From Stramenopiles sp. TOSAG23-2 (taxonomy: Eukaryota), in contig LT649292.1 in the NCBI GenBank assembly GCA_900128395.1, positions 1-44,689 of the forward strand: DNA of 44,689 bases, read 5' to 3'. This document shows, piece by piece, positions 1 to 44,689 of the stretch. Under the pieces are notes generated by a model. The model did no database searches and was not told the origin of the DNA. It saw only the letters and a list, made by a program, of their open reading frames with translations. Both the position numbers and the translations under genes were made by a program. Within the stretch, counting starts at the first letter, position 1. The number at the start of each line of letters is the position of its first letter.

Positions 1-715
1 TCTAATGGAAGAATTGTATATAGATCTGATTTATATATATCGTATATATATTTCATTTATTTTGTAGTTTGATATATTATTAATTACTTTATAGTTATAT
101 ACATTATATATTATACCAGTATACAGAGCGGAGAGGTATGAATGATGTTGTTGCGTATAGTATTATTTTTTATAATGCCACCAGGGGAATGTAATCTGGT
201 AATCTGGTAATGTTTTAATGTTAATGTGCTAATAATAAATTACCTGGTATAATTATTAAATATAGTCCTATTCCCTATTCCATATAATATAAAAACCTCT
301 ATTCCCTATTATTAAAATACAGGTATTACAGTATAAGTAGTATGTGAATGCCACAATGGTAAATGAAAACGGATCATTTTTCCCACAGAAAAAAACACTG
401 CAATCGATCCCACGGCCAGAACCCTAAGGCCAGTTTTTAATGCTATGTAGTGCTAAATTTTCCGTAAGTAATTAATGCACAGACGCCAGCCTTCTGGCCG
501 CCGACCGAGGAGGCATTTCCTGGTGGGTTGCAAAAAATATATACTGTATATCTGTATAATATTACATGTATTAATATTAATATTATAACAACAACGTATA
601 TGATCGATTTGAAAAATGTATGATATTTGATAGAAGTATATTAGGTTACGAGTAACAATATACCATTACAGGATACGACATTGATAACATTGTACATACA
701 TAGAATAACTAAATA

Positions 716-2560
716 ATGCATAAACAATCAGAAGATGAAATGGTAATTGTCAGGATTCATGGTCCATGGGGAATATCAAGAATAAAAATACATAAAAGTG
801 ATTCTTTAGCAGATTTGAAACGTTTTATTAGTGAAAGAGTTGAAGGCTTACCGCGTTCATCAATATCTATTTCTTTGTTTCTTGATCAACATTGTAGTCG
901 TTTGTTTGATGGTGATGATTCATCAACATTAAGAACTTTGGATGTAGAGAATGGGGATATATTTTATGCAAGACCGTCTTCACAAATGGAACAAATAACG
1001 TCAACATCTTCGTCTAAAGATAATAATACTTCTACTGCTAATAATAATAATAATAAAACTATGATGTCTTCGTCTATAAATAATGATAATAAAAATAGCA
1101 CAAGCAATTTATCAAATTCAAGGCTATTGATACCAAAAGACACAACATCAGAAGATTTTTTGGCATCACTAACCATGCATGCATCTTTGGAACCGGGCGA
1201 GAATGGGGCGGTGCGCGTTATAGGTGGTAGTTTAAAAATACAAGCAAATGATTCATTTTCAAAAACTGCTCAAAATTTAAATCGTAGATATTTAGTTAAT
1301 AATAATAATAATACACGTGATGAAAAAAATAGTAATGGTCATAATAATAGTAAATATAATATGTCTTCGAAATATATAGATCCAACTATGAATGGTAAAA
1401 TGATAGATGTACAAGGAAGATCAATTTATTGTAGTTGGGGGGAATATTTAAAACATAGGGGCTGGACTGCAAACAACAATAGTTCCTTCTCCTTTGATTT
1501 GGAAGTCATACCAAAGTCACAAATTATACGACGCGGTGGTGCACCAAACAAAGTTCCACATCCAATTTCATTGAAAAAGCAAACTTATAGACATGTAGAT
1601 TATGTAGAATTTTTCAATTTAAACGAGGTGAACAATTTCGTGAGTTTCTGGTTAAATCACGGGATGCTTGTGCAACGAGTAGGTTTATTGTATGGGAGGT
1701 ATGAAAATGATGAAAATATAGATGTTGGCAGTACAAAAATAGCAATTCATGGAATATATGAACCACCTCAAACTGTAAGCGATACGGGTGGTGTTCAATT
1801 ATTACATGATCCAGATGAACACAATGTAACGAAAATCACAAAAGCAGCTGGGCTAGATCGTGTAGGTTGGGTATTTACGCATCCGCCGCGCAATCAGGCG
1901 ATAACTGCCGCGGAAGCACATTTGATGGCAAAGTTTCAAAATGCTCATTTACGAGTAGATGATATTACAGGATTGAAAAGGTCACAGTTTGCATGTTTAA
2001 CAATTACGAAAAATGTTGCTGGGCATGTTGTACCTCGTGCCTTTATGGTATCCGATCAAGGAATGGTAATGGATCGTTCTAAAATGTGGGCACAAAGCTC
2101 TAATCCATATTATTGCAAAGTAACAGAAGCAGTTCCAGGGAAAATATTGCCTGCTGTTAAAAAGACATCTGCCCCAGAAGCATTGAAGATGTTTGAACCA
2201 GACTTAGTATTGGTACCAATACCATGTGGTCAAATACGAATAGATCCAAAACAACCAGCAACTATGGCAGCACAGAAATATCAAACACGTCAACTGTTTT
2301 ATCATGCTAAATTTCCGGTTGAAAATAGAACCCAATTTGGGGAAGTACAAAATGAAAATACCATCCGTACATTTTTGTCACAAAATTCAAATCAAACCAT
2401 GGAGCAACGCGTATCTGATTTTCATTTATTGTTATGTATGTCAAAATTGTTTACTGTTGATATTGCTATAAGTATTGCTAAATCGATAGGTGAAAAAAGT
2501 ACATTGGATGATTATTGCCGTGCATGTATGAATGCGTTTATGGAGCATAAAAGGATATGA
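716..2560 (+). CDS. NPL4: NPL4 family protein (Cdc48/p97-Ufd1 cofactor): N-terminal ubiquitin-like domain plus MPN-like domain
   Basis: N-terminal VIVRIHGPWGISRI..LDVENGDIFY (UBL-like); ISLKKQTYRHVDYVEF, QRVGLLYGRY, IYEPPQ, GLDRVGWVFT, AFMVSDQG, FPVENR and SDFHLLL are typical NPL4 motifs. Confidence 0.9.
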   Translation: MHKQSEDEMVIVRIHGPWGISRIKIHKSDSLADLKRFISERVEGLPRSSISISLFLDQHCSRLFDGDDSSTLRTLDVENGDIFYARPSSQMEQITSTSSSKDNNTSTANNNNNKTMMSSSINNDNKNSTSNLSNSRLLIPKDTTSEDFLASLTMHASLEPGENGAVRVIGGSLKIQANDSFSKTAQNLNRRYLVNNNNNTRDEKNSNGHNNSKYNMSSKYIDPTMNGKMIDVQGRSIYCSWGEYLKHRGWTANNNSSFSFDLEVIPKSQIIRRGGAPNKVPHPISLKKQTYRHVDYVEFFNLNEVNNFVSFWLNHGMLVQRVGLLYGRYENDENIDVGSTKIAIHGIYEPPQTVSDTGGVQLLHDPDEHNVTKITKAAGLDRVGWVFTHPPRNQAITAAEAHLMAKFQNAHLRVDDITGLKRSQFACLTITKNVAGHVVPRAFMVSDQGMVMDRSKMWAQSSNPYYCKVTEAVPGKILPAVKKTSAPEALKMFEPDLVLVPIPCGQIRIDPKQPATMAAQKYQTRQLFYHAKFPVENRTQFGEVQNENTIRTFLSQNSNQTMEQRVSDFHLLLCMSKLFTVDIAISIAKSIGEKSTLDDYCRACMNAFMEHKRI

Positions 2561-2971
2561 AGTTATTCTGGAGAAAGAAAGAAAGAAAGAAAAGAGAGGT
2601 CCAAAAGCGAGAGAGAGACACAGAATACGCACATTAAATAAAATATGAAAACAAAATATTGTTTCTCACGGCACCACGTGTGTTATAACAGTGTACGAAG
2701 TTTTGGTGTATTGAAATCATAACTGCGTATTTTTACAGTATTTATATATTAATAATAAGCATATATTATAATACATTCATACCCCCACCACCACCACACA
2801 GTAAAATAATAATAATACTCATAATATATCCAATATGATATAAAATACTATTATCATACAAATAATTGTTAATATACTATATAAATATATATATATATAT
2901 AGATACATACGTACAATAGTAATATATTCTAATAATAATAATAAAGTCAGCATATATATCATTCAATAATA

Positions 2972-3607
2972 ATGTATAGAATAATTATTGCATTTATATT
3001 TGTATTAAATGTACAAAACTTTTGTCCATCAATAGCAATAAATGTACAACCGTTAACCGACAAAAATTTTGAACATTTAACACAAGCATCTTCAGGAATG
3101 ACCACTGGTGCTTGGTTTGTTAAATTTTATGCACCTTGGTGTGGTCATTGCAAAGGTTTAGCACCAACATGGGAAGAATTAGGCGTGGAATTGAAAACGG
3201 AAATGACAGTTGCAAAAGTCGACTGTACTAAAGAAAAAATGACATGTAAAAGGTTTGGCGTACGTGGATATCCAACTTTAATTTTATTAAAAAATAGTTT
3301 GCAATATCGATATGCTGGTGAACGAAATAAAAAAAAATTACTTGAGTTTGCGCGTGTGAAAGGTACGGATGAAGATGACGATGACGATGAAGGTATGGTT
3401 ATACCAAAACCAAGAAGTGCTATGGAACAATTTATTGGTGATACAACAGCAATGTTGAATAAAGATTTAATTGAATTATGGCGATATAAAAAAACTGCAA
3501 TTGGTTTTACATTATTTATTGGATTTATGTTGGGTGTCGTAGTTGGTTGTTTGTTTAGTGGCGGTAGTACTTCTTCTTCTTCATCACCAAAACGAAAAAA
3601 TGAATAG
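2972..3607 (+). CDS. ER membrane thioredoxin-domain protein (TMX/PDI-like)
   Basis: Signal peptide, WFVKFYAPWCGHCK active site, GVRGYPTL, C-terminal TM helix, dilysine-type tail KRKNE. Confidence 0.9.
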   Translation: MYRIIIAFIFVLNVQNFCPSIAINVQPLTDKNFEHLTQASSGMTTGAWFVKFYAPWCGHCKGLAPTWEELGVELKTEMTVAKVDCTKEKMTCKRFGVRGYPTLILLKNSLQYRYAGERNKKKLLEFARVKGTDEDDDDDEGMVIPKPRSAMEQFIGDTTAMLNKDLIELWRYKKTAIGFTLFIGFMLGVVVGCLFSGGSTSSSSSPKRKNE

Positions 3608-3800
3608 AGAGAGAGAGAGAGGAAAAAGGGAAAATATGTGTGTGTAAATTAAAAAAAATACAACATGCACATCATTCATATTTATATAATATATACGTTC
3701 GTATTATAATATATTACGACAATTATAATCTCTGTGTTATATGTGCGTTTAAAAAACATTTTTTATAAAATATGTGCATATAATTTTTCTCCTTTTCAAA

Positions 3801-4814
3801 TCAAGCTGTTTGGTTGTTGTTACTACTATTATTATTACTATTATTACTATCAACGTTACTATTATCTGTACTAGGTTTTGGTTCAATATTACCATTATTT
3901 GTTGCAGTAATATTATTGCTTTCACCCGCTTCAACATTGCTAATTTCACTTTTTGCTACTGGTGCGAAAAAATTATTAATTGTATTATTTTGTTCCTGTT
4001 CAGTAGCTGCACCAACTGCACTATTACGCTTTTTAGAAACTTTTGAACGGCGATTAATTGGTGGAAAATCTTGTGCTAAAAATAACATTTGTTCATTTTT
4101 ACGTACAGTTGCAGAGATATCTTCATATTTAATCATCTTTTTTTTCGTTTTTTTACATACACTAAATGCTTCATCGGTCAATTGGCCAAGAAACAGCTCA
4201 GTGCACCATTGAACAAGCAAAGTAGCTTCCTTGGAAGTTCCTTTAACTTCTTTATCCAATTTCATAATTTTTCTAACTCTTGCCGTTGGCAATATATCCA
4301 CAATACGAGGTGGACCCATCATACCATCAGGTCCAAATTTAGCAGCTTCGAATAATTTCAATTGGTTATTGTATTCTTCCAAGTCTTCCTCGTATTGTTG
4401 TTGCAGTGGAATACGTTGCGCACTGTATTCCGCCTTTTTCTCGTCTGAAAGTTCGTTCCATAAACGTCCCAATTCTTTCCCAATCTGACCGATACCCCAT
4501 GTTGGAAATTTTTCCCGAACACTACTTCGAACTTCATTCATAAATATAAAATAAGCAGATTGTGGCCTTTTAGGTTTCACTGGTGGCATACTATTATCTC
4601 TGGCGGGTTTTTTACTATTGGTAGCACTACTGTTACCATTACTATTACTACTACTATTGTTATTGGACATTTGATCATCTCCATCTACGTATTCCGATTG
4701 AAATGATTCCACATGTTGTTCATTCATATCTGTATCCATTTCTTTCGCTTCCCCATTTTCATTTTTCGTTTTTGTTGGGCTTGGTGCTTCGTTTGTTGTT
4801 GTTATCGATGCCAT
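3801..4814 (-). CDS. HMG-box protein fused to an H2A-like histone fold (NF-YC/DPB3/CHRAC1-like)
   Basis: KPKRPQSAYFIFMNEVR..IGKELGRLWNELSDEKKAEY (HMG box), then LPTARVRKIMKLDKEV..TELFLGQL..KKMIKYEDI..MLFL (histone fold). Start placed at ATG 4814 (MASITT) because the ORF extension to 5075 only reads through an AT-rich tandem duplication. Confidence 0.88.
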   Translation of the reverse strand: MASITTTNEAPSPTKTKNENGEAKEMDTDMNEQHVESFQSEYVDGDDQMSNNNSSSNSNGNSSATNSKKPARDNSMPPVKPKRPQSAYFIFMNEVRSSVREKFPTWGIGQIGKELGRLWNELSDEKKAEYSAQRIPLQQQYEEDLEEYNNQLKLFEAAKFGPDGMMGPPRIVDILPTARVRKIMKLDKEVKGTSKEATLLVQWCTELFLGQLTDEAFSVCKKTKKKMIKYEDISATVRKNEQMLFLAQDFPPINRRSKVSKKRNSAVGAATEQEQNNTINNFFAPVAKSEISNVEAGESNNITATNNGNIEPKPSTDNSNVDSNNSNNNSSNNNQTA

Positions 4815-4866
4815 ATTTTTTGTATATATATAATATATATATGTGTGTGTGTGTATGTATGTATGA

Positions 4867-5062
4867 ATGAATCGTATATTTTGTAGGTATATAATATTTA
4901 TTCTTATTCTTGTATATATATATCTACATAATATATATATATTGTTGTGATATGTATTTCTCCTTATGAATCGTATATTTTGTAGGTATATAATATTTAT
5001 TCTTATTCTTGTATATATATCTCTACATAATATATATATTGTTGTGATATGTATTTCTCCTT
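4867..5062. repeat. Near-perfect tandem duplication, unit ~99 bp, upstream of the HMG/histone-fold gene
   Basis: atgaatcgtatattttgtaggtatat...gatatgtatttctcctt at 4867-4965 and 4966-5062; copies differ in the (TA)n tracts. Confidence 0.92.
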
Positions 5063-5501
5063 GTTGTTTGTACATTCTAATTTTTCTAGTAATAAAAAAT
5101 GAAGTTTTCTATCTTGTTGCGCGATGTGGTGTGAGTCGTGTGGTGTGTGATCTTCATTCATTTTTTATTATTTTTGTTGTTTGTTGAATTTGATAATTTG
5201 AGGTATGTTTAATGTTGTGGCCCTGTTGCCGCCATCTGTTTTAGTTTATTCAAATCTTTTTTTGGAAATTATCACACTTTTCAAGCACAAAAAAACAGTA
5301 TAGCTCCCAGGGGAGCTCCTTTCCTATATATTATGGCGTCTAAAATTATACCTTAATTGGCCACACAGCAGAGATACTCCTCATACTATATGGCCTTCCA
5401 GCCTTCCAGCCTTCTTCTTTTTTTTTCTAGTTCAACAATTGCTGGAATTATTTTATTTACAATGCACCAATGTTGTGCCAATATTGAATATTGAATGTTA
5501 T

Positions 5502-5677
5502 AAACTAAAATAAAATAAAATATTGAATACATAAATCCTTCTGTACATTAACATATATGGAGGACAATTGATTTCACTAGATATAGACCAAACTAAAATA
5601 AAATAAAATATTGAATACATAAATCCTTCTGTACATTAACATATATGGAGGACAATTGATTTCACTAGATATAGACC
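5502..5677. repeat. Perfect tandem duplication, unit 88 bp
   Basis: aaactaaaataaaataaaatattgaatacataaatcc...cactagatatagacc at 5502-5589 and 5590-5677. Confidence 0.95.
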
Positions 5678-5705
5678 ATTGTTACAAAGTACCAACATTT
5701 AAAAT

Positions 5706-5849
5706 ATGGAAGCATATGGTGGTGCACATGTAGTTAATGGATTTGACATATTGTTCATAGTATTATTAATTTTATCAATAGCGGTTGCATTTAAAATGTT
5801 ATTGAAACCAAAAAATAATAATAATAATAATGTAAATAAAAATCAGTGA
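5706..5849 (+). CDS. Putative 47-aa single-pass membrane microprotein (not in the ORF track)
   Basis: Hand translation MEAYGGAHVVNGFDILFIVLLILSIAVAFKMLLKPKNNNNNNVNKNQ*: one hydrophobic helix, a basic flank and a poly-Asn tract like other coding sequences here. Confidence 0.5.
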   Translation: MEAYGGAHVVNGFDILFIVLLILSIAVAFKMLLKPKNNNNNNVNKNQ

Positions 5850-6076
5850 AAAAATAAAATGTAAAAAATCATTCAGAAAGTATATATATACGCTTTTATA
5901 TAATACCATCAAACGTACGAAATTATTTTATCAAAAAATATGATAGATATGTGTGATATATGTAATTTATTTTTTATTTTTTAATAGACTTGGAGGATAT
6001 AATATGAAAAAATATATATGATATTTAATTCTGCATATCATAATATACATACTGATACGAACGTAATATTAATAAT

Positions 6077-6233
6077 ATATTATTATCATATATAATAATT
6101 AAGTTATCACTGGACCGTTTTTAAGTATATATATATATATATATATATATAACTATCACCACTATGAGATATATTATCATATATATTAATAATTAAGTTA
6201 TCACTGGACCATTTTAAGTATATATATATATAT
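6077..6233. repeat. Imperfect direct duplication (~92 bp offset) with (TA)n tracts
   Basis: taataattaagttatcactggacc..ttttaagtatatatatat occurs twice (~6093 and ~6188). Confidence 0.85.
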
Positions 6234-6246
6234 ACGAACACATATA

Positions 6247-7353
6247 TTATATTATATTCGTAGTTGATATCCCATCATTTTCCTTTATATATCCATATAA
6301 TATTTGTTTAATTGTTTCATCTTTTTTCTCAGATTTATATTTTTCTTTTTTCAATTTTATTTTATATTCTTCATATAAACGGCGGAGTACCGGCATATAT
6401 TCTTTTTCTACCACACCTTGCTTTTCGGCCGTTCCTGATTTTGTTGTAACATTGCCATTATCATTATTTGATGAACTTGTAAAATATGAATATGACGATG
6501 CAACCGATGTTTTTTTACTTCTATCTGGGTTATAATATTCACTAACTGAGGTTCTTCGATCGTATTTAATTGGTGATTTTTTATTATTTGTCGTTATTGT
6601 TGCTGCTGATGCTGTCGTTGTTGTTAAATTATGATATGGAACGGAATCATCAATTATCTCGTTTGCTGGTAATTTGGATAAATCCTTTACAGCATTTTGT
6701 CTTTTTAATAACAAGTCGCTTCTCTGATGTTTTTTTTTGTTATTACTTAATATCGTTGTTTCGCCAGTTGTTTTATTCATCAATGTCACCCCATCATCAG
6801 TAATCTTATTTTTTGACAGAGTAGTTAAAATAGTTCTTGTAATTTGTGGAGTTTCAAATAATGCGGTACGTATAAGGACTGTAACAACATCTCCATTTTC
6901 CACAATAAAGGTCTTCTTATCAAATATAATTCTAGTATTTTCATACCAGCGATTTAATCCGCTGTAGTACATACATTATTCATGGATGAATGATGTGTTA
7001 GAATGGATATATTTTACAAGTTCAAGGTGAATAGAATATACTTACTATCTTAATCTTTCATAACCCCAATGATCTATAGCCGATCGAGTTAATTTTTTTA
7101 CTTGTTTTGCTTTATATGTATAAGCAATCCATGAATTTATACTTTTACGTAATGATAAATTTAACCAGAATTTCATTGCTATTCTAATTTCATCAAATTT
7201 ATTTTTACGAGTAGCACCTTGTTGTTTTCGCTTTGAATGTTGTTGACTTTGTTTCAATATATCAGTTAAGAAATTACGTTTCCCACCGGCTAATTTTGAA
7301 AAAAATAACGATGCTTTTTTATTATCACCATTACTATTTACGACACGTGGCAT
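6247..7353 (-). CDS. Two-exon hypothetical protein with Sfi1-like Trp repeats (exons 7353-7046 and 6961-6247; intron 6962-7045)
   Basis: Donor GTAAGT at 7045 and acceptor TACAG at 6962 join the two ORFs in frame (..GYERLR-Y-GLNRWY..). AMKFWLNLSLRKSINSW and AIDHWGYERLRYGLNRW resemble centrin-binding Sfi1 repeats. Confidence 0.7.
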
Positions 7354-7441
7354 AAAATTATTATTAAAAATTCACCAAATCTATCCAAAAAAATAACGAT
7401 GCTTTTTTATTATCACCATTACTATTTACGACACGTGGCAT
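7299..7441. repeat. 55-bp direct duplication of the start-codon region of the 6247-7353 gene
   Basis: aaaaaaataacgatgcttttttattatcaccattactatttacgacacgtggcat at 7299-7353 and 7387-7441. Confidence 0.92.
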
Positions 7442-7728
7442 GAAATCCCGAAATATATTATCATTATTCGTGAGGTGTGTTTTTAGTTTCCATTTTTTTA
7501 TACCTAGTATGTGGTAACGTTTCTATATACAGGTAAGTTAAAATAAGGTTTGTACATATATCTATTGAGGAGATGCTTTTTGTATTCTATTTTTATATCA
7601 GCACATCACAGGAACAAATATTGATATATTTCAACCGTACTCTGTTACTTTTCTATTTACTTAAATTATAGAGACAATACACATTTAGTCCTATATGGAA
7701 TTAACCTCACAACATCATTGTGACCTAA

Positions 7729-8399
7729 TAGTAACTACGAGTCGTAAACCTTAACCTACTGTTTATGCGAATAACATAGCGGGGTTTCCTGAGTAGGGCC
7801 AATAAAGGAAGGAGTAAATATTTTAAGGGAATACATGTGTACATGATCCATGTGGCAAATTATACGAGGCCTCGTACTGGTAGCTACCTCGTACATTCTA
7901 CCGATCAGGTATCGCAATTATTATTGACATTTTGATATTTATATTACAGCCTTATGGAGGAAGCGAATAATTGGGGCAAGATTACTAAAGTGTTGTGGCA
8001 GAAATACCATTGGTCGTAGTATGTCTGCTGTATATACAATGTTTAAAGATAAGAAAATGGAATTAATGATATTCGCTACCGGAAATATATCGGGAAACAG
8101 GGACTGCATCGAAGGAAATTGAAGATAAAACATTTTCAATGAGGATAAAACGAGAAAAAACAACATCAAAGGACAAAGCCACAGTGTAGTAATTTACTCA
8201 TGATAATTTCTACTCTTTCAAAAGAATACATAGTAACTAAACCTTAACCTGCGCACCAGCTGCCAAGCTTACATGAGAATTCTCTCTGACTGTACCTGGT
8301 ATGTATTAGTATAGTTGTTTCCTGAGTGACGAGGCCCCTTAATTAAAATAAAGGAAGGAGTAAATATTTTAAGGGAATACATGTTAATGTGTACATGAT
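7729..8399. repeat. Two degenerate direct-repeat blocks (~7729-7848 and ~8231-8399) flanking a ~380 bp spacer; probable mobile element remnant
   Basis: Shared ordered motifs tagtaacta, taaaccttaacct, tttcctgagt and aataaaggaaggagtaaatattttaagggaatacatg..tgtacatgat. Confidence 0.7.
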
Positions 8400-8507
8400 T
8401 ATAAATATAAGAAGCTTATTATATAAATATAAATATTATATATATATAAATTATATATGTATTTTTGTATAAAAGAGTATGTACACTATGTAAAGATATA
8501 CAAAAAG

Positions 8508-8704
8508 ATATGATTACTCTCCTCTAGTATAACCTCACACAACACATACATAAAGATGTTATTGTCACCATCATACCAGAATCACCATGCCATTACACGG
8601 CGTATATGATTACTCTCCTCTAGTATAACCTCACACAACACATACATAAAGATGTTATTGTCACCATCATACCAGAATCACCATGCCATTACACGGCGTA
8701 TATG
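8508..8704. repeat. Perfect tandem duplication, unit 96 bp, covering the 5' UTR and first codons of the sulfurtransferase gene
   Basis: atatgattactctcctctagtataacc...ccattacacggcgt starts at 8508 and at 8604. Confidence 0.95.
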
Positions 8705-10190
8705 TATGATTCAAAGAGCATTATGGTTCTCCTCATCAACAACAAAAAGTAATAGACAAAATGTTTTAATGTCTACTGATGATTTATTACATAAAATTAA
8801 TTCAGGAAATAAATCTTTGTACATTTTTGATGCATCTTGGCATATGCCAGCTGCTAACCGAGATGGCAAAGCAGAATTTATACAACATCGGATACCAGGA
8901 AATACACATTTTTTTGATATTGATCGTCTTGCGGATATAAATACTGATTTACCACACTCATTTCCAAACAAAGATATTTTTCAGAATTATATAAATAACG
9001 ATATTCAATTAGTAAATAATTCAGAAGTTGTTGTTTATGATTCTGTTGGTATGTTTAGTGCCGCGCGATGTTGGTATATGTTTAAGTACTTTGGTCATCC
9101 AAATGTAAAAATGTTAGATGGAGGTTTAACAAAATGGATTAGTGAAAATAAACCTATTGTTTCTGGAGATGAAGCTCATCATTTTAACGATACAAATAAT
9201 AATATTTTTCAAGCATCTGATCATTTAGACTCATCCACATCAATTGTTCCTTTGATTGATATGGATCCAAACAATACTAAATCTTCTAGTAGTGACATGA
9301 ATCAATTCACTATTTTAGATGCTAGGTCATCTGATCGATTTTATGCAAAAGTTTCAGAACCAAGGGCAGGTATACGTTCTGGTCATATTCCTGGATCCAA
9401 CAATATCCCATTCAATACACTGCTTAAAAATCCAAGTGACATGGATTCATTTTTAGAAGACAAAGAGTTATTGAAATTATTTCATGATGCAGGAATAGAT
9501 TTATCCAATGATTCAAAACCAATAGTAACTACATGTGGATCCGGTGTTACTGCATGTGTCATCATAGCTGCAATGGAAATATTAGGTAGAACAAATAAAG
9601 TTCGACTTTTTGATGATAGTTGGACTGGCTATGGTGGTAGTGACTTTGAAGTTTCAATTAAAAATAAAAAATTAATCGACAAGCTATTTGCAAAATGTGA
9701 TATACGTGTTGGTGAAATGTTAAAAGTTACTCCAGTATTTGGAAGTGACAAATTATACTGCGAAGAAATTGATGTTGGCGAGGAAAAGCCTAGGCAAGTT
9801 GTTAGTGGTATAGCACCATATTATACACCAGAAGAATTAGTAGGTAAAAAAGTATTGGTTGTGTGCAATATAAAAAAGAACAAAATTAGAAAAGTTGATT
9901 CGTTTGGAATGATTCTTTGTGCGGAAGATACGGAGAGTGGAATAGTAGAAATTGTTGAACCACCAAGTCATGTAAAAAATGGAGAGCAAATATTTTTAAT
10001 TGGTGAATTTGAAAAGGATATAACAACTGCAAATCAAATGAAGAAAAGGAAAATATTTGAAAATGTTGTCACACATTTAAAAAGCAATGATAACTGTATA
10101 GCAACGTTCGATGACATCCCGTTAATTGTTGGAAATGATAAGAACAATATTTGTATGGTAAAAAATGTTAGAAACGGTTGGATAAAATAA
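8652..10190 (+). CDS. 3-mercaptopyruvate sulfurtransferase (tandem rhodanese) fused to a C-terminal EMAPII/Arc1/Trbp111-like tRNA-binding OB domain
   Basis: FDASWHMP, HRIPG, AARCWYMFKYFGHPNVKMLDGGL, LDARSSDRF, EPRAGIRSGHIPGS, active loop TCGSGVTAC; then DIRVGEMLKV..DKLYCEEIDVGEEKPRQVVSGI..VVCNIK..SFGMILCA..IVEPP; Arg/Ser-rich, acid-free N-terminus. Confidence 0.92.
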   Translation: MLLSPSYQNHHAITRRICMIQRALWFSSSTTKSNRQNVLMSTDDLLHKINSGNKSLYIFDASWHMPAANRDGKAEFIQHRIPGNTHFFDIDRLADINTDLPHSFPNKDIFQNYINNDIQLVNNSEVVVYDSVGMFSAARCWYMFKYFGHPNVKMLDGGLTKWISENKPIVSGDEAHHFNDTNNNIFQASDHLDSSTSIVPLIDMDPNNTKSSSSDMNQFTILDARSSDRFYAKVSEPRAGIRSGHIPGSNNIPFNTLLKNPSDMDSFLEDKELLKLFHDAGIDLSNDSKPIVTTCGSGVTACVIIAAMEILGRTNKVRLFDDSWTGYGGSDFEVSIKNKKLIDKLFAKCDIRVGEMLKVTPVFGSDKLYCEEIDVGEEKPRQVVSGIAPYYTPEELVGKKVLVVCNIKKNKIRKVDSFGMILCAEDTESGIVEIVEPPSHVKNGEQIFLIGEFEKDITTANQMKKRKIFENVVTHLKSNDNCIATFDDIPLIVGNDKNNICMVKNVRNGWIK

Positions 10191-10369
10191 ATATTATACA
10201 GTTCGTATGTATTACGCGTATGCCATACATACAAGGAAAAAAATAATTGTTGGAAATGATAAGAACAATATTTGTATGGTAAAAAATGTTAGAAACGGTT
10301 GGATAAAATAAATATTATACAGTTCGTATGTATATATATGTATGCCATACGTACATACAAGAAAAAAAA
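10123..10369. repeat. Tandem duplication (offset 121 bp) of the sulfurtransferase 3' end, stop codon and 3' UTR
   Basis: taattgttggaaatgataagaac...ggataaaataaatattatacagttcgtatgt starts at 10123 and at 10244. Confidence 0.92.
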
Positions 10370-10530
10370 TGGATATTTTCACATCATGTGTAACAGAAAA
10401 TTTACATTTCTCGTACTCTGATAATACCACATTATTCATTTTAAAAAATATAAAATATATTTATGTGTGTATGTAAGAGAAAATTTTTATATTTATTGTG
10501 TACGAACCTCGTATTTATATAATATATATT

Positions 10531-10923
10531 CACTCTTCTCTTCTCTCTCCTTATACGTCGTACGTATATTATTAGTTCGTACATTTATAAAAATATAAAA
10601 GACAATGATTAATGATTTTATATGGTCATATATGCATATATCATCTCTCAAACTTTATAAACATACACACTTCCAAATTGATAACACGAGAAGTGTAAAA
10701 TTATTATAACTTAGATTTTAACCATCATATATATATTTAAAAATATAAAAAAAAAGCACGAACACTCTTCTCTTCTCTCTCTCTCCTTATACGTCGTACG
10801 TATATTATAGTTCGTACTCGTACATTTAAATATGACATATAAAAGACATGATTAATGATTTTATATGTTCATATATGCATATATCATCTCTCAAACTTTA
10901 TAAACATACACACTTCCAAATTG
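10531..10923. repeat. Diverged direct duplication (~150 bp) of the RecQ 3' end and UTR
   Basis: cactcttctcttctctc...catctctcaaactttataaacatacacacttccaaattg at ~10531-10680 and ~10763-10923, with several indels. Confidence 0.88.
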
Positions 10924-13734
10924 TGGAGTAAATCCAGCACGACGAAGATTCATCCACCATGTAATTTTTCTATACCAATAAGATATTTCTTGTTGCAAAC
11001 TTTCGCTTCTCTCTTTGTAATCAACAGAAGCTTTGGCTTCACCTACGATAAATGGCAACAACAATTTCATTTGAAACTTTTCAGTTGCCACGACATTCAT
11101 GTTAGCACTATTACTAGCAATTTCAATCTTTTCCCACTCTTTTTCGGTTGGTGGAGGAATAATATTGTTGTTTGGTGCTGCTAACCTTTTCAAATTTACA
11201 GGATCACCAAGTGTAAGTGCCTTCATTACATGTGATACAACCGTGAATGGTTGAATCGTTTTACCATTTTCAGGTCGCATTGCTATTTGTTCTATGGTCT
11301 CACCACCATTTTGAAACCTTTCATAACTTGAACGATGGGAACCTTTTCCCTCTTTTGCAAATAACCATGGTTTTTTTGGTTTAAAACTTTTATTTTCTGG
11401 AAACACCATTGGAGGATCAGAAGCATCCAAGGATAAGCTATCAGTTTTGCTAAAAAATTCGTTAACAGACTTTAACATAATTGCAGCAAGCTCCTTAACT
11501 GTGCGAATTCTAACACCAATTGACTCTAATGCCTCTACCGTAGTTGGTTTGACATAAGCAATTTGTCGCATAACATGTCCCGACATGACATTATGAGGCG
11601 CCATTCCAAATTCTACCGATGTTGCTAAACGCCACTTTTCAATGCGTCCCAAGAGCTCTTCATGATTCTCTGCCTCTTTGTTCCTTCCACGATCACAGAG
11701 CGATTTTAATTTGTATATCCAGTTAGTATATGCATTCAAAATAGGGCCAGCTCCTGCTTGTAATTCTGACAATGGAATCACAGATAAATCGATACCCTTT
11801 GATATTAAATCATTCTTGGTTCTCTCAATGCGCTCTTGCTTCTTTGTTTCAATTTCAATCAATATGTCCGGTACTGGCAACATAACTTTTTCGTTGTTAA
11901 TGTTATTTAATACTCTTCTAGCTTTTACAGTGAGATTGTAGACTTCGTAAGAACGATATCCCATCGGATTCTTTTTGGTACTCCTTGATAAATATTGATT
12001 TCTAACCAAAGCAGGCAGTAATGAAGCAAAAATAGCTTTGGATTGCTCATTTCTTTCAAAGTTACGACGAAGATTTGGATTGTTCTCAAATACTTCCTTC
12101 ACTTCATCCACTATCTTCGTCTTAGCAATTGCTGTATTCCCAAAGTTTTTCATGGCAGTAAAAATAACATGAGCATGATTTATGAAATCTCTTGTCATTG
12201 ATTGGCTGCTGTTGTTATTCTTATTGCTATCTTGTTTTATGCAATTATCACAATTCCCACAAGTAGTTCCAAAAGCAGGTGTTTCATTAAAATACTTCAA
12301 TATTTGGCATCGTCGACATGTAAAACCATCTTCAACAAAGTTTCTTAAATAATCACCACTTTTATTTGACATTTCAATTGCTTTTGCAGATAAATTTTTT
12401 GTATAAAATGGTGATTTATATCGAACAAAATCGGATGAAGAATAAAACATATGGCACACGGACTCTAAACCATCTCTTCCACCTCGTCCAATATGTTGAT
12501 AGTATTCTTCCATAGTTTTTGGTGTGCCATAATGAACAATTCTTCTAATATCTGGTTTGTCAATACCCATACCAAATGCGATGGTGGCAACAATCACAGT
12601 AAATTGTGAGCTTAAAAACCCTAGGTGTGCTGTATTACGAGCTTCCGTGGTCATACCTCCGTGATACGATGCAACAGCGGTAGTGCCTAAAGCATTTCTT
12701 AGAAACGTCACAACTTTCTCTACGTCATTCTTTGTTGGGCAATAAATTATAGTACTCTCATTTTTATTCTTCCATGTATCCATTAACTGTTTAAAATCAC
12801 TCCCAATTCCACCTGTACTTTTTGATTTTATGACAAGTTTTAAATTCTCTCGATCGAACGATGATTTTGAAACAAACGTATTATTTTTCGACAATCCCAA
12901 GCAATCTAGAATGTCGCTTTGCACTTGACTCCCTGCGGTAGCTGTAAGTAAACAAAGTGGAACGCCAGGAAGTTTTTGCTTTATTATAGATAATTTGCGA
13001 TAATCGGGGCGAAAATCATGCCCCCATTCGGATACGCAGTGTGCTTCATCGATTGCAACAAATCCAATCTTGTTTCTCATTTGATCTAAAAAGGAAGATG
13101 CGGCAATTTTTTCAGGTGTTAAATACACCAAAAGGTAATCTCCATTAAGTGCTTTTCTTTCAACCAAAGGATTCATTTGTGCAGAACCTAAATAACATGC
13201 GATATCAACAGATGTGAGGCTGTTTAATTTCTTCACTTGATCAACCATTAGTGAAATTAACGGCGATATCACTAACGTAATCTTTTTACTATACAAAGAT
13301 GGTAGTTGGTAGACCATGGATTTACCTTTTCCTGTAGCCCAAAATACGGCTGTATCGATTCCGTTTAACAATGCTTTAATACAATCTAATTGTCCATCAC
13401 GAAATTGATTGTAGCCGTAATATTTGAATAACGTGCCTTGAAGCGCTGAATCATCATTATTAGAAGAAAAACTTGGAATTTCAAGTGTTTCTGTCGTTGC
13501 TTTCTCCATTTCAACCATTGCAACATCACTATTATTACTATTTATACGGCGTTTCTTATTTGCAGATTGTTTCACTTCTTCTTCAATAATCTTATTCCAA
13601 TCAATATCGTCATCATTACTGGCTCCATTTAAATCATTGTTATTGGGCGTTGTAGTAGTTCGCTTTTCTTTTATTTTCCTCGATTCTTCGAGCAATATCA
13701 GGGGAAATAGTAGTTGTTTTTTTCTTTCCGCCAT
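10891..13734 (-). CDS. RECQ: RecQ family 3'-5' DNA helicase (helicase core, Zn-binding RQC, HRDC-like and C-terminal HTH-like regions); the start is doubtful and it is probably fused to upstream Pif1
   Basis: FRDGQ, ATGKGKS, SPLISLMVDQV, DEAHCVSEWGHDFRPDY, ATIAFGMGIDKPDIR, YYQHIGRGGRDG, CRR..CGNCDNC; HRDC-like IEKWRLATSVEFGMAPHNVM. Confidence 0.93.
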   Translation of the reverse strand: MAERKKQLLFPLILLEESRKIKEKRTTTTPNNNDLNGASNDDDIDWNKIIEEEVKQSANKKRRINSNNSDVAMVEMEKATTETLEIPSFSSNNDDSALQGTLFKYYGYNQFRDGQLDCIKALLNGIDTAVFWATGKGKSMVYQLPSLYSKKITLVISPLISLMVDQVKKLNSLTSVDIACYLGSAQMNPLVERKALNGDYLLVYLTPEKIAASSFLDQMRNKIGFVAIDEAHCVSEWGHDFRPDYRKLSIIKQKLPGVPLCLLTATAGSQVQSDILDCLGLSKNNTFVSKSSFDRENLKLVIKSKSTGGIGSDFKQLMDTWKNKNESTIIYCPTKNDVEKVVTFLRNALGTTAVASYHGGMTTEARNTAHLGFLSSQFTVIVATIAFGMGIDKPDIRRIVHYGTPKTMEEYYQHIGRGGRDGLESVCHMFYSSSDFVRYKSPFYTKNLSAKAIEMSNKSGDYLRNFVEDGFTCRRCQILKYFNETPAFGTTCGNCDNCIKQDSNKNNNSSQSMTRDFINHAHVIFTAMKNFGNTAIAKTKIVDEVKEVFENNPNLRRNFERNEQSKAIFASLLPALVRNQYLSRSTKKNPMGYRSYEVYNLTVKARRVLNNINNEKVMLPVPDILIEIETKKQERIERTKNDLISKGIDLSVIPLSELQAGAGPILNAYTNWIYKLKSLCDRGRNKEAENHEELLGRIEKWRLATSVEFGMAPHNVMSGHVMRQIAYVKPTTVEALESIGVRIRTVKELAAIMLKSVNEFFSKTDSLSLDASDPPMVFPENKSFKPKKPWLFAKEGKGSHRSSYERFQNGGETIEQIAMRPENGKTIQPFTVVSHVMKALTLGDPVNLKRLAAPNNNIIPPPTEKEWEKIEIASNSANMNVVATEKFQMKLLLPFIVGEAKASVDYKERSESLQQEISYWYRKITWWMNLRRAGFTPQFGSVYVYKV

Positions 13735-15418
13735 TCATATTATCATTATCAACATCCATACTACTGCTGCCCGTATTACTGTTGTTATTATTATTATCAA
13801 ATGCATCGACATTTATATTATCCCAAAACGCAGCTGTTTCGTCATCGTCATAAATACTTCCTTCAGGTTTCTTGTAAAATTCAAGTACTGCTGGATGTGC
13901 TTTCACTGCTCTGTTAGTAATTGGGGGGCCGGTTATCCACAACCCTTCCCGGGAAACGCAACGGCTTAAAGCTACATATGTTTGGCCATATTCAAAAGCT
14001 TTTGATGCATCTATAAGGCATCGTGATAGTGTCATTCCTTGACTTTTATGAATTGTTAATGACCATGCTAACTTCAATGGAAATTGTATTCGTGTCATGC
14101 TCCCTGAATTACCCATTGCAACAAAGAAATCAAACGGAAAAATGCATACCTTGCGACCATTATCAAACTCAATGTATGGACATAGTACGCCTTTATTTTC
14201 GTCACTTTTATTATTCTCTGCATTGTAAAACAATCTAAGAACTTTTCCTCTTATTTTTGATTTATCAACATCATTGGCCCTTTTACGGACAAATTTACGA
14301 ACAACCCCACGGGAACCATTTACCAAAGTATCATCAAGGTTTCTCAACAATACAACTTGTGCACCAATCTTTAACTTGAGGTCTTTCGCAATCCTTTTTT
14401 CTGTCAAATCCTGTAATTTGTCCATTATTCGTTTTTCTATATTTGTTGTCTCAAATTCATCTGTAGCTTCAAATTTTACTAAACTTGAGTCTAAAGTATT
14501 TAATCTCCGTTCGTTTTCAGCGTCAACGTTTCTATTAAGACTCCGTAATTCTGTTGGAAGTATTCCATCCTTTGGCAAAGGTTTGTTATTTATATGACAA
14601 TTTTGAAACAGTTTTAACGCAGCATCTGTTACATTTCCCAACCTCACTTGATTCAGAATTTCAATAAGTTCCATGTCCCCTTGTTGACGAACTACTTCTG
14701 TTAATTTTTGTGTCCTCATGTTCATCTTGTTCCAAACTGAAGAACGAAAAGCAAAATCTTTCCCGTTTCCGAGTCCAACCGGTGGTAATTGTAGAAAATC
14801 ACCACACGTCACTACTTGTACACCTCCAAATGGTTCGGAATTTTCTCTTACATACTTTCCTACTTCACTTAGTTTTTCCAATAACTCACTGTCAACCATT
14901 GAAATTTCATCAATTAGAATGACCTTTGCGGATATCCAACGACCTCTAGCAGCTCGAGACAATTTTTTACTAAGAAAATGAGCACTCTCCTTCCCTAATC
15001 CAATACCAGCCCATGAATGAAGAGTTTGACCGTTAATATTTACAGCAGCAATACCAGTGGGAGCAGTGATGGCAATTTCATATACTTTGTACTTTTCCTT
15101 CAGTGTTTGAATTACATATTTGAATAAATATGATTTGCCAGTGCCAGCAACACCAGTCAAAAATATATTTTCTCCTGTAAGGATTAAATCTGCAATCTCT
15201 CGCTGTTTTGTATTTAAAGAGGAACGTGTTATGGTTGATTGCATTTCACGAATTTTTTTCTCTGTCTTCTCTGCAATCTTTTTGTGTTTTGAACTGATTC
15301 CACCGACATTATTTATTAAAACCCTTGATGCCTTTTTTTTCTTATTGTAATTTTTTGATGAGGAGGAGGAAGAGGAGGAAGCTCCCCCGTTACCATATGA
15401 ATAGTGCCAATTGCTCAT
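13640..15418 (-). CDS. PIF1: Pif1 family 5'-3' DNA helicase
   Basis: GVAGTGKS, TAPTGIAA, GQTLHSWAGIG, IDEISMVD, GDFLQLPPV, VVRQQGD, LVNGSRGVV, QFPLKLAWSLTIHKSQGMTL, FEYGQTYVALSR. Confidence 0.95.
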   Translation of the reverse strand: MSNWHYSYGNGGASSSSSSSSKNYNKKKKASRVLINNVGGISSKHKKIAEKTEKKIREMQSTITRSSLNTKQREIADLILTGENIFLTGVAGTGKSYLFKYVIQTLKEKYKVYEIAITAPTGIAAVNINGQTLHSWAGIGLGKESAHFLSKKLSRAARGRWISAKVILIDEISMVDSELLEKLSEVGKYVRENSEPFGGVQVVTCGDFLQLPPVGLGNGKDFAFRSSVWNKMNMRTQKLTEVVRQQGDMELIEILNQVRLGNVTDAALKLFQNCHINNKPLPKDGILPTELRSLNRNVDAENERRLNTLDSSLVKFEATDEFETTNIEKRIMDKLQDLTEKRIAKDLKLKIGAQVVLLRNLDDTLVNGSRGVVRKFVRKRANDVDKSKIRGKVLRLFYNAENNKSDENKGVLCPYIEFDNGRKVCIFPFDFFVAMGNSGSMTRIQFPLKLAWSLTIHKSQGMTLSRCLIDASKAFEYGQTYVALSRCVSREGLWITGPPITNRAVKAHPAVLEFYKKPEGSIYDDDETAAFWDNINVDAFDNNNNNSNTGSSSMDVDNDNMNGGKKKTTTISPDIARRIEENKRKANYYNAQ

Positions 15419-16463
15419 TCCTAAAGATAGTTATTACTGTAATAGTGTATCTTTATTGTGAAATGCAATTTACAATTATTATAACAATTAAACGTAGCAC
15501 GTATATTTGTTTGTTTTGTTAGTTTTACAATTTTCAAAAATCAAAAGTTTCAAAGAAAAAAAGAAGATTTGGTTATTATTATTGTATATATATATAGTAG
15601 TAGTAGTATAGCATTTATTAAAATGATGATGTACCAGGTAATACAGGTAAAGTGCTAAAAAAAAATACTATTATTACCGCCTTTTTTTTTTCAATAATTC
15701 GTGCATTCTAATAATTTCAATAATATAAATGAAATAAAAATATAATAATAAATAATAATAAATTTTTTTTCAATAATTTTAGGCGTAGAGTAAGAGTACA
15801 CGCGAAGTTTCGTTTGCAAAGACCCTTAAAGTTTGCGAAGTCTGTGTGGTATTGTGGTTATGGTAATGCCATGATAAAAAACCTTATTTGATAGATAGAT
15901 GTAGCCCAATTTGAGAAAGGGGTGCTTGCCTTACCTAGTACATAACCGGTGAAAGATGGAAAAAGGTCATCGAATAAAAACAGAATATAGTACCGTTTGT
16001 AGTATTGATTGCTATACCATTACTATAGCAGCAATGATGACATAGGCACACGCACACGTACACGATGATAAATAATAATAATATTATAGAAGGAATAATA
16101 CTACTACTACCATCAGGAATACAAACAACATATTATAGTCTTCTTTTATAAATATATATATTTAATATACTATTATATATATTATGTTATGCAACCCTTC
16201 TGTTACATATTATGATAACTAAATTACTTATTATGGGATAATAATTAATCGTATAAGCAACTTAACTCTTAAAATAAATTTGCAAAAAGTATACGTACGT
16301 AAAATAGAAAAGTAGTGCTCTACCATCGTCTTTTAAAAGTAGCAGTACAAGTGTACAAAGTTTAATATAAAAAACAATTCGCTTAAACAACGTTTAGTCT
16401 ATAATTTAGTCAAGTTGCCTTTAATATTTGATAACTCAAGCATCTTACTCGTATATTTATAAG

Positions 16464-19400
16464 ATGGCATATCATGTGATGTTGGCCAAACAACGGCAAG
16501 ATGACAGGAACCAGGAGCATTTAACTACACCCTCCCATAGTGGTAGATGGGACGGTGGTCAAGAAAATGTAGCGAAAAGTCCTGAAACTCCAGGATGGCA
16601 AAGTCACGAACAACATACACGTCACTTTTGGAGTGGTGTAATCAACCATCATAAGAAGAGTTATAAAGTCTCAGCTGGGGATGGAATGTCCATTAGTCAA
16701 GTAATCCAAGACACGTCTGCAAAAAAACGAATGGAGGAGTTTGAATCTCAAAAAAAATTAAAGGGAAAATTGTTCATTGGCGGCGAAAAATACAAATACA
16801 TTTGTAATCCTAAGCATTACAAAAAAATGCGGTGGGATATGTTCATAGGTGCAATTATTTTATATACAGCAATATGGACTCCAATGCAGATAGGCTTTAA
16901 TATTGAAACGAAAATCTTAACATTTTTTGGGATTATCAATATATTAATCGACATTATGTTTGTAGCTGATTTAATAGTATCCTTTCGAACGGCTTATCCG
17001 GACGATCATGACGGTTTTTTAGTAGTACAGCCAAAGAAAATTGCTATACATTATTTTAAAACGGGGTGGTTTTTTATCGACTTTGTCAGTACGGTTCCAA
17101 TTGACTATATCGTAATGATTGCTTCGCCGGAGGGAAGCGCTAGTAGCGGCGCCAGAGCGAGTAAATTAGTGCGGACATTACGATTGTTTCGTTTAATGAA
17201 ATTAGTTAGGCTCTTAAAGCTTCAAAAGCTACGCGATATTATTCAGGAATTAGAAATTAACCCAGGCATTATGTCCCTTCTTCAATTGCTTGTGGTCATC
17301 TTTTTTATTGCCCATTTATTGGCGTGTTTTTGGAATTTAGTTGCTATTTCCAACGAAATTCCAAGTACTAGTTGGGCTGATCAGTTAGGCGAAAGTTATA
17401 ATGCGACACTTGGAGATCAGTACGTCTGGGCACACTATTGGACGACAGCGACAATGATGGGAGTAGGATATGGTGATGTCTCTGCAATTACGACAGGTGA
17501 GCGAGTTTACTCCATTCTTGCACAGACAGTCGGCGCATTTGTTTTTGGTTGGATTTTAGCAACTATGACGATATTTAATGAATCGTCTGACCCACGCACT
17601 GCAAGAATTGACGCCCATGTTCAAGAATTGAAAAGTTATATGCGTGAAAGAAAGTTACCCAAAAAATTACAACTACAAGTAATAGAAAATTTACATTATG
17701 TTTACGAAGTTAAATCAATCTTTGGGGAAGAGGAAATTCTTGCGGAACTATCCGATCATTTAGCCGATGAAGTAGCTATTAATGCATATAGGAAAATTAT
17801 CAATATATTTCCATTGTTGCAACACTCAAAAGGTAGATTGGTTCGTCTATTGTGTGTAGCCATGCGGCCCGTATACGTCGAGGAAAATGATATATTGTAT
17901 TATCAAAATCGATCGTCTCCAGGTTTATACTTCGTGAAAACGGGTATGATAATATTCACAAGAATCAACGATTATAAGGATAATGATGATAAAACTATAG
18001 ATGTGAAAGGTGAATTGATAGCAATGTTTACTCCCAGTGGCCATTTTGGACACGAGTGCCAAGGTACTAAAGATAAATCTCTTTGTTTTGTGCGTGCTGC
18101 TGCAAATTGTGATATATTAGTTGTATCAAAAGAAGACCTCGAAAATATAAACGAAGTACCTGGTCTTATGACATCGCTAATTAAAGATGGGAAAGCGTTA
18201 AAAAAGAAAATATCAGAGGTGGTAACTCTTCATGATGACATTAGAGAAGGAAAAACGCCATCAAACAAACGTGGAGTCAAAGTTGTTCAAAACGGAAAAT
18301 TTAAAAGTAAAATTAAAAAGAGATCGCTGTCAATAGCACGGGCAAAGTCATCAAAGCACGTTTTTTCTCAACCAAGTACTACCCTTCAAAGTAATATTTC
18401 CAAGGAAAATTTAATCCATTGTATTTTTAATGCTAAATATAAATCCAAATTACCCATAGGAGACGACGAGGAATATGAAGTCGATGAATCTGAGGACGAT
18501 GAAGAACAAAAGGATGGGAATGAGGAAGGAAAAAAACAGACTAATAGTGCGATAAAAGCTTTACAACGGCGCTTTTCTAGGGTAGCGCACTTGCCCGCTA
18601 CGATGATAGAGGCTAATGTAACGACAAACTTTTTACATGAAATTGGTTTTATATACCCACATGGATCGACAAAACAAAAATGGGACGGTTTTGTTGGTAT
18701 ACTAATTATTTACAGTTGTATATGGATACCATTTACGCTAGCATTTGATATACAAGCGACAACTTGGTTTGAGATAAGTATGGAATGGCTAATAGATATT
18801 CTGTTTTTTATAGATATCTTGATTACCGGTAGAACTGTTTATCCAGACCCTGAAAAACGGGCATATGTAGTTGACCATAAACTAATATATCGTCAATATT
18901 TGAAATCATGGTTTGTAATTGATGTTTTATCAACAATTCCAATAGATAGAATTGCTACATTCATTGCTGAACTTGGAAGTACCGGTAATACCGACGCAGG
19001 ATCTTCATTAAGGCTAATGAAATTAATTAGAGGTTTGCGATTAATACGTTTGTTAAAACTAGCCCGGGTGTTGAAACTTGGTAAGATACAAGATTCTATT
19101 GAAGAAATATTTGACAGTCCAAATACATTCAAGATGCTCAAAATGATTCTCCTGCTAGTTGTAGCTGCTCATTTCATTGGGTGCATATGGTTTGGTGTTA
19201 GTGGTAGTTATAATACAACCGCAGACTTTCAGGCAAATCATACGTGGTGGGGTGCTATAAACTTACATCTTCCACAATATGGCAAACTCGATCACTATGT
19301 TGCATCTTTGTATTGGGCATTCACTACAATGACAACTGTTGGTTATGGAGACATTACGCCTGTCAACCGTGATGAGCGTATTGCGGCAATTGCTATTATG

Positions 19401-20396
19401 ATTGTTGGGGCAACTCTATTTGGTTATGTTATTGGTAATGTAGCTGCAATTACTATGTCAAATGATATTGCAAAAGCCAGAAAGGAGGATAAATTGCTGG
19501 AAGTATCGTCATATTTAAAAGAAAAACATGTGGCAAGATCATTGAAAAAAAAAGTGGAAGAATTTTTCCGTTATCTATTTGAAAATAGATCTGCGTTTGA
19601 TGAGCAAGACCTGTTGCATGAGTTACCGAAAAGCACGCGGGATAAAATTTGGTTACATTTATATGGAGAAGACGCCGATAGGTTCCAGCATACTCTTTTT
19701 AAATTGTTGAATAAGCCTGAAGCGTGCCAACTGTTATCGCACATGAAGCCACAGGTATACTCTTCCAACGATATAATTTATGAAACAGGAGATCCTGGAA
19801 ATGCTCTATATTTAGTACAGGTAGGAACAATTGTTGAGTTAAAAGGTGATGATGCAGTAATTGAAAACGGGGAACATAAAGACGATGTATTTCGAACTTA
19901 TAGGGAAGGTTCATACTTTGGAGAAAAAGCGTTAATGTTGAACATTTTACGTTTAAGTACTACGAAAGCAAAATCCCTTTCCACGGTTCTAATTCTATCG
20001 AAACACGCAATTGGGAGAATGGTAGAAAGTAGCTACGATATAGCTAGTTCCCTTGAACGGGTGATGAAAACTACTGTTAAATTAACTTTATCTAGGGAAC
20101 AGATGTCGCGCGCGACAGAAAATTCAAATCTGAGACATCGTGGTCAACAAAAAGTTTATTCCATGTTGTTGTCTAAAGCAAGAAACATTCGCAAAAAAAA
20201 AGGTGGAAGAAGCTCGCCTTTGCTTCGAACACAGTCTGCGTTTGAAGCAAAACCGAAAAAAAGAACAAGTAATGATGGAAATGCCAAGAAAGAAGGTGTT
20301 AATAATTTTCTTGAAGATGTGACAGATACAATAGTCGATGACATGGGCGAGGAGCTTAATCGAGTAGATGCTGATCGTGCTGGAGGCGGGTTTTAA
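16464..20396 (+). CDS. Two-repeat cyclic-nucleotide-binding-domain K+ channel (2 x [6TM + pore + C-linker + CNBD])
   Basis: Two S4 segments (RTLRLFRLMKLVRLLKL; RGLRLIRLLKLARVLKL), two pore loops (TMMGVGYGD; TMTTVGYGD), two CNBD-like regions (GHFGHE; GSYFGEKAL). First ATG at 16464. Confidence 0.92.
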   Translation: MAYHVMLAKQRQDDRNQEHLTTPSHSGRWDGGQENVAKSPETPGWQSHEQHTRHFWSGVINHHKKSYKVSAGDGMSISQVIQDTSAKKRMEEFESQKKLKGKLFIGGEKYKYICNPKHYKKMRWDMFIGAIILYTAIWTPMQIGFNIETKILTFFGIINILIDIMFVADLIVSFRTAYPDDHDGFLVVQPKKIAIHYFKTGWFFIDFVSTVPIDYIVMIASPEGSASSGARASKLVRTLRLFRLMKLVRLLKLQKLRDIIQELEINPGIMSLLQLLVVIFFIAHLLACFWNLVAISNEIPSTSWADQLGESYNATLGDQYVWAHYWTTATMMGVGYGDVSAITTGERVYSILAQTVGAFVFGWILATMTIFNESSDPRTARIDAHVQELKSYMRERKLPKKLQLQVIENLHYVYEVKSIFGEEEILAELSDHLADEVAINAYRKIINIFPLLQHSKGRLVRLLCVAMRPVYVEENDILYYQNRSSPGLYFVKTGMIIFTRINDYKDNDDKTIDVKGELIAMFTPSGHFGHECQGTKDKSLCFVRAAANCDILVVSKEDLENINEVPGLMTSLIKDGKALKKKISEVVTLHDDIREGKTPSNKRGVKVVQNGKFKSKIKKRSLSIARAKSSKHVFSQPSTTLQSNISKENLIHCIFNAKYKSKLPIGDDEEYEVDESEDDEEQKDGNEEGKKQTNSAIKALQRRFSRVAHLPATMIEANVTTNFLHEIGFIYPHGSTKQKWDGFVGILIIYSCIWIPFTLAFDIQATTWFEISMEWLIDILFFIDILITGRTVYPDPEKRAYVVDHKLIYRQYLKSWFVIDVLSTIPIDRIATFIAELGSTGNTDAGSSLRLMKLIRGLRLIRLLKLARVLKLGKIQDSIEEIFDSPNTFKMLKMILLLVVAAHFIGCIWFGVSGSYNTTADFQANHTWWGAINLHLPQYGKLDHYVASLYWAFTTMTTVGYGDITPVNRDERIAAIAIMIVGATLFGYVIGNVAAITMSNDIAKARKEDKLLEVSSYLKEKHVARSLKKKVEEFFRYLFENRSAFDEQDLLHELPKSTRDKIWLHLYGEDADRFQHTLFKLLNKPEACQLLSHMKPQVYSSNDIIYETGDPGNALYLVQVGTIVELKGDDAVIENGEHKDDVFRTYREGSYFGEKALMLNILRLSTTKAKSLSTVLILSKHAIGRMVESSYDIASSLERVMKTTVKLTLSREQMSRATENSNLRHRGQQKVYSMLLSKARNIRKKKGGRSSPLLRTQSAFEAKPKKRTSNDGNAKKEGVNNFLEDVTDTIVDDMGEELNRVDADRAGGGF

Positions 20397-20836
20397 AATA
20401 TTTGTTTTACTAATATATTATATTCATACGTCGTACACCACTCTTTTTAGTGATTATTATATATATGAACAATTATCACAGTACAGTATGGAAGTCATAA
20501 GTTTCCATAGTGTACTGTGTTAATGGGAGAGAAAATATGGACATAACGATGGTATGCTGGTATGCCAGCATGCCAGGTATGCCCTGGTATTAGTATGCTG
20601 GTATGCTAGACGCCTTAATAATTCTCGCCTTCTCTCCGCAATCATCACACATCATCTACTGTACTTATACTAATACATCATTTTTTTTGAAAATATACAA
20701 CAAAAAACACATACACATCTTTAATGATTGAATGAATGAATGGTATTATAAACAGTTTCAAAAGAGATATTAACTACCTATATATTAAAGTAAGACATCG
20801 ATTCCATAGGTTAGCGTAAATAATCTAAATATAAAT

Positions 20837-21119
20837 ATGAGCGAGGATGATGGAGTATTTGCTCGTCCAAATATTGCAAATAATGATAATAATAATCTTT
20901 CTTTTATTGGACATTCGTTAATAGCTCCGTCTGAAATTTCTGTATCATCAATGGCATCCTCATATATGTCTACGAAAATGTTAGGTAAAAAGCGTATATT
21001 GCGAGAACACGAATTTGTTGAAGGCCTTAGCAATGTTATAGAAAAGCAATTTTTCCCAGATTTAAAACGATTAAAAGCTCAAGCTGCTGGGATAGAATAT
21101 GATGAAGAAGTTGATAATC

Positions 21120-21151
<32 letters not shown>

Positions 21152-22090
21152 TTTGTTGGTGTAGTTGATAATGAGGATGGAACAACGACGCAGTATACTG
21201 CACCACGAGAGGGTGACTTAGACCATCTTGATAGTGCACAGTCCAAATTATTTGAATTGGCTGGTCTTGTCCCACCGTCTGCGTTGTCTACTTCATCCGA
21301 GGAAAAGCCATTAAAAGTCTCTCGTTCCAGTCGTCAAGAACAATATAATAAAATATCATGTAAATCAAATTTAGAAAAAAAAAATGAAACTATAGATGAA
21401 TTTTTATCAAAAAATACTAGTCAAGATAATTATGAATATCATAAATTACAAGAACAATCAAAAAAAGAACATCGTGAAAAACATCCATGGGTATATGATA
21501 ATGATAAAGATAAGAAGGCATTATTAATTGATGATAAGAAGCAACAAGAAAGATTGATGTTAAAAAATAATGTTGATCATGATAAACAAAAAATAATGAT
21601 GTTAGATGATAAGAAGAATGAGACAAAACGTCTTGCAATTGTTAGTAGTAGTAGTATGAAAAAAATGAAAAATAATAATACCATTAATAATAAAGGTAGC
21701 ATACGATATAATGCTACGCAATATGATCAAATTGGTGTTAGGAAAAATCCTACAAAGAGTGTTAAAAAGCAAAGAAATACACAAGATTATCAAAATAGTC
21801 ATTATGGTGGCGGAGATGATCATTATAGTTTAGTTTTATCCTCAACTTATGGTGATGAGGATAATATGAGTATGATGTCTGGTCGATCAAATAGTGTAGC
21901 AGGGACGAGATCAAGAATGCACAATGGTGGGGGTGGTTTGCCAAGATGGGGTAGTGGTACATCTTCAATACAATCTTCCAGTCGATCCAATAGAATCAAT
22001 CGTATGAGTAATAGCGCAAGAGCTTTAGCATTGAAATTATTAGAAAAGGATAGACAAGGAGGGAAAAACAAGTCGTCTGCGTTTTCGTAA
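20837..22090 (+). CDS. ESS2: ESS2/DGCR14 (Es2) family splicing factor
   Basis: ILREHEFVEGLSNVIEKQFFPDLKRLKAQ and IDEFLSKNTSQDN..KHPWVY match Es2-family blocks; C-terminal MSNSARALA. Confidence 0.78.
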
Positions 22091-22399
22091 AAAAATTATA
22101 TGCATACGACGCGTATCATATCATATACGGGTAATGCATACTGGCCATATATCATATATGATACATTTGACCCATTGGGTACGAAGTTATACATGATGAT
22201 ATATGATATCATACTTATACTATTTTAATAAAAATATATTATATATATATATACATATTTAAATAACCTAGATTAATTTAATATTTTATAATATAATAAA
22301 AATATTTTTTTTTATTTTTTTTTATATTTAAATATTATGTACATGTACGTATTTTATAAAAAATATAAATTTATAATTTATATAATACGATTTTATACG

Positions 22400-22687
22400 T
22401 CAATCATCATGCATATTTAATCCTACACGTCTAGCAGAGCGGCGAACTAACTCTTTTCCATCAAGCAAACGCTCTGCACCACTATCCAATATGATTAATC
22501 GATTTTTTTCTCTCGTAGCAGCTAACATTTCTGCATAGTCGGCTGCCATATTTTTCATTTTATTTAATTCTTTTTCATCTTGTATATTACTAGATTCACG
22601 AAAGCGCTGGATTACATTAGCGCCACGTGTAGTTTTAGATCCAACACTTCTTAATATTGAACGAAGGGATGCACGTACAGCTGCCAT
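22400..22687 (-). CDS. FMC1: FMC1-like mitochondrial ATP synthase assembly factor (LYR-related)
   Basis: 95 aa; LRSILR N-terminus, QRFRE, AADYAEML and the C-terminal SARRVGL signature. Confidence 0.72.
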   Translation of the reverse strand: MAAVRASLRSILRSVGSKTTRGANVIQRFRESSNIQDEKELNKMKNMAADYAEMLAATREKNRLIILDSGAERLLDGKELVRRSARRVGLNMHDD

Positions 22688-23049
22688 TGTATCTATAAAA
22701 CTAGTGAAAATTACGATGTATAATACAAAAGAAGAAGATACTGTCTGTTTATATGTTCTTTGGCTAAATAAATGGATGGACCTTTTGCACTTTGCTTTTC
22801 TTCTTCTTCTTCTTCTTTTTTTTTGTTTTCTATGGGTGCATGGATTGATTTTTGGATTTTTTTTGAGCCAAAAAAAAAATCAGTATAGCTATAGATAGGT
22901 TGATGGATTTAGAAATAAGTATGAATTATAATAGTCTAATGTATTACTATAATTTATTTTTTTATAGCTGAAGAAAAACCACCTTAAAAAATATTTTTAA
23001 AAACTCCCTACCATGCTATAATGTAAATGTAAATGGGACCATGGGATAG

Positions 23050-23440
23050 TAAGCCTTGTAAATAAGACGGATGAAACTCTCCTCAAAACTCAAAACAGGC
23101 GTGGTCAAATTAGTACAGATTTAGTATACTATAAATATATATTTATATAGTATAATATAAAAAATCGGATATTCTAGATATTTTCATCCAATTAACATTG
23201 GTCATTTTTGGATTTTATGGATTTATTATCTTCCAAGATCTACCTATCAAATATTTATAGTATACTAAATCTGTACTAATTTGACCACGCCTGTTTTGAG
23301 GAGAGTTTCATCCGTCTTATTTAGAATATCCGATTTTTTATATTATCCTATCAAATATATATTTATAGTATACTAAATCTGTACTAATTAGACCACGCCT
23401 GTTTTGAGGAGAGTTTCATCCGTCTTATTTACAAGGATTA
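23050..23440. mobile_element. Foldback/MITE-like element with ~85-bp inverted arms (one left arm, two right-arm copies)
   Basis: ccttgtaaataagacggatgaaactctcctcaaaac..aggcgtggtcaaattagtacagatttagtatactataaatat (23054-~23140) is reverse-complemented at ~23252-23322 and ~23355-23436; inner inverted pair taaaaaatcggatattcta / tagaatatccgatttttta. Confidence 0.75.
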
Positions 23441-23723
23441 ACAGGATGATTGAACTTCTTTCGTCTAACGCGGTTAATCATCTTCTTCCTTAATAATAAA
23501 AAAAAAAAAATCTTTATTCTAACTACATCATATACAAATTACAATTATACCAAGCATACACATTCTACTATTAGTATTATTTATATTGAATTTCGGAAAA
23601 TGAAAAAAATAAGAAAAAACGTTTTGATGTGTGTATGTGTGTGTGTGGATTATAATATATGAAAATTACTGATAAGCAATTATATAGTTTGAAGAAACAG
23701 GAAAAATAAAAAAAGCAATTAAA

Positions 23724-25817
23724 ATGAAGGTACTTCATATATTTATAATATGTGTGTGTGTAACGTCATGTATATCAATGAGGCTAGTTGAAAATAACTC
23801 ATGTAGTAGCAACGGAAATGGAAACATATGCTCACCAAATACGGTAACATCCTCCTCAACAACAACATCAAATTCTGCTGGAGCAAAAACAGGTACAGAT
23901 GCGACGCCAAAAGTATCGCAAAACATGGGTTTGAGAAACAAATTGAAAACCTCGCCGACAAATGGTAAATCCTCGAATTTAACCCCACATATTCTTGTTG
24001 TATTATTCGATGATCTTGGATACCACGACCTGGGTGAGTTTTCAGATACGAAACGTCACCTATGTAGCACGCCAGTTATGAACAACTTAATGAATACTGG
24101 TATAAAATTGAAAAAATTTTATTCCATGCCTATCTGTTCTCCTACTCGTGCAGCATTAATGACCGGCCGATACCCTATACGTTATGGCGGCCATGTTGGT
24201 ACAACACCAGGTTTAGCTGCAGATCAAGGATGGGCACCAATTGGAGAACCTATCATGGCAGAAAGGTTTCAAGATATAGGATATTCTACGTACATGGCTG
24301 GTAAATGGCATTTAGGACGTGCAGGCCATCCGCAAACTCCAACTGGTCGTGGTTTTCAAGAATTTTATGGAAAGTATGAAGGTGGTGGAGATCATTGGAC
24401 GCATACAGTGGATATTCGAGCAGATTCCAGAGATGGATCAGTATGGCCAGGGCACCCAGATTATACAGCTGCAAGTGGAGCAATGGATTTAAAACACGAT
24501 CGTTGGATATTAAATAAAAACACTGGAAAAAAATCACATGTGCATGAACATATTTTCCATATGAATGGAACACATTCATCAGATGTATTTGGTATGGCTG
24601 CAGAAAAGATGATATTATCCCATGACGCAGATAAACCAATGTTTATGTATTTACCATTTCAAGCACCACATTGGCCGGTACAAAATCCAGCAGGTACGGA
24701 AGAGATTCATGAACATATTCCAGGAAAGCAACGTCGAAAATGGTGTGGCCTAATCTCACACATAGATCAAAACGTTGGCCGTGTAATAAGTGCATTGAAA
24801 GCTAAGAAAATGTATGAAAACACATTTATTTTTGTTTTTAGTGATAATGGTGGTGATGTAAGGACTGGTGCATCGAATCATCCGTATCGTGGAGATAAAA
24901 TGAGTCCATGGGAAGGTGGCACAAAATCTCCAGCGTTTATTCATTCAGCAAATCGAAACTTAATTCCTGAAAATTTACGAGGAACGGAAAGTCAAGCTCT
25001 TGGGCATGTAACTGATTTATTTCCAACCTTACTTGGAATGGTTGGTGGTGATACTAGTCCAACAAAAACTGGACCGTTGGATGGATATGATTTATATTCA
25101 GCTTGGAAATCCGGTTCCAATGATAGCCCACGAAAGGAAATGTTGTACAATATTGATCCTTTCGGATTAGCTACTGCAGCAAGTGGTTTCATGGCTGGTA
25201 ATGTTAATAGTTTAGGGAAGAGAACACAAGCACCAGATCCACGAATGATGACGAGAATGGGTATGAATGGTAACATACCAGAAGATTATGCAGCTATCCG
25301 TGTTGGAAAGTACAAATTAATAACTGGTCAACCTGGGCGATCTGATTGGTATGGTACAGATCCATCGGAGACATGGAAAGCAGCTTACATAATGGGCCCC
25401 GATGCAACAAATTATGAATTACTTGAAAGTGGCGGACCTTATGGAGATATGAAATTGAGTGATGCTGGACAGGCAAAAGTGAAAAGGGAAAAATTGTACA
25501 AGAAAGAAGATTTTGAGCGCACAGTGAAACAATTATTTTTATTTGATTTAGATGTAGATCCAGCTGAACACAACGATATATCTGCACACCATCCCGATAT
25601 TGTTGAAAAATTAAAAGCAAGGCTTGAGACATATGCAGCTACTATGGCTGAACCATTATTGCGAGTACCGGACACTGTGTGGACAAAAGAAAAGAAAGCA
25701 CATATGAAAGCAAGAAGAAGAACTGGGCAAAGACGCTTTCCTGGTGTTCCAGTAGTAGTAGCTGATTGGTGGGATACGGAGGAAGAAATGGCAAAAAATA
25801 TGCAAAGTAAATTGTAA
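23724..25817 (+). CDS. Formylglycine-dependent arylsulfatase (ARSB/I/J-like)
   Basis: Signal peptide; PHILVVLFDDLG, CSPTRAALMTGRYP, GKWHLG, YLPFQAPHWP, SDNGG, RGDKMSPWEGG, HVTDLFPTL. Confidence 0.95.
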   Translation: MKVLHIFIICVCVTSCISMRLVENNSCSSNGNGNICSPNTVTSSSTTTSNSAGAKTGTDATPKVSQNMGLRNKLKTSPTNGKSSNLTPHILVVLFDDLGYHDLGEFSDTKRHLCSTPVMNNLMNTGIKLKKFYSMPICSPTRAALMTGRYPIRYGGHVGTTPGLAADQGWAPIGEPIMAERFQDIGYSTYMAGKWHLGRAGHPQTPTGRGFQEFYGKYEGGGDHWTHTVDIRADSRDGSVWPGHPDYTAASGAMDLKHDRWILNKNTGKKSHVHEHIFHMNGTHSSDVFGMAAEKMILSHDADKPMFMYLPFQAPHWPVQNPAGTEEIHEHIPGKQRRKWCGLISHIDQNVGRVISALKAKKMYENTFIFVFSDNGGDVRTGASNHPYRGDKMSPWEGGTKSPAFIHSANRNLIPENLRGTESQALGHVTDLFPTLLGMVGGDTSPTKTGPLDGYDLYSAWKSGSNDSPRKEMLYNIDPFGLATAASGFMAGNVNSLGKRTQAPDPRMMTRMGMNGNIPEDYAAIRVGKYKLITGQPGRSDWYGTDPSETWKAAYIMGPDATNYELLESGGPYGDMKLSDAGQAKVKREKLYKKEDFERTVKQLFLFDLDVDPAEHNDISAHHPDIVEKLKARLETYAATMAEPLLRVPDTVWTKEKKAHMKARRRTGQRRFPGVPVVVADWWDTEEEMAKNMQSKL

Positions 25818-26340
25818 TATATTATGATGGTTAGAATCTAAGTTATAATAATTGTAATATATAATGCATGGCCCGGCATAGGCAGGGGGGCTGTGTCTTT
25901 TCCTAAAATTTTAAAAAAAAAAAATTATTTTTTATATTTTTTTTTATAATTAATATTAATTCGTACGAGTCGTATATATTTTATTTGGATGCTGTGTTAA
26001 ATAGTGTTAATGCTGAAAACAGTATACTATTTGTGAGTAGATTAAAAATAAGTTAATTGAAGAAGATAGACTCCGGACGACTAATCCTTTTATAATTATC
26101 AGAGTGTATTAAATATTTAGACTTGAAGCTCTAATTTAAATTGCATATATATCCGCACTATGAGTTATATATAGATATATACTTCGTATAGATTAAAATA
26201 TTTTATTTGTACTGTTTTCTCTAATATATGTGTCTCTCGGATTTTACACGAACACGCAATTCACACACCTGTATTTCAATTTTCTGGTTTTCTTTTTTGT
26301 TGTTGTGTATCATATGATTTTCCTCTCGTAAACTTTTTCT

Positions 26341-27342
26341 TTAAATGCCACTATTTCTTGAACCTGTTGCTTTGCCATATCTAGCGCCACGTTTTCCACT
26401 ACTACTATTACCAGCGCCAAAATCACCACCGCCTGAACCACCACCGGAGCCACTTAATAAGCTCCCAACTCCATTCTCTTGCACTTGTTTAATCTTTTCC
26501 ATGGTAAATGAGAATCCATCTTGTACTAAATTTGGAAAATCCATCCAAAAATTATAATTTGGTATTAATTCAATTCCCCACGGTTTATTCATGTAAAACT
26601 TTTGTATTGCAACTCCTAATATACAATACAAGGTAAAAATGGTCAAAAGGAAAGTTAACAATTTCATTATATGCGATTTACCTGTAGATGGGCATACTTC
26701 AGCAGATTGAAATACATATTGTGTATTGCATGTTGCCTCTTTTTTTACTTCAGTAAAAAATTTACTTGGATCTTTAGCTGTTAAATCACATTCCAATTTC
26801 AACGTAACACTACGTGATGTTGCTTTTGCTGGATCACACATATCCCCATTTAAATATGTTAGCTCCAAATTTTTTCCCCATGGATTTTTATCTGACTTTC
26901 CAGCATCCGTAACTTTCCACTTTGCACCAGCCAATCGACCTAACACACGGCACGTTTCGCCTGCTGGTATTTTTAATGCCTCTGTTGCTGGGGCTGGCTC
27001 ATTTTGACAATTAACTAATGTATTAGCACATAAGTTCATACGATATATAAATTGTATATTAGGACCAACTTGAATAATTTTTGTATAATCTTCTCCTCCT
27101 GATTTGCGCAGGTGTGAAAAATCATAATGCAATCCTTGTGGAGTTTGGAAGCTACACTGCCCAGTACTCATTGGCTTGCTGTCACCACCTGCATCGCCAC
27201 TACCCGCACCGCCACCAATACCCCCGGATGGATTGGTTGGGTCATTTTTAGGAGAAGCTGGTACAATACCTTGTGCATTCATAAACCAACATTGTGTTGC
27301 TACAACGATAATACCAATAAATAATATTTTATTTAACATCAT
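26341..27342 (-). CDS. Mannose-6-phosphate receptor / ATG27-like type I membrane protein (MRH domain)
   Basis: Signal peptide; YDFSHL, YRMNLC, LTYLNGDMC, RSVTLKLEC, CNTQYVFQSAEVC; TM helix followed by GIELIPNYNFWMDFPNLVQDG. Confidence 0.88.
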   Translation of the reverse strand: MMLNKILFIGIIVVATQCWFMNAQGIVPASPKNDPTNPSGGIGGGAGSGDAGGDSKPMSTGQCSFQTPQGLHYDFSHLRKSGGEDYTKIIQVGPNIQFIYRMNLCANTLVNCQNEPAPATEALKIPAGETCRVLGRLAGAKWKVTDAGKSDKNPWGKNLELTYLNGDMCDPAKATSRSVTLKLECDLTAKDPSKFFTEVKKEATCNTQYVFQSAEVCPSTGKSHIMKLLTFLLTIFTLYCILGVAIQKFYMNKPWGIELIPNYNFWMDFPNLVQDGFSFTMEKIKQVQENGVGSLLSGSGGGSGGGDFGAGNSSSGKRGARYGKATGSRNSGI

Positions 27343-27711
27343 TCTTTTTTTTTTTTATTTATATATATATATATTAATTGATATGAAACTTTATCTATCT
27401 ATTTATATAATAAACTAATATCGAATGATTGATTCACTATTTTTTTTCTATTTGTTGTTACTTCGTATTTATGATATGTTCCCCTGATTCATTCTATTCT
27501 CTATGTATTTATGGTATATCCGGATATCTATTATTTATCAACTGTAAATAAAATAATAATAATAATACAAGTTGTAAAGAAGAAGGTGTGGTTGTTGCTC
27601 CCTGGCTGAGGCTGTTGTACAGTCCTGTATGCCTGGTAGACCTTTGCCATGCCGGAGGCTTGGTTTTCTACTTTTCTTGGGAGGAATGTGTCGTTGTATT
27701 ATATTTCAATT

Positions 27712-27840
27712 ATACGAGTTACTAGGAGCACACCATCGTCAAACACTGTATATAGTTACTAGGAGCACACCATTGTATTAGTCGTCTGTGTCGTCAAACA
27801 CAGCTGACACATACGAGTTACTAGTATAGCACACCATCGT
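27712..27840. repeat. Three copies of a ~20-25 bp motif with unequal spacers
   Basis: agttactaggagcacaccat at 27717 and 27754, variant agttactagtatagcacaccat at 27816; tcgtcaaacac occurs twice. Confidence 0.85.
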
Positions 27841-28150
27841 TTAAAACTATCATCTAGGCAATATAACACTTTATTATACTTCTACAATACAATTCCCGTG
27901 ATCGAGTGAAGGATTAGCTCTCAAAGAAGAAATTAAAAAAAAGAAGGGGATGTAAAATGCATTTATATACCAATATATACATCAAACAAAAAAATGTAGA
28001 ATATCGTAATCGTTAATTTCATTTCTAAAAATATAACAATTATCATCTTATTTACACTGTCGTTTGTTTTTCTTTAATACGGTAGAAAGAATATATATAT
28101 ATATATACATATACATATTTCAAAAGATTGAAAGAGGAAATTAGGAAAGA

Positions 28151-29071
28151 ATGAAGATTACTTGTTCTATCGTTGCCACGCTCCTGATTGCAGCAACAGT
28201 AGCAAACGGCGCACCGATCACTACGTTAGATACTGCATATATAGGATTACAGAAAGATATTAAATTACCAAACGGTCTCGAAGTAAGAGGACTTTTAAGT
28301 GTAGACGGCCCAAGTACTATTACGAAGGGTGGAGAAGCAAAAGTTGTTAAAGCCATTGCAATGGAAACAAAGAAAATCAAAGCACAAAGAACGACTTCTC
28401 TAGATACGCAAGCAAGACGTATTCGCTCACCAAATGGTAAATTGGATGTAAAAGGTACCATTCAAGTTGCTGGTGCAATACGTTACGCAGAACCAAAAAC
28501 AACAGATTTCCCTGCTTCCCCTTTTGCATTTATTGAGGAAGCAGAAAATGCTGGACCAAGTAATAAATATTGGAAACGCGTAGTGAAGGAAGATTTTAGT
28601 GGTGAGAATGGATTAGATGGATGGAAAGCATTGTTGTTACGTGGTAGTGATATTGGATCCTCCACAGAAGAAGCAACTGTTGGAAAATCAAAATGTGTAG
28701 GCAACCACTTTCTAGGTGGACACTGTAAAGCAAGTTCACACTCGTTGTTTAAAACATTTAATAATTTACCACCACACACAGAAGTCAGAGTCAAAGCTAG
28801 ATTCCATTTCATCGATCAATGGAATGGTGAAAATGCATATTTGAAAGTAGATGGTGGTTATGCATGGTTAGCTTCGCACAAAACAACTGCGAATAAAGGT
28901 GTTGACATGTGTGGTAATAGTGATGTTAAAGAAAGCAAATTTGGTGTACCAATTGATATTATGGAAACCCATTCAAATGCAAAATTGGAATTAAAATTTG
29001 GTTCAGAATTAAAAGCTGATCCATGTTTAGGTTCATTTGGTGTGGATGATATTGAAATCTTTGTACGTTAA
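28151..29071 (+). CDS. Secreted protein of unknown function with a Cys-containing C-terminal beta domain
   Basis: Clear signal peptide; FLGGHC..LPPHTEVRVKARFHFIDQWNGE..CG..SFGVDDIEIFVR resembles an uncharacterised domain I recall from protist surface proteins. Confidence 0.75.
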   Translation: MKITCSIVATLLIAATVANGAPITTLDTAYIGLQKDIKLPNGLEVRGLLSVDGPSTITKGGEAKVVKAIAMETKKIKAQRTTSLDTQARRIRSPNGKLDVKGTIQVAGAIRYAEPKTTDFPASPFAFIEEAENAGPSNKYWKRVVKEDFSGENGLDGWKALLLRGSDIGSSTEEATVGKSKCVGNHFLGGHCKASSHSLFKTFNNLPPHTEVRVKARFHFIDQWNGENAYLKVDGGYAWLASHKTTANKGVDMCGNSDVKESKFGVPIDIMETHSNAKLELKFGSELKADPCLGSFGVDDIEIFVR

Positions 29072-29270
29072 AAAAAATTGTTTTTTTTATAATTTTTTAA
29101 AATTTGATGCATATTTATTTGATGTATGATTAATACAAATGTATGCACATATATATATGATATCATATTGATATCATACAAAAACTCATGGTGTGCCAAA
29201 AACGATCATATAATATCTCCACCATAGTCCGCTTCTTTTTAAAAAAAAAATAACATCTCTCTCCACACAC

Positions 29271-31170
29271 TCAGTAATAGCTAATTCCACTATTCGTGCT
29301 ATTGCCACTTGAACTGTTACTTGAATTACTTCTAATGCTGCTAGAACTGCTAATAGTAGAACGGCTTTCATCGTCTTTATACAACATGGGCTGTTCATTA
29401 TCATGTTGTTGTTGTTCTTGCTGCTGCTGTTGCCCTTTCTTCTTCTCAACACGATTTGCATCTGTATTACCATACATTATCCAATTTTTTATTATGTCAT
29501 TGTTTGATTTTCTACTTTCAAAAATATAATCAAGCGTTTTCACAGTTCGTTTATTAGGATATACGCAGGTGAAATTTGTTGTGGATGCCCTATCAAATTC
29601 CTCTTTAGTTTCCAATAAAATGTCTCTTCGTGGTTGATTTGTTTGTGATTTTGCTCCTGTTGGCACTCCAACAATATGCAATGCATCGGTCAACATTCCA
29701 TATTTTAATCGTTTATCAAATGGAGAGGCACTCATCATGGATGGATAAATATTTACCTCGATTAAATACACTTTCAAATTTTCATCAAACATTAAATCGA
29801 ATCCAAACAATTCAAAACAACATTCATCGCGCCCACGCATCCCAACGCATTTTGGATAACATTCACTCTCAGCTGCAATTAACGTTTTCGCAGCAACATC
29901 TTGCATATCACGTAATAATTTCTTTGTATCCCTACCCTCCACCTTCAATTTATTTAAAAATGAGCTAAACGATTGTTTCGAACCGGTATCATCTTCATCT
30001 GCACTTCTATTTTCAACAAAATCATCACTATTTTTATTGATAGAATAATTTGTTAAATGTTTGTACGAATCTTTCAATTCATTTGCATTTAAATTGTACT
30101 CATGCGTACATAAACGAACCATGCCTTCATTATACATATATACTCTTAATGGATTAAAGCTTGTAACCATTACATAAAATCTACAATCAAATTTACGATT
30201 GTCAATTAAACATGGGTTGCCGATGTAACGTTGTACCTGAATTTTGTATATATATTTATACATTCATGAAAAATGTTAGATTTTTTTCCTAACAAATATA
30301 AAGTTGTTTTTATACAAACTGTCGAATATATATATATATACAGATAGTACGAATATAAATCTAAATCCTACTTACATTCCAAACCTTATTCTTTGTTTCG
30401 CCAGTGCTTTTTAATTTACGTTTCAATGGTAAATTTTTCACATCTTTTGTTCTCATGACTTTGATGCCACGGCCACAACTTCCGCCTTGTGGTTTACAGA
30501 TCCATACATCATCTAAATCTACCTCGCCTTTTTTCAATTTCTTCTTCTTTCCTCCACGACTTTTCATATTTTTTTGACGTTCCACATCTGCATAAAAACG
30601 CTCAATATCCATAGGATTTCCACGTATAATATGTGTTTCAGGAAGAAAGCTAAATGCATCATCACGCAAGCGACGTTGAAAACGACGAAATAAAGTTGCA
30701 CAACGATCTTTGGCTCCAATACAGCCAGTTCCAGGGAATGAATTGACTCGCTTATGCATCGGTAAATGTCTATATGCATCATTCGGTAAATGTTTTCCCC
30801 ATAATACATCCCATGAATTATCTTCTTTATCAAGACAACGTGCAAAACCAGCTTCTCGAAAAACAGCTTTGACAGAATTTCGCATCCAATACGTTTTATA
30901 TTTTAAATCAAGCAAACGGCGAGGTCCATGTGATTGTTCAGTTGATCGCTTGGCTACTTTAGCAGCATCAGGATAATCGAAAAAAATTGTTTCATTACCA
31001 GTACGATATCTTGATGATAATAAAATAGGCTCTTTTCGTTTTGGTGATAGAGGCCAGTTTTTACGCCCAGAACTTTTAGATGATGCAGAAGAAGTGTTTG
31101 AACTGGTAGAGGATGGCCGTTTTTTTTTCAAAGATTTTTTTTTTTTTTTTGGTTTTGTTGTTAATTTCAT
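29271..31170 (-). CDS. TTLL: Tubulin-tyrosine-ligase-like polyglutamylase (TTLL4/5-like); exons 31170-30376 and 30236-29271, intron 30237-30375
   Basis: RVNSFPG, FLPETH, WICKPQGGSCGRGI; donor GTAAGT and acceptor TTCAG give VWN-VQRYI; RKFDCRFYVMVTSFNPL, EGMVRLCT, HLTNYSINK, FELFGFDLMFD, LIEVNIYPS. Confidence 0.93.
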
Positions 31171-31765
31171 AATTTTTTTTAAAAAAAATAATATTTATCT
31201 TAACTTAAAATATATATTATGACTGACTATATCCTATCAATGATATTTTTAATCGGTTTAATTATTTAAACTTACAATAATAAAAAGGAAATGATTGGTC
31301 GACTGATCATATTTCTGTCTACCTCATATTATTTTTCTTTTTCAAAAAAACATTTTAATATTAATTGAAATACATCAATACATAATAATAACGGTGAATA
31401 TTAGTAGCGACATTTTTTTTTTAACATCGTGCCATCATCATCTATTATTTATGAGATGCTATTGCTAGTTATGTAATAATCTGATAGGATGATTATAGTC
31501 AATTGCTACTTACTATAGTACTTTAGCCAGATAGCGTCTCCAGACTGCGACTCCTGACGACTGCTGACCGTATTCATCATATTCCACCATACTGTAATCC
31601 TGGTAGCTCTTATCAAAAAATCACACATTTTTTTAACATTTGTTGTTGTTTTTGTTTTTTTTTTGTGTTGTTGTTGTTGTTGTGTTGTGCTGTTCGGTAC
31701 ATACATATTTATCAAATATAATAAAAAATCTATGGTAAGAGTGAGATAGAGAAATAATATTATTT

Positions 31766-33976
31766 ATGGAAAATAGTAAACATTCAGAACATAGTACTAT
31801 ATATACATCTAGTTATTTAAAAAAACGACAATCCATATCATATAAGTTAAATCAATTGTGCAACAAAAATATGAATAGGTTGTTACATTTAAAAGGAACT
31901 AAACGATACGTAAGAAGACCATGTACTAACTCTTCTTCGTTTATGAAAAATAATAACAATATAGTAAATAAAAAAAGAATGCCAAATTATATTTTTGATA
32001 AAAAATATTATAATAAAAAATTATTAAATAATATCATCAACAAACGTAAACAATATCATCTACCATCTTTATCTATTGTTAATGCTTTTAACTGGCATCA
32101 AAAGCGATTATTTTCGAAGGCTACAGTAAAACAAAATAAATCTAGTAGGGCATCAACGACTATATTCATATCGTCTTACATAAATAATGCGAATAATACA
32201 ATGTTTGAACAACGACGTACATTTGCAAAACAAAAAAAAGCAAGTAAAAGTAATCCAGGTGGTGGTATACCTGGTGAATTTGTCATGTCAGTACAGCAAC
32301 TGCAAAAAATTGTTGGCACTCGTACTTTATTTGACAATGTGACATTGGGTTTTTTACAAGGTGCAAAAATTGGTATTTTAGGTTTAAATGGTTGTGGAAA
32401 ATCATCATTAATGAAAATTTTAGCTGGTGTAGAGGAAGAATTTGATGGTGATTTTTGGAAAAAAGATGATTTAAAAGTTGGTTATCTAGCACAAGAACCG
32501 GAATTAAATGCTAAATTAAATGTACGTGAAAATGTCATGGAAGCGTTGAGAAAAGAACAAGATTTATTAAAACGCTTTGAAGAAATCTCATTGGAAATGG
32601 GTGAACCGGATGCTGATTTCGATAAATTAATTGAAGAACAAGGTGTAATTACGGAGGAAATTGATAAATACGATGCGTGGACCATTGATGATAAAGTTAA
32701 TCAAGCAATGCAAGCATTGCGTGTGCCAGAAGATGATTTAAGTGTCGAACATTTATCTGGCGGAGAACGTAGAAGAATTGCATTGTGTCGATTATTATTG
32801 GAAAAACCTGATATGTTGCTTTTAGATGAACCGACAAATCATTTAGATGCTGAATCTGTTGAATGGTTGGAACAATTTTTGAAACGATATGAAGGGACTG
32901 TTATTGCAATTACACACGATCGTTATTTTTTAGATAATGTTGCAGGTTGGATTTTAGAAATCGAACGTGGGAGAGCATTACCATTTGAGGGCAATTATTC
33001 TAATTGGTTGATTGCAAAGGAGAAACGAATGAGCTTGGAAAATAAAAAAGATGCATCTCGTAAAAAAGCTATTCAAAAAGAATTGGAATGGATACGTAAA
33101 AGTGCAAAAGGTCAACAAAAAAAAGGTAAAGCGCGTTTAAAATCCTTTGAAAAACAAAAAGATGAAGTTGCAAAATCGGATCAAGCAAATTTAATTGAAA
33201 GTGGATCAATCGTGATTCCAAACGGACCAAGACTTGGGAATAAAGTTGTTGAAGTTTCAAATTTAACACATACATTTGATGATGGGGAAAAACAAATTTT
33301 TGACAATGTATCATTTAAAGTCCCTAAAGGTGCTACAGTGGGTATAATTGGTGGCAATGGAATGGGTAAATCAACATTATTTTCCATGATATGTGGTGAT
33401 TCCGATGGTGGGTTAAAGCCATCGGATGGTGGCATTATTGATCTTGGAGAAAGTGTTCAAATTGGCTACGTTTCACAATCGCGTGATAGTTTAAATGAAC
33501 AAAATAGTGTGTACGAAGAAATATCTGGTGGTAATGATTATATAAATATTAATGGTACCGAAGTGCAAATACGCGCATACGTCTCTGCATTTAATTTGAA
33601 AGGTCCTGCACAGGAAAAACGTGTTGGTGATTTAAGTGGTGGTGAACGTAATCGTGTACATTTAGCAAAAACATTAAGCCAAGGTGCTAATTTGATTTTA
33701 TTAGATGAACCTACGAATGATTTAGATGTTGAAACATTACGTTCATTGGAGGAAGCATTGGGAAATTTTCAAGGTACTTCTATGATAATTTCCCACGATC
33801 GTTATTTTTTAGATCGTTTATGCACTCATATTTTAGCATTTGAAGGTGATGGTCGAGTTGATTTTTTTGAAGGTACATGGACAGAATATTTAAAAGAAGC
33901 AAAAACTAGTATACATCATAAAGATGATAGTGATGAAGGGAAAAAGAAACGATATCGTCCATTGAATTATTTTTAA
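31766..33976 (+). CDS. ettA: ABC-F translation factor of the EttA/ChvD type with a long basic N-terminal extension (start may be ATG 31871)
   Basis: GAKIGILGLNGCGKS, KVGYLAQEPELN, LSGGERRRIALCRLLLEKPDMLLLDEPTNHLDAESVEWLE, THDRYFLDNVAGWILE, KELEWIR..KGKARL, IPNGPRLG, LSGGERNRVHLAK. Confidence 0.93.
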   Translation: MENSKHSEHSTIYTSSYLKKRQSISYKLNQLCNKNMNRLLHLKGTKRYVRRPCTNSSSFMKNNNNIVNKKRMPNYIFDKKYYNKKLLNNIINKRKQYHLPSLSIVNAFNWHQKRLFSKATVKQNKSSRASTTIFISSYINNANNTMFEQRRTFAKQKKASKSNPGGGIPGEFVMSVQQLQKIVGTRTLFDNVTLGFLQGAKIGILGLNGCGKSSLMKILAGVEEEFDGDFWKKDDLKVGYLAQEPELNAKLNVRENVMEALRKEQDLLKRFEEISLEMGEPDADFDKLIEEQGVITEEIDKYDAWTIDDKVNQAMQALRVPEDDLSVEHLSGGERRRIALCRLLLEKPDMLLLDEPTNHLDAESVEWLEQFLKRYEGTVIAITHDRYFLDNVAGWILEIERGRALPFEGNYSNWLIAKEKRMSLENKKDASRKKAIQKELEWIRKSAKGQQKKGKARLKSFEKQKDEVAKSDQANLIESGSIVIPNGPRLGNKVVEVSNLTHTFDDGEKQIFDNVSFKVPKGATVGIIGGNGMGKSTLFSMICGDSDGGLKPSDGGIIDLGESVQIGYVSQSRDSLNEQNSVYEEISGGNDYININGTEVQIRAYVSAFNLKGPAQEKRVGDLSGGERNRVHLAKTLSQGANLILLDEPTNDLDVETLRSLEEALGNFQGTSMIISHDRYFLDRLCTHILAFEGDGRVDFFEGTWTEYLKEAKTSIHHKDDSDEGKKKRYRPLNYF

Positions 33977-34637
33977 ATATATCAAATATGAGTGTAATAG
34001 TTTATAGTCGTCTATATATACGAAGTATATATATATATATTGTAAAAGGAGAGCTGTGTAAAAAATATTAGTGTAGATTATATACGATACGACTGTGTGG
34101 TAAGAATATAAATTTAGTTGCAACACCAGTTGTCTAATTAAGAGGATTGGTTAAATTCATTAAAGAATAGCGAATGAAATACAGGAAATGCTTTTGGATT
34201 TATAAACCTGATTGGTGACATCTGGTTTAGCATTTTTAATACTATTCAAGAGAAGGAAAATATAATTTGTTTTTTTTTTTCGGATATTTTGTATATGCTT
34301 TGGGGTTTTGATCAAATTCTGTTCTGATGTATATTTTTTGATAGCACTATGTTTTGTATAGTGTACACCTTAAACACATTTACTTTCCCCTGTGTAACCC
34401 AATGGGGTTGTAGCATGTAATAGCATATAAAAAGCTTCCAGCCACTCAATATCTTCAAGTATATTATAGCACTATTATAGATACATATATCTATTCATAT
34501 GTACGTACCAGGCAGAATGTATAAATATATGTACACATATATGTACATAGAAGAACACTCAATCATTTGAAAGATCAGACAAAACAAAAATTAAAAACAA
34601 AAAAAACAAAACAACAAATTATATTTATTTTACAAAC

Positions 34638-35585
34638 ATGACTGAACAATTAACATACCGTGGCCAATTAGAAGGCCATAATGGTTGGGTAACTGCTGTT
34701 GCAACCACTGCTGAAGATCCAAATATGATCTTAACCGCATCTCGTGATAAAACTATTGTTGTATGGAATTTACAGCGTTCTGATGACTCCTATGGTACCG
34801 CACGTCGTCGTCTTTGTGGTCACTCCCACTTCGTTGAAGATGTTATCATTTCCAGTGATGGACAATTCGCATTGTCTGGTAGTTGGGATGGTACTTTACG
34901 TCTTTGGAACTTATCCAACGGCCAAACCACTCGCCGTTTCGTTGGTCACTCAAAAGATGTTTTATCTGTTGCTTTTTCCCAAGACAATCGTCAAATTGTT
35001 AGTGGCTCACGCGATAAAACTATCAAATTATGGAATACACTTGGTGAATGTAAATACACTATCCAAGATGATGGCCACAAAGAATGGGTTTCCTGCGTAC
35101 GTTTCTCCCCAAGTCAACAAAACCCACTTATCGTAAGTTGTGGTTGGGATGGTCTTGTTAAAGTATGGAACTTGAACAACTGTAAATTAAGAACAAACTT
35201 AGTTGGTCATACTGGTTACTTAAATACCGTAACTGTTTCCCCTGATGGTTCATTATGTGCATCTGGTGGTAAAGACGGTGTTGCCATGTTATGGGACTTA
35301 AACGAAGGTAAACGTTTGTACTCTTTGGAAGCAAATGACATTATCCATAGTCTTGTGTTCTCACCAAACCGTTACTGGTTATGTGCTGCTACAGAGAAAT
35401 GCATTAAAATTTGGGATCTTGAATCAAAAATTGTTGTTGGTGAACTAACACCTGAATTACCAGCAGTTGGCCCAAAAGCAATGCAAGCATACTGTGTATC
35501 CTTGGCATGGAGTGCAGATGGTTCCACACTTTTCAGTGGTTACACTGATAGTAAAGTTCGCATTTGGACTGTTGGTTTGGCATAA
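34638..35585 (+). CDS. RACK1: RACK1 (WD40 40S ribosomal scaffold protein)
   Basis: [89 protein letters not shown]. Confidence 0.98.
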
Positions 35586-35706
35586 ATGATATAAAATATG
35601 TCCAAACTAGATTCAAAAAGTTTGTAGAGGAATGAGAGTGAGAAGAGATTATTGAATTTTAAATATAAAAAATTTAATATTTATAAATGCATATTTTAAT
35701 ATTTTA

Positions 35707-35982
35707 TTTTATAAAAATCAAATTAAAAATATTAAAGTATATCCTTCCAAAGAAGCTGAATATGGAAAATTGGAGGTCCAATTGATTCCACCATTATTAA
35801 ATGCAATTAAAAATATGGGAATTAATAAATTGTATACACATCAAACAAAAGGTATCAATGCGGCAATGAATGATGGCTCGCATGTTGTCATATCTACTTC
35901 GACTTCCAGTGGTAAATCGTTGGTTTATAATATACCAGTCCTGCAAGAAATTATGATGGACGAAGATGCTACTGCAATTTAA
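35707..35982 (+). pseudogene. Isolated fragment of an Hrq1/YprA(MrfA)-type SF2 helicase (Q motif and Walker A only)
   Basis: FYKNQIKNIKVYPSKEAEYGKL..GINKLYTHQTKGI..HVVISTSTSSGKSLVYNIPVL..ATAI*; no ATG upstream in frame, stops just before motif Ia, no continuation seen. Confidence 0.8.
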
Positions 35983-36292
35983 CAATATGCTGTGTCAGTG
36001 CTAAGTTAAGGTAAAAATTCACTATATAATTACACTTTATTTCTCATTGTTTTAGCCCTTCAAAGTCGTTTGAAATGCTTCATGGAAGTGTGTACGACAC
36101 ACATGTTTTACACAAAAAATTATGAAAAAATGATATCTGTGCATTTAAACTTCATTAATATGTTCAATAAGTATGTATATTTGAAATATGAACTAACATT
36201 AACTCACAACATACGACAATAATAGTGTTTTATATGGAATTATGTGGTACGACCATCAATTTTTTCGTCTGAGGGACACATTTGCCAAAAAA

Positions 36293-36481
36293 AGACAAAC
36301 ATGGCAAAAATGTGCTAGTTTTTTACGTTTTACGGATTTATGCGGGAAAAAATCGAAAAACAAAAAATGTAGGAACATGCAAGCCCGGGGCTTCCGTGTT
36401 CCTACATTTTTCTTTTTTTGAAATTTTTTTTTCCAAATTCGTAAAATGTAAAAAACTAGCACATTTTTGACATGGTTGTCT
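36293..36481. repeat. ~190-bp imperfect palindrome/hairpin centred at 36387
   Basis: caaaaatgtgctagttttttacgttttacg..aaaaatgtaggaaca..aagcccggggctt..tgttcctacattttt..cgtaaaatgtaaaaaactagcacatttttg; the two opposite-strand ORFs here translate to near-identical peptides. Confidence 0.93.
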
Positions 36482-36815
36482 CAAAAAGAGAGTAAATGAA
36501 TGACTTGGTCAATGATGGTTATTGTTAATTTTTATACCCTACTCTCTAACCCTCTCTTTGACTCTTAGCTCAGCGCTCTCAATATTGAAATAATTAAAAT
36601 TAATATAAAAAATGAAATATCAAAATAATATAATATGATGGTTAAAATATTACTTTTCGTATTAACGAAGTGTATATAATGTAAGTTTACGCATAATTTT
36701 TATATATTACGAGTATATAAAACTTTAAAATTAACAATCTTATATTTTTAAATTTAATAAAAATATGTGGTTTTAAAAGAACTTAGTGGCCATATCCAAA
36801 TCACTATTTCTACTT

Positions 36816-38609
36816 CTACCAACTACTACTACTACCCCTCCATATATTATTATCATTCCTCTTTGGATCATCATTATGCGAACCGTACAATGGAAATGCC
36901 TTCCCATTAACAACCATGAAATTGTTATTAGGACCATTGTAATTATTATTATTATTATCACTATTAGAATTAGTGGGTCTCCTCCAACTATGAGTGCTAC
37001 TATTAGCATGATTGTACTGATTATTTTTGCTATTATTACCGCGATTATTATCGTCCCATTTATTATACTTCGCTTGTTTCCACTCTCTTTGACTACTATT
37101 AGCATGATTGTAATAATTATTATTATTGCTATTACTGCGATTATCATCTTCCCATTTATTATTATCATACTTAGTTTGCTTAAATACTTTTTGATCATGG
37201 TGCCTTACATCATTATTATTATTGTTGTCAAATTGTTTTCGTTTCTTAACATTTCTGGGACTACTGCTGCTACTGCTATTACCATTACTATTGTACCCAA
37301 CGCTATTAAGAGGGACGCTTCTAGAATAATTCAATGATGATGATGATGAAGATATATTAGCTGATGGGGTTGATGAAGAAGATACTACACCACCATCATC
37401 ACAACTAGCTTCTATTCCCTTTAATAATTGAACCGTCCTAATCACATTGTCCCTATTCCTATCCCTTTTTCTTTCAATACTTTCAAATATATGCTTTCTT
37501 AATTTTTTTGAAATAGAGGCACCTACAGTAACAACTCGTTTTTTATTGATACTGTTATTCAAATCAGTTGTGCTTGATGCTGTTTTCCATGTGCCCTCTG
37601 GGGTTAATAATGCATTGCTGGCAATGGTTTGTTTACTCGGAATAATAGAACTTGCATAAAAAATTACATTTGATGAAGATGAACTAAAATTAAATTCACA
37701 AATATCCTTTAAATGAAAGGTACCTTCGCCATCACATTCAGATGATACTAATATACTATATGTAGAAGCATCTTTCTCAATATGGTACTTCGTTTGCATA
37801 TCTACGTATGTTGTTGCACTATAATAATAATTTAAGCCACAATGTTCAAGTTTTGATATAGTAGTACTATATTGTTTGCAAAGTTCTTTTTCTACTAATG
37901 GTGAATTTTTTAAAATACCAGCTTTAGAAAAAACTGCTTTGCTTTTATCGTTCAAATATTCACCAACAATTTTCATGCCTGTGTTAATTGCATCAACAGT
38001 ACCTTGTTGATATTTTGTAATTTCTTCTTTACTTAATGTTTCTTTACCTTCTTTCAAAGGAAATGGACCGTATGAACAGTCATTACTATCAATTTCATCT
38101 TTTGCTGTTATACCGCAAGTAAAACTTAATCCCGACTCAATAAAATCGCTGTCGTCGTCGTTGTCGTTATTGTTGCTGTTATTAGTATTATTGTTATTAT
38201 TATTATTATTATTATATATTTCTGCTATTTGTAAAACGTCTTTTTCTTTTATTGAATAATTTATCATTTCACCACCTTCCGTCTTAAAAAGACCATCCAT
38301 CTTAATACGATTAGCATCATTTTTATCATTTACAAAGATAAAAGCTAAAAGTTCGTTTTGACTTTTGCTAATAAACATTGTTGTTTTTGTAACTTTAATT
38401 GGGACATTATTTGTATTATGATATACTTTTCTCACAGGATCATAATCTAATCTAATCTTTAAAACACCTTTTCCTTTTATTTTCTTTTGTTGATTACCAT
38501 TCAACCAAATTAGGTTTAAATCTGAATTGAAATACTGCTTTGCAAACTGCCATCTTCTACTATTTGCATTTAGCCTTCGTCGTTTTTTGGAAGGTTTACT
38601 TTTATCCAT
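36816..38609 (-). CDS. Hypothetical protein with a possible TET/JBP-like 2OG-Fe(II) dioxygenase fold and an Asn-rich repetitive C-terminus
   Basis: 597-aa open frame; TKYHIEKDASTYSILV..GTFHL..VIFYASSIIPSKQ has double-stranded beta-helix-like spacing (domain call tentative); repeated KYxxxKWxDxNRxNxxNNxYNHANSS. Confidence 0.6.
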   Translation of the reverse strand: MDKSKPSKKRRRLNANSRRWQFAKQYFNSDLNLIWLNGNQQKKIKGKGVLKIRLDYDPVRKVYHNTNNVPIKVTKTTMFISKSQNELLAFIFVNDKNDANRIKMDGLFKTEGGEMINYSIKEKDVLQIAEIYNNNNNNNNNTNNSNNNDNDDDSDFIESGLSFTCGITAKDEIDSNDCSYGPFPLKEGKETLSKEEITKYQQGTVDAINTGMKIVGEYLNDKSKAVFSKAGILKNSPLVEKELCKQYSTTISKLEHCGLNYYYSATTYVDMQTKYHIEKDASTYSILVSSECDGEGTFHLKDICEFNFSSSSSNVIFYASSIIPSKQTIASNALLTPEGTWKTASSTTDLNNSINKKRVVTVGASISKKLRKHIFESIERKRDRNRDNVIRTVQLLKGIEASCDDGGVVSSSSTPSANISSSSSSLNYSRSVPLNSVGYNSNGNSSSSSSPRNVKKRKQFDNNNNNDVRHHDQKVFKQTKYDNNKWEDDNRSNSNNNNYYNHANSSQREWKQAKYNKWDDNNRGNNSKNNQYNHANSSTHSWRRPTNSNSDNNNNNYNGPNNNFMVVNGKAFPLYGSHNDDPKRNDNNIWRGSSSSW

Positions 38610-39053
38610 AGTATTGCTGTTAATAATGGATGGTTGTTGATGTTTTGTTCATTCTTCTTCTTTCTGTTTGGAGAGTCGTGTGCACGTGTGTGTTGTTCCG
38701 ACTATTAATAAATAATATTATTTATAGGATAATATAAATATAATAATAATATAAATCGGGCTATACAAATATGTGCAACATGTGCTCTGCCTATTGGTGG
38801 TTGGAATTAATTAAATATTTTTTTTTTAAAAACACGATTCATATGATACATCGTAGATGTGTTAATGATGATACGGAAGAGTTAAAAATTTTACACGCAC
38901 ACATTTTAAGAGGATGCATTTTCGTTAAATGCCACATGTGTCTCCCTACTTCGTACATAACCAACTCAATCTAGATTTTAATATAATCAATTCTCAACAC
39001 AGTATAATATTGGTGTATATATAGTAGCTACACTTTAGTTTTTTTTGTCTTTT

Positions 39054-40357
39054 TTATACCAAACTTCTCAACTCTTCCCTTGCTAAAAAATAAATGCCAA
39101 TTGTAATCACAGAAGCAAATGCACTAAATACTTTTTGTGCTAACGAAGATGTTAAATGTACATTGAAGACTTTTAAACCTTTGCATTCATGGCTATCAAT
39201 CCAATGATTGAATCTAACGGATGTCCAGCCTAATTTGACTTGTGCATGATGTATCTTCGCATCTGATAATAATTGCATTTTTGTTTCTTCCCACACACGA
39301 TTTGGTTTAGTAACTGCCTTAATATAAACATACAAAAAACCAATTGTCATTATAAAAAGAAAAGAAAACAAACCTATAACACTTGAACGATAACTGCCTC
39401 CTATCGGCGTAACAAGAAAAAATGCTTCTATAAGCACCCATACAGGAAGATTAACCATATTAGTAGTGTAAAATGAATTTAAGCCGTTAGACATTGATCT
39501 TGAAAAGCTATCGATTTTTTCCTGTTCGTTAGATAACTCCTGTATAATCCATTCGATTTTATTATTTTTTCCTTCTTCCAAGCCAATCTCATGATTTTCC
39601 ATTACTAAAATCTCACGTACTTTTTTTAAATATGCTTTCACTTTTTTTTCCCAAATGGGTGTCAGTGATGGACTGTAGTATATAAAAATAATAATGGAAA
39701 TGTTAGTATTTTTTATTGTATTTTTTACTATACCACAGTATTATTGTATAATAATTGCAGCGCACCAGCTGCAATTATATAATGAATATTTTTTCAGATT
39801 TCAACTTACATTATAATCGCTGGTGCGTTACCAAGTGGGCCGATTAGTAAAAAGCAAACATACGAAATGGATAGAGCAGTGATTGAAATTGTAAATGTGT
39901 GTGGTCCTAAATAAGTCCCAGATGCAAATGGAAGAGCAAAAAAAATAATCATTAATGGGAATACAATTAATCCGACAATGACCGTTCCAAAGATAAGTCC
40001 TTGCTGCATTTCTTGATTGAGTTTCGTTGTCAAATTTTTATCTGCCAAAAGTATATTTAAGAAGAAGCCTTTTGAAAAATCTGGTGGTGTAGCAACATCA
40101 AATGTATTGCTAGTAGAACTTAATACCCCGATTGTAACCCCGGCAGAGAGTACGCCAGTTATCCCGACAAACATCATGATAAACATAGGTGTTGTCAAAA
40201 GAGCTAACAGTATTAACATGCGTCTCCATTTTGCTGCAAATTTGATGCTAAATCTTAAGTATGCTGGCAATTCATCAATGCTATTTAATTTTACATTGGC
40301 CAGTACTTCCACTTCCTCATTGCTGTCGGTCTGCTGTACTTTGTAATTGGATGCCAT
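39054..40357 (-). CDS. Multi-pass membrane protein, gustatory-receptor-like/7TM ion channel candidate; exons 40357-39810 and 39672-39054, intron 39673-39809
   Basis: Donor GTAAGT and acceptor TACAG join the ORFs in frame (APAII-I-PSLTPIWEKKVK); several hydrophobic helices; C-terminal GLKVFNVHLTSSLAQKVFSAFASVITIGIYFL. Confidence 0.7.
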
Positions 40358-40552
40358 GACAAGATCGGGGAACGAAAATGACAATATATATATATATATA
40401 TATATATGAATATACAAACAGAGTACTGGTTCTTTTGTTCTTTTGGTGATATGTATCTCTTTCTTTGATGACAAGCAACACCAAGAAGAACTGTTTAAAT
40501 GTACTAGGTTTGCGGGTGCCGGGCCACAGTGGGTGTTTGGGGTTTGGGCAAG

Positions 40553-40987
40553 GAAAATCTCTGGTGTCCAGAGTAGTTTGGGGGTACTCCTCCTGGTACT
40601 CAGGAAACCCCGCTATGCTATTCGCATATACTATACTCAGGAAATGAAAGGCACTATGCTTGAGACTTTTTTTTTTTAAATCGAAAAAATATCGACATCT
40701 AAATTCCAAAAATGATTTCACTGATTTTAGTAAAATTTTCAGTGAAAAGTATCTGAATGAAATACTCATAATATTACTATTTAAATGACGAAAACGACAA
40801 ATAACTTGAAAAATTAAATTATTTAATATAATAGTATCCGAAAATACACATCTCGTAAAAAAAAAAAAGTCTCAAGAAAAGTTAAGTAAAGTTAAAGTGC
40901 CTTTCGTTTATCAGGTACCCTTCACGCTAGGACTTACAGTACATACAGACTACAGATGACAGTACTCTCTGGACACCAGAGATTTTC
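40553..40987. mobile_element. MITE-like element bounded by 21-bp perfect inverted repeats
   Basis: gaaaatctctggtgtccagag (40553-40573) and ctctggacaccagagattttc (40967-40987); no coding capacity; no convincing target-site duplication. Confidence 0.55.
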
Positions 40988-41031
40988 AGCTACAGCCCTC
41001 TCCAGATACTGTAGGAAAAGTACAAATACAG

Positions 41032-41136
41032 TAACATTATAGTGCTATTTATATACTAAATAGGAACGATACATTTAAGGTTTTTCATCGATTTGTGATT
41101 TTGTGCCTATTTAGTATATAAATAGCACTTATGTTA
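41032..41136. repeat. Hairpin with a 24-bp perfect stem and ~41-nt loop
   Basis: agtgctatttatatactaaatagg (41041-41064) / cctatttagtatataaatagcact (41106-41129), extended by taacat/atgtta. Confidence 0.9.
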
Positions 41137-41690
41137 TTTATACGCTAATCTGTGGCAGGATTGGGTGTTAGCATAGAAAGTGGTAGTCTTTTTTCTCGTG
41201 AAAGGAGAAAATTGCGATTGCAATGATATGACCCTACTAATTGTTTCAAAAGAGGAGAGGGAGCGGCGTGTAAAAAAAAGGGGGCCCGAACATCTGCTCA
41301 ATTCCTATCAGTTGTACTTGTTAGTATATAATTTTTATTTCCCAACGAGAATTAAAATACAAAAAAATAATATAATTTTACAACTATTAACAACTAGAGT
41401 TGATCACTACGAGAGGCATGCGTTGACATGTCGGTGTAGAAGGTAGTTCAGATATCTCTTTCTCGTTATACGTTTTTAATATTATTGTGTGTGTAAACGT
41501 ACATACATAGTTTTTTATAGATATTTGTCTGTGTGTCTCTGTGTGTGTTTTGAAGAAAATACATAGATTCATATAATTTTGTGTTTGTTGTATAATTTAG
41601 ATTATATAATATATATCAAAAAAAATATATAGTAATAGATTTAGGAAAGAGCTTGTTGTGGTGTGTTTTTATATATAAAGAATAACAACC

Positions 41691-43310
41691 ATGAAAACAT
41701 TTTTAATTGTAGTGTTGCTAGCTATATGTATAGCGTTAGCATCATCCGTACATCCAAAACATCATAACAAAGGACGGCTATCATCATCATCAAGTCCTAC
41801 TAGATCATTTAGATTTGCCGCTGCTGCAGCGAACCCACACAGGCGTCCAAGGAAGCCATTGGCAAACAAAAAAAGAGTTAACGTAAGCGAACCAATAACA
41901 ACATATTCAGAGGAAAAAGAAAAAGAAGCAGAGGATAATGAGATGAGGTTGCAACAAGCGTTGGATGGAAAACCACCAAGAGCACCTAAACAAATAATTA
42001 AAAAAAAAGTTATCAAAAAGAAAGTTATCAAAAAGAAAAAGAAGAAAGTTGGACATACTGGAGCAACTGGTAGTAGTAGTAGTAGTAGTAATAGTAAAAA
42101 GGAAACAACGGGTACTAGTGGAACGACTGGTACGAGTAGTGGATCAACAGGTACTACTAGTGAGGAACCAGAAGCAGCATCTGGTCCAGTCGAAGTTAGC
42201 GATACTGGTGCGAGTGGCGTTGAAGAGAACTTAGAAACTGGTGAAACTAGACAAGAATCAAAAGAAGCCGATGAAGATCGGGATATTGTTGAAAAAGAAG
42301 CAGAGAAATTAATGGATGAAGCAGAGGAAAAAGCAACTGTAGAAACTATTGGTGAAGATGCAAAAAATACATCGTTAAAAGAACGCGCAACTGGTAGTAC
42401 CGGCAATACTGGCGCAAGTGGTAATACTGGCGCAAGTGGTAATACAGGATCAACTGGATCCACTGGATCCACTGGCGCAACTGGTATTAGTGGAGCTACT
42501 GGTTCAGAGACTGGCGCAACATCCGCTTCTGGTTCAGAGACTGGCGCAACATCAGCAACTGGTTCAGAGACTGGTAGTGAAACTGGTGCAAACACTGGCC
42601 CAACTGGTGATGCAACTGCTTCAGAGACTGGTAGTGAAACTGGTGCAAATACAGGTGCTACGGGAAAAGCAACTGGTGGAGCAACTGGTAGTAAAAAAAT
42701 TAAAAAACGTAGTAGTAGTAAAACTGGAAGTACAGGAAGTGCATCTGGTGCCTCAGGTGCCTCAGGTGCCACTGGTAGTAGTAAGGATGAAGATGATGGC
42801 ATTCAACTATCTAGTGACGAATTGAAAAAATTCATGTCCAAAATCAAAGAGCATTATGAATTGCAAAAGAAATTACGTGGTGCTGCAAGTGGAAATACAG
42901 GAGCCTCTGGAAATACAGGAGCGACTGGAAATACAGGCATGAGTGGAGCAACAGGTAATAGTAATGATAATAGTGGAACAACAGGTGCAGAATCTGGCGC
43001 AACTGGTAGTGGTACCGCTTCTAGTGGTGGTACGGGTGCAACTGGTGATACCGGTGCAAGTGGTTTAACGGGACCATCTTTAATGATATATGAAGAACGT
43101 AAGCGTAGAAAGGGTACTGGACCAACTGGCACAGCTACTGGTGCATCAACGGGCGCAACCGGTGCTGCAAAACCTAAGAAAGGAAGTGCTGGACATTGGG
43201 CATGGATTTTAAATAGTCATGGTGGACATACTCATCATCGTGCCGAAGCATTTAAAAAATTTGGACTTCATCATCCAGACGACGAAGAAAATAAAAAAGC
43301 AGAAAAGTGA
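41691..43310 (+). CDS. Secreted low-complexity protein with Gly-X-Thr/Ser (collagen-like) repeats
   Basis: Signal peptide; [37 protein letters not shown] and similar runs alternate with acidic and Lys-rich blocks; His-rich C-terminus. Confidence 0.85.
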
Positions 43311-43643
43311 AAAGGGATGAAGTTGTAAATATTTTTTAAACTTAAATATAATGTATCATATTAAATTTATTTTATATAAAAAATGGATGTTAAAAATCTA
43401 AAGTTAATAATAATTTTAATCATACTTCCCGTGGTAAATACTATGATATGTCATACGCTCAATGCTCAATACTCAATCTCAGGACTCAGGAATAACATAT
43501 ATTGTTAAAAATCCGCTCAATCTAAAGAAGGATTTTTACTGATTTACTCCTATCATATGATACTAGTTAATAAAGCTCTCATGCGCCGCCGCAAGCTAAT
43601 ACTCTCTATACATTCATATTCACACACACCACACATATCATAT

Positions 43644-44689
43644 TTACGCGACTTTTTGTAAGAAAATTTCAATTTTAAAATTACTATCAAATGTTTTATT
43701 TTCCTTATCTTTACATGCTTTATCTATAACTGATTTATCGAAACATAAATAATTATTTTCAATGAAACCAGTATTAAACCATATATGAAACATTTTACCA
43801 CTTGCTTGATCTTTTTCATAAAATTGTATTTTAACATCCCCTTGGACAGTTAAATGATGTTGCGATGTATCTAAATCGACAAAACGATCATCTTTTTTAA
43901 AATGTCGTACGGCAGCAAAATCACGATAATCATAAATCTTTTTCGTTTCGCATGCATGCTGATTTTCATCATCTTGCATATACGATTGTTGATGAATACT
44001 AAAGGTTGGATCACATCCATACCCATGCAACGCACTATCAAACGTAGGGACAGTAATAAAACGTACATGTGTAATTTGATATTTATATTCCGTAATTTCA
44101 TAATTCCGTAATTTCATTTGTTCGTAATAATGTACATAACGTTGTTGTGACGGTATGGTAACACCTTTTGCATTTTCAGTCCTTGCCCTTCCAAATTCAG
44201 CCAATGCTTCGTCTGCAGTGTAACGACCGGTATGGACCAAATATACGCATATTAACGTACCAGTTCTTCCTTTACCAGCTTTGCAATGGATCGAGGCAAC
44301 ATTTTCAGGATCGTCATGCAACCATTTGTCTAAATCTTTGCAAAATGGTAACATTAAATGCAACGGTGGTGGATTATGATCATCAAACCCAAATCTCGCA
44401 GTCCGTGCTTTGGATGTCATTTCCTCTTCATCGGGATTGAACAATTTTTCCACATCGTATGCTTTTTCACTACATAAATTATATATTTTAAACTTATCCT
44501 TATGAAACGTATTGAAAAAACGTCGTACTTCTTTAATTGGATTACGATATAAACCTTCTGTTCCTTCTGATGGAAATCCCATTGCAATTAATTGCGTACG
44601 TTGTGGCGGCGTCGTCGATTCATACGATGAATCGATTGGCAACGTTGGAAATGGAACACCACTTGGTATATAGCTTAAATCTAAATTGA
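43644..44689 (-). CDS. PTEN: PTEN phosphoinositide phosphatase (phosphatase + C2 domain); 5' end lies beyond the window
   Basis: Frame is open to the window edge (NLDLSYI..); LIAMGFPSEG..YRNPI, KIYNLCSE, FDDHNPPPL, IHCKAGKGRTG, GVTIPSQQRYVHYY, C2 MFHIWFNTGFI..IDKACKD. Confidence 0.96.
   Translation of the reverse strand, partial: NLDLSYIPSGVPFPTLPIDSSYESTTPPQRTQLIAMGFPSEGTEGLYRNPIKEVRRFFNTFHKDKFKIYNLCSEKAYDVEKLFNPDEEEMTSKARTARFGFDDHNPPPLHLMLPFCKDLDKWLHDDPENVASIHCKAGKGRTGTLICVYLVHTGRYTADEALAEFGRARTENAKGVTIPSQQRYVHYYEQMKLRNYEITEYKYQITHVRFITVPTFDSALHGYGCDPTFSIHQQSYMQDDENQHACETKKIYDYRDFAAVRHFKKDDRFVDLDTSQHHLTVQGDVKIQFYEKDQASGKMFHIWFNTGFIENNYLCFDKSVIDKACKDKENKTFDSNFKIEIFLQKVA

Follow-up and report, generated by a model that had tools for sequence, protein, structure and literature searches.

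Can an enzyme that carries sulfur as a persulfide be fastened to tRNA, and does the gene at this locus, in which a 3-mercaptopyruvate sulfurtransferase (MST) and an EMAPII-type tRNA-binding domain share one reading frame, encode such a protein? Natural fusions often expose partners that elsewhere meet only transiently, and this one could reveal how sulfur reaches tRNA. The window analyzed here is a stretch of 44,689 nucleotides from Stramenopiles sp. TOSAG23-2 (contig LT649292.1, assembly GCA_900128395.1), and all positions are counted from its first letter.

Reading frame, flanking repeats and domain layout

The coding sequence is a single uninterrupted ORF of 512 codons ending in TAA (8652..10190, forward strand, ORF listing), just as the preliminary description had delimited it, with no stop or frameshift across its length in DNA of 32% GC. 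The features discussed below are the following.

8508..8699, +: perfect 96-nt tandem duplication (8508-8603 / 8604-8699), reaching from the 5' flank into the gene as far as codon 16
8652..10190, +: whole coding sequence of the MST-EMAPII fusion, 512 aa, stop within the coordinates (ORF list, Pfam, PDB matches, homologues)
8652..8750, +: N-terminal extension, residues 1-33, ahead of the conserved NRxNVL enzyme start; presequence-like
8706, +: alternative start M19 (homologue start site)
8751..9167, +: rhodanese domain 1, non-catalytic, residues 34-172 (Pfam, alignment, structure match)
9168..9305, +: inter-rhodanese linker, residues 173-218; variable and lower in pLDDT, with a Ser/Asn-rich insertion that is lineage-specific
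9306..9638, +: rhodanese domain 2, catalytic, residues 219-329 (Pfam, alignment, structure match)
9534..9554, +: active-site loop C295-G-S-G-V-T-A301, same letters as the mouse and human MPST loop
9639..9701, +: junction between the two modules, residues 330-350, which read GSDFEVSIKNKKLIDKLFAKCD in the window
9702..9992, +: OB-fold tRNA_bind core, residues 351-447 (Pfam, Trbp111 alignment)
9993..10187, +: EMAPII-specific C-terminal sub-domain, residues 448-512, with a Lys-rich stretch NQMKKRK
10123..10333, +: direct repeat of 90 nt, perfect (10123-10212 and 10244-10333), in which the end of the gene (final 22 codons and stop) recurs together with 22 nt of 3' flank

We take the locus for a genuine nuclear gene, with a single exon, from an uncultured marine stramenopile. 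Its start codon is ambiguous: a 99%-identical database representative of 494 aa begins at M19 (nt 8706), other members of the same 90% cluster have 512 aa, and the first ATG (8652) sits within the perfect tandem duplication, so that the true N-terminus, as judged from these homologues, is either M1 or M19. The upstream 96-nt copy carries an 18-codon mini-ORF from 8556, which encodes the 17 residues MLLSPSYQNHHAITRRI and then stops. At the other end of the gene, the first copy alone of the 90-nt direct repeat lies in the reading frame.

Twenty sequencing runs from 9 studies share part of the stretch, 14 of them RNA on record, with word shares of 0.21-0.33, and such shares alone are not evidence of expression.

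The fusion in other lineages

The combination of rhodanese and tRNA_bind domains is present in four 90%-identity clusters, the largest of which holds 44 member sequences from several assemblies. The fusion, whose absence from relatives would have spoken against it, is thus found in three further lineages at 53-62% identity. Between pairs of fused lineages the rhodanese domains are 60-94% identical, the OB core 61-84% and the junction 50-80%, against only 11-25% for the N-terminal extension. The AF2 model of the whole protein (pLDDT 88.3, pTM 0.79) places residues 339-344 of the junction in a short helix (pLDDT 87-89). The nearest unfused homologue (45% identity, labelled as a MAST-4 stramenopile) stops exactly at the junction (...SDFPVETKK).

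The perfect duplications at both gene ends may reflect local assembly trouble, and one relative lineage also occurs as two fragments with frameshifts (P0182 and P0196), so that an error of assembly or gene calling, or a pseudogene in decay, has to be considered. This reading is barely credible against the recurrence of the same full-length architecture in four clusters from several sources, the intact 512 codons at low GC and the conservation of both domains. We hold it almost certain that the fusion is real and selected.

It is nevertheless limited to a narrow clade, and therefore not a general solution. Only one of the 150 best representatives, drawn from 1.84 billion, covers both modules. 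A metagenome scan gave four confirmed relatives among at least 595 pattern matches, all four of them unfused EMAPII-domain genes, and an ESM Atlas search returned no usable match. The nearest unfused relatives of the C-domain are the C-termini of stramenopile methionyl-tRNA synthetases (MetRS), at 41-49% identity. In a tree of C-domains the four fused lineages form one clade (SH-aLRT 100) on a long stem, and this long-branch join does not settle the sister of the clade. Because the join hides the sister group, a derivation of the fused OB domain from MetRS is suggested by hit ranking alone. These data point to a probable fusion in an ancestor of the four sampled lineages, by which an MST acquired at its C-terminus an EMAPII-type OB domain such as stramenopile MetRS carry.

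No published description of an MST-EMAPII fusion was found in the literature, which agrees with the preliminary description. The combination is conserved and uncharacterised, and its parts are of known kinds.

Catalytic site and 3'-CA pocket

An intact tandem rhodanese of the MST/Tum1 type had been proposed from the first reading, and both modules of that proposal are recovered. Pfam Rhodanese matches two stretches (E 2.6e-22, 79.6 bits, cut-off 22.2), the best PDB sequence matches are mouse MPST (1.2e-47), human MPST (3e-44) and yeast Tum1 (7.7e-37), and Foldseek TMt values of the AF2 model are 0.87-0.88 for MPST, 0.87 for SseA and 0.82 for Tum1. The CGSGVTA loop, placed at about 9534 in the preliminary description, lies precisely at nt 9534-9554 (residues 295-301), and the loop as well as R225, R238, D89/D91, H102 and S297 align with human MPST and are unchanged in 8/8 aligned fused sequences. 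Within this set, R225 and R238 align with both arginines of the human MPST DSR...EPRDG segment, and D89/D91 and H102 of domain 1 with the FFDID and DH(M)LP segments. We take R225/R238 to be the substrate-binding arginines, and S297, H102 and D89/D91 to be the Ser-His-Asp set, following the roles given in the MPST literature; C295 is the presumed persulfide carrier. The catalytic loop of MST reads CG[ST]GVT, in place of the CRKGVT of the thiosulfate-type rhodanese TST. The score against the NCBIfam 3-MST equivalog NF008557 (179.5 bits) is below its cut-off of 250, and since that model is built on bacterial SseA, we treat the shortfall as divergence rather than as exclusion from MST. The protein is, by these matches, a Tum1/MPST-type 3-mercaptopyruvate sulfurtransferase with predicted activity.

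The second module, described at first as a complete EMAPII/Arc1-like domain behind a short linker, is indeed complete. Pfam tRNA_bind (PF01588) covers residues 351-445 over profile positions 1-95 of 96 (E 3.2e-28, 98.1 bits, cut-off 27), and residues 347-512 (nt about 9690-10187) align end to end with human EMAPII/AIMP1 chains (1euj 7-166, E 2.7e-22). Foldseek gives a TMt of 0.92 to EMAPII 1euj over 167 columns and 0.86 to Arc1p-C, and the sequence match to Trbp111 (1pyb) has an E-value of 4.4e-21. The same OB core with its K/S/M pocket is found in EMAPII-like and Trbp111-type OB domains such as the MetRS and TyrRS C-termini, Arc1p, AIMP1/p43 and TbMCP1; the EMAPII sub-domain, which stands in for the dimer partner of Trbp111, is also common to them. 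Elsewhere EMAPII-like domains are usually joined to a synthetase or its cofactor, whereas here the partner is a sulfurtransferase, which extends the recruitment of the EMAPII/Trbp OB fold past synthetases and their cofactors.

Where such a domain would hold tRNA differs from what had been assumed. EMAPII-like domains were initially taken to bind the tRNA elbow; the co-crystal study of Juru et al. 2024 (PMC11286949) reports that the Trbp/EMAPII OB fold grips the 3'-terminal CA instead, and an elbow-binding tether was dropped on that account. With pocket residue roles as reported in Juru 2024 and Watkins 2025, the OB core equivalents of the Trbp111 3'-CA contacts (E32, K33, K73, R75, I77, F78, S82 and M85) are D366, K367, K408, N410, I412, R413, S417 and M420, respectively. 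K408, S417 and M420, which correspond to K73/S82/M85 by direct alignment, are unchanged in 8/8 fused rows and in 116/116 unfused relatives. At the other contact positions the fused rows show conservative variation (D/N366, K/T367, I/L412), N or A at 410, and at 413 the Arg of the window protein or, in 6/8 rows, Ala; all of this falls within the range of synthetase-appended domains among the 116 unfused relatives. In Arc1p, the change R274A, at the equivalent of position 413, lowers binding about 9-fold. The pocket that in Trbp111 and Arc1p holds the 3'-terminal CA of mature tRNA thus appears intact here, and tRNA binding is predicted.

The remainder of the domain has moved further. In the 116 unfused EMAPII-like domains, 69 positions reach at least 80% conservation; the four fused lineages all retain only 38 of them, the other 31 differ in at least one fused lineage, and the W-x-H-P hairpin of other EMAPII-like domains is replaced in all four. 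Together with the long stem of the fused clade, these changes mean that the OB ligand may have changed. They also favor, along with a weak NCBIfam match to CsaA chaperone models (4.8e-12), a domain that has given up RNA binding and serves as a protein-interaction, dimerisation or chaperone-like module (cf. CsaA), or docks the MST on a synthetase complex. We consider this improbable, as the three family-invariant pocket residues and the Lys-rich NQMKKKK segment are retained in the fused proteins, and the best matches in both sequence and fold are tRNA-binding members of the family.

It is also conceivable that the two modules are not coupled through tRNA thiolation. The enzyme would then be an ordinary MST, acting in H2S/persulfide, cyanide, redox or Moco sulfur metabolism, and the OB domain would provide RNA-dependent anchoring or regulation, or aminoacyl-tRNA deacylase/trans-editing activity like that of TbMCP1 and Arc1p. 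Human TUM1 is reported to act in Moco synthesis, H2S production and bioenergetics (PMC9856076), and the OB folds of MCP1 and Arc1p are reported to deacylate Ala-tRNA through a K/R/S triad (Watkins 2025), which the window protein possesses in full as K408, R413 and S417. The short junction, still conserved where overall identity has fallen to 53%, argues instead for physical coupling, and we rate independent modules as rather unlikely. Deacylation as a conserved function of the clade is rejected, because the essential Arg is the one that is Ala in most fused rows, and the same mutation abolishes MCP1 activity according to Watkins 2025.

A candidate tRNA-tethered sulfur relay

The reading that we prefer, tentatively and at somewhat less than even chances, is a persulfide carrier tethered to tRNA by the acceptor end and relaying sulfur to a thiouridylase. 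C295 would be loaded with a persulfide, its source being 3-mercaptopyruvate or, as in yeast Tum1, the cysteine desulfurase Nfs1; the OB domain would grip mature tRNA at its acceptor end and so concentrate the sulfur carrier on the tRNA substrate; and the sulfur would then be passed to a thiouridylase acting on the same tRNA. With the presequence in use, this partner would be the mitochondrial Mtu1; for a protein that stays in the cytosol, it would be the Uba4-Urm1-Ncs6 system. In the s2U34 sulfur relay the protein would serve as a tRNA-tethered link and not itself as a thiolase, since it contains no PP-loop ATPase domain. As the preliminary description proposed, we infer that such a link might provide a shortcut thiolation route. 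Precedent for the sulfur side comes from yeast, in which Tum1 is reported to take persulfide from Nfs1, to be needed for efficient cytosolic s2U34 and to be present in both mitochondria and cytoplasm (Noma 2009, PMC2651780), and from human cells, in which TUM1 knockout is reported to leave less thiolated tRNA (PMC9856076). A grip on the 3'-terminal CA rather than the elbow puts the tether about one tRNA arm-length off U34, so that hand-off at the anticodon would need an extended geometry or a partner.

The compartment bears on this choice of partner. The N-terminus, whose string quoted in the preliminary description corresponds to residues 13-35, had been called a presequence and the protein probably mitochondrial. 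Its presequence-like character is upheld by 4 basic and 0 acidic residues and 9 Ser/Thr in the extension, by its poor conservation between lineages, and by pLDDT <50 at residues 1-22 and 24-29 with a predicted helix at 14-26 in the AF2 model; across seven relatives and the two start variants of the window protein, the extension spans 15-52 residues with 2-9 basic and 0-4 acidic ones. As to the location, these features are compatible with mitochondria and go no further. A mitochondrial thiolation role would be without precedent, because deletion of TUM1 in yeast is reported to leave thiolation of mitochondrial tRNA-Lys intact (Noma 2009, PMC2651780); the same paper describes the mediator of sulfur from Nfs1 to Mtu1 in mitochondria as unidentified.

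A presequence-like N-terminus in all lineages would also suit a tRNA import carrier, that is, a precursor that binds the 3' end of cytosolic tRNA and brings it into mitochondria by way of the import machinery. Human rhodanese has been reported as an import factor for 5S rRNA (review PMC6468882), and preKARS2, the precursor of lysyl-tRNA synthetase, as an import carrier of tRNA-Lys (PMC3683045). The catalytic MST residues are strictly conserved, however, and would be needless for a mere carrier, while mitochondrial RNA import by such factors is itself debated, the same review styling itself critical. We see very little likelihood of this role. A comparably slight chance is given to sulfur chemistry at the acceptor end, in which an aminoacyl-tRNA, held by its 3' end in the OB pocket, would have its amino acid sulfurated by the MST persulfide; Cys-tRNA, for instance, would become Cys-SSH-tRNA, from which persulfides could be inserted co-translationally. 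What speaks for it is the reported binding of terminal CA by the OB fold (Juru et al. 2024, PMC11286949), the reported admission of small aminoacyl groups by the MCP1 OB pocket (Watkins 2025), the short linker to the catalytic rhodanese domain, and the report that connects cysteinyl-tRNA synthetase with the formation of persulfides and puts forward polysulfidation during translation (Akaike 2017, PMC5660078). Action of an MST on aminoacyl-tRNA is, on the other hand, without precedent, and the protein has no specificity element for tRNA-Cys. Coupling to the aminoacyl end or to tRNA import, if true, would be still more unusual than the tethered relay, and acceptor-end sulfuration, if true, would mean that a eukaryote genetically encodes a dedicated pathway for inserting persulfides co-translationally, or for other tRNA-dependent thio-amino-acid chemistry.

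The tethered relay that we favor differs from known systems mainly in how the carrier meets its tRNA. Yeast Tum1 and human MPST share with the fusion protein the tandem rhodanese domains and the catalytic Cys in the CG[ST]GV loop of domain 2; they have no nucleic-acid-binding domain and act through protein relays only, whereas the fusion protein adds about 170 EMAPII-type residues. To our knowledge, Tum1/MPST, the accepted sulfur mediator of wobble-uridine thiolation, has never been shown to touch tRNA. Bacterial ThiI, composed of THUMP, PP-loop and rhodanese domains, joins a persulfide rhodanese to a tRNA-binding domain, and in ThiI and in Uba4/MOCS3 (E1-like plus rhodanese) a persulfide-carrying rhodanese sits covalently on tRNA-thiolation machinery, as it would in the fusion protein. 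ThiI and Uba4/MOCS3 combine one rhodanese domain with an adenylating catalytic domain; the fusion protein lacks an ATPase, relies on an OB fold, and would therefore act as a donor or adaptor only. A role of the Uba4 rhodanese domain in tRNA thiolation is reported in Noma 2009 (PMC2651780). The fusion thus offers a testable model of substrate-tethered sulfur delivery, for which a small recombinant protein suffices.

Two further tandem rhodaneses invite comparison. Mammalian TST, the 5S rRNA import factor mentioned above, is mitochondrial and reported to bind small RNA (PMC6468882), with the RNA said to bind the enzyme itself, whereas the fusion protein has an appended tRNA-binding domain and a loop of the MST rather than the TST type. 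The MST of Leishmania major (PDB 1okg, target length 362), a Foldseek match, is likewise a protist MST with an extra C-terminal domain, for which a role in folding has been reported; its extension is shorter and does not match the OB module (aligned pair rmsd 13.2).

Architecture and start of the fusion protein

The ORF listing of the window gives the fusion gene as a single open frame, as the preliminary description had it, of 512 codons, and since the surrounding DNA averages ~32% G+C, a frame of this length is not expected by chance. Its features are as follows.

8652-10190 (+): fusion gene, 512 codons without interruption
8508-8699 (+): perfect 96-nt tandem duplication overlapping the first ATG, with ATG 8652 in the second copy
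Two stretches of the protein: Rhodanese (Pfam, E = 2.6e-22)
9534-9554 (+), residues 295-301: CGSGVTA loop
Residues 351-445: tRNA_bind (Pfam, E = 3.2e-28), profile positions 1-95 of 96 covered

By sequence match to solved structures, residues 53-326 correspond to mouse MPST (1.2e-47), human MPST (3e-44), yeast Tum1 (7.7e-37) and E. coli SseA (6.5e-36), and residues 347-512 align end to end with human EMAPII/AIMP1 (1euj residues 7-166, 2.7e-22) and also match the TyrRS C-domain (5.5e-25). The enzyme half belongs to the MST/Tum1 family and the C-terminal half to the EMAPII-like tRNA_bind family; both the loop position and the completeness of the EMAPII-like domain, read earlier from the sequence, hold. 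The AlphaFold2 model (47-sequence alignment) has a mean pLDDT of 88.3 and a pTM of 0.79, with pLDDT below 50 only at residues 1-22 and 24-29. Its rhodanese half superposes on MPST (TMt 0.87-0.88) and its C-terminal half on EMAPII (0.92) and Arc1p-C (0.86), and structure comparison of the model found no solved chain covering both halves (TMq at most 0.51).

Ahead of the conserved NRxNVL enzyme start, every fused lineage carries a basic extension with few acidic residues (15-52 residues, 2-9 Arg/Lys and 0-4 Asp/Glu in seven relatives and two start variants of the window), which is modeled as disordered except for one helix at residues 14-26. This composition and predicted structure would fit a mitochondrial presequence. 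The start codon is ambiguous because ATG 8652 (M1) lies inside the duplication and database gene calls begin at either M1 or M19 (nt 8706). The upstream copy contains a mini-ORF of 18 codons (17 residues plus the stop) that repeats codons 1-17 of the main frame; the duplication could be a real one that creates a uORF, or an unmerged assembly overlap. We also noticed a perfect 90-nt repeat (10123-10333) that copies the fusion gene's final 22 codons, stop codon and 3' flank 121 nt downstream, and more direct repeats of 31-53 nt, spaced by 236-243 nt, in the intergenic region towards RecQ (10542-10900).

Distribution and origin of the fusion

Both Pfam domains are present in 4 among the 120 matches listed from a search of 5.8 billion proteins, each match standing for a database cluster.

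Fused clusters (identity with the window; number of members)
P0001: 99%; 44, from several sources
P0002: 61%; 3
P0003: 62%; 1
P0004: 53%; 9, a EukProt gene model among them

Whether relatives carry the fusion had been left to be checked; three further lineages do, at 53-62% identity, and all eight aligned fused sequences are collinear across the junction (residues 330-350). That the fusion is an artefact we consider scarcely credible. The regional identities indicate that both modules and the joint between them are under constraint.

Pairwise identity among the four fused lineages
N-terminal extension: 11-25%
Rhodanese 1: 64-83%
Rhodanese 2: 60-94%
21-residue junction: 50-80%
OB core: 61-84%
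EMAPII C-terminal sub-domain: 37-72%

An exhaustive HMMER scan of 1.84 billion representatives returned 16,557 matches, and among the best 150, which reach down to ~162 bits and would leave out any very distant fused form of lower score, only one (P0002, which at 50% clustering represents the whole fused clade) covers both modules. The tRNA_bind domain is absent from all 15 of the best 150 that were run through Pfam, including all eight others of at least 380 residues; two of these 15 are MST-GNAT fusions and one has a partial chorismate-binding domain N-terminal to the enzyme. Fusions of MST to GNAT acetyltransferase were seen in P0037, P0206 and P0277.

The best unfused match among the best 150, and the nearest unfused enzyme homologue, is P0145 (322 aa, 45% identity), labelled 'Stramenopile-MAST_4' in EukProt, which has its own basic N-terminal extension and a C-terminus ('...SDFPVETKK') that coincides exactly with the fusion junction. 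The C-domains of the four fused lineages group as a single clade (SH-aLRT 100) with a long stem, with a sister group not settled by the tree. The simplest history suggested by these sequences would be a single gain of the EMAPII domain by an orthologue of the MAST-4-type enzyme. Among the 120 C-domain relatives listed, all 13 organism-named rows are oomycetes, diatoms or Chrysoparadoxa. These rows, the MAST-4 label of P0145 and the oomycete homologues of a neighboring EttA-type ABCF each indicate a stramenopile source for the window.

No description of an MST/rhodanese-EMAPII/tRNA_bind fusion was found in the full-text literature, whose coverage excludes subscription journals and supplements, in agreement with the earlier view that it is uncharacterized; the few papers retrieved on narrower pairings of the two families were unrelated, and the 15 of 195 rows listed from a broader query held nothing relevant. 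The novelty lies in the combination of two families already known. The closest functional analogies are ThiI and Uba4/MOCS3, each of which joins one rhodanese domain to thiolation machinery; Leishmania MST (1okg) is a protist MST whose C-terminal domain differs from the EMAPII type. Protist or metagenome proteins P0297, P0385, P0398, P0400 and P0394 join EMAPII-like domains to a PF05962 domain, GluRS or PheRS-alpha. A GC-rich metagenome contig (L001, 498-1190, +) encodes a stand-alone EMAPII-like protein of 230 aa, 41% identical to the window C-domain, with a long Arg/Ala-rich N-terminus resembling a transit peptide; free organelle-targeted EMAPII domains may thus exist elsewhere.

Functional sites and possible mechanism

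None of C295, S297, R225, R238, H102 and D89/D91 varies among the eight fused sequences, and all line up with the corresponding human MPST residues. By the roles assigned in MPST, C295 would be the persulfide cysteine, R225 and R238 the two substrate arginines, and S297, H102 and D89/D91 the Ser-His-Asp set. The score against the bacterial NCBIfam equivalog model (179.5 bits, cut-off 250) is read as divergence.

The preliminary description had EMAPII-like domains bind the tRNA elbow. This does not stand: in the Trbp111-tRNA structure solved by Juru et al. 2024 (PMC11286949), nothing but the 3'-terminal C75-A76 is captured by the OB fold, the contacts being E32, K33, K73, R75, I77, F78, S82 and M85, and Arc1p uses the same pocket. 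By HMMER alignment these contacts map to D366, K367, K408, N410, I412, R413, S417 and M420 of the window OB core. K408, S417 and M420 are invariant (8/8 fused rows, 116/116 unfused relatives, the majority appended to MetRS). Positions 410/413 are N/R in the window lineage and A/A in the other six fused rows; among the 116 domains outside the fusion, Arg is rare at position 413 (V 74, A 22, G 7, Q 6, R 2), so Ala is normal there for this family branch. All four fused lineages keep 38 of 69 family-conserved positions (49 in the window), and all four have replaced the W-x-H-P hairpin. The 3'-CA pocket looks functional from its residues, although the domain has diverged; that the OB domain binds protein instead is improbable. 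Watkins et al. 2025 (PMC12021450) showed that TbMCP1 and Arc1p use their OB fold to deacylate Ala-tRNA, for which equivalents of K73, F78 (Arg in both) and S82 are needed. Because the essential Arg (position 413) is not kept across the fused clade, deacylation is unlikely to be a conserved role here.

According to Noma et al. 2009 (PMC2651780), Tum1 takes persulfide from Nfs1 on its second-rhodanese-domain cysteine, stimulates Nfs1 and supplies Uba4 with sulfur for cytosolic mcm5s2U34; the protein occurs in mitochondria and cytoplasm, its deletion leaves mitochondrial tRNA-Lys thiolation unaffected, and the Nfs1-to-Mtu1 mediator is described as unidentified. The earlier observation is confirmed, and its interpretation as a tRNA-tethered persulfide donor is partly supported. 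Our preferred reading, held tentatively, is that the OB domain would hold mature tRNA by its acceptor end, tethering the MST persulfide carrier and raising its local concentration for a thiouridylase at work on that tRNA. Lacking a PP-loop ATPase, the fusion protein cannot thiolate tRNA alone. The main difficulty is geometry: because U34 lies a long way from the tRNA 3' end, the tether would need an extended arrangement or a partner. An uncoupled MST, with the OB domain as an RNA-dependent anchor or regulator, is rather unlikely. That the sulfur chemistry takes place on the aminoacyl group of the bound tRNA end, an idea prompted by the 3'-CA binding mode and by the link of cysteinyl-tRNA synthetase to persulfide formation in Akaike 2017 (PMC5660078), is a long shot. 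So is co-import of tRNA into mitochondria with the fusion protein, which would parallel rhodanese and 5S rRNA as outlined in a review (PMC6468882).

Neighboring genes

The window is compact nuclear eukaryotic DNA, mostly intron-free, with genes for NPL4, an HMG-box/histone-fold protein, RecQ, PIF1, a cyclic-nucleotide-gated channel, TTL and PTEN, among others.

2972-3607 (+): thioredoxin-domain protein, 211 aa, 5 kb upstream of the fusion gene
3801-5075 (-): HMG box and NF-YB/histone-fold domain in one ORF, an unusual pairing
10891-15418 (-): RecQ (947 aa, HRDC) and PIF1 (592 aa) ORFs, head to tail
29271-31170 (-): tubulin-tyrosine-ligase family gene in two ORFs ~97 nt apart
31766-33976 (+): ABCF of bacterial EttA type, 736 aa

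MST is known to pass its persulfide to thioredoxin; in a eukaryotic setting we give the proximity of its gene little weight. The RecQ and PIF1 ORFs overlap by 95 nt on the same strand in different frames; they may represent separate genes packed closely together, or a single gene model containing an intron or a frameshift. The tubulin-tyrosine-ligase ORFs have complementary Pfam matches (profile positions 7-89 and 102-287) and therefore probably belong to a single gene interrupted by a short intron. The ABCF protein is ~55% identical to proteobacterial EttA, has an N-terminal extension of ~150 residues and may act in translation within an organelle to which it is targeted; among named eukaryotes, oomycetes have the nearest homologues.

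What the first reader, a model, noticed from the sequence alone, without database searches (positions are those of the whole stretch)
10891..15418. Candidate Pif1-RecQ fusion: a bipolar (5'-3' plus 3'-5') helicase split by a +1 frameshift
Seen: Pif1 and RecQ ORFs are on the same strand and overlap by 95 nt in different frames, leaving no room for a terminator or promoter. Both sides of the junction are Asn/Asp-rich linker. The minus strand reads GAG GAA AAT AAA AGA AAA GCG A ACT ACT ACA; skipping one base near 13660 gives one ~1508-aa protein. No frame-restoring GT-AG intron is visible at the junction. Known: Pif1 (SF1B) moves 5'-3', RecQ (SF2) moves 3'-5', and both resolve G-quadruplexes and stalled forks; WRN carries an exonuclease in this N-terminal position. 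Inference: a single dual-polarity G4/fork/telomere helicase that I do not know as a described architecture. The break is either an assembly indel or a real frameshift yielding Pif1 alone and the fusion.
Basis: partly seen in the sequence, partly recalled or inferred. Interest (0 to 1): 0.85.

Follow-up and report, generated by a model that had tools for sequence, protein, structure and literature searches.

The report
Pif1–RecQ fusion gene, assembly gap
A marine protist encodes one long protein joining two DNA-unwinding motors that travel in opposite directions, and the apparent break between them in this window is a missing 182-base stretch, not a real frameshift.

Summary
The two minus-strand ORFs exist as described: Pif1 at 13640-15418 and RecQ at 10891-13734, overlapping by 95 nt in different frames. 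The break is not a 1-base frameshift. The window lacks exactly 182 nt between 13660 and 13659. A metagenome contig (L001, 15 substitutions in the ORF) and a DNA contig of run X7 both carry those 182 nt. With them the gene is one 1569-codon ORF.

Five distinct full-length alleles were found, and all 8 junction-reaching cluster members carry the insert form. The run closest to the window (X1) and a poly-A RNA run (X15) also run into the insert. No source shows the window's junction.

Both motors keep their catalytic motifs and fold confidently. The linker, mostly lost in the window, carries two helical motifs resembling the RPA32C-binding peptide of SMARCAL1 (marginal, E 0.12).

No other Pif1+RecQ protein appeared in three large protein searches, and no paper naming one was found. 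The next RecQ relative (63% identity) is stand-alone.

Verdict: the fusion is real and undescribed, and confined to a narrow lineage. The frameshift is most likely an assembly or amplification artefact, less likely a rare deletion allele. Bipolar action is inferred, not shown.

The parts
13660..15418 (-). Codons 1-586 of the fusion gene plus the first base of codon 587: disordered N-terminus, Pif1 helicase, Asn/Asp-rich spacer and the first half of linker motif 1
   Evidence: ORF, translation. Colinear with L001 codons 1-586, with 7 substitutions and no indel.
13859..15241 (-). Pif1 (SF1B) helicase core, residues about 60-520, including the 2B SH3-like domain
   Evidence: Pfam PIF1 68-265 (141 bits) and Pif1_2B 345-376. 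Walker A at 92, DEISM at 170, motif III at 206, motif V at 455, motif VI at 481. AF2 pLDDT >90 over the core. Yeast Pif1 5o6b matches at E 2.8e-89.
13661..13708 (-). Truncated first RPA32C-like linker motif (residues 571-586). Its C-terminal half lies in the missing 182 nt.
   Evidence: Motif scan. Helix 573-603 in the AF2 model of the L001 sequence.
13659..13660 (-). Breakpoint: 182 nt present in relatives are absent here. They encode residues 587-647: the rest of motif 1, all of motif 2, and most of a Thr run. They also contain an A9 run.
   Evidence: X7 DNA contig has '182 letters between' 13659 and 13660 (table 5). MAFFT of window vs L001 shows a single 182-nt gap at the same place.
10891..13659 (-). 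Codons 648-1569 of the fusion gene plus the stop codon: end of linker and the whole RecQ half
   Evidence: ORF, translation. Colinear with L001, with 8 substitutions and no indel.
12226..13440 (-). RecQ (SF2) helicase lobes and zinc-binding domain, residues 721-1125
   Evidence: Pfam DEAD 736-894, Helicase_C 938-1044, RecQ_Zn_bind 1075-1120. TGKGKS at 756, DEAH at 851, motif VI at 1035, Cys cluster at 1095. WRN core matches at E 2.6e-82.
11869..12195 (-). Predicted winged-helix (RQC) domain, residues about 1136-1244. Pfam does not call it.
   Evidence: AF2 model: helices plus a beta-hairpin at 489-597 of the RecQ half. Foldseek aligns 542 columns to the 511-residue RecQ catalytic core 4tmu_A, TM 0.82 on the target.
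11470..11661 (-). HRDC domain, residues 1314-1377
   Evidence: Pfam HRDC 33.2 bits, cut-off 23.8. Helical bundle with pLDDT >90.
10894..11469 (-). Conserved C-terminal region after HRDC, residues 1378-1569, function unknown. Stand-alone relatives of this RecQ subfamily share it.
   Evidence: Relatives align over 91-99% of the 920-residue query. Nearly invariant W/R/G columns reach residue 907 of the half. The region is mostly confidently folded. Only a weak HTH_40 hit, below cut-off.

Best explanation
The locus is one gene of a compact, AT-rich marine eukaryote. In its intact form it is an uninterrupted 1569-codon ORF. The order of parts is: a disordered N-terminus, a complete Pif1 (SF1B) helicase, a linker of about 200 residues, and a complete RecQ (SF2) helicase with Zn, winged-helix and HRDC domains and a subfamily-specific tail. 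The linker is mostly disordered but carries two tandem helical motifs that resemble the RPA32C-binding peptide of SMARCAL1. The window's copy lacks 182 nt inside the linker. That shifts the frame and makes the gene look like two overlapping ORFs. The gap is most likely an error of assembly or of genome amplification (about 65%), less likely a rare real deletion allele (about 30%). Inferred, not shown: the protein is brought to RPA-coated single-stranded DNA by the linker motifs. There it applies a 5'-3' motor and a 3'-5' motor to the two strands of a fork, DNA end, D-loop or G-quadruplex-bearing duplex, as the RecB and RecD motors of RecBCD do as separate subunits.
For: **The gap.** An X7 DNA contig of 2878 nt lies on 12923-13659 and 13660-15546 with 182 letters between. 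L001 aligns with a single 182-nt gap in the window at 13660|13659 and no other indel inside the ORF, and it translates to 1569 residues with one terminal stop.

**Closest run.** In X1, the run sharing most words (0.93) and listing the fewest differences, one contig runs 83 letters past 13659. Another carries 40 loose letters before 13660. The 30 printed letters equal, by eye, the reverse complement of the first 30 nt of the L001 insert.

**RNA.** A poly-A contig of X15 has 20 loose letters at 13662 that match the insert start at 18 of 20 positions by eye and stay in frame.

**Protein records.** Four 1569-residue proteins on separate contigs (P0003, P0133, P0135, P0136) and L001 differ pairwise by 4-12 residues. 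Of the 15 listed members of the 21-member cluster, 8 reach the junction. All 8 have the insert form and 0 have the window form.

**Intact motors.** Pfam domains are all above cut-off and the catalytic motifs are present. PDB matches are yeast Pif1 at 2.8e-89 and WRN at 2.6e-82. AF2 gives pLDDT 83.3 and 87.5 for the two halves, and Foldseek matches whole RecQ cores.

**Selection.** L001 vs L002 over 924 RecQ-half codons gives dN/dS of 0.20.

**Linker.** Helices 573-603 and 606-626 have block pLDDT of 80-93. Motif 2 aligns to 4mqv_B, named in the output as the SMARCAL1 protein, over 23 residues at E 0.12. RPA2-WH-binding motifs in SMARCAL1, TIPIN, UNG2 and XPA are described in PMC4702912 and PMC8053108 (passages read).
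Against: **Contigs, not reads.** All four runs were laid as contigs, which drop rare variants. 466 pieces were not shown, so a minority deletion allele cannot be excluded.

**RNA bridging.** No listed RNA contig is shown bridging the whole insert. X15 record 12 runs 282 letters past 13660 but their content was not printed. X17 does not bridge. RNA libraries can also hold DNA.

**Origin of the gap.** The breakpoints share no repeat that would explain a de Bruijn collapse, so the mechanism of an artefact is unknown.

**A broken relative.** One cluster member (P0123, 618 aa) ends as expected for A10 instead of A9 in the linker, so frame-breaking variants or errors in this linker do occur.

**Weak motif match.** The SMARCAL1 match is marginal, and two designed proteins scored better on the same stretch.

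**Untested biochemistry.** Polarity, coupling of the motors and RPA binding rest on family knowledge only.

**Library caveat.** The query's own cluster did not appear in the exhaustive search, so that library can hide fused forms behind another representative.
Confidence: 0.85

Rival explanations
1. The 182-nt deletion is real in the window's source organism or strain. It would be a rare loss-of-function allele that ends Pif1 after 592 residues and leaves the RecQ half without its own start.
For: The window has a clean junction without N. The breakpoints have no repeat that would explain an assembler collapse. Contigs cannot show absence of a minority allele. Another member, P0123, also carries a frame break in the linker.
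Against: 0 of 8 junction-reaching cluster members have this form, and neither does L001 or X7. X1, the run most like the window, has contigs passing both breakpoints into the insert without a branch. The rest of the ORF differs from L001 by only 15 substitutions and no indel, so there is no sign of decay. A second irregularity lies 3 kb away in the same assembly.
Confidence: 0.3
2. Pif1 and RecQ are two separate genes. RecQ would be transcribed or translated on its own from within the Pif1 3' end, and the long ORFs elsewhere would be chimeric assemblies.
For: The nearest other RecQ (P0137, 63% identity) is called as a 922-residue stand-alone protein on 12 contigs. All other listed relatives of either half are unfused.
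Against: Five distinct full-length alleles come from separate contigs, and a DNA contig of an organism-labelled run is continuous across the junction. There is no stop codon anywhere in the 1569 codons. The linker stays in frame in the variants. Chimeras would not recur with the same junction in independent assemblies.
Confidence: 0.03
3. Programmed recoding. A frameshift or transcriptional slippage in the linker would yield Pif1 alone as the main product and the fusion as a minor one.
For: The linker of intact copies holds an A9 run. P0123's ending fits A10, which would give a 618-residue Pif1-only product.
Against: Intact copies need no shift to make the fusion. The window's break is a 182-nt gap, not a slippery site. 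A single contig with A10 is as well explained by a sequencing error or a mutation. No RNA variant at the A run was seen, but it lies inside the stretch that the laid reference lacks.
Confidence: 0.03
4. The break hides a spliceosomal intron. Splicing of a GT..AG interval at the junction would restore the frame in the window's own form.
For: 32 formal GT..AG intervals of 20-260 nt restore an open frame. The genome has short introns: the TTL gene is split by about 97 nt.
Against: An RNA contig of X17 is colinear over 13665-13850 with 0 differences and passes over most candidate donors and four candidate acceptor positions. No RNA joint is listed there. The candidate acceptors are purine-rich. 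Each candidate would delete residues that are coding in the intact relatives. The missing 182 nt do not start with GT or end with AG.
Confidence: 0.01

Closest known systems
PIF1-family helicases (S. cerevisiae Pif1, PDB 5o6b; human PIF1, 6hph)
   Same: The N-terminal half has the PIF1 Pfam domain, the 2B domain and all the motor motifs checked. It matches yeast Pif1 at E 2.8e-89.
   Different: No described PIF1 carries a second helicase. The nearest listed relatives are at most 55% identical and at most 1165 residues long.
WRN and other RecQ helicases (PDB 6yhr, 9hzg; E. coli-type RecQ cores 1oyw, 4tmu; BLM 4cgz)
   Same: The C-terminal half has RecQ motor lobes, a Zn domain, a predicted winged helix and HRDC. 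WRN is the best solved match at E 2.6e-82. Like WRN, it carries a second enzymatic module N-terminal to the RecQ core.
   Different: WRN's N-terminal module is a 3'-5' exonuclease; here it is a whole SF1B helicase. By sequence the half belongs to a subfamily of stand-alone proteins of about 900-1050 residues, found in haptophytes, diatoms and prasinophytes at 34-42% identity.
RecBCD (and AddAB/AdnAB) bipolar helicase-nucleases
   Same: They combine a 3'-5' motor with an SF1B 5'-3' motor (RecD, in the same superfamily branch as Pif1) in one machine. The abstract of PMC13101046 and the listing for PMC6338465 were seen.
   Different: There the motors are separate subunits, the 3'-5' motor is SF1A rather than SF2, and a nuclease is part of the machine. 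No nuclease domain was found here. Whether the two motors here act on one DNA molecule at once is untested.
Known PIF1 fusions: Pif1-Orc3 of Dictyostelium (Cavenderia) fasciculatum, and PIF1 with U-box, CUE-like, RNase H1-like, CCHC or WYL modules
   Same: They set the precedent that the PIF1 motor is fused to functional partners (bioRxiv 10.1101/163188, passages read). P0064 of Cavenderia carries PF07034 and appeared.
   Different: None of these partners is a helicase. 'RecQ' occurs 0 times in that paper.
HRDC-Pif1 and HRDC-RQC-Pif1 proteins of diatoms and unnamed marine eukaryotes (P0012, P0013, P0025, P0070, P0071, P0073)
   Same: Pif1 is joined to accessory domains otherwise typical of RecQ. 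This hints at a wider association between the Pif1 motor and RecQ-type DNA-binding modules.
   Different: The accessory domains lie N-terminal to Pif1 and there is no RecQ motor. Their Pif1 is 33-41% identical to this one.
RPA32C (RPA2-WH) binding motif of SMARCAL1, TIPIN, UNG2 and XPA (ELM class LIG_RPA_C; PDB 4mqv)
   Same: Two tandem linker motifs are predicted helical. Motif 2 aligns with the 4mqv_B chain over 23 residues.
   Different: The match is only marginal (E 0.12). The motif is in tandem and sits between two motors instead of at a terminus. Binding is untested.

Membership tests
PIF1 (SF1B) helicase family | PIF1 helicase domain above the curated Pfam score | tested here: met
   PF05970 scores 141.1 bits against a cut-off of 25.9, residues 68-265. 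In the window's own ORF it scores 140.1 bits.
PIF1 (SF1B) helicase family | Intact motor motifs (Walker A, Walker B, III, V, VI) | tested here: met
   GTGKS at 92, DEISM at 170, GDFLQLPPV at 206, TIHKSQG at 455, YVALSR at 481. The same positions are invariant or nearly so among 50 relatives. The motif names are recalled.
PIF1 (SF1B) helicase family | 2B (SH3-like) domain inserted in domain 2A | tested here: met
   PF21530 scores 39.1 bits against a cut-off of 23.9. The AF2 model has a beta-rich segment at 411-470.
PIF1 (SF1B) helicase family | Pif1 signature motif between motifs II and III | tested here: inconclusive
   The PFGG.Q end of the motif is present and conserved in A2, but the central 'IAR' of the alignment consensus reads differently here. 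The definition of the signature is recalled.
PIF1 (SF1B) helicase family | ATP-dependent 5'-3' unwinding | not testable with these tools
   Needs purified protein.
RecQ (SF2) helicase family | DEAD/Helicase_C motor with RecQ motif 0 and DEAH box | tested here: met
   PF00270 scores 101.9 bits and PF00271 scores 73 bits. TGKGKS at 756, DEAH at 851 and QHIGRGGRDG at 1035 are present. The motif 0 residues F86, R87, G89 and Q90 of the RecQ half are invariant or nearly invariant among 54 relatives. My first regular expression for motif 0 missed it.
RecQ (SF2) helicase family | Zinc-binding domain with four cysteines | tested here: met
   PF16124 scores 34.7 bits against a cut-off of 25. C448, C467, C470 and C473 of the RecQ half are invariant.
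RecQ (SF2) helicase family | Winged-helix part of the RQC region | tested here: met
   Pfam RQC (PF09382) is not detected. The AF2 model aligns over 542 columns to the 511-residue RecQ core 4tmu_A (TM 0.82 on the target, rmsd 4.5). That this core includes the winged helix is recalled. The feature is met only at the level of a predicted fold.
RecQ (SF2) helicase family | HRDC domain | tested here: met
   PF00570 scores 33.2 bits against a cut-off of 23.8, residues 1314-1377.
RecQ (SF2) helicase family | ATP-dependent 3'-5' unwinding | not testable with these tools
   Needs purified protein.
RecBCD-type bipolar helicase machines (considered as an analogue, not filed under) | Two motors of opposite polarity held together | tested here: met
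   An SF1B module and an SF2 RecQ module lie in one ORF. The polarities are inferred from family membership.
RecBCD-type bipolar helicase machines (considered as an analogue, not filed under) | Associated nuclease and homology to RecB/RecC | tested here: not met
   No nuclease or RecB/RecC family appears among the Pfam matches at E <= 0.001.
RPA32C-binding linear motif (ELM LIG_RPA_C) | Sequence likeness to a structurally proven instance | tested here: inconclusive
   Match to 4mqv_B at E 0.12, 16.4 bits, 23 residues. Two designed proteins and RecA constructs scored similarly.
RPA32C-binding linear motif (ELM LIG_RPA_C) | Helix within a disordered region | tested here: met
   Helices 573-603 and 606-626 are flanked by segments with pLDDT <50 at 541-570 and 629-647.
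RPA32C-binding linear motif (ELM LIG_RPA_C) | Binding to the RPA32 C-terminal winged helix | not testable with these tools
   The organism's RPA32 is not at hand because no genome is held.

The most novel reading that the evidence does not exclude
The 1569-residue protein is a natural single-chain bipolar helicase. Its tandem RPA32C-type motifs dock it on RPA-coated DNA, and the Pif1 (5'-3') and RecQ (3'-5') motors then work on the two strands of the same fork, end, D-loop or G-quadruplex site. This would be a eukaryotic, nuclease-free counterpart of RecBCD. By the Rosetta-stone logic, it would also be evidence that PIF1 and RecQ helicases act as a physical team in other eukaryotes.
Probability: 0.3. 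Interest if true: 0.75.

Novelty: new variant of a known kind. Interest (0 to 1): 0.58.

Why it matters
PIF1-family and RecQ-family helicases meet at the same problems: G-quadruplexes, stalled forks, D-loops and telomeres. In yeast they interact strongly in genetic tests. rrm3 sgs1 double mutants are lethal or sick, and an Sgs1-Pif1 interaction appears when Top3 is absent (PMC7073672, passages and reference list read). How the two polarities are coordinated is not understood.

A natural fusion of both complete motors, with a probable RPA-docking linker between them, offers a ready-made test object. One polypeptide can be expressed, each motor can be switched off in turn, and one can ask whether opposite-polarity motors cooperate on one substrate. 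A fusion in one lineage also predicts a functional, perhaps physical, partnership of the separate proteins elsewhere.

For genome annotation, the case shows that a "frameshifted" pair of ORFs in an environmental eukaryote assembly can hide a longer missing stretch. Such a gap is only visible by comparison with other assemblies.

Tried and rejected
- Own-genome search: no genome is held for this window.

**Searches that added nothing**
- ESM Atlas with P0003: only RecQ clusters, at scores of 0.85 or below. None had PIF1 and no structure search was possible, so it is uninformative.
- Rfam on 10200-10900: one sub-threshold mir-297 match (22 bits against a gathering score of 90, E 0.26), taken as chance.
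- tRNA scan of the window: none found.

**Hypotheses rejected**
- Intron: 32 formal GT..AG intervals exist, but the colinear RNA contig and the 182-nt evidence rule them out.
- Programmed frameshift: rejected because intact copies are in one frame.

**Tests too weak to use**
- dN/dS of window vs L001: only 7 and 8 differences in the two halves, too few to be informative.
- RNA cover: parts of the gene without RNA contigs in X15 and X17 are not evidence of anything. X17 does not bridge the junction. The 282 run-on letters of X15 record 12 could not be read.
- Contig-length matching, to see whether a Pif1 relative shares a contig with the stand-alone RecQ P0137: no match, uninformative.

**Left open**
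- L002, the 82% relative: its ORF is still open at the contig's first base inside the linker. Whether a Pif1 lies upstream in that lineage could not be decided.
- Taxonomic placement gave only hints. The neighbouring EttA-type ABC-F protein is closest to oomycetes among named eukaryotes (55-58%). The Pif1 half is closest to a choanoflagellate protein among named records (52%).
- Supplementary files of papers were not consulted. Supplementary figures of PMC8053108 that align RPA2-WH motifs might sharpen the motif comparison.
Full report
**Observation.** The window's minus strand holds two long ORFs, 13640..15418 (592 aa) and 10891..13734 (947 aa). They overlap by 95 nt in different frames (translations; junction sequence). 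Pfam finds PIF1 and the Pif1 2B domain in the first. It finds DEAD, Helicase_C, RecQ_Zn_bind and HRDC in the second, all above the curated cut-offs. The neighbouring genes are eukaryotic: NPL4, Es2, a cyclic-nucleotide-gated channel, a sulfatase, a mannose-6-phosphate receptor, TTL, PTEN-like. The window has 32% G+C and is gene-dense. It has at least one probable short intron, in the TTL gene, which is split by about 97 nt. The one exception is that formal frame-restoring GT..AG intervals do exist: 32 were found, though none is supported.

**What the break really is.** A search with the Pif1 ORF among longer proteins returned P0003. It has 1569 residues, is 99% identical, and carries both the PIF1 and the RecQ domain sets. 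Compared with the window, it has 61 extra residues exactly at the junction.

I then laid contigs of two DNA runs and two poly-A RNA runs, from four studies, on 10600-15700.
- **X7 (DNA):** a 2878-nt contig lies on 12923-13659 and 13660-15546 with 182 letters between.
- **X1 (DNA):** this run shares most words with the window and lists the fewest differences. One contig runs 83 letters beyond 13659. Another has 40 loose letters before 13660. The 30 printed letters are, by eye, the reverse complement of the first 30 nt of the insert seen later in L001.
- **X15 (RNA):** one contig has 20 loose letters at 13662 that match the insert start at 18 of 20 positions by eye and remain in frame.
- **Window form:** no listed contig bridges the junction in the window's form. 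However, 466 pieces were not shown, and contigs drop rare variants.

A metagenome contig, L001, aligns to the window's minus strand with a single 182-nt gap in the window between 13660 and 13659. There is no other indel within the ORF, and L001 translates to 1569 residues with only a terminal stop. The missing stretch does not begin with GT or end with AG, and its ends share no repeat.

**How well the intact form is supported.** Four 1569-residue proteins on separate contigs, plus L001, differ pairwise by 4-12 residues, so they are distinct alleles and not copies of one record. Of the 15 listed members of the 21-member cluster, 8 reach the junction. All 8 have the insert form and none has the window form.

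Within the ORF, the window and L001 differ by only 15 substitutions, 7 in the Pif1 part and 8 in the RecQ part. The window's copy therefore shows no other sign of decay.

A second irregularity lies 3 kb away. The stretch 10531-10680 duplicates 10763-10923, including the last 11 codons of the ORF. The two copies flank a 44-mer whose depth is about 730 times that of the gene in both DNA runs. The 3' flanks of L001 and L003 leave the window at about 10724-10731.

I read the 182-nt gap as most likely an assembly or amplification artefact (about 65%). A rare real deletion allele is less likely (about 30%). Raw reads of the source sample would decide.

**Anatomy of the protein (P0003/L001 numbering).**
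- Residues 1-41 are disordered.
- Residues 60-520 are a complete Pif1 core with the 2B domain. Walker A is at 92, Walker B at 170, and motifs III, V and VI are present. pLDDT is above 90, and the best solved relative is yeast Pif1 at E 2.8e-89.
- Residues 520-720 form the linker. It has an Asn/Asp-rich disordered part, then two helices (573-603 and 606-626, block pLDDT 80-93), then a Thr run and more disorder.
- The RecQ half has motif 0, TGKGKS at 756, DEAH at 851 and motif VI at 1035. Four invariant cysteines form the Zn domain. A winged helix is recognised only in the predicted structure: Foldseek aligns 542 columns to the RecQ core 4tmu_A with TM 0.82 on the target, and about 700 columns to BLM. 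HRDC lies at 1314-1377, followed by a conserved tail of about 190 residues shared with stand-alone relatives. WRN is the best solved match, at E 2.6e-82.
- L001 vs L002 (83% identical in protein) gives dN/dS of 0.20 over 924 RecQ-half codons, which indicates purifying selection.

**The linker motifs.** The two helices carry a repeated motif of the form S-P-x(4)-R-I-E-x-N-K-x-K-A. Searched against PDB sequences, motif 2 aligns over 23 residues with chain B of 4mqv, which the output names as the SMARCAL1 protein. Its role as the peptide crystallised with RPA32C comes from the title of a reference seen. The match is marginal (E 0.12, 16.4 bits), and two designed proteins scored slightly better on the same stretch. 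The motif class is described for SMARCAL1, TIPIN, UNG2 and XPA (PMC4702912 and PMC8053108, passages read).

A pattern for the motif occurs twice in the fusion. It occurs in 0 of 119 RecQ relatives, in 1 of 119 long Pif1 relatives (a rust-fungus protein, at its N-terminus) and in 0 of 148 Pif1 representatives. It is therefore a feature of this fusion's linker and was not inherited from typical parents. The window's gap removes half of motif 1 and all of motif 2.

**Distribution.**
- With the Pif1 half as query among proteins of 1037-2960 residues, 1 of the 120 listed (1741 had E <= 0.001) also carries RecQ-type domains: P0003.
- With the RecQ half among proteins of 862-2746 residues, 1 of the 120 listed (of 5506) carries PIF1, again P0003.
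- In the exhaustive HMMER search with the window's Pif1 ORF, none of the 150 listed (of 37,734) is longer than 1165 residues, and all are at most 55% identical. A caveat applies: the query's own cluster was not listed, so that library can hide fused forms behind another representative.
- The next RecQ relative, P0137 (63-64% identical), starts with its own methionine at the equivalent of the linker's end. It is called as a 922-residue protein on 12 contigs.
- The 82% relative L002 is cut by its contig end inside the linker, with the ORF still open.
- Other relatives of the RecQ half are stand-alone proteins of about 900-1050 residues, from haptophytes, diatoms, prasinophytes and unnamed marine eukaryotes.
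- Several diatom-type proteins join HRDC or HRDC+RQC domains to the N-terminus of Pif1. That is a different architecture.

The organism is an uncultured marine eukaryote found in 20 runs of 14 studies. A neighbouring EttA-type ABC-F protein is closest to oomycetes among named eukaryotes, which is only a hint of a stramenopile.

**Literature.** The terms 'Pif1-RecQ', 'RecQ-Pif1' and 'Pif1 RecQ fusion' have 0 occurrences in the library. A broader search gave 109 papers, and none of the 20 listed titles concerns a natural fusion. A paper that reviews PIF1 fusion partners names Orc3, U-box, CUE-like, RNase H1-like, CCHC and WYL modules, and does not contain the word RecQ (bioRxiv 10.1101/163188, passages read). 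The protein sequence itself is already in public databases, without a name.

**Mechanism.** What is shown:
- one ORF;
- two complete motor modules with intact catalytic motifs;
- a partly helical linker;
- presence of the locus in poly-A RNA libraries.

What is inferred from established family knowledge: Pif1 translocates 5'-3' and RecQ 3'-5'. Tethered together, they could track the two strands of one duplex in the same overall direction, as the RecB and RecD subunits of RecBCD do (abstract of PMC13101046 seen). Alternatively, they could attack a structure from both sides. The linker motifs would bring the enzyme to RPA-coated DNA.

Yeast genetics links the two families: rrm3 sgs1 lethality, and Sgs1-Pif1 interplay without Top3 (PMC7073672, passages and reference list). 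None of this was tested here. I give the bipolar, RPA-recruited model about 30%.

**Verdict.** To my searches it is an undescribed domain architecture, confined to a narrow lineage. The "+1 frameshift" is wrong in kind: it is a 182-nt gap in this assembly, and the native protein has 1569 residues. I rate it a new variant of a known kind, with interest 0.58.

Noticed in passing
window 10531-10923: The stretch 10531-10680 duplicates 10763-10923 (a 76-nt core at 99%, plus 31-nt and 19-nt exact pieces), and the copy includes the last 11 codons of the RecQ ORF. Between the copies, the 44-mer at 10682-10725 has a depth of about 16,300 (X1) and 7,100 (X7), against about 22.5 and 9.7 for the gene. That is about 730-fold in both runs. 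It occurs once in the window. The L001 and L003 flanks leave the window at about 10724-10731. This is a dispersed high-copy repeat, a second assembly irregularity, or both.
   Followed up: partly
L001 2050-2307 (linker; inside the 182 nt missing from the window): The intact linker contains an A9 run. The cluster member P0123 (618 aa) ends exactly as an A10 reading would predict, which gives a Pif1-only product. This could be a sequencing error, a polymorphism or slippage; it is undecided.
   Followed up: partly
window 29271-31170 (-): A tubulin-tyrosine-ligase gene is split into two ORFs about 97 nt apart (Pfam profile positions 7-89 and 102-287). This is probably a short intron, so the genome is intron-poor but not intron-free.
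   Followed up: no
window 31766-33976 (+): An ABC-F protein of the bacterial EttA type carries an N-terminal extension of about 160 residues. Its nearest named eukaryotic relatives are oomycetes (55-58%), followed by many bacteria at 53-56%. It may be an organelle-targeted or transferred gene, and it gives a weak taxonomic hint.
   Followed up: partly
proteins P0012, P0013, P0025, P0070, P0071, P0073 (other organisms): Pif1 helicases of diatoms and unnamed marine eukaryotes carry one to three HRDC domains, or HRDC plus RQC, N-terminal to the motor. These are RecQ-type accessory domains without a RecQ motor.
   Followed up: partly
protein P0131 (cluster member, 662 aa): Its linker differs from P0003 over about 15 residues after the Thr run, and its last three residues (DLN) coincide with a DLN in P0003's linker. 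This might be a locally shifted frame restored by a second indel, or a contig-end artefact. No DNA was available to check.
   Followed up: no
Search of protein representatives result: The query's own 99%-identical relative, or its cluster representative, did not appear among the hits. The fused protein is probably filed under a RecQ-only representative. Domain fusions can therefore be invisible in that library.
   Followed up: no
window 36816-38609, 39054-39641, 39806-40474, 41691-43310, 6247-6972, 28151-29071: Six ORFs of 195-597 residues have no Pfam match at E <= 1e-5.
   Followed up: no
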